Source: Clostridium sp. CAG:492
GTDB lineage: Bacteria > Bacillota > Clostridia > TANB77 > CAG-508
Length of the DNA stretch: 64,000 bases
Reading direction: 5' to 3'
NCBI GenBank assembly: GCA_000434335.1
Contig: FR878232.1
Span: 5,066 to 69,065, forward strand
Shown here: one piece after another, positions 1-64,000 of the stretch
Layout of the letters: each line of letters starts with the position of its first letter
Position numbering within the stretch: the stretch's first letter is position 1
Made by a program: the position numbers and the translations under genes
The notes under the pieces: model-generated
The model's input: the letters and a program-made list of their open reading frames with translations, nothing else
The model's database searches: none
Told to the model about the DNA's origin: nothing

Positions 1-55
1 TAAAAATTTAATCAATGTTTATTAAATACAAGTTTTTCAAAGGAGGATTTTTGTT

Positions 56-229
56 ATGTCTAGGAAAAAGACAATGATGTCTGAAGCTTTAAAAGAAGAG
101 ATAGCAAAAGAGCTTGGAGTATATGAACAAGTAAAAAAAGATGGTGGATGGCAAAATGTTTCATCTAAAGATTGTGGAAATATTGTTACTAAAGCTATAG
201 AAATTGCAAACAGAAAAGTAGAAGAATAA
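56..229 (+). CDS. small acid-soluble spore protein, alpha/beta type (57 aa)
   Basis: MSRKKTMMSEALKEEIAKELGV...GNIVTKAIEIA matches the alpha/beta SASP pattern (ALKxEIAxELGV ... GxxTKxxVE). RBS AAGGAGG at 41-47. Followed by a terminator. Confidence 0.6.
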   Translation: MSRKKTMMSEALKEEIAKELGVYEQVKKDGGWQNVSSKDCGNIVTKAIEIANRKVEE

Positions 230-233
230 AAAT

Positions 234-267
234 AAGGACGAAAATATAAATTTTCGTCCTTATTTTT
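234..267 (+). terminator. rho-independent terminator after the SASP gene
   Basis: Hairpin AAGGACGAAAA/TTTTCGTCCTT followed by a T-run. Confidence 0.6.
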
Positions 268-483
268 ATAAATATTTTTTTAATACTGTTTAGAATTACG
301 TACAAAATATATTTATAATTTATATTGTTAAGCAATTGTTTCAAAGATATTAGTAACAATATATTTTTTTCATAAAAACTTGTAAAATTTTTATATAGAG
401 CATATAATTTAAAAGAATTTTTAGGAAGGGAGAGGTAATCCGATTATTTACATAGTATTTTAATGGGATTATACGTGATTTAA

Positions 484-1878
484 ATGAAAAATTTACAAGT
501 AAGAGATATAATAGAGCAATGTGATGGAAAATTAATAATTGGTAATGTAAACATAGAATGTGTAGACTTTTGCACAGACACAAGAAAAATAAAAAAAGAT
601 GATACATATGTTGGTTTAAAAGGTGAAAAATTTAATGGTAGTGAATTTTATAAAACTGCTCTTGAATTAGGAGCAAAAGTTTGTATATTACAAGATGTAA
701 CATTAGATGAAGAAACAATAGAAAAATATAATGATAGAGCAATAATATTGGTACAAGACACATTAAAAGCATTACAGTCAATTGCAAAATATAAAAGAAG
801 TTTATATAACATACCAGTAATAGCTATTACGGGAAGTGTAGGAAAAACAAGTACAAAGGATATAATAGCAAGTGTTGTATCAACAAAATATAAAACATTA
901 AAAACAGAAGGTAATTTTAATAATCATATAGGAGTTCCATTAACAATATTACGTTTAAAAGATGAAGAAGCAATGGTAGTAGAAATGGGTATGAGCAACC
1001 TAGGTGAAATAAGCTTACTTACAAATATTGTAAAACCAACAACAGCTGTGATAACAAATGTTGGAACAGCACATATTGGAAATTTAGGCTCTCGAGAAAA
1101 TATATTAAAAGCAAAATTAGAAATATTAGAAGGATTAGCTGAAAATGGAACTTTAATTATTAATAATGATAATGATATGTTACATATGTGGAATGAAAAA
1201 AATAAAAAATATAAGGTAATGGATTTTGGAATTAAAAGTGAAAGCGATATAATGCCGGAAAATATTGAATTACAGGCAAATGAAAGTAGATATAAAGTAA
1301 AAATAAATGATAAATACTATGATGTAAGTGTACCCGTAGGAGGAGAGCCATTTATTTATAATAGTTTATGCGCAATTTGTGTTGGAGAAACTTTAAATAT
1401 AGAAACAGAAAATATAATTTCTGGTATTAAGAAATTTGAATTAACGAAAAATAGAATGGAAGTAAGCAAAGTAGGAAGCATTACAATAATAAATGATTGT
1501 TATAATGCGAATTTTGATTCAATGAAGGCTGGAATTGAAAATTTATCTAAAATGAAAGCAAACAGAAGAATTGCAATATTAGGTGATATGTTAGAGCTAG
1601 GTGAATTTTCCGAAAAATTACACAAAGCTGTAGGTGAAGAAATAGCTAAAAATAAAATTGATATATTAATTACTGTCGGTACTGAAGCGAAAAATATTGC
1701 AAAAGAAGCAGAAAATTGTGGAATGAAAAAAAGCGGAATTTATGAGTTTAATAGCAATAATGATGTAATAAATTATATAATTAACAATAAAAAAGACGAA
1801 GATTGTATATTAATAAAAGCATCAAATGGAATGCATTTTATAGAAATAGTAAATGAATTAAAAAAACGATTGAAATAG
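484..1878 (+). CDS. murF: UDP-N-acetylmuramoyl-tripeptide--D-alanyl-D-alanine ligase
   Basis: 464 aa. P-loop ITGSVGKTSTKD and Mur ligase middle and C-terminal motifs (NVGTAHIGNLGS, DCYNANFDSM, ILGDMLELG). Confidence 0.8.
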   Translation: MKNLQVRDIIEQCDGKLIIGNVNIECVDFCTDTRKIKKDDTYVGLKGEKFNGSEFYKTALELGAKVCILQDVTLDEETIEKYNDRAIILVQDTLKALQSIAKYKRSLYNIPVIAITGSVGKTSTKDIIASVVSTKYKTLKTEGNFNNHIGVPLTILRLKDEEAMVVEMGMSNLGEISLLTNIVKPTTAVITNVGTAHIGNLGSRENILKAKLEILEGLAENGTLIINNDNDMLHMWNEKNKKYKVMDFGIKSESDIMPENIELQANESRYKVKINDKYYDVSVPVGGEPFIYNSLCAICVGETLNIETENIISGIKKFELTKNRMEVSKVGSITIINDCYNANFDSMKAGIENLSKMKANRRIAILGDMLELGEFSEKLHKAVGEEIAKNKIDILITVGTEAKNIAKEAENCGMKKSGIYEFNSNNDVINYIINNKKDEDCILIKASNGMHFIEIVNELKKRLK

Positions 1879-1898
1879 CCTTTAAATGGTGCTATAAT
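1870..1898 (+). promoter_or_regulatory. sigma-A-like promoter with extended -10 (TTGAAA-N17-TGcTATAAT)
   Basis: TTGAAA at 1870-1875; TG at 1890-1891; TATAAT at 1893-1898. Lies upstream of the DnaJ-like gene. Confidence 0.4.
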
Positions 1899-1939
1899 GC
1901 AGTAAAAAATGAACAAAAGTAGAAAGGACGTTAAATATT

Positions 1940-2833
1940 ATGATTTTTAAGAATTACTACAAAATATTGGGTTTAACAAATAATATAAAATCTACACAAG
2001 AAGAAATAAAATCTGCTTATAGAGAGCAAGCAAAAAAATATCATCCTGACGTAAATGTAAATAATAAAAATGCAGAAGAAAGATTTAAAGATATAAATGA
2101 AGCATATAGAACACTATCTGATCCAATTCAGAAGAAAAAGTATGATAGAACTTGGAATAATTATGTTGGGAAAAAAATACAAAAAGCAAATTCTGGTGAA
2201 AGAGAAATTAGAGTGAATGATATTGTAAATATGTTTTTTGGAGGAAATTTAACAAAAAAAACATCAGAAGAAAAACAACAAATTAAGGGAGAAAACATAG
2301 AAGTACAAATAGATATATCTATAAAGGAGGCTTTTGAAGGAACTCATAAAATGATATCATTCAATAATGAAAAAGATAAAAATAAAAAAATAGATATTGA
2401 TATAAAAAAAGGTATAAAAAAAGGCGAAATAATAAGAATTGAAGGTAAAGGGAAAAAAGGAAAAAATGGTGGAGAAGACGGTGATTTTTTAGCTAAAATA
2501 AATATTGTAGATAATGGAACATACAAATTGGTAAATGATGATATATATGTTAATTTATATGTAACACCTTGGGATGCTGCATTAGGAGCAAAATTATCAG
2601 TTAGTGGAATTGATGGCGAAATATCGCTATTAATTCCTAAAGGAACACAAAATGGTGATAAAATATCTATTCCAAACAAAGGATATTATATAACGGAAAA
2701 TAAAAGAGGAAAACTTATAATTGAAATTAATGTAGTAATTCCAAAAAAATTATCTGAAAAAGAAAAAGAGCTATTTTTAAAATTAAAGAAAATATCAAAA
2801 TTTAATCCCAATAATATAGTAGACATAAAATAA
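1940..2833 (+). CDS. DnaJ-domain co-chaperone (CbpA-like: J-domain plus DnaJ C-terminal domains, no Zn finger)
   Basis: J-domain YYKILGL...AYREQAKKYHPDVN; C-terminal DnaJ_C-like beta region. Confidence 0.65.
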   Translation: MIFKNYYKILGLTNNIKSTQEEIKSAYREQAKKYHPDVNVNNKNAEERFKDINEAYRTLSDPIQKKKYDRTWNNYVGKKIQKANSGEREIRVNDIVNMFFGGNLTKKTSEEKQQIKGENIEVQIDISIKEAFEGTHKMISFNNEKDKNKKIDIDIKKGIKKGEIIRIEGKGKKGKNGGEDGDFLAKINIVDNGTYKLVNDDIYVNLYVTPWDAALGAKLSVSGIDGEISLLIPKGTQNGDKISIPNKGYYITENKRGKLIIEINVVIPKKLSEKEKELFLKLKKISKFNPNNIVDIK

Positions 2834-2837
2834 ATGA

Positions 2838-2867
2838 TTGACAAAATATTAAAATTGGTGATATAAT
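2838..2867 (+). promoter_or_regulatory. consensus sigma-A promoter TTGACA-N18-TATAAT
   Basis: TTGACA 2838-2843; TATAAT 2862-2867. Upstream of ORF 2931. Confidence 0.45.
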
Positions 2868-2930
2868 AAAAAATGTATTATGAGCGAAAGATAAACTATG
2901 TAGAAGGCATAGGAAAGGGGTGTATATTAT

Positions 2931-3440
2931 ATGGAATATATACAAGGCAAACATTTTAGTATAATGGATTCAAAAAAAGTTAATACAGTAATTTATGAAC
3001 TAAGTGATAATAAAGAAAATCAAAAAAAACATCCTAGATACACAATTGATAGATTAGATTCTATAGAAGAATTTAGAAATGATAAAATAAAAAGGACGTA
3101 TTTTGTTGATGAACCAAAAAAATCTGGAAACAAATTACTTTTTCTATCTTTCGAGGAAGATAAAGTTACTGTTAATATGGGAATTTTAAAAAATGATGAA
3201 GTAAAAATAACAAAAAAACCCGTACCTGTAAAATTTGATACATTGTACAAAGAAAGTGACACAGAATATTATAAAGAATTTAATTGCACACCAAACAAAA
3301 AAAGGCCTATATCAATTATTGATCCTGAAACAGGAAAAGAGGTAAAGCCAATTTTATATTATGATAGTAAAACAAATGAAATAAAAGGAAAGTGTAAATT
3401 AAAGCCAAACAAACCATATTTAGCTTTTGAAATTGTGTAA
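2931..3440 (+). CDS. hypothetical protein (169 aa), first gene of the accessory block
   Basis: Long ORF with an RBS-like GGAAAGGGG upstream. No recognisable motifs. Confidence 0.4.
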   Translation: MEYIQGKHFSIMDSKKVNTVIYELSDNKENQKKHPRYTIDRLDSIEEFRNDKIKRTYFVDEPKKSGNKLLFLSFEEDKVTVNMGILKNDEVKITKKPVPVKFDTLYKESDTEYYKEFNCTPNKKRPISIIDPETGKEVKPILYYDSKTNEIKGKCKLKPNKPYLAFEIV

Positions 3441-3459
3441 AATAAAAGGAGGTATTTTA

Positions 3460-3753
3460 ATGGGCGGTAGCGACGTCGAAGTTAGAGTAATTGTAGCAAA
3501 TGAGAATGATAAAAAAATAAGAGTTAGTGATAGCAATGTGAATAATAGAAAATTTTGGTTATCTGATGAAAACTGTGAAATAATAGCACAAGCACACACA
3601 TATAGAGTTATTAAAAAAGGAACAGAATTTATTAGAGCTAAGGTTGTAAAAGATAATAACGGCAATAAAAAATTGAAGGCTATATGCAAAGTAAGTGAAA
3701 ATTTAAAAGAGAGAATGAAAGAAATATTTAATAATAAAGAAAGAAATAGATAA
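3460..3753 (+). CDS. hypothetical protein (97 aa)
   Basis: RBS AAAGGAGG at 3445-3452 precedes the ATG at 3460. The ORF-track start at 3427 lacks an RBS. Confidence 0.4.
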   Translation: MGGSDVEVRVIVANENDKKIRVSDSNVNNRKFWLSDENCEIIAQAHTYRVIKKGTEFIRAKVVKDNNGNKKLKAICKVSENLKERMKEIFNNKERNR

Positions 3754-3775
3754 TTACAAATGAGAAGGTGAAAAT

Positions 3776-5810
3776 ATGAAAAAGCTTTTTACGGAAAAAA
3801 AGAAGAAAAAATTATTAGTTTATTTAATACTATGGCTATTGTTAGCCATAGTATTTATCATACCTATATCTGTTGCATATAAGGATTCATTAAATACAAG
3901 AGGAAATTTAGAATTAGATTCATTTCAATCAATTATTACAGGTTATCTTACTAATATTAGCATACGTGTAAAAGCATTTAGCGGAGACTATAAACAAAAT
4001 ACTATTAGTGTATTAGAATATTATTCATTTTTTTATTTAGCTTTTGGAGTTATTTTAATATTAAAAAGTAAAGATGACGGAGAGTACCATAATATAGAGC
4101 ACGGATCTAGTGATTGGTGTGAAAATGGAGAGCAATATAAAGTATTAAGTAAAAATTCTGGAATTATATTAGCAAAAAAGAATTACTTACCAGTAGATAA
4201 ACCAGGAAATGTTAATGTATTAATTGTTGGACGGATCTGGTGCTGGTAAATCTGCATCATACTCAAAACCAAATGCATATCAAAAGTTGGGATCATATGT
4301 ATTTACAGATCCAAAAGGTGAATTATATGATGACACAGCAGGATATTTGAAAAGAAATGGATATGAAATTAAAGTTTTAAATTTGGTTAATCCAAAAAAT
4401 AGTGATGGATACAATCCATTAGCACATATAAAAAGTGATTTAGATGTAGACGTTATAGCATCAACAATAATAAAGGGACAAGAAAAATCTTCCAGTACAT
4501 CTGATCCATTCTGGGATGATACAGCAGAAATGTTATTAAAATCATTAATATATTTTTTGAAATCAACAAGACCACCAGAAGAGCAGAACTTAGCAAGTTG
4601 TGCGGAGCTTGTAAGAGCCGCATCTGCAAATAGTAATGGCGGAAGTCTTTTAAAAGATATGATGAGTGTTTTACCAATAGACCATCCAGCAAGAACTTAT
4701 TACAAAAACGTTGAAGTAGCTTCTGAAAAGACATTTAGTTCAATATTAGTAACGCTACAGGCAAAACTTGGTAAATTTGATTCAAAAGATATAGCAGAGG
4801 TAACATCTACAGATACAATAAATTTTGAAAGAATAGGTAGTGTAAAAACATCTGTGTATGTAATTTCATCTGATACACATACAGCATACGATTTCTTATT
4901 AACAATATTCTTTGCACAAATGATTCAACAATTATATGATTATGCTGATAATAATGGCGGAAAATTAAAAATACCAACATTTTTTATACTTGATGAGTTT
5001 GCTAACATTGGACAAATACCAGACTTTGATAAAAAAATATCAACATCACGTAGTAGAAAAATATCATTTAGTGTTATATTACAAAACTTGGATCAATTGG
5101 AAGCAATATATGAAAAATCTTACGAAACTATAATGGGTAACTGCGATACCCACTTATTCTTGGGAAGTAACTCAACAAAAACAGTTGAATATTTTTCTAA
5201 AGCACTTGGAGAAAAAACAATTTCAAGAGAAAGTATTTCAAAAAACAAAGATAAAGATGGACATAAAAGTGGTACTGGTGAATCTGATCAAATTATGGCC
5301 AGAGCACTTATGACACCAGATGAACTTAGAAGAATGAGTATGGATTATTGTATAATTTATGAAAAGGGCTTAAAGCCTGTAAAAGCAGAAAAATTTTTCT
5401 ATTTTAAATCAAATATGATAAAAGAATTTAATAAATTAAAATTAGACCACAATGACTTTGACGCTGGTGTACGTGGAGAATGGAGAAAATTTAATCCATA
5501 TAAAGTTGGTGCTAATTTAGAAGAAGAAGAGCAGGAAAGTAATTTGAATGTTGAATCATTAGACGATTTATTTGATGATGATGAAACAACAAACTCAAAT
5601 AAAACTGAGAAAATAAAAAAGGAAGATACAGCAGAAAGCAACAACAAATTTGAAAGCGATTTAAATGAATTATTATTTGATGATGAACAGGAAGTAGATA
5701 ATACAGCAGAAACAGAAAACGGTGAAATGCTAGATATTCAGAAGGAATTAGAAGCGAAATTTGATGAACTATTTGGTTCAATAGATGATGAAAACGATGA
5801 TAATGAATAA
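3776..5810 (+). pseudogene. type IV coupling protein (VirD4/TraG family), split by a frameshift inside Walker A (ORFs 3776-4249 and 4224-5810)
   Basis: N-terminal 2-TM region. Walker A is split across the two frames: ...NVLIVG|RIWCW* in one and DGSGAGKSASY in the other. Deleting one base near 4231 restores IVGGSGAGKS. Downstream: FILDEFANIG Walker B-like and an acidic C-terminal tail. Confidence 0.7.
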
Positions 5811-6005
5811 TATAATATGTAAATTAAATATAATTGTTTTAGTAAAGAGCTATGTATAATAAATACTTGGCTCTTTTTATTAATGTTTACCGTCAATATT
5901 TTTTGACACATCAATTTCTTTATTATTTTCACTACATTGCTCTTGTTAAAATAACAATAATGTGATACCATAACAACGAAAAACAAAACAATCGGAGGCA
6001 AAAAA

Positions 6006-7724
6006 ATGAGCACAAATCTATCAAAAGAAAAACGAGAAAAAATACTAAACAACATAAAAATAATGAGATCAAAATTACAAGAAAACCCTGAACTTCTAAT
6101 AACCCTAAATGATATAGAAACAGAGCTAAAAAGAAAAAAATACGGACTAGTTTGGGAAGACCACGAAGAAAAAATAGACAAAGAGCTTTCAGACAAAATA
6201 CCAGTATTCGAAGAAAATAAGGGTTTAGAAATAAAACTAAATCCACAAAAGTCAACAAATTTCATATTAGAAGGAGATAATCTACATAGCTTATATCTAC
6301 TAGAAAAAACACACAAAAACAGTATAGACTTAATAATAATAGATCCACCATACAACAGAGGAATAAATGACTTTGTCTACGATGATAATTATATAGATAA
6401 AACAGATTCATTTAAACACAGCAAATGGATATCATTTATGAGTAGACGTCTAGAAATGGCAAAAAAACTTCTAAAAGACAACGGTGTAATATTCATAAAC
6501 ATAGATGATAATGAATTTGCTCAACTAAAATTATTATGTGACGATATATTTGGAGAAGAAAATTTTATATCATGTTTCCCATGGCATAATAGAACCTCAA
6601 TTCAAAATGATACGGATATAAGCATTAATCACGAATACATAATTGCATATGCCAAAAAAAGAAGAATAACAAATCGTAGATTAAAAGCAAGCAACAAAGA
6701 AAGTTGGTACAATTTAAATGACTTTGTAATACAACCAAAAGAAACGGACTCAAGCAAATACTCAAATCCAGATAATGATCCTAGGGGAATATGGAAAGCA
6801 GACCCATTTGATGCACCAAATGTTAGACCAAATTTAACATATGAAATAATAAATCCAGTAACAGGAGTAAAATATTTACCTCCAAAAGGAAGATGCTGGA
6901 GAACAGAGCCAGAAAAATATAAACAATTATTAGAAGATAAACGAATAGTATTTGGAAAAAACGGAACATCAAAACCACAATTAAAGGTATTTTATAATGA
7001 AGTAAAAATGAAAGGCGAAATACGAAATAGTTGGTTTGATTCTGAAACATATGATACATCAACAAATGGTAAAAAAGAATTTTTATCAATATTACCAGAC
7101 AAAAAAATATTTAATACACCAAAGCCAGTAAATTTATACAAAGAAATAATAAAAATGGCAATTTCACCTAAAGTAGAAAAGCCGGTAATATTGGATTTCT
7201 TTGCAGGCTCTGGAACAGTAGGACAAGCAGTATTAGAAGAATTTAGAGGAAAAAATGCAGAATTTATACTATGTAACAGCAATGAAAATAACATATGTAC
7301 AGAAATAACATATGAAAGAATAAAAAGAATTATACAAGGCTATACAAATCAAAAAGGATATAATGTTCAAGGAATAGAAGCAAACCTAAAATATTACAAA
7401 GTAAAATACATAGATAGATTTAACAGAGAAGATGACGGTTATTATATAGTAAATGAATTATCAAAATACACAAAAGAGCTAGCACAGCTAGAGCACGGAT
7501 TAGATTTACAAGCTGGAGAATTACAAATATTATTTTCGGATGAAGATGTAGACAAATTTACAAAAAATGAAGAAGCCGTAAGCAAATGCAAAATTATTTA
7601 CTTAGATAATAATGCACTAATTACAGAAGAGCAATTAAAATTATTTGAACAAAACGATATAAAAATTTGTTATATTCCAGATTATTATTTTGAAAAAGAA
7701 ATAATGGAGGTTGAACAATGGTAG
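6006..7724 (+). CDS. mod: type III restriction-modification methyltransferase (Mod), beta-class N6-adenine/N4-cytosine MTase
   Basis: KYGLVWE N-terminal motif; IIIDPPYN (motif IV) precedes FFAGSGTVGQAV (motif I), with a target-recognition domain between. Overlaps the res start. Confidence 0.75.
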   Translation: MSTNLSKEKREKILNNIKIMRSKLQENPELLITLNDIETELKRKKYGLVWEDHEEKIDKELSDKIPVFEENKGLEIKLNPQKSTNFILEGDNLHSLYLLEKTHKNSIDLIIIDPPYNRGINDFVYDDNYIDKTDSFKHSKWISFMSRRLEMAKKLLKDNGVIFINIDDNEFAQLKLLCDDIFGEENFISCFPWHNRTSIQNDTDISINHEYIIAYAKKRRITNRRLKASNKESWYNLNDFVIQPKETDSSKYSNPDNDPRGIWKADPFDAPNVRPNLTYEIINPVTGVKYLPPKGRCWRTEPEKYKQLLEDKRIVFGKNGTSKPQLKVFYNEVKMKGEIRNSWFDSETYDTSTNGKKEFLSILPDKKIFNTPKPVNLYKEIIKMAISPKVEKPVILDFFAGSGTVGQAVLEEFRGKNAEFILCNSNENNICTEITYERIKRIIQGYTNQKGYNVQGIEANLKYYKVKYIDRFNREDDGYYIVNELSKYTKELAQLEHGLDLQAGELQILFSDEDVDKFTKNEEAVSKCKIIYLDNNALITEEQLKLFEQNDIKICYIPDYYFEKEIMEVEQW

Positions 7725-9961
7725 GAATTAAGTTAAAAGAATTTCAAGAAAAATGTGTTGAAGAATTATTAGAGCAAACGGTATTTGGTGAAAAAAAAGA
7801 AATTTTATTGCAAGCTCCTACGGGAAGTGGAAAAACAATAATGCTATTAGAATACATAGACAGATTTTTATTAGAAAATAAAGATTATGTATTTGTATGG
7901 TTAACACCAGGCTCTGGAGAGCTTGAAGAGCAAAGTAAAAATAAAATGAATCAACTACTAAAAAATAGAACAACAAAGACATTAAACGAAGTATTAACAA
8001 CTGGATTTGAAGAGCAAGACACAGCTTTTATAAACTGGGAGAATGTAACTAAAAAAGGAAACACAGCATTAAGAGAGCTAGAAAAAAGTAATTTATATGA
8101 CAGAATAGAGCAAGCACAAAATAACGGAATAAAATTTATAGTAATAATAGACGAAGAGCACAGAAATAAAACCGAAAAAGCAGAAAGCATAACCAATTTA
8201 TTTAATGCAAAACATACAGTAAGAGTATCAGCAACAACAAAAAGAAATGATGAAGCATATAACATAAAAATAAGCGAAATGGAAGTTATAAACTCAGGAT
8301 TAATAACAAAATCATTATATATAAATCAAGGAATTGAAAATAATATTTTATTAGATGATGAAATAGAATATCTACTAAAACTTGCAATAAATAAAAGAAG
8401 ACAAATAAGAAATACCTGTACAGAACTTGGAGTAAATTACAATCCATTAGTTATAATTCAATTACCAAGTATGAGTGAAAACTTAATAGAAAAAATAGAG
8501 CAATATCTAGAAAAAGAAGGATTTACATATGACAATGGGTTATTAGCAATATGGCTTGCAGACAGAAAAGAAAATATAGAAAATATAAGTGATAACACAA
8601 GTGAACAATGCTTTTTAATAATGAAACAAGCAATATCAACAGGTTGGGATTGCCCAAGAGCAAAAGTACTAGTAAAAATAAGAGAAAATATGCACGAAGA
8701 TTTTGAAATACAAACTTTAGGAAGAATTCGTAGAATGCCAGAAGGAAAACACTACGGAAATGAAGTACTAGATAACTGTTATTTATATACATTTGATGAC
8801 GAATACACAGAAACAGTAAAACACGAACTAGGAAGACAAGCAAGCAATGTAAAAAGCTTATTTGTAAAAGACGAATTTAGAAAATTTAAATTATATAAAG
8901 AAGTAAAAAATACTGATGCAGATAACTTTGCACCAAGAGAAGCATTTTACGCAATATATGAATATTACTGTAAAGAATATAATTTAGAAAATTCACAAGA
9001 AAAACAAAGTAACGACGGAGATAATAAAGAAGAAAACAAAGAAAGCAACAAAGTAAAACTTGCAAAAGCCGGATACAATTTTAATCAAAATATTACAAAT
9101 GAAGTAGTTCAAGGAAGTGCAATAGAGCTAAATAAAAAGAATTTTATAAACAGTGAAAAAATTCGTATACAAAGTTCAGTAGATACATATAAAAATGGAA
9201 TAGATTTACGTCATTCAATAAATGTAATAGCAACAAAAATAGGAATGGTATATCAATACTTATCACCAATATTGCAAAGATTATTCCTAGGGAATGTGGA
9301 ATTTCCAGAAAAAATATTAAAATTAACTAAAAAAGAATTTTACGCATTTATTATTAATAATGAAAGAAAATTAGAATATGATATATTAAATGCAGTTATT
9401 CAAAAAAGAGAGCAAAGAGTAAAATTGCAAACAGAATTTAAAAAGGTAAAAGAATTTATATTCCCAGAGCGAATAACAGTAAAATATAACAAAAAAGATC
9501 CAAGTTTATCAGAAATGAGCAAGAATGTATATTATGGTTATCCATCAACAACAATAAAATCCTCATCAGAAGAAAAATTTGAAAAATATTGTGAAGCATC
9601 AAGTAAAATAAAATATTGGTATAAAAATGGAGAATCATCAGACGAATTTTTCTCAATAGTATACTTAGATAAAATGAACAAAGCGTGGACTTTTTATCCA
9701 GACTATATAGTAGGTGATACAAAAGGAAATATATGGATAATTGAAACAAAAGGTGGCGAAGATGCCTACGGATACTCAAAAAACATAGATATAAAAATAG
9801 AAAACAAATATGAAGCACTAAAAACATATGCACAAAAATATAATTTAAAATGGGGCTTTGTAAGAGATATAGATGAAGAGCTATACATATCAAATACAGA
9901 TGAATATATAGAAGATATGAAAAGCACAAACTGGATAAACTTAAAAAATTATGAAATATAA
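7718..9961 (+). CDS. res: type III restriction enzyme Res subunit (SF2 helicase plus C-terminal PD-(D/E)XK nuclease)
   Basis: LQAPTGSGKT (motif I), IIDEEHR (DEEH motif II), QAISTGWDCPRAK (motif VI-like). C-terminal YPDYIVGD...IWIIETKGG nuclease motif. Translationally coupled to mod. Confidence 0.75.
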   Translation: MVGIKLKEFQEKCVEELLEQTVFGEKKEILLQAPTGSGKTIMLLEYIDRFLLENKDYVFVWLTPGSGELEEQSKNKMNQLLKNRTTKTLNEVLTTGFEEQDTAFINWENVTKKGNTALRELEKSNLYDRIEQAQNNGIKFIVIIDEEHRNKTEKAESITNLFNAKHTVRVSATTKRNDEAYNIKISEMEVINSGLITKSLYINQGIENNILLDDEIEYLLKLAINKRRQIRNTCTELGVNYNPLVIIQLPSMSENLIEKIEQYLEKEGFTYDNGLLAIWLADRKENIENISDNTSEQCFLIMKQAISTGWDCPRAKVLVKIRENMHEDFEIQTLGRIRRMPEGKHYGNEVLDNCYLYTFDDEYTETVKHELGRQASNVKSLFVKDEFRKFKLYKEVKNTDADNFAPREAFYAIYEYYCKEYNLENSQEKQSNDGDNKEENKESNKVKLAKAGYNFNQNITNEVVQGSAIELNKKNFINSEKIRIQSSVDTYKNGIDLRHSINVIATKIGMVYQYLSPILQRLFLGNVEFPEKILKLTKKEFYAFIINNERKLEYDILNAVIQKREQRVKLQTEFKKVKEFIFPERITVKYNKKDPSLSEMSKNVYYGYPSTTIKSSSEEKFEKYCEASSKIKYWYKNGESSDEFFSIVYLDKMNKAWTFYPDYIVGDTKGNIWIIETKGGEDAYGYSKNIDIKIENKYEALKTYAQKYNLKWGFVRDIDEELYISNTDEYIEDMKSTNWINLKNYEI

Positions 9962-10035
9962 AACTACAAAATTGTCAAAAAAGGGTAAATACAATTTTAT
10001 AAAAGCAACTAAATGTAAAAAAATACAAAAGATGT

Positions 10036-10065
10036 ATTGACAATAGTAAACTAACTGGGATATAA
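10036..10065 (+). promoter_or_regulatory. consensus promoter TTGACA-N18-TATAAT upstream of rpsU
   Basis: TTGACA 10036-10041; TATAAT 10060-10065. Confidence 0.5.
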
Positions 10066-10136
10066 TAATGTGCGTACACAATTTAGATGTGCATCCCAAG
10101 CAAGACTAATTGCAATGCCGGAAGGAGGGGAATACT

Positions 10137-10307
10137 ATGTCAGAGACTAAAGTTAAAGATGGTAATTTAGAAGACGCATTGAAAAGATTTAAAAGACAAT
10201 GCGCTAGAAATGGTGTATTACAAGAAGTTCGTAAAAGAGAACACTATGAAAAGCCAAGTGTAAAAAGAAAAAAGAAATCAGAGGCTGCAAGAAAAAGAAA
10301 GTTTTAA
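10137..10307 (+). CDS. rpsU: 30S ribosomal protein S21
   Basis: [47 protein letters not shown]; RBS GGAGGGG. The ORF-track start at 10110 is upstream of the RBS. Confidence 0.85.
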
Positions 10308-10351
10308 TATAATATTAAATTAAAATGTAATATTAATTTTATATTTAAATA

Positions 10352-10390
10352 AAAAAGAGGTAATAACATAGCGTTTTTACCTCTTTTAGT
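10352..10390 (+). terminator. rho-independent terminator after rpsU
   Basis: AAAGAGGTAA...TTACCTCTTT hairpin plus T-run. Confidence 0.5.
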
Positions 10391-10431
10391 GTATAATACA
10401 AAAAGATAATAAAAAAGAGAGGTTGATAAAA

Positions 10432-10875
10432 ATGTTAAAAGAAAAATTATTAGAAGATTTAAAAAATTCAATGAAAGAAAAAAATATTAACAGAAAAAAT
10501 GTAATACAAATGGTAAGAGCAGCAATATTACAAAAAGAAAAAGATAACAACATAGAGCTAGATGATACACAAATAATGGAGATAATATCTAAAGAGCACA
10601 AAAAAAGAGAAGATTCATTAGAAGATTACAAAAAAGCAAACAGAGAAGACATAATAGCACAAATAGAAGAAGAAATAAATGTATTAAACGAATATCTACC
10701 TAAAAAAATGGAAAAAGAAGAGCTAGAAAAAATAATAAGTCAAATAATAGAAGAAACAGGTGCATCAAGTATGAAAGATATGGGAAAAGTTATGAAATTA
10801 GCAAAAGAAAAATGTGGTTTAGCTGCGGATGGAAGAGATATAAATGAAATTGCAAAAGTAATGTTAAATAAATAA
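10432..10875 (+). CDS. yqeY: GatB/YqeY domain protein
   Basis: MLKEKLLEDLKNSMKEKN... matches the YqeY family N-terminus; conserved rpsU-yqeY synteny. ATG at 10432 follows the RBS AGAGAGG. Confidence 0.65.
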   Translation: MLKEKLLEDLKNSMKEKNINRKNVIQMVRAAILQKEKDNNIELDDTQIMEIISKEHKKREDSLEDYKKANREDIIAQIEEEINVLNEYLPKKMEKEELEKIISQIIEETGASSMKDMGKVMKLAKEKCGLAADGRDINEIAKVMLNK

Positions 10876-10913
10876 CAAAAATTTCGACATTTTAGTACAT
10901 TAACATTTTTTTA

Positions 10914-10943
10914 TTGACTAAAAATAATTAATGTAGTAAAATT
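10914..10943 (+). promoter_or_regulatory. promoter-like TTGACT-N17-TAAAAT upstream of the VirB2-like paralog operon
   Basis: TTGACT at 10914-10919; TAAAAT 17 nt downstream. An ATGTAGT variant of the ATGTAAT motif lies in the spacer. Confidence 0.35.
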
Positions 10944-10986
10944 AAGATATAAACAAAATTTGTGTAGAGTAGGAGGAAGTAGTAAT

Positions 10987-11391
10987 ATGAAAAAAATAAT
11001 AAAAGTAATATTGTTATTAATTCTAGTATTATCTTTCTTATGTATATACACAAACAAATCTGTTTATGCTGTAATAGATCCAACAACATACACTCCGGAA
11101 GGATCAGTAGATAAAGATGTAGTTGTAAAATACGGTTCGAACATATCAAGTGCATTAACTGTAATTGGTATAGTAGTATCAGTAATATGTTTGAATATAG
11201 TTGGATTTATATTTATTGTATCAAGCCCATCAGGAAAAGCAGAATATCAAAAAAAATTAGTACCAATAGTAGTTGGAATATTAATTATGGCAATTATAAC
11301 AACAATAGTATCAGGTTTAGCATCTATAGGTGAAAGCCTTAATGGAGAAGATAATGTAGATTCTAGTTTTATAGGTCCAACAAAGCCATAG
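10987..11391 (+). CDS. VirB2/TrbC-like small membrane protein (putative T4SS pilin-like subunit), paralog 1
   Basis: Signal peptide then two TM helices separated by the loop SSPSGKAEYQKKLVPIVVG. RBS GGAGGAAG. Confidence 0.4.
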   Translation: MKKIIKVILLLILVLSFLCIYTNKSVYAVIDPTTYTPEGSVDKDVVVKYGSNISSALTVIGIVVSVICLNIVGFIFIVSSPSGKAEYQKKLVPIVVGILIMAIITTIVSGLASIGESLNGEDNVDSSFIGPTKP

Positions 11392-11406
11392 ACAGGGAGG
11401 TAGAAT

Positions 11407-11907
11407 ATGAAAATTATAAATAAAATAATAATTGCAATAATTGCAGTATTAATATTAATTTGTACATATATACCTTCAAATGCAAAAGCCGTTACGATGA
11501 AAAGTATAATTGAAGGTGGAGATATTTTTACACAAAGTGCATCAAATACTGAACTATTTAACGAGACAAATCAAAAAAGTGCTGTAGATGGTATTTATTA
11601 TATTCTACTTGGAGTAGGAATTGTATTAGCTGTTATAATAGGAATTGTATTAGGAATACAGTTTGTAACAACAGGTGTTACTGGACAAGCTAAAATAAAG
11701 GAAAAATTAATACCATATGCAATAGGATGTATAGTAATTTTTGGTGGATTTGGAATCTGGAGAGCTGTAATTAATATGTCGAATGAAGTATTAAATACAG
11801 AAAATACGGAAAATACGGAAACACAATATACTATGCCAGATTCATCTGGAGGTTCTTCTCATACAAGTACGGCTGGAGGCAGTCATGGAGGAGGTAGCTC
11901 TAGATAA
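11407..11907 (+). CDS. VirB2/TrbC-like small membrane protein, paralog 2 (Gly/Ser-rich C-terminal tail)
   Basis: Signal peptide and two TMs; loop motif GQAKIKEKLIPYAIG is homologous to paralogs 1 and 3. Confidence 0.4.
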   Translation: MKIINKIIIAIIAVLILICTYIPSNAKAVTMKSIIEGGDIFTQSASNTELFNETNQKSAVDGIYYILLGVGIVLAVIIGIVLGIQFVTTGVTGQAKIKEKLIPYAIGCIVIFGGFGIWRAVINMSNEVLNTENTENTETQYTMPDSSGGSSHTSTAGGSHGGGSSR

Positions 11908-11984
11908 TAAATTATGTTATTATTATTATTTTCTAAAAGGAAATAAGTTTAATAAATTATTAATTAATATGAGGAGGTTATTTT

Positions 11985-12356
11985 ATGAAAAAAAGCATTA
12001 AATTAATGTTAACAACACTACTAGCTGTTATGTTATTATTTAGTTTTTCACAACCAATGGTATTTGCCGCAGATTCAGGAGATATAATAAATAATTTGAC
12101 AAGTAATGATGAAAATATTATAAAGAATGGCGCAGGCAAAGTTACAGATATAGGTTCAAAAATAATGACTTGGATGTGGATAATATCAATAGTAGTTGCA
12201 GTTATAGTATTAATGTACACAGGACTTAAATTCATCGTAGGAAGTACTCAAGAAAAGGCCGAGTACAAAAAATCATTAATGCCTTTAGTTGTAGGTGTAA
12301 TTATATTAGTATTTGCAACAACAATAGTAAATGTAATATTTTCAATTAATAGTTAG
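11985..12356 (+). CDS. VirB2/TrbC-like small membrane protein, paralog 3
   Basis: Signal peptide; TQEKAEYKKSLMPLVVG loop between two TMs. Confidence 0.4.
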   Translation: MKKSIKLMLTTLLAVMLLFSFSQPMVFAADSGDIINNLTSNDENIIKNGAGKVTDIGSKIMTWMWIISIVVAVIVLMYTGLKFIVGSTQEKAEYKKSLMPLVVGVIILVFATTIVNVIFSINS

Positions 12357-12383
12357 TATAATTATTAATTTAACAACAGATAA

Positions 12384-12420
12384 AAATAGAAAACTTGAAC
12401 AGTTTTCTATTTTTTTTATA
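12384..12420 (+). terminator. rho-independent terminator after the pilin-like operon
   Basis: AATAGAAAAC...GTTTTCTATT hairpin plus a T8 run. Confidence 0.55.
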
Positions 12421-12470
12421 TAAAAAATATCTAATCTTAGGGAAATAAATTAATTGAACATAATTAAAAA

Positions 12471-12530
12471 AATATGTAAAAAAAGAATAGAAAATGTAAT
12501 AAAAATGTAACCAAAATGAAAAAAATGTGG
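12471..12530 (+). promoter_or_regulatory. cluster of ATGTAAT-type direct repeats (includes AAAATGTAATAAAAATGTAAC) upstream of the T4SS core operon
   Basis: ATGT-containing repeats at 12475, 12494, 12505 and 12524. Same motif as upstream of the three adhesin genes. Confidence 0.5.
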
Positions 12531-12633
12531 ATTATAAGGTTTGCGTAAATATTATAATAAAAAAATATATATTTAAGCATTTGACAAAAAAATAATAACC
12601 TGTAAAAATATATAACAAAAGGAGGACACTATT

Positions 12634-13074
12634 ATGGGTATGTATGAAATTCCAAGAAATACAAAAGGTGAAGGAAGAATTTTATATATTTTTTCTACTA
12701 AGGCACTAATATATACAGTAGGAGGAATATTAATAGGAGTTGTATTTAAATGGTTAATTGGTTTAATTGGAAAAGCAGTACCTTCAGCAGCATCAGTTGT
12801 AAATGTAATTGGAATTGCTTTAATCGTAATATTTGCCTTAGTAGGTTTTGCTCTTGGAACATTTAAAGTACCACAAATAGATAAATTTGAGATAACAAGA
12901 AAAGCAGGCGGAATAAGTTTAGATACAGTAGTAAAAGAATATATAAAATTTCACATAAACAAGAATAGATATTATACATATGATACAAGTGATTTAATAA
13001 AAGAAGAAATAGAAAGAAAAGAAAAAGAAGACAAAAAGGCAGAAGAAGAGAAACTTAGAAAGGAGAAAAAATAA
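12634..13074 (+). CDS. VirB3-like small T4SS membrane protein (PrgI/Orf17-like)
   Basis: 146 aa, two TM helices, directly upstream of VirB4. Translationally coupled (TAATG) to the next gene. Confidence 0.45.
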   Translation: MGMYEIPRNTKGEGRILYIFSTKALIYTVGGILIGVVFKWLIGLIGKAVPSAASVVNVIGIALIVIFALVGFALGTFKVPQIDKFEITRKAGGISLDTVVKEYIKFHINKNRYYTYDTSDLIKEEIERKEKEDKKAEEEKLRKEKK

Positions 13075-14390
13075 TGAGTGGTGATGGAATTATACAAATA
13101 CTTATTGCAGGAATTGCAATAATAATAGTTGTGTTAGTTTGTGTACTAGCATATATCTACGTGAAAGATAAAATAAAGGAAAAATCAGAAAACATTGAAA
13201 TTTCTCCTGAAACAAAAAAAGAAGATAAAAGCGACAAAAAATCTGTGTTTAGATTTATGGAATTTGATTCAATAGAAGACAATATGATAATTCAAGACGG
13301 TGGAAGTAGATATTTAATGGTAATTGAATGTAAAGGTATAAATTATGATTTGTTATCAGGTATTGAAAAAACGAGTGTTGAACAGGGGTTCTTACAGTTT
13401 TTAAATACATTAAAATATGAAATTCAAATATATATACAAACAAGGAAAGTAAATTTAAATCAAAGTATATTAGCATATAAAGAAAGAGTTGAAAAAATTA
13501 AGGAATCATTAAGATATGAAGAAGCTAAACTAGAGGATATGCAAAGAATAGGTGGAAGCACAAGAGCAGAAATATTAAAACAAATAAAAGAAGTTACTAA
13601 AAAAAGAAATTTATATGATTATGCACAGGATTTAATACAAACTACAGAGCAAATGTCAGAAGATAAAGATATTACAACAAAACAATATTATATAGTTATA
13701 CCATATTATACTGAAGAAATTACATCTGCAGGTGATTATGATAAAAGAGAAATTGGAACAATGGCGTTTTCTGAATTGTATACAAGAGCACAATCTTTGG
13801 CAAATGGTCTTTCAGAATGTGATGTAAGAGGAAGAATATTAACTTCACAAGAGCTAATAGAATTATTGTATGTAGCATATAACAGAGAGCAACACGATAT
13901 ATATGATTTTGATGAGTATTTAAGTGAATCTTGTTACCAATCGTTATATTCTGTTTCTGAAGATATTTTAGATAAAAGAATGAAAGCAATTGATGAAGAA
14001 ATTGAAAAAAAGGCAAATCAAAAAGCTATATATGCATTTGAAATGGCATCAGATGAAGTTAGAAGACGTAAAGCAGTAATTGATGAAAGAGAAAAAAGAA
14101 TTAAAGAACAAATAAATAAAAGAGCAGATGAATTAGTAAACGAACAAGAAGGAATAATGGGTTCAGAGCTAACTAAAATGACAAAAGAAAATTTAAAAAA
14201 GATGACAGAGCGAGACAAAAAAGAAGAGGAAAAAGTAGATGCAGAAAAGAAAAAAGTAAGAAAGTTAACAGAGGAAGAGCGAAAACGAAGATTGGCAATA
14301 CGAAAAAGAAAATTAATGAAAGAGAGGGAGAAAAATGGCATTATTCAAAAAGAAAATAGCACAGGAAGTAAATCAAGCAAACAAGATTGA
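13074..14390 (+). CDS. T4SS membrane protein with a VirB4 N-terminal (TrbE/CagE-type) domain and a KE-rich coiled-coil tail
   Basis: N-terminal TM. DNMIIQDGGSRYLMVIECKGINYDLLSGIEKTSVEQGFLQFLNTLKYEIQIY matches the VirB4 N-domain pattern (kDGS...G.D......E...Ln.L). Confidence 0.45.
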   Translation: MSGDGIIQILIAGIAIIIVVLVCVLAYIYVKDKIKEKSENIEISPETKKEDKSDKKSVFRFMEFDSIEDNMIIQDGGSRYLMVIECKGINYDLLSGIEKTSVEQGFLQFLNTLKYEIQIYIQTRKVNLNQSILAYKERVEKIKESLRYEEAKLEDMQRIGGSTRAEILKQIKEVTKKRNLYDYAQDLIQTTEQMSEDKDITTKQYYIVIPYYTEEITSAGDYDKREIGTMAFSELYTRAQSLANGLSECDVRGRILTSQELIELLYVAYNREQHDIYDFDEYLSESCYQSLYSVSEDILDKRMKAIDEEIEKKANQKAIYAFEMASDEVRRRKAVIDEREKRIKEQINKRADELVNEQEGIMGSELTKMTKENLKKMTERDKKEEEKVDAEKKKVRKLTEEERKRRLAIRKRKLMKEREKNGIIQKENSTGSKSSKQD

Positions 14391-16302
14391 TGAAGAAGCA
14401 AGAAAAAGAATAATAAGAAGAAAAACAATAAAAGAAATGATAGCACCAACAGGTATTGATGCCTCAAGCCTAGATCACTTAGAAATAATTTCAAATATAA
14501 ATAGATATGCACGAAGCTTTTTCGTGGCCAATTTACCACGTATGTGTACATTCCCAGAGCTATTTAGAAGTATGTATATGTTTGGTGATATAAACACATC
14601 TGTTTATATAAGTCCAATTTTGGAATCAAAATCGCAAAACGATTTAAACAGAGTAATAAATGAGCTAGAAACAGAGAGAATTTTAGCTGAAGATAGAGGA
14701 AATATAAACAGAGCAAGATTACTTGCACAAAAAAGAATGGAAACAGAAGATTTAAGAGACGAGATAGCAGCAGGATTTAATAAAATGTTTGAAGCAACAA
14801 TTGTTTCTACATTATTTGCGTATGATTTAAAAACTTTAGATACATATACAAGATTACTTTCTACAGAAATGGCCAAAAGTTTAGTTGATTTAAAGTCAAC
14901 TTGGGCAAACCAAGAGCAAGGTTTTCAAACTAATTTGCCATTAATGAGAAAGAAAATAGATGAAAAACATTTATTTGATAGAGGATCAATGGGAACCGTA
15001 TTTCCATTTGTAACAAGTGAAATAGGTCACCCAACTGGAATACCTCTAGGATATAATGCACAAACAGGAACTCCAATTTTATTCGATAATTTTCATGAGT
15101 CATTAACAAATTACAATATGGTTATTTTTGCAAAATCTGGTGCTGGTAAATCTGTAACAATGAAAACTTTAGTTTCTAGATCAGCAGTACTTATGGGAAT
15201 TGAAAGTTTAGCCTTAGATGCAGAAGGCGAGTATTCTGTAGTTGCTGAAAGTTTAGGCGGAATAAATGTTGTTATAAGCCCAAATTCGGATACTATAATT
15301 AATTTATTTGACTTAGAAACAGAAACTGTAAAAGATGAAATATTAGGTACAGAGCGAACTGTTTTAAATATTGAAAGTAAAATTGAAGATGTTACCCAAG
15401 CACTAGTTACTATGGCAAAAGGTAGTACAAAAAGTACAGAAGTAAATGAACTTACAAAACAAATAATTGCAGAGTCTGTAGCTGATGAATATGCAAGACT
15501 TGGAATAACAAATGATCCATCAAGTTTATATGAAAGTGAAGCTTCAAAAGTAGTAAATGGAGAAATAGTTAGACCAAAAAAGAAAATGCCAACTATAGGT
15601 TCGTGGTACAGACAAATACAAGAAAAAGCTGCTAATAATACAAACTCAGATTATCAGTTTCATTACAGTTATTTAATAAAGGTAATGAAACAATATGTAA
15701 GAGAGTATGATGGTCAAATGGCATATTTTGATGGACAGTCAACATTTGAATTACTAGAAGGAGCACCATTTATTAACCTAGATATTTCTGCACTAGAAGA
15801 AAGATTTGCAAGACCATTAGCACAACAAATTTTATTATCTTGGATTTGGGAGAAATTTGTAAAAAAGAATAGTGAAGATAGAAAGAAGGCAAGAAAAAAA
15901 CGTGTTTTAGTTGATGAGGCTTGGATGTTACTTCCGTATCCAGAAGCTGTAGACTTTTTAAATACAATGGCAAGACGTGCAAGAAAAAGAAATGTATCTT
16001 TAGCTGTTATATCACAGAGATTTCAGGACTTTTACGAAAAACAAGAAGTACAGGCTGTTCTTACATCATCAGAAACGAAGTTGTTTTTAGCACAAGATAA
16101 GTCTGAAATAGAGTATTTGAAAGAAGTGTTTAAGTTAAGCGAAGGTGAAGCCAACTTTTTAATAACTTGCCAAATAGGACAAGGGTTATTGAAAGTCGGT
16201 CAAGATACAGCAATAATTACAATTAGACCAACAGCAAAAGAATTTCAATTTATGGAAACTAACTTAAACAAAGTAATTGCCCAAAAATATGGAGCTTATT
16301 GA
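14335..16302 (+). CDS. VirB4-family T4SS ATPase
   Basis: Walker A FAKSGAGKSVT; Walker B RVLVDEAWML; N-terminal IAPTGIDASSLDHLEI...RSFFVANLP region typical of Gram-positive VirB4. Confidence 0.75.
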   Translation: MALFKKKIAQEVNQANKIDEEARKRIIRRKTIKEMIAPTGIDASSLDHLEIISNINRYARSFFVANLPRMCTFPELFRSMYMFGDINTSVYISPILESKSQNDLNRVINELETERILAEDRGNINRARLLAQKRMETEDLRDEIAAGFNKMFEATIVSTLFAYDLKTLDTYTRLLSTEMAKSLVDLKSTWANQEQGFQTNLPLMRKKIDEKHLFDRGSMGTVFPFVTSEIGHPTGIPLGYNAQTGTPILFDNFHESLTNYNMVIFAKSGAGKSVTMKTLVSRSAVLMGIESLALDAEGEYSVVAESLGGINVVISPNSDTIINLFDLETETVKDEILGTERTVLNIESKIEDVTQALVTMAKGSTKSTEVNELTKQIIAESVADEYARLGITNDPSSLYESEASKVVNGEIVRPKKKMPTIGSWYRQIQEKAANNTNSDYQFHYSYLIKVMKQYVREYDGQMAYFDGQSTFELLEGAPFINLDISALEERFARPLAQQILLSWIWEKFVKKNSEDRKKARKKRVLVDEAWMLLPYPEAVDFLNTMARRARKRNVSLAVISQRFQDFYEKQEVQAVLTSSETKLFLAQDKSEIEYLKEVFKLSEGEANFLITCQIGQGLLKVGQDTAIITIRPTAKEFQFMETNLNKVIAQKYGAY

Positions 16303-16384
16303 TGTTTAGAATACGTAATATATTGACAAATGCTGGCGAACAATGTAAAATTAAAGTAATGATTATTTTAGATCGGAGAGAATA

Positions 16385-19300
16385 ATGAAAAATAGTAAAT
16401 TAGTTAACAAATTTAAAAAAATATTAATAACTGTTTTATGTATTATTACAGTTTTTTTCTCTATGCCAGTAAAAGCTAAAGCTGATGCAGGAGTATTAGA
16501 AAGCGTAGCATCATTTTTATTATTAGTACCTGATGGAATACAATTATTATTAAATACATTTGTTAGTGATGAAACTGAGGATGTTAAATTTCTTATTAGA
16601 TTACAGGTAATAGATAAGAACGCTAATTTATTTACTAATGATACGGGAAGTTTATATAATATAGAAGTAACTCCGTATGATATTTTTACAGCAGGAACGC
16701 CAACATTATACGGTGAATTGATAGAGAAACGAGACGAAATAAATTATAGTGTTCAAAACGGAGAAATGACGACCGCAGATGCGGTAGCAACTATAAAGGA
16801 AAATGTTGAATCTACTGAACCGGAAGCATTTATGACGAAAAGTTTAGTTAAAATGCCTTTATTAGATGCAAATTTTTTTAAAAAAACAACGAATAGCTCG
16901 TCAAGTTCTGATGAACAGGTGAATTCTGCAGATGTTCTAAGACCGGTAGTTGCAAATGTATATAAAAACTTAAGAAATTTTGTATTAATAATAATGCTTG
17001 CAATATTACTTTACACTGGGATAAGAATAATAGTATCTTCAGCTGTTTCTGAACAGGTTAAATATAAACAATATTTGGTTAATTGGGTTGTTGGAATATG
17101 CCTAATATTTTTAATGCAATATATAATGAGTGCAATTATGAATGTAACAACGATAGTAAATAAAATGTTAATTACTAATACAGATGGAGAGAGTTATAGA
17201 ATTGGATTTGGAACAAAAGATTCCAAAGCAGCTTCTGTTTTTAGAACAATTGCAAAACCTTATAATATGAGTGAAAAAGAGCAAGCACAACGAGATGCAT
17301 ATGAGAAAAGTCTCGAATCGCCACCGACATCTGTTAAACTTAGTGATGATTTCCAGTATAACAATCCCAATCTTGCTACCCAGTATTTATCGGCTTGGTT
17401 GAATAAAAAAGCCGATGATGAAAACAAGAATAATGGTGATGGATGGACAGAATTAGCTAACAGTGATGACGAAAAGATATCGAATTTTGTAAATAGAAAA
17501 ATAGAAATTGCGGATAATGGGGCAATATTCATATTTGATAAAGACAATAAAACAGTTTATGATTATACTGCAGATATCTCGCAAACACCTATTAAGATTA
17601 ACGCTGGAATATACGATGAAAGTGTGAATGGATTTAGAGCTATATATAAGTGTAATATTGCTGAATTTTGCAGGACAATAACAACTTTCTCATCAAAATA
17701 TACACATTTATATAACAATAAAAAGACAATGATTATGACAGATTCAAGTGAAGAAAAGGAAAATGATTATGCTGTAGGAGCTTTTTGGGGATATGCATTT
17801 TTATATATATTGATTACTATAGAAACAGTTGTATTTTTATATAAATATTTAAAAAGAGTAATTTGGTTGGCGTTTTTGACAATGATAGCACCATTAATTG
17901 CAGTTATGTATTCAGTTGACAAAATTGGAGATGGAAAAGCGCAAACTTTTAATATGTGGTTCAAAGAATATTTATTTAATTCATTAATACAACCATTACA
18001 TTTATTGTTATATACTATATTTTTAGGTGCTTCAATGGAATTAATGGCAAGCAATGTAATTTATGCAATAGTTGCATATGCGTTTATGATACCAGCCGAA
18101 AAATTCTTTAAGAAAATGTTCGGATTTGATAAAGCATCAACACCAGGAGGTCTTGGAAGTCCAGCAGCAGGAATGATGGCAATGAGAGGATTAGATAAAT
18201 TAGGTGGATTTGGCCCTCACGGAAAAGGTGCTAAAGGCGGAAAAGATGCAGGCAAAACTAAAATACCATTAGCAAAAGGTAAACTTGGAGGTGGTGGACT
18301 TGCTCCAGCTGGTCCTACTGGAGCAGCTGGAGCAGCCGGAGCAACACCACTTACAGCAGCAAGAACAGGAGCAGGAGGAGCAACAGCCGGAGCAGCAGCT
18401 GGAAGTGCAGCCACTGGAAGTGCTTCTGCAGCCGCAGGTGCAGGAACAGCTGGAGGGTCAAGAAGATTAAGATCTGCAGGAGGAATTTCCTCTGGCACAG
18501 CCGGAAAAGCAAGACGAAGAGGTTCTAGTAGTGTTTTAGGCGGAATGGGTAGAGCATTAGGAAATAGAACAGCAATGAGAATAACTGGAGGTAAAAGTGC
18601 TACCTTAGGTCAAGCCTTTACAACAAGAGCTGGCTTAGCAGGTATGGCAAAAAATGGATTTAATTTTGCAGCAAGACAAATAGGCAGAACTGCTGGCGGT
18701 ATAGGAGGCTCATTAATTGGACTAGGAGTTGGAGCAGTAAGTGGAGCATTAGGAACAGCATTAACTGGAGAAGATAAATTTTCAGATGCTGTTCAAAAGG
18801 GATTATTAGCCGGAAGTGCAGCTGGAGCTAATAGAGGAACTCAATTTACAGATTGGTCAACTGGTGGAGTTGAAGATTTGTATGGTGAAGGTAGAAGATA
18901 TGCAGCAATTGATCCTGAGGATGAAAAACAACTTGAAAGAGCTGCTAGATTAAAAGCAGAAGATTGGAGCCAAGAACATATGTCTGAGGTAAGTACATTA
19001 TCAGCAGATGAATATAAAGAGAAAATGGACTTCGCAGAAGAGGCATTTAAATATACTGATGATATTGAAGATTTAGATCAATTAGAGAGAATGCAAGGAT
19101 ATTCTACTGATGCAAGTGGAAAAATAGATGAAGATAAATTCGCAGAAGCTATAGATTATGAGAAGATAACAAAGAGATTTGGTGATTTCAATGTGGATGC
19201 TAAGAAGAAAGACAATTACACTACATATAGAGCTCGCGAAATTGCTGATGGATTTAAAAATGGTACAATACAATTTAATCAAACAGAAATGACCAAAATA

Positions 19301-19405
19301 AATGGTGCAACAACAGAAGCAGATAAAGAAAAATTCATAAAAGAAATTGCAAAAGAATATGCAACAAATGAAGCAGATATAATAGCAAGATATCAAAATG
19401 GATAA
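16385..19405 (+). CDS. VirB6/TrbL-like polytopic T4SS channel protein with a Gly/Ala-rich low-complexity insert
   Basis: Signal peptide; at least 5 TM helices in the middle (TcpH/Orf15-like). A ~130-aa G/A-rich GC-rich segment follows, then an acidic C-terminal domain. Confidence 0.5.
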   Translation: MKNSKLVNKFKKILITVLCIITVFFSMPVKAKADAGVLESVASFLLLVPDGIQLLLNTFVSDETEDVKFLIRLQVIDKNANLFTNDTGSLYNIEVTPYDIFTAGTPTLYGELIEKRDEINYSVQNGEMTTADAVATIKENVESTEPEAFMTKSLVKMPLLDANFFKKTTNSSSSSDEQVNSADVLRPVVANVYKNLRNFVLIIMLAILLYTGIRIIVSSAVSEQVKYKQYLVNWVVGICLIFLMQYIMSAIMNVTTIVNKMLITNTDGESYRIGFGTKDSKAASVFRTIAKPYNMSEKEQAQRDAYEKSLESPPTSVKLSDDFQYNNPNLATQYLSAWLNKKADDENKNNGDGWTELANSDDEKISNFVNRKIEIADNGAIFIFDKDNKTVYDYTADISQTPIKINAGIYDESVNGFRAIYKCNIAEFCRTITTFSSKYTHLYNNKKTMIMTDSSEEKENDYAVGAFWGYAFLYILITIETVVFLYKYLKRVIWLAFLTMIAPLIAVMYSVDKIGDGKAQTFNMWFKEYLFNSLIQPLHLLLYTIFLGASMELMASNVIYAIVAYAFMIPAEKFFKKMFGFDKASTPGGLGSPAAGMMAMRGLDKLGGFGPHGKGAKGGKDAGKTKIPLAKGKLGGGGLAPAGPTGAAGAAGATPLTAARTGAGGATAGAAAGSAATGSASAAAGAGTAGGSRRLRSAGGISSGTAGKARRRGSSSVLGGMGRALGNRTAMRITGGKSATLGQAFTTRAGLAGMAKNGFNFAARQIGRTAGGIGGSLIGLGVGAVSGALGTALTGEDKFSDAVQKGLLAGSAAGANRGTQFTDWSTGGVEDLYGEGRRYAAIDPEDEKQLERAARLKAEDWSQEHMSEVSTLSADEYKEKMDFAEEAFKYTDDIEDLDQLERMQGYSTDASGKIDEDKFAEAIDYEKITKRFGDFNVDAKKKDNYTTYRAREIADGFKNGTIQFNQTEMTKINGATTEADKEKFIKEIAKEYATNEADIIARYQNG

Positions 19406-19415
19406 GAGGTAAAAT

Positions 19416-20426
19416 ATGTTTAAATTTTTAGATTATTTTAAAGATAATAGAAAAAAAGTAATAATAGTAATAGCGTGTGTATTGTTAATAATATACGCAA
19501 TAAAAACGTATTTTGACTATAATGAAAAAAATGAGTACAATGAAAGCAATAGCAGTAGTAGTAATAATACTACTGCTATTGTTAAAAATAATGATATTAC
19601 TAATACGAATGATAATAATATAAATCAAACAGAAAATATAGTAAAAATAGGATCTGAAAATGAGGCAGTAGAAAAGTTTGTAAACTATTGTAATAATTAT
19701 AATATAGAAACAGCATACAATATGCTAACAGATGAATGTAAAAAGTTATTATATACAAATAAAGAGGATTTTGAAAACAAATATGTAAAAAGTTTGTTTG
19801 ATAAAAAAAGAACATATCAAATTGAAAAAGTATTACAATCAAGTTCTACAGATAATGTATATAAACTTATTTTGTCTGAAGATCCAATAAACAAAGGAAA
19901 AGTAGATGAAAGTAATAATAAAATTGATTACATAACTATAGTTAATACAAATGGAACATATAAACTAAATATTTCTGGTTTTATAAAATCAGAAAGCATA
20001 AATTCAAGTAATCAAAATACTTATATGCAAATTAGTGTGTCAAGCAAATTAATATTTGTAGATTATGAAATTTATAACATTACTGCAAAAAATAATATAT
20101 TAGTAGATGCAGTTCTTGACAATATGGAAAACAATATAAAAACATATATTGAGGATGAAGATGGTAATAAATTTAGAATTATAAATGATGAATATACAGC
20201 TGAAACAACGAGAGTTCAAAATGGTAAGGAAGCAAGTTTTAGTTTAAAATTTGATAGGAAATATTCAAGTAATAATAAAGAAATTAAAAAAATAGTTTTT
20301 TCAAGAATTAATATAATAAACAGAAATTATTATCAAAAGATATTTGATCCAGAAAACAAAACAACAAGTTATAAAGAGCAAATGTCTACATATCCTAAAT
20401 ATTTGAGCTTGGAGGTAGAGCTATAG
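19416..20426 (+). CDS. membrane-anchored T4SS protein, possibly TcpC/Orf13 (VirB8-like) family
   Basis: N-terminal TM, 336 aa. Size, topology and position match TcpC-like proteins; no strong motif. Confidence 0.3.
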   Translation: MFKFLDYFKDNRKKVIIVIACVLLIIYAIKTYFDYNEKNEYNESNSSSSNNTTAIVKNNDITNTNDNNINQTENIVKIGSENEAVEKFVNYCNNYNIETAYNMLTDECKKLLYTNKEDFENKYVKSLFDKKRTYQIEKVLQSSSTDNVYKLILSEDPINKGKVDESNNKIDYITIVNTNGTYKLNISGFIKSESINSSNQNTYMQISVSSKLIFVDYEIYNITAKNNILVDAVLDNMENNIKTYIEDEDGNKFRIINDEYTAETTRVQNGKEASFSLKFDRKYSSNNKEIKKIVFSRINIINRNYYQKIFDPENKTTSYKEQMSTYPKYLSLEVEL

Positions 20427-20457
20427 AATAAAAATGACCAGGAAAGGAGGTAAGGCT

Positions 20458-23400
20458 ATGAATGATAATAATGAAGAAGATGACGATGATGTAGTAGTAA
20501 ATGATGAAGCAGTTGATACTACTGATGGAGAAGCAGATAATAACGATGAAGGTTTGCAAAGTCAAAGTGATGTACAAGATGATATGCAAAATATTGCAAA
20601 CTCGATTAATTTAAAAAAAAGAAAAAATAAAGATAAAGCATCTGGAAAAAGATTATTAGCAGCAGGAAAAGCCTTATATCATACTGGTGATGTTTTAGTA
20701 AAAGTTGGAGAAGATACACAAAGAGTAGGTAATGAGATTAAGAACCTAGGAGAAAAGCTAAAAGAAAAAGGAAAGAAAGAAGTCAAAGATGCAACAGAAG
20801 ATTTTAAAACAGGTTTAAAACTTTGTAAAACAGGAGTAGGTGCACTTGTAGGAGTTCCATTATGTTTAAGAAGTATACTAAAAATGATTAAGGGTGGAGC
20901 TACTATACTTGGTGGTAGTATACTTAAGGTAATTGGTAGTTTAATAAACTTTATGGGAAAAGCACTAGCTGCCGTAGGAAAAGCAATGAGAGCCATTGGA
21001 CAAAAGATGATGGAAATTGCCAATAAGAAAATAGCAGAAGCTGGTGGAAATATTTCTAATTTGTCTATGCCAGGAGGAAAAAATGATAAAGATGATGTTG
21101 AAGTTAATTCTATTCCCGGCGTTGGCGGATTATCAGAAACAAAATTAAGTAAAACAAAAAAAATAATAATTATGATAGCAATAGGTGCGGCGATCGTTAT
21201 AGCTTTTGTTTGGATTCTTATGCAAGATTGGGAATCGACAAAGGAAAATGGTAGTGAAGTTACAGGAGATTTAAAAAATGTTCCATATACTGTATCATCT
21301 AAAATAATGGACAATTTGGTTATTGCCACAGATGAATCTGGAGCATATACATATGGGTTTAAAAATGATGATGGTGAAATTGTTGATATAGATCAGGCAA
21401 TTGATTCAGCAATAAAATCATTAGAGGAAAATAAAAGCAAATCATTGTATTATTTGGGTAAGAATACTGATAATAGAAAAGCACTACTAAAAAAAATGAT
21501 TTTAGCGGAAATTGCAACACAATATCCAGATTTAAGTGATTCTGTTGATTTAGGTTTAAGTGGTACAAGTACTTCTGGAACATCAAGTAGTGTAAATAGT
21601 TCAAATGATACAAATAGTAATTCATCTAGTAGTTCAACAAATGTTGATGAAATTATTAAAAATATGACAATTGAAGAAAAAATATATCAAATGATAATGA
21701 TGCAAGCAATAGTAAGTGATGGTTCAAATTATGCGGATACTTCAGTTGGAGGAGTTATTGTTGCAACTAATTCTAATTATGATGCAAATTTAGCAAATAT
21801 TGGATCAAAATATAAAATAACACCTTTTGTTGCTACTGATGATGAAGGTGGAAATGTAGAAAGAGCAGCAACTGGATATAAAACAGCAAGAGAATATGGC
21901 GATTCTGAAGATTATGATGAATTATATAATTCAGAAGTAAAAAAATGCAAAGAATTATTGTCAAAAGGAATTAATTTGAATTTAGGTCCTGTTTCTGATG
22001 TTATTAGTAGTGGCGCATTATATGACCGTAGCTATGGTAGTGATTCTGCTAAGGTTGAAAAATGTATAGAAACAATACTTAAAGCAAGAGCATCAGTTAA
22101 TGTTAGTGGAAATAGTGTAGGATCTACATTAAAACATTATCCGGGTTATCCTGATAATAATACTAATACAGATACAGGAATTGCAAAGGATAATAGATCT
22201 ATTGACAAAATAAATGATAATATAAATGTATTTAAACAAGGAGTAAATAATGGAGCTAATGCTATAATGGTTTCAAATGTAATTTATACAAACTTAGATG
22301 CTAATAATCCAGCTTCATTATCACCAACAATTATTTCAGGATTAAGATCTTCTTTTTCTGGAGTTATAATGACAGATGACATTGGTTCAGCAGCTGGTGT
22401 AAGTAGTATTTCAGATAGATATAAAAAAGCTATCTTAGCTGGAAATGATATGATATTAGTGTGGGATTCTAATTTAAATGACGCATATTCACAAATAAAG
22501 GCAGCAGTTGATAGTGGCGAAATTACTGAAGAGCGTATTAATGAATCTGTTACAAGAATTTTAAATTGGAAGTTGAACGGAGGTACTTTAAGTGGAAATA
22601 ATAGTAGCTCTTCGAATAAAAACTCAGTAAAAGCAACAGCTGGAACTGGAGATGCAAAGACAAGTGAAAAATTTAACAGCTCTTCAAAAATTAATGGTGG
22701 AATTAAAGTGCAAAGAAAACTTGAAAGTGGTAGTGTAATTAATTTAAAATACACATCTACAGAAAATTTTAATGCTTTGATGGCTTCTAATAGTGATGAT
22801 ATAATAAATTATTATACATTACAAAAAAAGGCATCAAGTTCAAGTTCAAAATCTATCGAAGGTGATTTTAGTGGATCTAATAATGCAGAGATAATTTGGA
22901 ATTTTTTAACTAGTAAAGGATTGTCAGAAACGTGTACTGCTGCAATATTAGGAAATTTATATAAAGAAAGTGGACTTAACCCAGGAGTGGAAGAAAACAC
23001 ACCTGCATTAGATAAGGGATACGGTTTGGCACAATGGACATTTGAAAGACGAACACAAATAGAAACATATGCACAGGCTATGAATAAACCTGTAAGTGAT
23101 ATTGAATTACAGTTACAATTTTTATGGTTAGAAATTGATTCAGATGCAGACCATACATATGCAAACCTTCAATGGGGAGGAAGAGATGGATGGCAAGATA
23201 CTAATGGTTTATATCAACGATTTATTAATATGACAGATATAGATGAGGCAACAGCATTTTTCTGCTGGAATCATGAAAGACCAAATGAAGAATATGCTCA
23301 TTTAGAGGGCGAAGATGGAAGAAAAGCTTGGGCTAAAAAGTTTTATGATTTGTATGCAGGTAAAAAATCATCTTCAAGTTCGTCAACTACAAGTAGTAGT

Positions 23401-25521
23401 AAGAAGAATGAGGATTCATCGGATAACGAAAAATCTAATGAAAATAGTAGTGCAACAGAGCAATCTTTTGATAATTACTTATTTATTGGAGACTCAAGAT
23501 ATGAGGGAATATCTAGTGAATTATCAGCATTAGGAAGTAATGTAACAGTATGTGCTGCGACATCTTCTGCTCCAAGTGAATGGATAGATATTGCTAAAAA
23601 TGGATCTGGAACTGTTAAGGGAAAAAGCCAAACATTACCAAGTACTGTAAAAAATGTTTCAATAATGCTTGGTGTAAACAATTTATCTGAAACAGCAGAA
23701 ATGGAATATTTAATGAATGCGTTACACGAAAAATATAGTAGTGCTACAATATATGCAAATAGTGTATTTCACGTTGGATCAGCATATTCTGGAGCAGCTT
23801 CAAATGAAGCAATAGATAAATACAATGACGAAATAAGAAATTTCTGCAATCAAAATAGCTCTTGGGCAAAATATATTGATGTTACAAATGGATTAAATGA
23901 TGAATCTGGATACTTAAAATCTGAATATGCTACATCTGATGGATTACATATTGGATCAACAGAGGGAAAAACAACATTAGTAAACAATATTGAAACAGCA
24001 ATAACTGGTGCATCTTCAACAGGAAGCACAACTACGAGCGATGTTGCTGCATCTTCATTACCAGGATATACAATTGTTGTTGCAAATAGAACTAGTACAA
24101 TAACAAATGTTGTTGAAAGTTACCAATATACAGGAACAAGTTATACAGATATTGGACATAGCAGTTATATTGATAATGGAAAAAGATGGTCAAATCCAAG
24201 TAGTGGTCCAAAAAGTAATAGAACAACAGCAGTATATTCACCAACAGCTGTTGCATACCAAGAGGCTTTGAAAAATTATACATTATACTTTAATTTTTTG
24301 TGGGCAGTTTTAGTTGATACAGAAAATATAAATCTTGTAGGAGAATGGGCAGATTTAGTTTGCGATAATGTTGGAAAAAATTCAAAAGTAGTTGTAACAG
24401 TATACTCAGATGTAGAAACTACAACAACTCAAACAGAGAATTCGAGAGTACAAAGTTTTATATCAAATGAAAATGGAATTGTTATTGATGACACATATAA
24501 TGTAACAGAAATAATATATTCAACTATATCAAAAATGAAATCAAAATTAGCTGTTACATATGCAGATACATGGTTGATGAAATATGAAAATAATGCAGAA
24601 ACGTATGATGAATATACATCAAAATCGAAAGAAAGTATAACTGAAAAAGTGGACATTGATGATGAAAATGAAACTAAATCTACAGATACTAATGATGATA
24701 AAGAAAAAAATGCAATTGAAATTTTAAAAGAAAATGATGTATCACTTAGAACAATGAAAAAAGAGAAAAAAATAATAAAAGAAATGTTAAGCTCTAGTGA
24801 AAAAGTAAGTTTTATGGTTGATATATTGGACTATATTTTGGATAAAGCAAGTGGAAATGATACAGAAGAAAATGCATTATCGAAATTATTAGATGTAAGT
24901 TCATTTAATTTGAATACATTTACTCCAACAAGTGGAACTTCGTCAAATGGAGAAGCACTTGCAGGTGGTTCAATAGAAAGTGTAAATGGAGGAGGATATC
25001 GAACTAAATTTACAACTGGAGGTAGAACATTTGTTGAATATAAACAAGGTTGGGGGAATACTGCACCTTGGGGGAATGTATATGTAAATGGCTGGAGTAG
25101 TGGAAGCAATATGGGAAATTCTGGATGTGCATTAACATCAATTGCAGTTATCGCAACTGGATATGGCGTTAATATTTCACCTCAAGATGTTGCTGATCTT
25201 GTAAATAGTGGCGAATATAATTGGGGAGATCTTTTAGGTATAACTAAACATTACATTGGAAAATCTTGTGAGTGGCAAACAACTGGAGATATTCAACATG
25301 CAATAATAAATCAATTAAAAGCTGGTAAGCCTTGTATGGTGCATACTACTGTTAATTATCCAGATGGACATTTTCTTACAGTTTTGGCATACAACGAGGA
25401 GACACAAGAAGTTTATGTTTCTAATGTTGGTGGATGGTATGATGATGATCCAACAAGAAATGGTTGGCAACCAGTAGAAAAATTGAGTGAATATGATGAA
25501 TGTATGTTAATTGGTGATTAG
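20458..25521 (+). CDS. multidomain cell-wall hydrolase (GH3 NagZ-like, lysozyme-like muramidase, SGNH esterase, C39/CHAP-like Cys peptidase) with an N-terminal TM
   Basis: KHYPGYPD and GVIMTDDIGS / AGNDMIL (GH3). AAILGNLYKESGLNP...GYGLAQWT (phage-tail-lysozyme-like). FIGDSRYEG ... GVNN ... DGLHIG (SGNH). GNSGCALTSIAV ... DGHFLTVLAYN ... VYVSNVGG (papain-like). The ATG at 20458 follows the RBS AGGAAAGGAGG. Confidence 0.6.
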   Translation: MNDNNEEDDDDVVVNDEAVDTTDGEADNNDEGLQSQSDVQDDMQNIANSINLKKRKNKDKASGKRLLAAGKALYHTGDVLVKVGEDTQRVGNEIKNLGEKLKEKGKKEVKDATEDFKTGLKLCKTGVGALVGVPLCLRSILKMIKGGATILGGSILKVIGSLINFMGKALAAVGKAMRAIGQKMMEIANKKIAEAGGNISNLSMPGGKNDKDDVEVNSIPGVGGLSETKLSKTKKIIIMIAIGAAIVIAFVWILMQDWESTKENGSEVTGDLKNVPYTVSSKIMDNLVIATDESGAYTYGFKNDDGEIVDIDQAIDSAIKSLEENKSKSLYYLGKNTDNRKALLKKMILAEIATQYPDLSDSVDLGLSGTSTSGTSSSVNSSNDTNSNSSSSSTNVDEIIKNMTIEEKIYQMIMMQAIVSDGSNYADTSVGGVIVATNSNYDANLANIGSKYKITPFVATDDEGGNVERAATGYKTAREYGDSEDYDELYNSEVKKCKELLSKGINLNLGPVSDVISSGALYDRSYGSDSAKVEKCIETILKARASVNVSGNSVGSTLKHYPGYPDNNTNTDTGIAKDNRSIDKINDNINVFKQGVNNGANAIMVSNVIYTNLDANNPASLSPTIISGLRSSFSGVIMTDDIGSAAGVSSISDRYKKAILAGNDMILVWDSNLNDAYSQIKAAVDSGEITEERINESVTRILNWKLNGGTLSGNNSSSSNKNSVKATAGTGDAKTSEKFNSSSKINGGIKVQRKLESGSVINLKYTSTENFNALMASNSDDIINYYTLQKKASSSSSKSIEGDFSGSNNAEIIWNFLTSKGLSETCTAAILGNLYKESGLNPGVEENTPALDKGYGLAQWTFERRTQIETYAQAMNKPVSDIELQLQFLWLEIDSDADHTYANLQWGGRDGWQDTNGLYQRFINMTDIDEATAFFCWNHERPNEEYAHLEGEDGRKAWAKKFYDLYAGKKSSSSSSTTSSSKKNEDSSDNEKSNENSSATEQSFDNYLFIGDSRYEGISSELSALGSNVTVCAATSSAPSEWIDIAKNGSGTVKGKSQTLPSTVKNVSIMLGVNNLSETAEMEYLMNALHEKYSSATIYANSVFHVGSAYSGAASNEAIDKYNDEIRNFCNQNSSWAKYIDVTNGLNDESGYLKSEYATSDGLHIGSTEGKTTLVNNIETAITGASSTGSTTTSDVAASSLPGYTIVVANRTSTITNVVESYQYTGTSYTDIGHSSYIDNGKRWSNPSSGPKSNRTTAVYSPTAVAYQEALKNYTLYFNFLWAVLVDTENINLVGEWADLVCDNVGKNSKVVVTVYSDVETTTTQTENSRVQSFISNENGIVIDDTYNVTEIIYSTISKMKSKLAVTYADTWLMKYENNAETYDEYTSKSKESITEKVDIDDENETKSTDTNDDKEKNAIEILKENDVSLRTMKKEKKIIKEMLSSSEKVSFMVDILDYILDKASGNDTEENALSKLLDVSSFNLNTFTPTSGTSSNGEALAGGSIESVNGGGYRTKFTTGGRTFVEYKQGWGNTAPWGNVYVNGWSSGSNMGNSGCALTSIAVIATGYGVNISPQDVADLVNSGEYNWGDLLGITKHYIGKSCEWQTTGDIQHAIINQLKAGKPCMVHTTVNYPDGHFLTVLAYNEETQEVYVSNVGGWYDDDPTRNGWQPVEKLSEYDECMLIGD

Positions 25522-25534
25522 GGAGGTGCTTTAT

Positions 25535-26872
25535 GTGGAAGAAGATAAAAAGAAAATAATTGTTAGAGTTATAATTTGGATAATAATACTATTAATCATT
25601 TTGGCATTATTATTACTAAAGTTTAATAAAAAAAATAATAATACAAATACAATACAAAATAACAATGGGCAAAATTTTAATAGTACAAATAGTGGAAATA
25701 ATACAGCGGCACCTCGACTAGATACTGGTGATACTAATATAGATGAATTAAAAAGTAGTAAAATTTTAATTAAACTTCAGGATTGTATAAATCAATATTA
25801 TGATTACATTGATTCTAAAAATGCAACAGCTTTAATTAATGTATTAGATGCAGATTATATAAAGGAAAAGTCAATAAATGAAAAAAATGTTATAAATAAT
25901 GTTGATGTAATAAATGAAGAAACTAAAATTTTTATAGAAAAAGCGTATTCACAAGTGTTATCATATGATAAAGAATATAAGTGCTATGTTTACGGTGAGG
26001 CATATAATAATAATTTAAAAAAAATTTCTAATTATATGTATATAGTGTATTTAAATACATTTGATAAAGCTTTTTATATAATACCTTGTGGTACAATGAG
26101 TGAAAGTGAATTTTCTATAAAAATAAATCAAGTTAATAATAATACAACAAAAACTAGTACAGAATCTACAAGGGTTAAGTTAAATAATTATAATAAATTT
26201 GAATTTTCTTCTGATAGTGAATTAATTAAAAATATAATTTTAAATGATTTTAAATATTATAACTTTTTGCAGGTTAATGATAAAAATAGACAATATATGT
26301 TATTAGATGAAAATTATAGAAGTAAACGATTTGGAGGAATAGAAAATTTTAATTCGAATTTTCAATACCTAAATATGAATTTACAATATGTTAAAAGAAG
26401 TTATTATAATGACAGAACAATATATATAGGAATTGATAATAATGGAAAATATTATATTGTTTCTGAAAAAACACCAACTAACTTTAGTATAATGTTAGAC
26501 TCATATACAATACCCCTATCAGAAACAACAAAAAAATACACATCATCGTCTGAGCAACAAAAAGCTTGTATGTGCTTAGAGCAAGTGAAAGAAATGATTA
26601 ATAATAAAGATTATAAAAGTGTTTATAATCATCTAAATAATACATTCAAAAACAATAATTTTGAAACACAAGATAAATTAGTATCATATATAAAGGGAAA
26701 ATTTTATGACTTGAATAATTTTGAGTATGAATCATATCAGGTTTCAAATAATAGCTATATAATTACTGTAAAGATAATAGATGCTACTGATGAAACTAAA
26801 AGTTTTACAATGAGTTTTGTAGTAAAATTAGCAGATAGCATAGAAAAATTTGAAATGTCATTTGGAATTTAA
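25535..26872 (+). CDS. membrane-anchored hypothetical protein (in the T4SS operon)
   Basis: GTG at 25535 follows the RBS AGGGAGGTG. N-terminal TM; Asn-rich. Confidence 0.4.
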   Translation: MEEDKKKIIVRVIIWIIILLIILALLLLKFNKKNNNTNTIQNNNGQNFNSTNSGNNTAAPRLDTGDTNIDELKSSKILIKLQDCINQYYDYIDSKNATALINVLDADYIKEKSINEKNVINNVDVINEETKIFIEKAYSQVLSYDKEYKCYVYGEAYNNNLKKISNYMYIVYLNTFDKAFYIIPCGTMSESEFSIKINQVNNNTTKTSTESTRVKLNNYNKFEFSSDSELIKNIILNDFKYYNFLQVNDKNRQYMLLDENYRSKRFGGIENFNSNFQYLNMNLQYVKRSYYNDRTIYIGIDNNGKYYIVSEKTPTNFSIMLDSYTIPLSETTKKYTSSSEQQKACMCLEQVKEMINNKDYKSVYNHLNNTFKNNNFETQDKLVSYIKGKFYDLNNFEYESYQVSNNSYIITVKIIDATDETKSFTMSFVVKLADSIEKFEMSFGI

Positions 26873-26889
26873 TATGTTATTAAAGGAAA

Positions 26890-26935
26890 AAGTTTGAAAG
26901 CAGTACAATTTATACGGTTTTTCAAACTTTATTTC
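26890..26935 (+). terminator. rho-independent terminator
   Basis: AAAGTTTGAAA...TTTCAAACTTT 11-bp stem followed by a T-rich run. Confidence 0.5.
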
Positions 26936-26960
26936 TTAAAAGAAAGGAAAGTGAATATAA

Positions 26961-28460
26961 ATGAGTGATATGAAAGAGCTTACAAGAACGATACAAAGTG
27001 ATGTATTAAAGTTAATGCAAGAGCAGGATAATGAAAACGAAAGATTTTTATATGCAATTCCATATAATGAGTTTTATTTAACACAACCATCAAATGAAAA
27101 CGAAGTAGCACTAAAGCTTAATGAAATAGTCCTAATTGTAAAGGAAATGATAGTTAATAAGTTTGGTGAAACAAAACGAAAATTTGAATTATATAATAAT
27201 GAGTTACAAAAAATTGGGACAGCAGTTGAAGGAGAAAACTTTATTGCTGATAAAGAAATTTTATGTAGTATTATTGAAATGCAGCAAAGAGCGTTAAACA
27301 ATCTAGGAGGTAATTATAGAATTGCTGGCATAGATTCAATAGATACTGAAGGGAAAATTGAGTCATATTTTGAAATGATAAACAGAAAACTAGTTGTTTT
27401 GAATGAAAGGCAAAAAGAAAAATATGATATGTTAAAACGTAATTATGAAAGAAGTATATCTGGTGTAAGTTATAATAAAAAAGTAGATAAAAACGAAAAA
27501 TTTAACAAAGGAATTAGCGAGCAGATAGAAAATGGAAACATAAATAATGGAGAAAATGCAGAAGCAATGAAAGAAATTGCCGAACAAGATTTAGGTTTTG
27601 AAATTTCAAAAATAACTCCAATTGAGGATGACTTATTTTATGATAATAATCCGCAAATAGATAGATATAGAGCATTTCTTGTAGTTGATAGAGAAATGAA
27701 ACCTCAAATTGTTGCTATGAAAAATGGAAAATTAGAAAAAGCAGACGGTTTTGATGAAGCAACCAAAAGAACAGGTGAAGCAGCTATAATGAGAAATGAT
27801 GGTAAAAATTTAGAGCAAAATCATACATATGGTGAAATAAGAAGAAATAACGATGGAGCTGATAGCTTGGTTTACTCAATAGAAATAGGAACATATGGAG
27901 AACCAAAATTATTAGAGAAGAGACCTAATGGAGGTAGTAAATTTCAGCAACAAAATGAATATTTAGTAAGAGAGGTACAAACAAGTAATACAAATTATGA
28001 AGATATCAACAGAGAAGGTGATACTAGAGAAAATATAACTCGACAAATTTTTTCTGAAAGACCAGGTTATAATGATGATAGTCATCCAGACAATATAAGT
28101 GAACAAAATAAGAAGATTGTAAGTGATATGGCCGATAATAAAGAAAGTGATTTTACTCCTGAATCATTAGCAGAAGATAAAAATATTAAAGCAAATGAAG
28201 CAATGAAAAAGATAAAAGAAGAGCTAAAAAAACAAGGAATAGACTACAATTCATCTGATGATGAGAAAATAAGGAATGATGTTATGAGTTCTATAGAAAA
28301 TAATGGAAAGATTTTTTGTGAAGAAGAAGTACAACAATATTGCAAAAATTTTAAACAATATAAAATAGAACAAGAACAGGAAAATAAAAATTCAAAAGAT
28401 GATGAAGATGAGGGAAGAAACAGATTAGAAGAAATATTAAAAAAGTTTAAGGGATACTAA
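26961..28460 (+). CDS. hypothetical acidic protein (499 aa)
   Basis: Long ORF with an RBS. No recognisable domain. Confidence 0.4.
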   Translation: MSDMKELTRTIQSDVLKLMQEQDNENERFLYAIPYNEFYLTQPSNENEVALKLNEIVLIVKEMIVNKFGETKRKFELYNNELQKIGTAVEGENFIADKEILCSIIEMQQRALNNLGGNYRIAGIDSIDTEGKIESYFEMINRKLVVLNERQKEKYDMLKRNYERSISGVSYNKKVDKNEKFNKGISEQIENGNINNGENAEAMKEIAEQDLGFEISKITPIEDDLFYDNNPQIDRYRAFLVVDREMKPQIVAMKNGKLEKADGFDEATKRTGEAAIMRNDGKNLEQNHTYGEIRRNNDGADSLVYSIEIGTYGEPKLLEKRPNGGSKFQQQNEYLVREVQTSNTNYEDINREGDTRENITRQIFSERPGYNDDSHPDNISEQNKKIVSDMADNKESDFTPESLAEDKNIKANEAMKKIKEELKKQGIDYNSSDDEKIRNDVMSSIENNGKIFCEEEVQQYCKNFKQYKIEQEQENKNSKDDEDEGRNRLEEILKKFKGY

Positions 28461-28555
28461 AAAACATCTTGAATAAATTTCCATATTTATATTATAATAT
28501 GAATATGAAAATTTATTTTTTTGCTCTAACAAGCGAAAAGAAAGGATTTTATGGT

Positions 28556-29821
28556 ATGAATTATAATAAAAGTATAATTAAAAATGGAATTACATTTCAC
28601 AAGGTAACAACAAATAAGTTTAAAACAAATTTATTTGCAATATTTTTAACTACACCAATTACAAGGGAAACAGTAACAAAAAATGCTTTAATTAGTGCAG
28701 TTTTAAGACGAGGAACTAATAATATTTCAACACAAGAGGGTATATCAAAAGAGCTTGAAAATATGTATGGAGCAAGTTTTGACTGTGGTATCGAAAAAAA
28801 TGGAGATAACCAAATTTTAAAATTTTATATTGAATCAATTAACGACGAATTTTTACCAAAGCAAGAAAATTTAGCACAAAAATCTTTACAATTATTATCA
28901 GATATAGTTTTTAATCCTTATACAGAAAATGGAACTTTCAAAAAAGAATATGTAGATGGAGAAAAAAATACTTTAAAACAATTAATAGAAGGAAAAATTG
29001 ATAACAAGACTAAATATGCTTTAGATAGATGCCTAGAAGAAATGTTCAAAAATGAGCCATATGGATTATATAAATTTGGATACACAGAGGACCTAGAAAA
29101 AATTACAGAGCAAGATTTATATAATCAATACCAAAATTTAATATCAAATTGTAAAATAGATGTGTTTGTATCTGGTTTCAATATAGAAAATTTAAACGAG
29201 AATGAAATTTTAGCTGATTTAAACGAAAGAACAGCAACATATATACCAACAGACATAAAAACAGAAGACAAGCAAATAAATAAGCCAAAACAAATTACAG
29301 AAAAAATGAATATTACACAAGGCAAATTGATGATAGGATTAGATATAAATGATTTAAAGGAAGATGAGCAATATATCGCATCAATGTACAATGTAATATT
29401 AGGAGGAGGGGCAAATTCTAAACTATTCCAAAACGTAAGAGAAAAAGCGAGTTTAGCCTACACAGCAGGTTCTGGATATTTAAAAGCTAAAAGCATAATA
29501 ATAATTAGATGCGGAATAGAAATTAAAAATTACGAAAAAGCTGTAGAAATAATAAAAGAACAATTAAACCAAATGTTAACAGGTGATTTTTCAGAAGAAG
29601 ATATAGAAAGCGCAAAACAACTAATATATGCATCAGTAAAAAGCATACCAGATACTCAAGACGGGGAGCTAATGTACTACTTTGCTCAAGAGCTATCAAA
29701 TAAATTTGTTAGTTTAGATGAATATATAACTAATATAAAGAAAGTGACAAAAGCGGAAATATTAAAAATAGCACAAAAAATAAAAATAAATACAATATAT
29801 TTCCTAACGGGCCAAGAATAA
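28556..29821 (+). CDS. M16-family peptidase, non-catalytic partner subunit
   Basis: M16 fold-like, lacks the HxxEH motif, paired with the downstream catalytic M16 gene. ATG at 28556 chosen over the upstream ORF-track start. Confidence 0.5.
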   Translation: MNYNKSIIKNGITFHKVTTNKFKTNLFAIFLTTPITRETVTKNALISAVLRRGTNNISTQEGISKELENMYGASFDCGIEKNGDNQILKFYIESINDEFLPKQENLAQKSLQLLSDIVFNPYTENGTFKKEYVDGEKNTLKQLIEGKIDNKTKYALDRCLEEMFKNEPYGLYKFGYTEDLEKITEQDLYNQYQNLISNCKIDVFVSGFNIENLNENEILADLNERTATYIPTDIKTEDKQINKPKQITEKMNITQGKLMIGLDINDLKEDEQYIASMYNVILGGGANSKLFQNVREKASLAYTAGSGYLKAKSIIIIRCGIEIKNYEKAVEIIKEQLNQMLTGDFSEEDIESAKQLIYASVKSIPDTQDGELMYYFAQELSNKFVSLDEYITNIKKVTKAEILKIAQKIKINTIYFLTGQE

Positions 29822-29949
29822 AAATTTAATTTAGTGACGGATTTTAAAGTTTATAGAATTTGAAAAATTAGTAAACTAGCAAATTTTAAAAAATTTGTAA
29901 TTCACAAAATGCAAAATTTAGTAAATGAAAGGAGAACTTTTATAAAAGG

Positions 29950-31227
29950 ATGAAAATATTAGATTGTTTAAAAATAAAAGAAAAAGCATATATTGAAGAC
30001 CTTGATAATGGACTAAAGGTTATTATTGTTCCCAAAAAGGAAAGTACCAAAAAATTTGTAATATGGGGAACTAAATTTGGTTCAATTGATAATAAATTTA
30101 TATTGCCAGAAACAGGTGAAGAAGTTACTGTTCCAGATGGCGTTGCACACTTTTTAGAGCATAAAATGTTTGAGCAACCAAATGGAACAAACAGCCTAGA
30201 TACAATGATGGCTTTAGGACTAGATGCAAATGCATATACAACAAATGACCATACTGCATATTTATTTGAATGTAGTGAAGACGAAAATTTTTATAAAGGT
30301 TTAGATGAACTTATGGATTATGTTCAAAGTCCATATTATACAAATGAAAATGTTGAAAAAGAAAAAGGAATAATTGGCCAAGAAATAATGATGTATGACG
30401 ATGACCCAGGATTTCAGTTATATTTAAATACTTTAAAATGCTTATATTCAAAATGTCCAATTAGAATTGATATAGCTGGAAGTATTGATTCTATAGCACC
30501 AATAAATCCAGACATATTATACAAGTGTTATAATACATTTTATAATCCATCAAATATGGTGCTTGTTGTATGTGGAAATTTTGAACCACAAAATATTTTA
30601 GAAGAAATAAAAAAACGTTTAAAACCTTCTAAAAATATTGGAGAAATACACAGAATTTATGAAGAAGAGCCAAAAGAAATAAATGAAAAACATATGGAAA
30701 AATCAATGTCTGTAAGTATGCCAATTTTTATGATTGGTATAAAAGACAAAATTGTAAATCCATCAGAGCGTGTAAGAAGACATATGGCTATTGAAGTTAT
30801 TTTAAATTTACTCATAGGTAAAAGTTCTAATTTGTATAAGAAATTATATGAAGAGCAAATATTACTAGGAGAAGCAGATTCTGAATATGAATTTTCAAAT
30901 CAATATGCACATATATTAATAAGTGGACAGTCAAATAATCCACAATTGGTACAAAATATGTTGATAACTGAAATTGAAAAGTTAAAAAATAATGGTTTTG
31001 TGGCAGAAGATTTTGAAAGAATGAAACGAAAAATATATGGAGAATTTGTAACAGAGTTTAATGATGTTGCAAGCATTTCCAGAATGTTTTTGGCAGATAC
31101 CGTAAAACAAATTAATTCATTTGATTATGTAGATGAATATGACAATATTACAATGGAATACGCAAAAGAGCTATTGAATGAAGTGTTTGTAGAAGATAAA
31201 ATGGTATTGTCAGTAATTAAAAATTAA
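29950..31227 (+). CDS. M16-family zinc peptidase (insulinase-like), catalytic subunit
   Basis: Inverted zinc motif HFLEH followed by the downstream Glu region. Confidence 0.65.
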   Translation: MKILDCLKIKEKAYIEDLDNGLKVIIVPKKESTKKFVIWGTKFGSIDNKFILPETGEEVTVPDGVAHFLEHKMFEQPNGTNSLDTMMALGLDANAYTTNDHTAYLFECSEDENFYKGLDELMDYVQSPYYTNENVEKEKGIIGQEIMMYDDDPGFQLYLNTLKCLYSKCPIRIDIAGSIDSIAPINPDILYKCYNTFYNPSNMVLVVCGNFEPQNILEEIKKRLKPSKNIGEIHRIYEEEPKEINEKHMEKSMSVSMPIFMIGIKDKIVNPSERVRRHMAIEVILNLLIGKSSNLYKKLYEEQILLGEADSEYEFSNQYAHILISGQSNNPQLVQNMLITEIEKLKNNGFVAEDFERMKRKIYGEFVTEFNDVASISRMFLADTVKQINSFDYVDEYDNITMEYAKELLNEVFVEDKMVLSVIKN

Positions 31228-31265
31228 GTTTTATAGAAAAATATAGTTTATAAAAGGTAAAAAAT

Positions 31266-32057
31266 ATGATTATAAAAACAGGATTTATTTCAAGAGTTGC
31301 CTTTACAATTGCAGGAATTGATATTTATTGGTATGCAGTTTTAATAGTTTCTGCAATTGTAATTGGAATAATATGGTCACTATTAAAAAGTGGCAGATAT
31401 AACATAAAATTTGATACAATTTTAGATTTATGCATATTTATGATTCCAATTTCAATTTTATGTGCAAGAGCATATTACGTGATATTTAATTTAAATTATT
31501 ACACAAATAATCCATTGGAAATATTAGATTTTAGAAATGGAGGACTTGCCATTTATGGAGGAATTATAGGTGCAGTTATAACGATAATTGTTTTTTGTAA
31601 AATTAAAAAAGTAAATATTTTAAATTTGACAGATTATATTGCACCAATAATTCCATTAGGACAAGCAATTGGAAGATGGGGAAACTACATAAATATTGAG
31701 GCATATGGAATAGAAACAAATTTACCATTAAAAATGGAAATAATAGAAAATGGAGTTACAAAATATGTGCATCCAACATTTTTATATGAGTCAGTTGGAA
31801 ATTTTATTTTATTTTTAATACTATTAAAAATGAGCAAAAATAGGAATTTTTCTGGACAAATTACTCTTTTATATTTTATAGGGTATGCGTTTATTAGATT
31901 TTTTATAGAAGGTCTTAGAACAGATAGCTTAATGATTGGAAATATAAGAGCTTCACAATTGTTATCATTAATTATTTTTATAATTTGTACAGTAGTTTAT
32001 ATAGTAATTGCAAAAAATAAAAGAATTAAATTGAAAGAGCGAGAAAATGTAAAATAG
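31266..32057 (+). CDS. lgt: prolipoprotein diacylglyceryl transferase
   Basis: Polytopic membrane protein with the Lgt signature AIGRWGNYIN. 263 aa. Confidence 0.75.
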   Translation: MIIKTGFISRVAFTIAGIDIYWYAVLIVSAIVIGIIWSLLKSGRYNIKFDTILDLCIFMIPISILCARAYYVIFNLNYYTNNPLEILDFRNGGLAIYGGIIGAVITIIVFCKIKKVNILNLTDYIAPIIPLGQAIGRWGNYINIEAYGIETNLPLKMEIIENGVTKYVHPTFLYESVGNFILFLILLKMSKNRNFSGQITLLYFIGYAFIRFFIEGLRTDSLMIGNIRASQLLSLIIFIICTVVYIVIAKNKRIKLKERENVK

Positions 32058-32370
32058 ATTATAAATATTATTGGGTTAACTAAAAAATATACAATTAGTG
32101 CAAAATGCTTTGTACAAAATTGTATATTTTTTATTGTGAGCATTAAACGATAAAAGAATAAGAAAAATAAAGAAATCCTGCATCTTTACTTAATGAGTTT
32201 ACATATAGCGGTATACAGAAATGCAAAAAATGTCATATTTTGTCGTACGAAAAATGCCTGAAAACGCAGTAAAATGAGAAGTTTTGTTGACTATTAAAAT
32301 TTTATATGTTATTCTAAATATAGTATATACATAAAATAGCAAGCATCAAAGTAAGAAGGAGATGGTTACT

Positions 32371-32523
32371 ATGTTACTAGATCAGATTTGTGAAGTTAGA
32401 AACAAGTTGAACAAAAGCATATTAACTGAAGATTTCAAGTGCACATATGAATTGAGTATAAAATTAGATGAGTTAATTGCAGCATATTATGAAGAACAAA
32501 AAATTTCAAATAAATGTATCTAA
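32371..32523 (+). CDS. Spo0E-family sporulation regulatory phosphatase-like small protein (50 aa), absent from the ORF track
   Basis: MLLDQICEVRNKLNKSI...ELSIKLDELIAAYYEEQ matches the Spo0E-like helical hairpin motif. RBS AGGAGA 9 nt upstream; terminator at 32559-32582. Confidence 0.45.
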   Translation: MLLDQICEVRNKLNKSILTEDFKCTYELSIKLDELIAAYYEEQKISNKCI

Positions 32524-32737
32524 ATGAACAACAGATATAAATTTTATATAAAAAATTGGAATGGCAACATTCCTTTTTTTGTGGATAATAGTGGATTTTA
32601 AATCAGATAGACTTATGCTTTTTGTGATAATTTTGTGAGAATGTGGATTTTAATGTTAAATCTATATACTGAAACAAATACTAAATGTAGATTTGTATTA
32701 TTAAAGCTTAAAAAAATAAAATTTTACGAAAAAAGTA

Positions 32738-32766
32738 TTGACAAACATTACCTAAAATATTATAAT
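32738..32766 (+). promoter_or_regulatory. consensus promoter TTGACA-N17-TATAAT for tRNA-Leu
   Basis: TTGACA 32738-32743; TATAAT 32761-32766. Confidence 0.55.
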
Positions 32767-32804
32767 AAGTCTTGTCGTAAGACAAATGCCAGTTTATAAC
32801 AAAT

Positions 32805-32892
32805 GCAGATGTGGCGGAACTGGCAGACGCACAGGACTTAAAATCCTGCGGTTGAATAAACCGTGCCGGTTCGATTCCGGCCATCTGCACCA
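32805..32892 (+). tRNA. tRNA-Leu (anticodon TAA), long variable arm, encoded CCA
   Basis: Cloverleaf: GCAGATG acceptor; anticodon loop CUUAAAA; TPsiC arm GGTTCGATTCC; ends GCACCA. Confidence 0.85.
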
Positions 32893-32893
32893 A
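32882..32893 (+). repeat. attL: 12-bp direct repeat CATCTGCACCAA at the tRNA-Leu 3' end
   Basis: Identical 12-mer at 41278-41289, downstream of the integrase. Confidence 0.6.
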
Positions 32894-33126
32894 GAATACA
32901 GATTAGAAATCAAATTTCTAACCTGTATTTTTTTGCGTGATTTCAAGAAAAAAGCTACATTTTATAGGTGCTTTGGAACTGTTCCAAAAAGTTCTAAAAA
33001 ATGCCCTATAATGTATATAAAATGTCGGGATTGCATGTCGGGAAAATTTTTAATCTTTGATAATTCTATCAAATACTCCCTTTATTTATTATTAGTCCTA
33101 TTCTGAGTATCAGAAAGGATATAGAA

Positions 33127-33501
33127 ATGGAATTTATACCATACAAAGCTCATGAATGTTTTGAACATTTATATTATCAAATACCAATGGAGTTATTCCT
33201 TAACAAAAATTATAAAGATAATTTAAATTCAGATAGCAAAATTCTTTATGGCTTTTTACTAAATAGACTAACATTATCAGCAAAAAATAATTGGGCTGAT
33301 GAAGAAGGAAATGTTTTTCTAATATTTACTAGAAAAGAAGTACAAGAATTACTGGGTTTATCTGATAAAACAGTTACAAAAGCTTTTAAGCAATTAAAGG
33401 ATTGTAAATTAACATATGAGAAAAAGCAAGGCGCAAATAAACCTAATTTGATTTATGTTGGAAAGATAGAACATGATAAAAATCTTATACAACATTCGTA
33501 A
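33127..33501 (+). CDS. RepA_N-family replication initiator (N-terminal wHTH domain), possibly truncated or frameshifted
   Basis: LYGFLLNRLTLSAKNNWADEEGNVFLIFTRKEVQELLGLSDKTVTKAFKQLKD is the RepA_N signature. Only 124 aa; the overlapping ORF 33473-33694 may be its displaced C-terminus. Confidence 0.5.
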   Translation: MEFIPYKAHECFEHLYYQIPMELFLNKNYKDNLNSDSKILYGFLLNRLTLSAKNNWADEEGNVFLIFTRKEVQELLGLSDKTVTKAFKQLKDCKLTYEKKQGANKPNLIYVGKIEHDKNLIQHS

Positions 33502-33699
33502 AAATTACGAGTCCAAAATCGTAAAATCTACGGCTCACGACACGGAAAATTTACGACCAAATTATAACAATAATAATTATAACAATAAAGTAAAAGGTAA
33601 AAATAGTTATTCAAATTATGAGCAAAGACATTATGATGATTTAAACTTCTTATATGCAAATAATAATTTTGAAAATAATGATGAAACGGAGTGATTTTA

Positions 33700-34062
33700 A
33701 TGAATTTAGAATATATAAAATATGGAGATTATAATTTACCTAATATATCAGTTCCTGAAGAAAGTAATGAAACAAAAGGAAAACATTTTGGTAAATATGG
33801 ATTATTAAGATTAACATTTTTGAAAGAGAATAGACAAGTTTTATACCAAGAATTATTACTTAATAATAAATTACACGAGCATTTAGTAAAAACAGATGAA
33901 GAAACAAATATAAAAGTAAATAACTTAATAAAAGAACTTGCAGAGCAAGAAAATGTTGACGAGAATTTAAAAGCAACTAACCAATTAGAATGGGTTCAAA
34001 AAATGAACAACATTAAAAATCGTGCAGAAGAAATAGTATTTAATGAGCTAATTTATGTATAA
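33700..34062 (+). CDS. TnpV-like transposon-encoded protein
   Basis: GKYGLLRLTFLKENRQVLYQELLLNNKLHEHL...LEWVQKMNNIKNRAEEIV resembles the Tn4451 TnpV family. ATG at 33700 follows the RBS ACGGAG. Confidence 0.5.
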   Translation: MNLEYIKYGDYNLPNISVPEESNETKGKHFGKYGLLRLTFLKENRQVLYQELLLNNKLHEHLVKTDEETNIKVNNLIKELAEQENVDENLKATNQLEWVQKMNNIKNRAEEIVFNELIYV

Positions 34063-34204
34063 ATATCTCTGACGATATTTTGAAAGCAAGCGTCGCATTT
34101 ATACTCCCGTACAAATACAGCTTGTCAGTTTTGAAACAAAAATGATTAATGGGGAAATTCTTCCCCAAACCCCTTTATTTTTTTAAGAAAGGAGTGCAAA
34201 TTTT

Positions 34205-34528
34205 ATGAGAAAAAGAAATATAAAAAAACAAATATGGATAAATTTTCAAGAAGATAATTTACTAAAAAAGAAATCAAAAGAAAGTGGATTAAGTGAATCT
34301 GAATTTATAAGAAGTTTAGTAAGAGGTTATAGAATAAAAGCACAACCTACTGAAGAAATAAAATCTTTTCAAAGAGAGTTATATGGAATAGCGAATAATA
34401 TAAATCAAATTGCAAGAATTGCAAATTCAAGATTAAGTGTTTCACACGATGATTATTCATATATTTCAAAAGAGCTTTCTGATTTTATTTTGAGATTTGA
34501 AAAAGAACTTTATTCAAGACAAAAATAA
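34205..34528 (+). CDS. MobC-family relaxosome accessory protein (RHH)
   Basis: SESEFIRSLVRG (RHH) and YGIANNINQIARIAN (MobC motif). Immediately upstream of the relaxase. Confidence 0.6.
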   Translation: MRKRNIKKQIWINFQEDNLLKKKSKESGLSESEFIRSLVRGYRIKAQPTEEIKSFQRELYGIANNINQIARIANSRLSVSHDDYSYISKELSDFILRFEKELYSRQK

Positions 34529-34542
34529 GGAGGCTTGCTGCT

Positions 34543-35841
34543 ATGGCTATTATAAAATATAAAGTTATACAAAAGAATTTAGAAGCTGTAATAAACTATG
34601 CCAAAAATGGAGATAAAATAGAAAAAGGGATACTTGTATGTGGCATAAATTGTTTGCCAGATACAGCATATTTCCAAATGATGCTCACAAAAAAGACATT
34701 TCATAAAGAAGATGGAAGGCTAGGTTATCATATAATTCAATCATTTAATGGAAAAGAGGTATCTCCTGAAAAATGTAATAGCATAGGTGTTGAATTTGCC
34801 AAAAGTCTATTTGGAGATAAATATCAGGTTTTAGTATGTACTCATATAGATAAAGAAAATGTCCATAATCATATCGTGCTAAATTCAGTTTCTTTTGTAG
34901 ATGGGCTTAAATACCACAATTCTAATGCAGAACTTGCTTTTTTAAGAGAAACAAGTGATGATTTATGTAGAAAGTATGGTTTATATGTTATTGAAAGTGA
35001 AAAAGCTGATAAAGAAAATGCTATTGCTAGAAATAGAACAAATAATTATAATCGCAATAGTGGCAAAATGGAGCTAATAAAAAACGATATTGATGAGGCA
35101 ATAAAGAATGCTAAAAAATATAAAGACTTTATTGATAACTTGGCTTATAAAGGCTATTATGTTAAAAAAAACAATAATGTAATATCTGTATCAACTCCAT
35201 ATTTTAATAGAAATATAAGACTTTCAAGAGCCTTTGGAGAAGATTATACCTTTGAAAATATTAAAAATAGAATTTATTATAGAGATTATCAATTTAAAGA
35301 AGATAAAGTATATAAAATTAGAATATATGAAGGTGTTAAAATTAATTCTGAATTATTAAAAATATCACCATTTTATAGATTATATGTGCATTTCTTATAT
35401 ATTTTAGGAAAATTACCACCTAAAATACGTTATGAAGAAAGAACACCAGAATATTACAGAGAAATAAATAAATTTAATAAGCTATGTGATGAGCTAAATA
35501 TGATTAGTGATTATAGCTTAACATCAATTACAGATATTCAAAATTTAAGGATTAAATATCTTGAAGAAATTTCACCTTTAAAAGCTCAAAGAGAAAAATA
35601 TAGAAAATTATATAATATAACCCAAAATGATGCCGATAAAACGATTCTCAAAGCAAAAATTAATCATTTAACTGAAGATATTGATAGATTGAATTCTAAA
35701 ATACAAACTTGCAGAAGAATTATTACTAAATTTGAAAAAGGAGAAAAAGAAGATTGGCTAATTCAGAAAAGATTTGAAAATAATAAGGAAATAAGTGAAA
35801 AAGAGATTTTGAAAAATAAAGATAATAGAAGAATAAGATAG
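34543..35841 (+). CDS. relaxase/mobilization nuclease (MobA/VirD2-type His-triad relaxase)
   Basis: HIDKENVHNHIVLN (HxDxxHxHxH motif III) with an N-terminal catalytic Tyr region. 432 aa. Confidence 0.65.
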   Translation: MAIIKYKVIQKNLEAVINYAKNGDKIEKGILVCGINCLPDTAYFQMMLTKKTFHKEDGRLGYHIIQSFNGKEVSPEKCNSIGVEFAKSLFGDKYQVLVCTHIDKENVHNHIVLNSVSFVDGLKYHNSNAELAFLRETSDDLCRKYGLYVIESEKADKENAIARNRTNNYNRNSGKMELIKNDIDEAIKNAKKYKDFIDNLAYKGYYVKKNNNVISVSTPYFNRNIRLSRAFGEDYTFENIKNRIYYRDYQFKEDKVYKIRIYEGVKINSELLKISPFYRLYVHFLYILGKLPPKIRYEERTPEYYREINKFNKLCDELNMISDYSLTSITDIQNLRIKYLEEISPLKAQREKYRKLYNITQNDADKTILKAKINHLTEDIDRLNSKIQTCRRIITKFEKGEKEDWLIQKRFENNKEISEKEILKNKDNRRIR

Positions 35842-35961
35842 CGATTAAATTTGCAATATTATGTAAAATATGGTATAATAAAAATTAGATACCGAATGGT
35901 ATTATAAAAAATAAATGGGCTATTTCAAGCCAAGTCCTATATGGGCGGAAAGGTTTTTATT

Positions 35962-36378
35962 ATGAAGATTAACAACAACTCTGCACTCTACACCAACTGT
36001 GTCTTCCTGGGTGGCACTTGTGCCAATTCTACCTGGAGAACCGATCTCATCAGCAAACTCAAGGACTCTGTTCCTTACTTCGACCCTCAGGTTCCTGACT
36101 GGACTCCTGAAGATGCCGAGCGTGAGGATGCATGCAAGCCCGTTGCTGGTATCAATGTTTTCGTCATCACTGGCGATGCACTCGGTACCTACTCTGGTTT
36201 CGAAATCTGTGAGGAAGCTCACCGTGCTCCTGAAAAGTTGGTTTTCGCCACTGTTGGTGAATTGCCTGAAAATCAGGTCAAGGGCATTGGAAAGATTAAG
36301 AAAGCTCTGATTGCAAAGGGATGCCGTGTTTGTGAGACTCTTGACGAGATCGCTGAAATTATCAACCAGGCATATTAA
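35962..36378 (+). CDS. high-GC (~50%) foreign gene; nucleoside 2-deoxyribosyltransferase-like (Rossmann/SLOG-like) protein, function unknown
   Basis: GC3-rich codons (CTG, GGC, ACC) in a 27% GC background. VFLGGTCA...GDALGTYSGFEICEEA resembles the NDT-like fold. ATG at 35962 follows GGAAAGG. Confidence 0.4.
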   Translation: MKINNNSALYTNCVFLGGTCANSTWRTDLISKLKDSVPYFDPQVPDWTPEDAEREDACKPVAGINVFVITGDALGTYSGFEICEEAHRAPEKLVFATVGELPENQVKGIGKIKKALIAKGCRVCETLDEIAEIINQAY

Positions 36379-36431
36379 TCCCAGTAAAAACAAGGTATTT
36401 GGTAGCTAGAACTCTTACAGCCTTATACCTC

Positions 36432-36470
36432 CACCGAATATTCAAGTATTCGGTGGTTTCTTTTTATTTT
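36432..36470 (+). terminator. bidirectional rho-independent terminator between convergent genes
   Basis: ACCGAATATTCAAGTATTCGGT hairpin followed by a T-run. Confidence 0.55.
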
Positions 36471-36784
36471 AGATTATTTTGATCAATCCAATGCAAAAAT
36501 TCCATATTTCCACCTTTAATTTCATAATACGAAATTTCAGCTATTTCATAATCATGTATTTTCTTGATTTCATTTTCTATTTCAGTAAATAAGCTTTCTT
36601 TTGTTCTAAATTCTAATTTATATTCATCGCATTCTTCTAATTCATTATTCCACCAATATTTGGAATGAACTTTAGAAAGTTGACATCCAGCTACTAATCT
36701 TTTTTCTAGTAATGTATCTACAATTTTATTTGCTATTTCTTCCTTATCACAAAATGTTGTTACAATTATATATTCATTTAGCAT
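36464..36784 (-). CDS. cutA: CutA1 divalent-cation tolerance protein family (PII-like fold)
   Basis: IIVTTF...LVAGC...SKYWW...HDYEIAEI...GGNMEFLHWIDQ matches conserved CutA positions. Confidence 0.55.
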   Translation of the reverse strand: MLNEYIIVTTFCDKEEIANKIVDTLLEKRLVAGCQLSKVHSKYWWNNELEECDEYKLEFRTKESLFTEIENEIKKIHDYEIAEISYYEIKGGNMEFLHWIDQNNLK

Positions 36785-36934
36785 TGATTTTCACTCCTTA
36801 AATTTAATATTAATGTTTTAGCATTCTTATAAGTTGTAGAATTTTCTCCATATCTACTTTTGATATCTTCAAGTCTTTTGATATAACCAACATCATGATT
36901 AAATCCTAATACAAATAAATCTTTTAATTCCATT

Positions 36935-37168
36935 TTAAACCTCTTTATTTAAAAATCTTTTTTCTGCTTCAATTACCTTAGCATTATTTTTTATTAATGG
37001 TTCTTCTATACCATCCTCATTTATGCAATTAATGTATTTAAAATCTCCACCAATTCTTGTATACTGATTTCCACCATCTATTGAACAAGCACCACACTTG
37101 CAACTTACACAATCGTGTAAATTTTTTGATTCAATTATATCATTACATTTTAAACATCTAATTTTCAT
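36935..37168 (-). CDS. small Cys-rich (zinc-ribbon-like) protein
   Basis: CLKCN...CVSCKCGAC...CIN Cys clusters. Overlaps the upstream nuclease gene stop. Confidence 0.35.
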   Translation of the reverse strand: MKIRCLKCNDIIESKNLHDCVSCKCGACSIDGGNQYTRIGGDFKYINCINEDGIEEPLIKNNAKVIEAEKRFLNKEV

Positions 37169-38195
37169 TATCTAATCCTTCTAACCTTTTCTTTATTTCT
37201 TCAGGAGATGGTAATAAATCTTTCATTTGCTCTGGTAAAGAATCATGAATCTTATATGTTGCAACTCCAATAGGTTTGTCACTATTACTCAAAGCATATT
37301 CTACAACAGTCCTATTTTTTTCTTTACAAATTATAATACCAATTGATGGATTTTCACTTTCCATTTTAACCTGTTTATCTAATACTGTTAAATAAAATTG
37401 TAATTGACCAACATATTCTGGTTTGAATTCGCCTATTTTTAATTCTATTGCAACTAAACTCTTTAAACTTCTATGATATAGAAGTAAATCAATATAAAAA
37501 TCATTTCCATCAACATTTAGATGATATTGATTACCCATAAATGCAAAATTTCCACCCATTTCTCCAAGAAAATCCTTTATATTGTCAACTAAAGCTCTTT
37601 CTAATTCTCTTTCAGAATGTTGTTCAGATAGTTCCATTATATCAAATATATACTCATCTTTTACTGCAAGTTTAGCTTGATTTACATACTTCTCAGGCAA
37701 AGTTTCATCGAAATTTGTCTGATTGATTAAATACTTTTCATAAGATTTATTTTCAATATGGTTAATTAGTACATCTTTCGACCAACCATATTTTTTTGTC
37801 ATCTTTATATAAAATTCTCTTTCCAGATTATCTTTGCATTTTTCTGTTATAACAATATTTTTAGTCCAACTAATTTCTCGCACGAGTGGTGCGAGATTTT
37901 CTATATCTTTATATGTAATATAAAAATTTCTCATTCTCCATAAATTGCTTGCAGAAAATCCTTTTACTTCTGGGAATTCTTTTTGAATTTCTTTTGCTAA
38001 AACTTCAACAATTGATTTTCCCCAGCCCTTTTCTTGCTGTTGGTTATATATTTCTTCTCCAATTCCCCAATACAAGTTAATTAGCGTTGTATTTACAGCT
38101 TTCATAGCTTCATATTGACTTTCTCTTATTTTATTTTTAATTTCAACAATAAAATTATTGTATTCTGCATTTATTAGATTGTTTTCCATTTTCAA
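37158..38195 (-). CDS. YhcG/DUF1016-family PD-(D/E)XK nuclease
   Basis: N-terminal ...TLINLYWGIGEEI...GWGKSIVEVLAKEIQKEFPEVKGFSASNLWRMRNFY is the YhcG signature. C-terminal D...ELK PD-(D/E)XK core (IDLLLYHRSLKSLVAIELKIGEF). Confidence 0.65.
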   Translation of the reverse strand: MKMENNLINAEYNNFIVEIKNKIRESQYEAMKAVNTTLINLYWGIGEEIYNQQQEKGWGKSIVEVLAKEIQKEFPEVKGFSASNLWRMRNFYITYKDIENLAPLVREISWTKNIVITEKCKDNLEREFYIKMTKKYGWSKDVLINHIENKSYEKYLINQTNFDETLPEKYVNQAKLAVKDEYIFDIMELSEQHSERELERALVDNIKDFLGEMGGNFAFMGNQYHLNVDGNDFYIDLLLYHRSLKSLVAIELKIGEFKPEYVGQLQFYLTVLDKQVKMESENPSIGIIICKEKNRTVVEYALSNSDKPIGVATYKIHDSLPEQMKDLLPSPEEIKKRLEGLDNEN

Positions 38196-38213
38196 CCTCC
38201 CAATAACATAAAA

Positions 38214-39161
38214 CTATTCAATATAATTATTTTTCTTTTGTCTGCTTTTGTTTATATTTTCTCTATTTCTACATTGTATAGTGTCATATTCAGACTTAAT
38301 ATTTTCTGCAATAAATGGTTTACCACAATGTTTGCATAGTTTTACTTCTGTTCTTCCAGAAGTTTCATTTAGAAGTAAGATAGTTTCTATTATTTCACTT
38401 AAAGACATAAAATTCCATTTGAATTTTATTTGCCCATCTTCAGCACTATATGAAATATTAGGCTTTTTTAAGCTATCTCCAGTGATACTTTCTTGATATA
38501 CTTGTCTTATATCTTCTGATACATCATCATAAAGGTAAGCACAAATTAAAAGCTTTTTATTGTATATAATTGTTGCAAAGTTAATAATTTCTGCAATAGT
38601 TTCAGCATAATTTTTTGAAAAAATTACATCATTAAGTCTATCTCCTTCAATTTGTTCAAAATCATCATTAAGACCAGTATTTCTGTGATAATCGTTTGCT
38701 TTCATTGTATTCGACCAGTCAATTTTTGAATCTTTCCAAAAATATTTCTTTTCAAATTCCAATGCACTTATAGAAGTATTATATCCTAAATTTACAGGGA
38801 TATCTCCATTATCCATAAATTCATAATTTTCTGGCAAATATCTAAAATTACCAAGTAATCCATAATTGCTTACAAATTCAAACACCAAATTTTGGAATTT
38901 TTCCATTTTACTTTGTGCTTCAATTGTTACTTCCTTATTGCCAAGTTTAAACATTTCATTACCAACTGATTCTTTTCCTATTACTAATAAATCTTTTAAT
39001 ATTTGATTTTTTACTTCAAATGGATCATAGGTACTTGGCTTTGCATTTTTATCTGGGAATATGTAATATTTATCGTCTTTTTTTTCAATGATATACTTAC
39101 TGTACTTACACCATTTTGCAGTAAATTTAATCTTTTCTTCTTTAATCATTTCACACCTCAT
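38214..39161 (-). CDS. hypothetical protein with a C-terminal zinc ribbon (CKHCG...CRNRE), operonic with the YhcG nuclease
   Basis: 315 aa. Likely start at the internal MIKEEK (39149), which has an AGGTG RBS. No recognised domain. Confidence 0.4.
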   Translation of the reverse strand: MRCEMIKEEKIKFTAKWCKYSKYIIEKKDDKYYIFPDKNAKPSTYDPFEVKNQILKDLLVIGKESVGNEMFKLGNKEVTIEAQSKMEKFQNLVFEFVSNYGLLGNFRYLPENYEFMDNGDIPVNLGYNTSISALEFEKKYFWKDSKIDWSNTMKANDYHRNTGLNDDFEQIEGDRLNDVIFSKNYAETIAEIINFATIIYNKKLLICAYLYDDVSEDIRQVYQESITGDSLKKPNISYSAEDGQIKFKWNFMSLSEIIETILLLNETSGRTEVKLCKHCGKPFIAENIKSEYDTIQCRNRENINKSRQKKNNYIE

Positions 39162-39359
39162 AAAAAATCTTATAAAATTTTATAAAACTAGTTGACTTTT
39201 ATAATAATATGTTATAGATTTGTAATAGCTAAGCTACTATACTATTTCGATAAGAAATAGTAAATATCTTACAACTATGTCTATATTATATAATTTTTAA
39301 AAAATATTGTCAATAGATGGTCACTTTACAAAAAACTTAAATTGAAGGGAGGATTGCTT

Positions 39360-39563
39360 ATGAATAAGGTACAAGTAAAAGAAAAGCCAATGCCAGTTAT
39401 TTATACTACTGCAGATATTTGCAAAATGTTTCATATTGGTAGAGTAAAATGTTTAGAGCTATTTCACAGAGCTGATTTTCCAGCACAGAAATATGGCAGA
39501 GGTTTTGGAATTGAAGCAAATGCTTTAGCAAATTATATGAGCTCTAGACACATTATTTCTTAA
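39360..39563 (+). CDS. excisionase-family HTH DNA-binding protein (Xis-like)
   Basis: YTTADICKMFHIGRVKCLELFHRADFPAQKYGRGFGIEANALANYM matches the excisionase/MerR-like HTH pattern. RBS GAAGGGAGG. Confidence 0.45.
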   Translation: MNKVQVKEKPMPVIYTTADICKMFHIGRVKCLELFHRADFPAQKYGRGFGIEANALANYMSSRHIIS

Positions 39564-39715
39564 AAAGAAAAAGAGATTTAGAAATGGCACTTCTAAACCT
39601 CTTACAAATCACATGGGAATGTCTTCCTATGTAAATTCTCTGAAATTATTATAGCACAAGTAAGTAATTACTTGCAAGACATTCCCTTTAAATTTTATTA
39701 TGAAGGGAGTAAAAA

Positions 39716-40027
39716 ATGAGCAAGAAAAAAGAATTTGTCGAAGGTATTGACTATGTTATTACTATAAGAAAAAGAAAGAAATTTATAAAAAATTCAAAGA
39801 AAAATATTTGTCCTATATGTGAAAATTGCAATCATAAAAATTTGTGTTTGAATAGAAGAAACAAAGAAACTATGGAAAGGTGTAACAAGTGCAAAAATTG
39901 TAGTGATTGTGAAAATTGCGATAAATTTCACTTTTATGATGAATATGAAGGAAGGTTGTTAAAACTTGGAACAAATGCAAATACAGGCAAAGCAATTAGA
40001 CAATCATTTTCTGGTAAGTCTGAATAA
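39716..40027 (+). CDS. Cys-rich hypothetical protein, in frame with the downstream integrase across a TAA stop
   Basis: CPICENCNHKNLC...CNKCKNCSDCENC. The C-terminal ...GKAIRQSFSGKSE resembles an integrase arm-binding segment. Confidence 0.35.
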   Translation: MSKKKEFVEGIDYVITIRKRKKFIKNSKKNICPICENCNHKNLCLNRRNKETMERCNKCKNCSDCENCDKFHFYDEYEGRLLKLGTNANTGKAIRQSFSGKSE

Positions 40028-40192
40028 ATCATTTTAGAAAAATTAAGAACACAGTTTATAAAAAATAAAGAAGAAGGAATAAAAGAAACAATTTATACAC
40101 CAAATGAAGTTTCAATAATTGAACTTGCTAATGAAATTGAAGAAAATAAATTCAGACTTTCTAAAACACATGGTTCAGGATACAATAGAAAT

Positions 40193-41167
40193 ATGCAGAC
40201 AATAAAAGCGTGTAGTGCATATAATTTTATGTTTAAGCCTATTCAGAATGTAACAAGAACAGACATAGAAAGATTTTTACAGGCAGAAAAGCACAAATCT
40301 AATTCTTCTATTTCAAAAGAGTATGCTATTATCAAAAATGCATTTGCACTTGCTTATAAAAAACATTTAATTGATAGAGATATTGCATTAGATTTTAATA
40401 TTGATCCAGTAGAAAAACCTAAAAGTGAAAAACAAGATAAAGATGTTGTTGCTTTTACAATAAGAGAAGAATATACACTAATTCAGTATATAAATACACA
40501 TTATTCAAAATACAATAATATGCTTTTGTTAGCACTTTATACGGGAATGAGAATTGGAGAAGTTCTAGCATTAACAATTAACGATTTTGATTTTGATGAA
40601 GGTTATGGAACAATTAGTGTAAATAAAACTTTAACTAAAAATAAAAGTGGAAAAATAATAATTGGAAATGTTACTAAAACCAAAAATGGAAAAAGAAATT
40701 TGCATTTAGATAAAGTTTCAAAAGAAGTTGCACTAAAAGCAATTGCGGAAATGACTCAAAATAAAAGAAACCTAATATTCCTTCGCAGAGATGGAAAGCT
40801 ATATTATGATAGTCAAATAAATAGTGCATTTAAAAGAATTTGTAAAAATGCTGGGATAAAAGTAATTATGACTAAACATAGAAAAGTGTCTAAATCAAAA
40901 GGAGTTCACTATGTAAATGAACAGACCAGTGAGGCACATACACATATGTTAAGACACACATTTGCAACTAGATGTATTGAAGCAGGAATGGATTTAGCAA
41001 CACTGCAAAAAGTTTTAGGGCATGCTAATATTCAAACAACTATAAATATTTATGGAGATATATTTGATTATCATCAGAAAAATCAAATGTATAAATATAC
41101 AGAATATATGGACAAAATGAATGAAAAATATGAAAAACTATTTGAAAATAGTACGATACAAGAATAG
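40193..41167 (+). CDS. tyrosine site-specific recombinase/integrase
   Basis: Catalytic-domain motifs [11 protein letters not shown] (box I R), HMLRHTFAT (box II) and [15 protein letters not shown] (Tyr). The reading frame is open from 40028 with no ATG before 40193. Confidence 0.75.
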
Positions 41168-41199
41168 AACAATAATAAATAATTTGATAGAAAATATAT

Positions 41200-41216
41200 T
41201 CCCGACAATGTCGGGA
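41200..41216 (+). promoter_or_regulatory. 17-bp palindrome TCCCGACA-A-TGTCGGGA near attR; the same half-site is present twice near attL (33023-33043)
   Basis: Perfect 8-bp inverted repeat. Direct copies of TGTCGGGA at 33023-33030 and 33036-33043. Confidence 0.4.
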
Positions 41217-41277
41217 CAAAGATACGAAATTTGAAATCAACTGGTATTAAAGGAAAAGATGGCAAAAATAATTTGCT

Positions 41278-41289
41278 CATCTGCACCAA
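41278..41289 (+). repeat. attR: 12-bp direct repeat CATCTGCACCAA
   Basis: Identical to the tRNA-Leu 3' end at 32882-32893. Confidence 0.6.
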
Positions 41290-41351
41290 AGTAATACCAA
41301 GGATTTGAGTGATTCTCGAGGTATTATTTTTTTTGCCAAAAATTCAAAAGT

Positions 41352-41396
41352 TCTACAAAAATTTTTTTACTATATTTTTTGTAGAACTTTTTAGTT
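41352..41396. terminator. 15-bp-stem symmetric hairpin (AAAAGTTCTACAAAA/TTTTGTAGAACTTTT), a likely bidirectional terminator
   Basis: Perfect inverted repeat flanked by A/T runs, downstream of the minus-strand gene ending at 41530. Confidence 0.45.
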
Positions 41397-41529
41397 ACAA
41401 TTTTAATAAATTACTTACTACATCACCAGTTACTACTTGGCAGATTTGTCAAGATAAGTATATATATTTGCAGTAGTATTGTAACTGGAGTGACCAAGCC
41501 AATTTTGAAGTCTTTTACTGAATTTTAGT

Positions 41530-42630
41530 CTAATTATAGATTTTTTCTTTTTCAAAATATTTTTCGAACTTCTTTAGTTTAGAAGTGTATTCCTTTTCAT
41601 TTATATTATCAGATTCTAAAGTTTCCTTTTTAGAAATATTACCGTTTTCATTTAAATATATCTTATTCTTAATGTATTTATATTCCGTTGATGCATCAAA
41701 AAAGCATATTTTTACAATTCTATATTCATAATACTCTTTTGAATTAATGGATTTATACATGCAATGTATAGTTTGGTTATTTTCATAACCATAAGAGCTA
41801 GATTTTAAAAGTCTGCCAGTATTATCATAATTATTATCAATTCCAGTCTCTTGGTAATCTGAATATTGATCTACTTTTACTTTATTTTTTATATATATTA
41901 GATTTCCATTAGAAATCATTGGAGTCATTAATAGCAAAGAGTTATCATTACTTTGAGAATTTTTTAAATTATTGTTTTCTGTAGAATAACCAAGTGGAAT
42001 AATATTTAATAAATCACAAAAATTACTAAAATTAATTTCTTTTAAGTTTTTTTCATATGCAATTTCTATAATTGAGTCTTCAGTGTCATTTTTTTCGGTT
42101 ATTAAAATACAATCTTTATTTTGGTAATTAATAGTTTTATAATTCAGAGTATAGTGCTCTTTGTATTCATTTTCAGTGTCTGTATATTTTGTAATAGTAT
42201 TATCAACTATTAGTTCATCATTTTCTAAATAGTTGAAAGTGAGATTTAAAATATCCTTGTTATTTGACAAAGAATTTGATATAGTTTCATACATTTTAGA
42301 TATTTTGTTATTTTCATTGTATTCTATTTGTATATAATCTTTATTGTTTAAAATCACCTCTGTAATTCTATTGTTATCATCATATTTGTATTTAAAATTA
42401 AATTCTGAAATTTCATTGTTGTTTGGTGATTTGTATTTGTAATATGTTAAATTTCCTTTTTCATCAAATTTTTCGTCTAGGATAATTTTATCGTTTTTCA
42501 TTAGACCCTGTCTATTTAATGTATAGGTTTCTAAAACAGATTGATTAGATTTATTGAAAAATACAAAAAATCCCAATGTAAGTATAAAAATAATAATTAA
42601 AACAAGTAATAACTTTTTTTTGTTTGACAT
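41530..42630 (-). CDS. membrane-anchored/secreted Asn-rich hypothetical protein
   Basis: The start MSNKKKLLLVLIIIF at 42630 follows the RBS GGAGGA. The ORF-track N-terminal extension lacks an RBS. Confidence 0.45.
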   Translation of the reverse strand: MSNKKKLLLVLIIIFILTLGFFVFFNKSNQSVLETYTLNRQGLMKNDKIILDEKFDEKGNLTYYKYKSPNNNEISEFNFKYKYDDNNRITEVILNNKDYIQIEYNENNKISKMYETISNSLSNNKDILNLTFNYLENDELIVDNTITKYTDTENEYKEHYTLNYKTINYQNKDCILITEKNDTEDSIIEIAYEKNLKEINFSNFCDLLNIIPLGYSTENNNLKNSQSNDNSLLLMTPMISNGNLIYIKNKVKVDQYSDYQETGIDNNYDNTGRLLKSSSYGYENNQTIHCMYKSINSKEYYEYRIVKICFFDASTEYKYIKNKIYLNENGNISKKETLESDNINEKEYTSKLKKFEKYFEKEKIYN

Positions 42631-42789
42631 ATAAAGTCCTCCTTTTTCATATATGTACATTATAGCATAGTTGGGATATTTTGTATATAAATGGCAATAA
42701 TAAATTTCTGATTTTAGAAAAAAAGACACATAATTAAAACTTATGATACAATGTTGGGGTCGAATCAAACATTGAAAGAAAGAACTTAC

Positions 42790-43062
42790 AACACAGAAAT
42801 ATGTAAACTATTAGGGCTATGAGCTTAGCAGATTTCACATTAAAGCCCATTCAAATTGTTCTTAATTAGAAGAAGCACAAAAATTAGTTGAAAGATTAAA
42901 AGCAGAAGGAAAAATGCAGTAATTGGTCCTAAAGCTCCTTGGAAGAACGAAGATGGGCAACCAGTTAACAATCAATCTAAAAATGCTGTAGGAATTTACA
43001 TAGTAAAAGAAAGGGAATATAAAGAATTAGGCAATGACGAAGATGCACGATGAGAAAATAAA
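42790..43062 (+). pseudogene. gene remnant: protein-like segments in three frames
   Basis: Fragments SLADFTLKPIQIVLN, EEAQKLVERLKAEGK and NAVIGPKAPWKNEDGQPVNNQSKNAVGIYIVKEREYKELG lie in different frames with no start or RBS. Confidence 0.3.
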
Positions 43063-43068
43063 ATAGAA

Positions 43069-43097
43069 AAAACCAAGGTACTCCTTGGTTTTTTATA
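43069..43097 (+). terminator. rho-independent terminator
   Basis: AACCAAGGTACTCCTTGGTT hairpin plus T-run. Confidence 0.5.
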
Positions 43098-43111
43098 AAT
43101 TTTACAAAAAC

Positions 43112-43146
43112 TAAAAAGCACGAGCGAAAATCACTCGTGCTTTTAG
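43112..43146 (-). terminator. terminator for the minus-strand gene 43173-43679
   Basis: AAGCACGAGCG...CTCGTGCTT hairpin flanked by A/T runs. Confidence 0.45.
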
Positions 43147-43172
43147 TCAACCAGATTATGCACCTCCATTCT

Positions 43173-43679
43173 TTATTCCTTATCAAGTTGTTGATCTAGT
43201 TCTATTTCTTTGCAGCCAAAATAAATGAAAAATTCCGTGATTATTACTGAAATTATGGTTCCAAAGATGGAAACGATTCGGTCAAAAATGTTGGTGATAT
43301 GTTCTACGTATTCCTTTATTTGCATATCATCTTCATTTTCAGGCCTCGTTATTTCGTATGTCATCCCCTTGCCGGGGACATCATCAGTCATAACGTCCGT
43401 GCTTCCATAGAAAACATTCACCTCATCATCAGAAACATATGTTTGGTATACAATCTGTCCCTTATAGATGATACGGATTTCTCCATCAGTATTCACAGTG
43501 CATGTCATATCTTTGTCGATGGTTTTTAAATTTACATCATTAAGCTCTAAAAGTGCGGCTATTTCCAATTTGGAATTTGGCGTTGTAGTCCATACATAGT
43601 GGACAACAAAAATACCAAAAACCAATACTGCAATAAGCAGAATTGTTTTGAAAATATTCAATTTGGTAGTTTTCCGCAT
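43173..43679 (-). CDS. hypothetical membrane protein (N- and C-terminal TMs) with locally raised GC (~37%)
   Basis: RBS AAGGAGGA precedes the ATG. Composition differs from the flanks. Confidence 0.45.
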   Translation of the reverse strand: MRKTTKLNIFKTILLIAVLVFGIFVVHYVWTTTPNSKLEIAALLELNDVNLKTIDKDMTCTVNTDGEIRIIYKGQIVYQTYVSDDEVNVFYGSTDVMTDDVPGKGMTYEITRPENEDDMQIKEYVEHITNIFDRIVSIFGTIISVIITEFFIYFGCKEIELDQQLDKE

Positions 43680-44026
43680 AGTATTCCTCCTTTATAATGT
43701 TTTTATATAAAATCCGATTACATCGGATAGAATTAAGTAATTAGGGGTCAATCTATTTAAAATACATCATTGGAACTTGGTTCAAGATGCATATAATTTT
43801 TAATCTGATTTTCAATGTGCTCACCAGTATACATACGGGTTATTTGCATAAAACTTTAATACACTTATATATCATAATGCATTTTACATAAAATGTCAAC
43901 CATTTTACTAAAATCCTTTAAACACTTATTATTACAATTTATAAGAAATGAAAAAATATAAATAGTAAAATTAAATGAATTAACAAAGATAAATCCAGAT
44001 GAAAAATAAATCATAGTATATACAAT

Positions 44027-44050
44027 AAAAATGTAATAAAAATGTAATAA
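44027..44050 (+). promoter_or_regulatory. 22-bp tandem repeat AAAATGTAATAAAAATGTAATAA upstream of adhesin gene 1
   Basis: Identical 22-mer at 47167-47189; near-identical copies at 61786-61825 and 12491-12512. Lies ~50 bp upstream of a TTGACT -35-like hexamer. Confidence 0.5.
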
Positions 44051-44168
44051 TTGCCAATTAAACGTATTTCCCTAGCAAAAACCTCCCAAAATGCTAAAAA
44101 TATAAATTTGACTTACAAAAAAAATAATTTAAAATATAGTTAAAATAAAAAGAGGGAGGATTTGAGGA

Positions 44169-46976
44169 ATGAGCAAGAAATTTACAAAAATATCTATAGT
44201 GTTTTTTATAATATTGCTATCAATATTATTTAACAAAACTTCAAATGCAGAAACTTTTCAGCCTATGGGCATAGGTACTAACGATAGAAACACAACAAAC
44301 GCATTTTATAGGACAGTAGGTTCAGACAAGCAAATGTGGCAATACACAAAAGATAATCGAAGTACTGTTACCGAAAATGTATATTGTGCTAGTGAAGGAA
44401 AAAGCTTTGTAGGACCTCATAAATATGAAGGTTATGACCTTTATTATGAAAAAGGGAAAAGTGATTATTCTGTAATTTCTGCAAATTATAATAAAATATT
44501 GTGGATATTAGATAACGCATATGTGGACAAAAATGTAGATTCAGCTACTCAATCTGCAATGATTGAAAACTTAAAAAAAGTTACAAATGGAAGCGTTGAT
44601 TCACAAATTGACTACATAAACTCACATGCATACAAAAATGAATTATTTTATGAAATTACACAATGCCTATTATGGAGTTATACTAAGAATGCTAGCAATT
44701 TAGGTGGTATCACCAATATTAAATATGGAGCTACAAATTATACACAAGCAATGGACGTTTATAATGCTTTAAAAAAGGTTGCGGATACTAAAGGTAATTA
44801 TGAATCTTTAAATGTAAATGCAAATGAAGTTAAAACATATATAAATTCATTATCTTTTGATAATACTGCCGCAAAAATTGAAGGAAATGTTGTTGGTCCA
44901 TTTACATTAAATAACTATAATGAAAAATATAATTTTCCATCTGAATGGTTTGTTACAGTAAATGGGAGAGTAAATAAGGATTATAGTGTTAGAAGAGAAG
45001 AAAATAAATTTTATATAGAATTTAATTCTAATTTACCATCTACTTGTAATGTAAATGTTGATTTAGTTATGCAATATATTATTACAACTGGTAAATTTTG
45101 GTTTCAAGATGATGAAGGTCAAGAGCTAATTACTGTAAATAAAGAGCGTGTTATAAATGATATTTCAGCCAATGTTGCACAAAGTAGTAAATACTTTTTA
45201 GATGCAGTAAAACTTGAATATGGAAGTAGTAATAGGGTTCCAGGGGCAACAATTTCGATAAAATCTGAAAATGAAAGTGTTGTATATAAAACTGGTAAAA
45301 CTGGAGAAAATTGGGGAAGTTTAAAAACAGAAGATTTTACAACTTCAAAAACTTTTATTATTACAGAAGATGAAGCTCCAGATGGTTATATTAATTCTTT
45401 AAGTGGTATTAAAATTAAACTAACAGTGCAAAAAAATGGTACATCGTTTAATTCATATATTAAAATTTATAAAGATGGCAAAGATGTTACTTCTAAATAT
45501 AATAGGTTTGTAATATTATCAACTTTAAAATCTGATGACGATTCGGTTAGAATTGGTTTATATATTAGAGATATAAAAAACGTAAATTATAATTTATGTG
45601 TTATAAAAAGAAGTGCAAAAACTCAAAAAGGTTTAGCTAATGCTAAATTTGATGTTTATGAAAGTGATATGAAAACTGTAAAAGGTAGTTTAGTAACAGC
45701 TACAAATGGTTATTCTAATTTTATTTCTTATGACGTTAATGATTTGAATTCTGGTTTAAGTAAAATTTATGTAAAAGAGGTTGAGGCTCCTGCTGGTTAT
45801 GAACTTAATAACGAAAATGAGCCTATTGAAATACAACCTTATGTTGATGAATATGGTAATATAACTATTAACGAAATTAACACAGATACACTTAAAACAT
45901 ATGTGCAAGATATTGGTGGTGTTCAAACTATTACTGTAGAAAAATTTGATTCTTTAAAAAATGGTAATTATAATATTAAAATTGTTAAAATTGATTCTAA
46001 AGGAAATACTGTTTCTTCTAATGAAACAAAATTTATGGTAAATGATACCGAACTAGCAACAACAAATGGTGTTTTAGATGTTGTTACTGGTAAAAAAATA
46101 ACAGAGGATAACCAAACAGATACATATAATATAACTGAAAGTGCAGCACCTGATGGATATGGCAAATATAGTGGTAATATTAGTTTAAATGTTATTGGAA
46201 AAGAAGATGAAAATGGATATCAATTAAATAAAGATGCTACATATTTAGAGGTTAATGGCGAAAAAGTTGAGCAAGGTAAATTTTCTAGTGATGGATTTGT
46301 TTATTGGGATATTAATGATAATACTATATGTTTAAAACTTAAAAATAGTTGTTTTGATTTAGCTCTTCGTAAATGGGTAACTGAAGCGATTGTAACCGAA
46401 AATGGTAAAACAGTTACAACTAAAACTGGACATAGTGCAGATGATGATCCAGAGTCTGTTGTTAAAGTTGATTTAAAAAAGAGCAAGTTAAATGATGTTG
46501 TTGTAAAATTCAAATATTCAATTAGAGTAACAAATGAAGGTGAAATTGCAGGTGAGGCAACAGAAATTAGAGATGATATACCTGCTGGATTAAAATTTGT
46601 TGCAGAAGATAACCCTGACTGGAAAGAAGAAAATGGCCAAATTGTTACAAATAAATTGGCTAATACAACATTACAACCTAACGAAAGTGCAGAAGTTGAA
46701 ATTATATTAACGTGGATTAATAGCGAAAAGAATATGGGCGTAATGGTTAATACTGCTGAAATAAATAAAGACCATAATGATTATGGAGCTAAGGATATTG
46801 ATTCAACACCTGGTAATAAGGTTCCAGGAGAAGACGATATAGATGATGCACCAGTAATGATTACAGTTAAAACTGGTACATATATTATAAGCGTAGTTTC
46901 ATTAATATGTGGTGTAGTGTTAATATTATCAATAGGAATTGTTTTTATAAAAAAGAAAGTTATTAGTATCTATTAA
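44169..46976 (+). CDS. surface protein with an N-terminal thioester-domain-like adhesin region, Ig-like repeats, a C-terminal DLALRK (DUF11-like) domain and a TM anchor
   Basis: Signal peptide. VYCASEG (Cys) and EITQCLLW (TQxxxW) fit the TED Cys/Gln motifs. C-terminal FDLALRKWVT...VTNEGEIAG...DIPAGLKFV, then TM plus a basic tail (no LPXTG). Confidence 0.55.
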   Translation: MSKKFTKISIVFFIILLSILFNKTSNAETFQPMGIGTNDRNTTNAFYRTVGSDKQMWQYTKDNRSTVTENVYCASEGKSFVGPHKYEGYDLYYEKGKSDYSVISANYNKILWILDNAYVDKNVDSATQSAMIENLKKVTNGSVDSQIDYINSHAYKNELFYEITQCLLWSYTKNASNLGGITNIKYGATNYTQAMDVYNALKKVADTKGNYESLNVNANEVKTYINSLSFDNTAAKIEGNVVGPFTLNNYNEKYNFPSEWFVTVNGRVNKDYSVRREENKFYIEFNSNLPSTCNVNVDLVMQYIITTGKFWFQDDEGQELITVNKERVINDISANVAQSSKYFLDAVKLEYGSSNRVPGATISIKSENESVVYKTGKTGENWGSLKTEDFTTSKTFIITEDEAPDGYINSLSGIKIKLTVQKNGTSFNSYIKIYKDGKDVTSKYNRFVILSTLKSDDDSVRIGLYIRDIKNVNYNLCVIKRSAKTQKGLANAKFDVYESDMKTVKGSLVTATNGYSNFISYDVNDLNSGLSKIYVKEVEAPAGYELNNENEPIEIQPYVDEYGNITINEINTDTLKTYVQDIGGVQTITVEKFDSLKNGNYNIKIVKIDSKGNTVSSNETKFMVNDTELATTNGVLDVVTGKKITEDNQTDTYNITESAAPDGYGKYSGNISLNVIGKEDENGYQLNKDATYLEVNGEKVEQGKFSSDGFVYWDINDNTICLKLKNSCFDLALRKWVTEAIVTENGKTVTTKTGHSADDDPESVVKVDLKKSKLNDVVVKFKYSIRVTNEGEIAGEATEIRDDIPAGLKFVAEDNPDWKEENGQIVTNKLANTTLQPNESAEVEIILTWINSEKNMGVMVNTAEINKDHNDYGAKDIDSTPGNKVPGEDDIDDAPVMITVKTGTYIISVVSLICGVVLILSIGIVFIKKKVISIY

Positions 46977-46980
46977 TATT

Positions 46981-47029
46981 AAAGCTTGATGTATTAAATA
47001 ATGTGTTTAATACATCAAGCTTTTTTTGT
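46981..47029 (+). terminator. strong rho-independent terminator (17-bp stem)
   Basis: AAAGCTTGATGTATTAAA...TTTAATACATCAAGCTTT followed by T7. Confidence 0.7.
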
Positions 47030-47166
47030 TGCTTTTTTTATATAATTTTGTATTTAATTAAAATTTTTTGGTAAATACACAAATTGGTTGATTAGTATTT
47101 GGGCTACGGAATTAAGGAAAAAAGAATTTTAGTCGAATAATTTAGTTTTTGTTACGAAAAAAGTAT

Positions 47167-47190
47167 GAAAATGTAATAAAAATGTAATAA
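47167..47190 (+). promoter_or_regulatory. 22-bp tandem repeat AAAATGTAATAAAAATGTAATAA upstream of giant adhesin gene 2
   Basis: Two 11-bp direct repeats one helical turn apart. Followed by TTGACT-N16-TAAAAT promoter-like hexamers at ~47236-47263. Confidence 0.5.
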
Positions 47191-47311
47191 ATACATAAAC
47201 AAATAAAATCCGTAGAATAAGTGTAGTTTTTTTAATAAATTTGTAATTTGACTTATATTTATAAATCATTAAAATGATGTTAAGATAAAAAACTTTTGAA
47301 GGGAGATTATC

Positions 47312-50300
47312 ATGAACGTTAAGAAAAGATGGTTTATTATTCCAATAGTTATTGTGTTTGCCATAACAATATTTTTATTGGCACATAATAATAATAAATT
47401 TAGCAGTTTTATGAGCTCTTTAGTTAAACAAGATGAAAATAAAAGTTGGACTAGAGATGAGGATAAAACTTATGTTAAAAATGATACAATTAATAAATAT
47501 GGAGAAAGCGTACAAAAAATTAATTTGTATACCATAAATGGTGGAATTGATTCTAGCGTTTTTGGATGGTGTATGAATAAAGGTGCAGCTTTATATGGAT
47601 ATGGAAATACTGGAGGATGGGGCTATGTTGATACGATAGATAAAAACTGGTCATCAGATAAAGGTAGTGTTAACTGGTTAATGGATAACATTATAAGATA
47701 TGGTAAAAGTGTTGAGAATACCGAAAAGGATTTTTATAAAAATAAATTGAATAGTTATGGAATTTCAGTAAATGGATTAGATGATGATCAAATATTTACG
47801 TTAGAGCAATATGCTTTATGGAAGTATACCAATAATCATTCTGTAAATAATGATAGATTAGATGGAAAGCTTGTAAGTAAAGCTAATGCTAATAGTAAAT
47901 ATTCATTAAATAAAACTAAGTTTGATATTGATAATTCTTCTGTAAAAATTAATTATAGTAATAATGTTGCAGTAGTTGGTCCATTTAATGTAAAAAATAA
48001 TGGATTTATGCATATTACAGCTAAAGCTAATAATGTTAATTTAGAAATGTTTAGTGATGCAAATTGTCAAAATAAAATATCTGAATATACTAATTATGCT
48101 GGAAATATTTATGTAAAATTAAACAATCCAAATAATAATACAAATATTGTTTTAAGTGGATATGAATATATAACAAAAGCTAGATATTATACTACAATTG
48201 ATAATACTCCAAATAATGAATCAAATCAACCATTTTTAATGATTGATAGAACTAAATCAGATGGAAGTAAATCTTTTAATTATGTAGTTTCTGGTAGTTA
48301 CCACATTAATGTTAAGAAAAAATCTACAACTAATGCTAACCAAAAAGTTGGTGCTAAATTTAAATTAACTCAAAAACTTTATGGTGCTAATACAGCTAAA
48401 GAATCAACTGTAGAAATAAAAAATACAGAAGAGCAAAAAACTGTAACTTTTAATGGTAAAGATGTTATTGATATTGATAAAGATGGCATAGGAGTTGGAA
48501 AACCAGATACATATACTATTTCGGAAGTTGAAGTGGAAGATGGATATCAAAAATTAGATTTATCTGGTGTAACTTTATATGTTTACAAAAAAATTGATGG
48601 TACTAAGTTACAAGTTGATTATGTAAGAGCAGTTATTAATGGTAAAAACGTAGATATTTATGCTGGAAATAGTGCAGAGCTTACTGTTAAAAATACAAAT
48701 GATTTAAAAATTGAAGTTAGCTCTACAGCATTTGCAATTGAAGTAAAAAATGCTCCTATTTTGGGAAGCTATAATATGAAAATTGCTAAAAGAGATGCTA
48801 ATACAAATTGGAGTGAATCTACAAATAATTCAACTTTAAATTTGGCAGATGCGAAGTTTAAGGTCAGACAATACATAAATATTGATGAACAAACATATAA
48901 TAATGCATTTAGGCAAGGTCAATCTTCAGATGTAGAATCATTTTTAAGTACAATGTCTGCTGTGGGAAATAAAAAAGAAGATAAATATCCTATAAGTCAA
49001 GAAAATAATTGGGTGTCTATATATAATAGTGATATAGAAATTAATAAAAATAGTGCTAATAAAATAGATATTTATGCTATAAATGAGGAGTCTGCTCCTT
49101 CTGGTTATAATAAAAATGCTAATGTTATGTATTTAAAAGTTACCAAAAAGGTAAATAGTAATGGTGATAAATATTGTATTGATAGTGTTAAATTTATTAA
49201 TTCGGCAAATGGTCAAGTAATTGATGAAAGAACTCCTAATGTTGTTACAAAAAATGAAAATGGAGGATTTACATATTACGTAAATAAAAGTGGCAATTAT
49301 AAAGTAGCATTTGATTCTTCTTCAATTTTTGTTACTTATGCGAATAATCAAATTGAAGGAAATTATAATTTACAAATATTAAAAAGATCTAGTGCTAATG
49401 ATTGGGAAAAGGATATAAATGATAAATCTAATACTTTAGCAGCAGATTTTAGTGTAAGACAATATTTAAACCAAGATAATACAGATTTTAATAATAAATT
49501 AAAACAATCTAATAATAATATTGAAACAGCTTTAAATGGTTTAACAAAGAGCGAAAAAAATGTTAAAACTCAAAAAGATGCTTGGACTACAATTTATGAT
49601 AATGTAAAAATAACTAAAAATGATGTAAATTTAATTGATATATATGCTTTAACAGAAACTAATGCTCCTGATGGTTATAATAAAAATAATAATACTATGT
49701 ATTTAAAAGTTTATAAAACTGTTAAAAGTGAAAGCAATGGTACAAATAAGTATTATATAGATAAAGTAAAATTTATGTCTGCAAATGGAAATGAACTTGA
49801 CGAAAATGTAACTGATATACAAAAAACAAATAATGGAAATTATGTTTATTATAAAAATAAATCTTTAAAATATATGTTTGCTTATAATTCAACTTCAATT
49901 ATGGTATTTTTTACAAACCAACCAATTGATGGTAGTTATAAAATGAACATTGTAAAAAGAGATATAAATGATAATTCAAATTCAACAACAAATTTAGGCA
50001 GTGCAGAGTTTGCGGTTAACCAATATTTAAATGGTGTTGAAGATAATGATAAATCTGATGATAAAGCCGATGCAATTGGTTATACAAGTAATAGTAAAAA
50101 TTCTGTTAAATTAGAAAAAGGTGTTACTCAAGATATTTACTATTCAAATTCTAATGTTGTAAAAATAACAGATATTACTAAAGTTGATGCATATACTTTT
50201 GAAGAAAAATCGGCTCCTGCTGGTTATGAAAAATCAAACTTAAAAGTTTTATTACAGGTTTATAAAACTAAAAAAACTAATTCTTCTGGAAATTTTGAGT

Positions 50301-64000: not shown

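Follow-up and report, generated by a model that had tools for sequence, protein, structure and literature searches.

What is the repeated TGTAAT motif that recurs ahead of giant adhesin genes in this genome, and what kind of control does it suggest? The window, by which is meant the whole 64,000-nucleotide stretch of DNA analysed here, was originally predicted to carry a conserved 22-bp tandem repeat marking the promoters of three giant adhesin genes. That observation is better supported than its reader could know, and it is broader than stated. A direct reading of the window finds the same string, AAAATGTAATAAAAATGTAATAA, at 44028-44050 and 47168-47190. The predicted identity stands, but the string is 23 nt long rather than 22, and the 24-nt ranges given for it open on a base that is not shared (A at 44027, G at 47167), the remaining 23 nt being identical. 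Both copies lie on the + strand and consist of two perfect units, TGTAATA-AAAA-TGTAATA, which begin at 44032 and 44043 ahead of the gene for a 935-aa adhesin and at 47172 and 47183 ahead of the gene for a 3400-aa SpaA-repeat adhesin. A third + strand array, at 61786-61825 ahead of an ORF starting at 61949, had been described as four 11-bp-phased copies. Its four units are present (TTGTAAT, ATGTAAT, ATGAAAA and ATGTAAT, with TG at 61788, 61799, 61810 and 61819), but the spacing is 11, 11 and 9 bp, so that the fourth unit, 9 bp after the third, is 2 bp off the 11-bp phase. Absent from the original list, whose three adhesin promoters hold, was a fourth + strand array at 12493-12531 (AAAATGTAATAAAAATGTAACCAAAATGAAAAAAATGTGG), which stands ahead of a T4SS operon. 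It comprises TGTAAT (12495), TGTAAC (12506) and the degenerate TGAAAA (12517) and TGTGGA (12526), spaced 11, 11 and 9 bp as in the 61.8-kb array. At every site the strong units are 11 bp apart, the only exception to this period being the weak fourth unit at 12 kb and 61 kb, and all four sites match TGTWAH half-sites (TGTAAT/TGTAAT at three, TGTAAT/TGTAAC at one). An inverted copy of the half-site, TTATTATTACAATTT, is also found at 43926-43940, some 90-100 bp upstream of the 44-kb array, where it faces a divergently transcribed 168-aa ORF (43173-43679).

Each array is followed by a promoter at a nearly constant distance. The three adhesin arrays end 58, 58 and 61 nt before TTGACT and 119-124 nt before the start codons, in keeping with the distances first proposed. 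The promoters of the 935-aa and 3400-aa adhesin genes (TTGACT-16-TAAAAT at 44108-44135 and 47248-47275, + strand) were both recovered by an independent promoter scan and are followed by the genes themselves at 44169-46976 and 47312-57514, and the ORF starting at 61949 is preceded by TTGACT-16-TAAAAA at 61886-61913 (+). The 12-kb array is 86 nt ahead of the TTGACA promoter and first gene of a long operon; this promoter, TTGACA-16-TAAAAA at 12581-12608 (+), is sigma-A-type by consensus match. A strong intrinsic terminator at 46981-47023 (+) lies 3' of the 935-aa adhesin gene, and the first two adhesin transcription units are therefore separate. An Rfam search of the leaders returned a tRNA-Leu and no other structured RNA.

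The genes behind the arrays encode surface and secretion functions. Downstream of the 12-kb array, the T4SS operon (12634-28460, +) encodes a PrgI/VirB3-like protein, a TraC-like protein, VirB4 (14335-16302), a membrane protein of 1006 aa that weakly matches the pLS20_p028 family, a 1695-aa peptidoglycan (cell-wall) hydrolase (20434-25521) and other ORFs. Immediately upstream of the operon are three VirB2/TrbC-like pilin genes, and a VirD4 coupling protein is encoded at 4224-5810; pilin genes and operon together occupy 10960-28460. The 935-aa adhesin contains thioester, SpaA and DUF11/CLIPPER domains. The 3400-aa ORF is followed by a 1307-aa DUF11/SpaA ORF (57714-61637) that has neither the motif nor a promoter of its own upstream, which makes three adhesin promoters a fair wording. 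The 200-nt gap between the two, 57514-57714, reads like coding sequence without a promoter or ribosome-binding site. The 1307-aa ORF is probably co-transcribed with the 3400-aa gene or its continuation, and the gap may reflect a frameshift, a sequencing error or a single gene of about 4700 aa; for neither ORF product is there an exact protein on record. The ORF beginning at 61949 leaves the window uncompleted. The motif does mark the three adhesin promoters, as claimed, but it is not specific to adhesins, being found at the prgI/VirB4 T4SS operon too.

The T4SS cluster is chromosomal. It sits among rpsU, yqeY, genes for M16 peptidases, lgt and spo0E, with recR, sleB, ypeB and a SASP gene on the left flank, and the extension analysed to the left of the window shows sporulation and housekeeping genes of the chromosome and nothing else. 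Related genomes have the same set of housekeeping genes around the cluster, in an order that varies from clade to clade. Within the conserved T4SS cluster itself no relaxase could be recognised, and near-identity searches of the 40-48 kb and 10-30 kb segments against plasmids gave no matches. Between the T4SS region and the adhesin genes, an integrated mobilisable element (32805-41167) adjoins tRNA-Leu(taa) and encodes RepA_N, TnpV, a NikA-like protein, a MobA/VirD2 relaxase, a DUF1016/YhcG nuclease, an Xis-like 73-aa ORF and a tyrosine integrase. This element is unrelated to the motif. Iterons and oriT repeats were considered and set aside: no tandem site occurs near RepA_N (33127) or the relaxase (34543), and four sites at fixed distances from structural-gene promoters are not what iterons or oriT accessory repeats would be.

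The tandem arrangement is more frequent than chance would give. The strict tandem site, TGTAAT-N5-TGTAA (strict form TGTAA-N6-TGTAA), occurs 4 times in the 64-kb window as compared to 0.64 expected from shuffles, and all four matches lie upstream of promoters on the + strand, in intergenic DNA (9% of the window). When up to 3 mismatches are allowed, the 19-mer has 6 matches as compared to 1.05 expected, a number reached in 0 of 100 shuffles. A lone 10-mer copy is not enriched (59 in the window, 46 expected), which places the signal in the tandem arrangement. The repeated motif is thus a real, conserved and non-random site, and the original view of it as a discrete element uncommon in AT-rich intergenic DNA is upheld both here and in the larger sample described below.

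VirB4 has thousands of relatives, with a relative present in at least 491 species-representative genomes, which are all uncultured 'Clostridia bacterium' or 'Clostridium sp.' MAGs and include Clostridium sp. CAG:575. In these genomes the T4SS and its three pilin genes are chromosomal and keep their synteny. A set of 80 loci from 80 species was centred on VirB4 (75-89% identical; about 20 kb each, 1.43 Mb in total). The gene order pilins, prgI, traC, virB4 is kept in all 80. Strict tandem sites form 95 clusters in these 1.43 Mb, as compared to 13.2 ± 5.3 in shuffles, and 91 of the 95 lie just upstream of prgI (70 clusters, 20-160 nt upstream) or of the first pilin gene (21 clusters). The remainder include one cluster inside coding sequence and one ahead of a gene for a 475-aa protein. 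The array at orthologous promoters is conserved across at least 80 species, in either orientation. In the window's own clade (clade A, VirB4 85-89% identical) the TGTAA units are read along transcription, and the array ahead of the T4SS operon keeps its position in L012-L015 and L074. The units of the larger, more distant clade (clade B) are inverted, (T)ATTACA(A), and the profile of 149 of them, TATTACAA, is the reverse complement of TTGTAATA. Half-site positions in this profile are conserved at 0.8-1.0 (T 0.81, A 0.85, then TTACA, then A 0.72), as compared to only 0.5-0.65 A at three spacer positions.

The distance from array to promoter is also kept in both clades. In 7 clade A genomes, 11 promoters have units whose starts precede the -35 by 65 and 76 (±1) nt, additional units being placed at 87 and 98 nt, so that the array would lie at about -95 to -135 from the likely transcription start as placed from the promoter consensus. 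In clade B the last unit is 62-64 nt (37 loci), 73-75 nt (19 loci) or 84-85 nt (2 loci) from TATAAT, in classes that are 11 bp apart. The -35 of this clade is TTACAA or TTACAT in 34 of 58 loci, with a perfect TATAAT -10. The TTACAA form found at prgI in the distant clade (L016-L091) has the sequence of the half-site. In the same loci the array, upstream of prgI, follows the stop codon of the last pilin gene and precedes a hairpin resembling a terminator, a position in which it would be transcribed in the pilin 3' end. At the 475-aa protein gene mentioned above (L017, 13578-13616), a four-unit array of TGTAAC, TGTAAC, TGTAAT and TGTAAT abuts the promoter and is far nearer to the -10 than at other sites; the protein is unannotated and lysine/glutamate-rich, and its gene lies downstream of the T4SS cluster.

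A further conserved element, which had gone unnoticed in the original prediction, lies between array and -35 in the window's clade. This second box, C(C/G)(C/G)TA(A/G) and typically ATCCGTAG, is found 38-40 nt upstream of the -35 at 9 of 13 promoters in a set drawn from the window, L012-L015, L074, L212 and L213, and the other promoters carry near-variants such as GCGTAA at the same position. In the window, all on the + strand, it reads GCGTAA (a variant, 12543-12548), CCCTAG (44070-44075) and CCGTAG (47210-47215), each 38 nt upstream of the -35, and CCGTAA (61847-61852), 39 nt upstream. Of 63 loci in the distant clade only 9 have the box, which there precedes the array by 37-39 nt, or occasionally by 25-26 nt. 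The box may be the mark of a second factor.

Homologues of the 935-aa adhesin, picked without regard to the motif, extend the footprint to adhesin genes. L212 and L213, whose homologues are 46-51% identical, have adhesin gene clusters resembling that of the window, in which three genes have a tandem site 119-126 nt upstream, an inverted array precedes a further 1216-aa ORF and degenerate single units occur at other genes. The tandem site is missing at four homologues that are more distant and lie in different genomic contexts (L214-L217).

Metagenomic matches to the 19-mer were also collected; they are examples among those listed, from many environments and with chance matches mixed in, and they give no frequencies. 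Among the matches listed, low-GC contigs have the 19-mer ahead of envelope and surface genes, namely genes for DUF11/SdrD adhesins, Big_2, dockerin, camelysin-like, Wzz, Veg and prepilin-type proteins. Individual examples among these matches are veg (L192), wzz (L131), a camelysin/TasA-like gene (L136) and prepilin-type genes (L144, L150 and L173). Also among the matches listed, the 19-mer lies 135-162 nt upstream of nrdD, the anaerobic ribonucleotide reductase gene, in three sequence contexts (L098/L146/L178/L186, L114 and L190). These examples hint that related low-GC anaerobes have a larger regulon. In two contigs from other organisms (GC 0.44-0.47), an OmpR-family gene is preceded by the 19-mer at 160-220 nt, as single cases in ambiguous context. 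A 1037-bp metagenome contig (L157, GC 0.23) contains about 600 bp full of TGTAAT/ATTACA units in both orientations, an arrangement that suggests an unrelated repetitive element rather than a promoter. For TANB77, an uncultured order from the gut, a conserved pilus cluster of the Tad/Cpa type has been described, in which several pilin-like genes have promoters of their own and which is linked to immunotherapy response (PMC11680825). That pilus is of the Tad/Cpa type, whereas the cluster in the window is VirB-type. Some motif-bearing metagenomic genes among the matches listed, such as that for a 181-aa protein in L191, resemble the TANB77 pilin-like genes (PMC11680825).

The layout of the arrays is that of a familiar class of operator. 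Binding head-to-tail to direct repeats with an 11-nt period is the norm in the OmpR family (PMC6222199). The arrays described here have the head-to-tail repeats, the 10-11-bp period and the constant half-site with variable spacer of OmpR/PhoB-type operators and, in both clades, the fixed helical phase to the promoter; the likeness extends to an AT-rich spacer of 4-5 nt, an 11-nt repeat apparently suited to multimerisation on one face of the helix, and phase dependence. The original suggestion of a tandem-binding regulator is supported by the 11-bp direct repeats and the phase-lock to the promoter, whereas the class I activator named with it is something that we can only infer. The half-sites themselves closely resemble known ones. 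For WalR of B. subtilis and S. aureus the consensus is TGTWAH-N5-TGTWAH, and for S. mutans VicR footprinting and mutagenesis have refined it to TGTWAHA-N4-TGTWAHA (PMC9210968, PMC4168254). The window's TGTAATA-AAAA-TGTAATA is an exact fit to both forms, a match that the original prediction did not recognise. VicR sites occur on either strand, and the genes under direct VicR control include surface-protein genes such as wapA and gbpB (PMC4168254). Like the WalR/YycF/VicR box, the element studied here consists of direct-repeat hexamer or heptamer half-sites with an 11-bp period, on either strand and upstream of envelope or surface genes. Unlike it, the element serves a T4SS operon, VirB2-like pilins and giant adhesins as compared to the canonical peptidoglycan hydrolases, and its arrays run to four units, lie 65-98 nt upstream of the -35 and are accompanied by a second conserved box.

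Other OmpR-family operators share the layout and differ in detail. The E. coli Pho box is CTGTCATA(A/T)A(T/A)CTGTCA (PMC4168254), and the C. difficile RR_1586 site is a doubled DRTTAAGNWWW (PMC6222199). Pho boxes take the place of the -35, whereas the window's clade keeps a normal -35 and has its array at a much greater distance upstream; in the distant clade the -35 itself, TTACAA, resembles a half-site. C. difficile CmrR (an ACAAT-N8-ATTGT inverted repeat) and RR_1586 (DRTTAAG repeats) were rejected as models because their half-sites differ. Judged by its sequence, the element would be best described as an OmpR/PhoB-type operator with a WalR-like consensus rather than as a proven WalR box. 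This kind of element, the response-regulator direct-repeat operator, is already known, and the type of mechanism is not new. The reading that we prefer, and regard as probable though by no means secure, is that the head-to-tail TGTAAT(A) half-sites form an operator array most likely bound by an OmpR/PhoB-family response regulator with a WalR/VicR-like site, and that this array ties together the transcription of T4SS, pilin and adhesin genes.

Several other explanations have to be weighed against this one. The motif could have spread without any common regulator, through the copying of entire promoters or on a cassette that is invertible or mobile, and the identical spacing at the 44-kb and 47-kb promoters, the short inverted sequences beside some arrays and the difference in orientation between clades are all consistent with such a history. 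When the four upstream regions in the window were compared ungapped and anchored on the -35, though, identity outside the motif and core promoter was 0.30-0.40, against 0.32 ± 0.05 for random intergenic pairs, with only discrete islands in common. Wholesale promoter duplication is rejected on this comparison, and the original prediction of a discrete conserved site is confirmed. An inverton is rejected likewise, since the inverted arms on either side measure only 7-9 nt and, at the level of assemblies, 11 of 11 independent contigs from different samples (8 at prgI, 3 at adhesin genes) have the same orientation with 0-1 mismatches. Together with the retention of the motif at orthologous promoters in 80 species, these observations make duplication or a cassette scarcely credible. 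An explanation that dispenses with a dedicated protein altogether is curvature by phased A-tracts, AAAAA every 11 bp, with UP-element-like stimulation. Clostridial promoters are known to be stimulated by phased A-tracts upstream of them, and every spacer in the window's clade is A5. In clade B, however, the spacer is variable while the TATTACAA profile is conserved, so that the register is kept and the A-tracts are not; on the strength of those 149 units a curved-DNA element was rejected, and we consider this account very improbable. A signal acting at the RNA level is disfavoured by the change of orientation between clades and by the location of the array upstream of the promoter.

More weight attaches to the idea that the binder is a tandem-repeat protein from outside the OmpR family, such as a ribbon-helix-helix or uncharacterised protein inherited with a once-mobile T4SS. 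Conjugative elements usually bring their own repressors, the cluster is of conjugative-plasmid type (VirD4, VirB4 and the weak pLS20_p028-like match), several conserved small ORFs have no family match, those at 2931-4249 being a possible source, and the second box suggests more than one factor. Set against this, the 11-bp period with a 6-7-bp half-site is an OmpR-family signature, whereas Omega, a ribbon-helix-helix repressor from pSM19035, binds 7-bp heptads that are contiguous, and the 19-mer is also found, among the matches listed, ahead of nrdD, veg and wzz, which are unrelated to T4SS and point to a host regulator. The plasmid T4SS clusters of C. beijerinckii and C. botulinum, whose VirB4 is about 40% identical, also lack the array and differ in having an HTH regulator gene nearby. 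A binder from outside the OmpR family is, on this evidence, unlikely. The absence of the motif from these related clostridial plasmid clusters makes it a feature of this lineage's chromosomal cluster and not of the T4SS type.

If the array is bound by an OmpR/PhoB-type regulator, as we prefer, its gene would lie elsewhere in the genome. Consistent with the original prediction, Pfam and NCBIfam scans of all sizeable ORFs found no regulator gene in the window, and there is none among the sporulation and housekeeping genes of the left flank. A tblastn search with a WalR-like probe found no OmpR-family gene in the window or in the 80 loci (1.4 Mb), and the same probe does detect OmpR-family genes on other contigs. 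Within the preferred explanation, it is possible, though we would not lean on it, that the regulator is the orthologue of the essential WalR (YycF/VicR) and that the T4SS, pilin and adhesin genes belong to the cell-envelope WalRK regulon. The exact fit to both consensus forms argues for this, as do the large peptidoglycan hydrolase in the target operon, the direct VicR control of surface-protein genes (PMC4168254), the statement that all Firmicutes possess WalRK (PMC9210968), and, among the metagenomic matches listed, the 19-mer ahead of genes for Wzz, camelysin-like, Big_2, dockerin and DUF11 proteins. On the other hand, a small sample of classic targets in the lineage loci (PcsB-like CC_PcsB+M23, S11 carboxypeptidase, SH3/CAP and SleB-like genes) contained no WalR-consensus match, and nearly all of the 95 sites in 80 species are at T4SS or pilin promoters, as in a dedicated regulon. 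TGT-containing half-sites with 11-bp spacing also occur for B. subtilis PhoP and E. coli ArcA. That such half-sites are common to several OmpR-family regulators, PhoB included (PMC4168254), weakens the case for WalR in particular. A dedicated regulator distinct from WalR may instead have taken over a once-mobile conjugative T4SS, co-ordinating it with VirB2-like pilins and giant thioester-type adhesins through the TGTAAT array and the ATCCGTAG box as one cell-contact programme; we offer this tentatively, and would not call it likely.

Under the OmpR/PhoB-type explanation, a phosphorylated, oligomerising winged-helix response regulator would bind two to four TGTAAT units cooperatively on one face of the helix. 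From its position upstream of sigma-A-type promoters it would set transcription of the T4SS operon, pilin and adhesin genes together. The secretion or mating machine and the adhesins would thereby be made at the same time, along with the VirB2-like pilins in related species, and the regulator, encoded elsewhere, would be either the WalR orthologue or a separate protein. Such co-regulation would make sense in that a thioester-domain adhesin is required for efficient pLS20 conjugation (PMC8092201). The window resembles pLS20-type systems in that a thioester-domain adhesin accompanies a Gram-positive T4SS whose components include VirB4, VirD4 and a cell-wall hydrolase. It differs from them in that pLS20-type systems are plasmid-borne and controlled by element-encoded repressors, whereas this one is chromosomal, occurs in at least 491 species and has no regulator gene found nearby.

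Both binding by an OmpR/PhoB-type protein and activation are what we infer from the pattern of sites. Activation is mildly favoured over repression by the promoters of the distant clade, which pair a poor -35 (TTACAA) with a perfect -10. Repression or looping may be alternative modes, and the promoters of the window's clade look strong unaided. Two features speak against an OmpR-type activator: the array is further upstream than many OmpR-family activator sites, and a change of orientation between clades is unusual for directional contact with RNA polymerase. The lack of the site at the more distant adhesin homologues (L214-L217) also counts against the preferred explanation. The second box between array and -35 suggests that a second factor, or another protein touching both elements, may be involved.

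The site defines a putative regulon of secretion, pilin and adhesin genes in uncultured, reduced-genome gut Clostridia, and it supplies a concrete control element for a chromosomal T4SS/pilin/adhesin system conserved in at least 491 species-level genomes. Here a conjugation-type machine has apparently been put under host-type two-component control. Should a dedicated regulator prove to be responsible, the T4SS that it took over would now be fixed in the chromosomes of hundreds of uncultured gut Clostridia species, and if the lineage is TANB77 or a relative, the regulon could reach surface structures linked to host immune effects. The motif offers a means of computing the regulon, finding the regulator and tracking the expression of cell-contact machinery in metatranscriptomes, and is thus a useful handle on a widespread, little-studied gut lineage.
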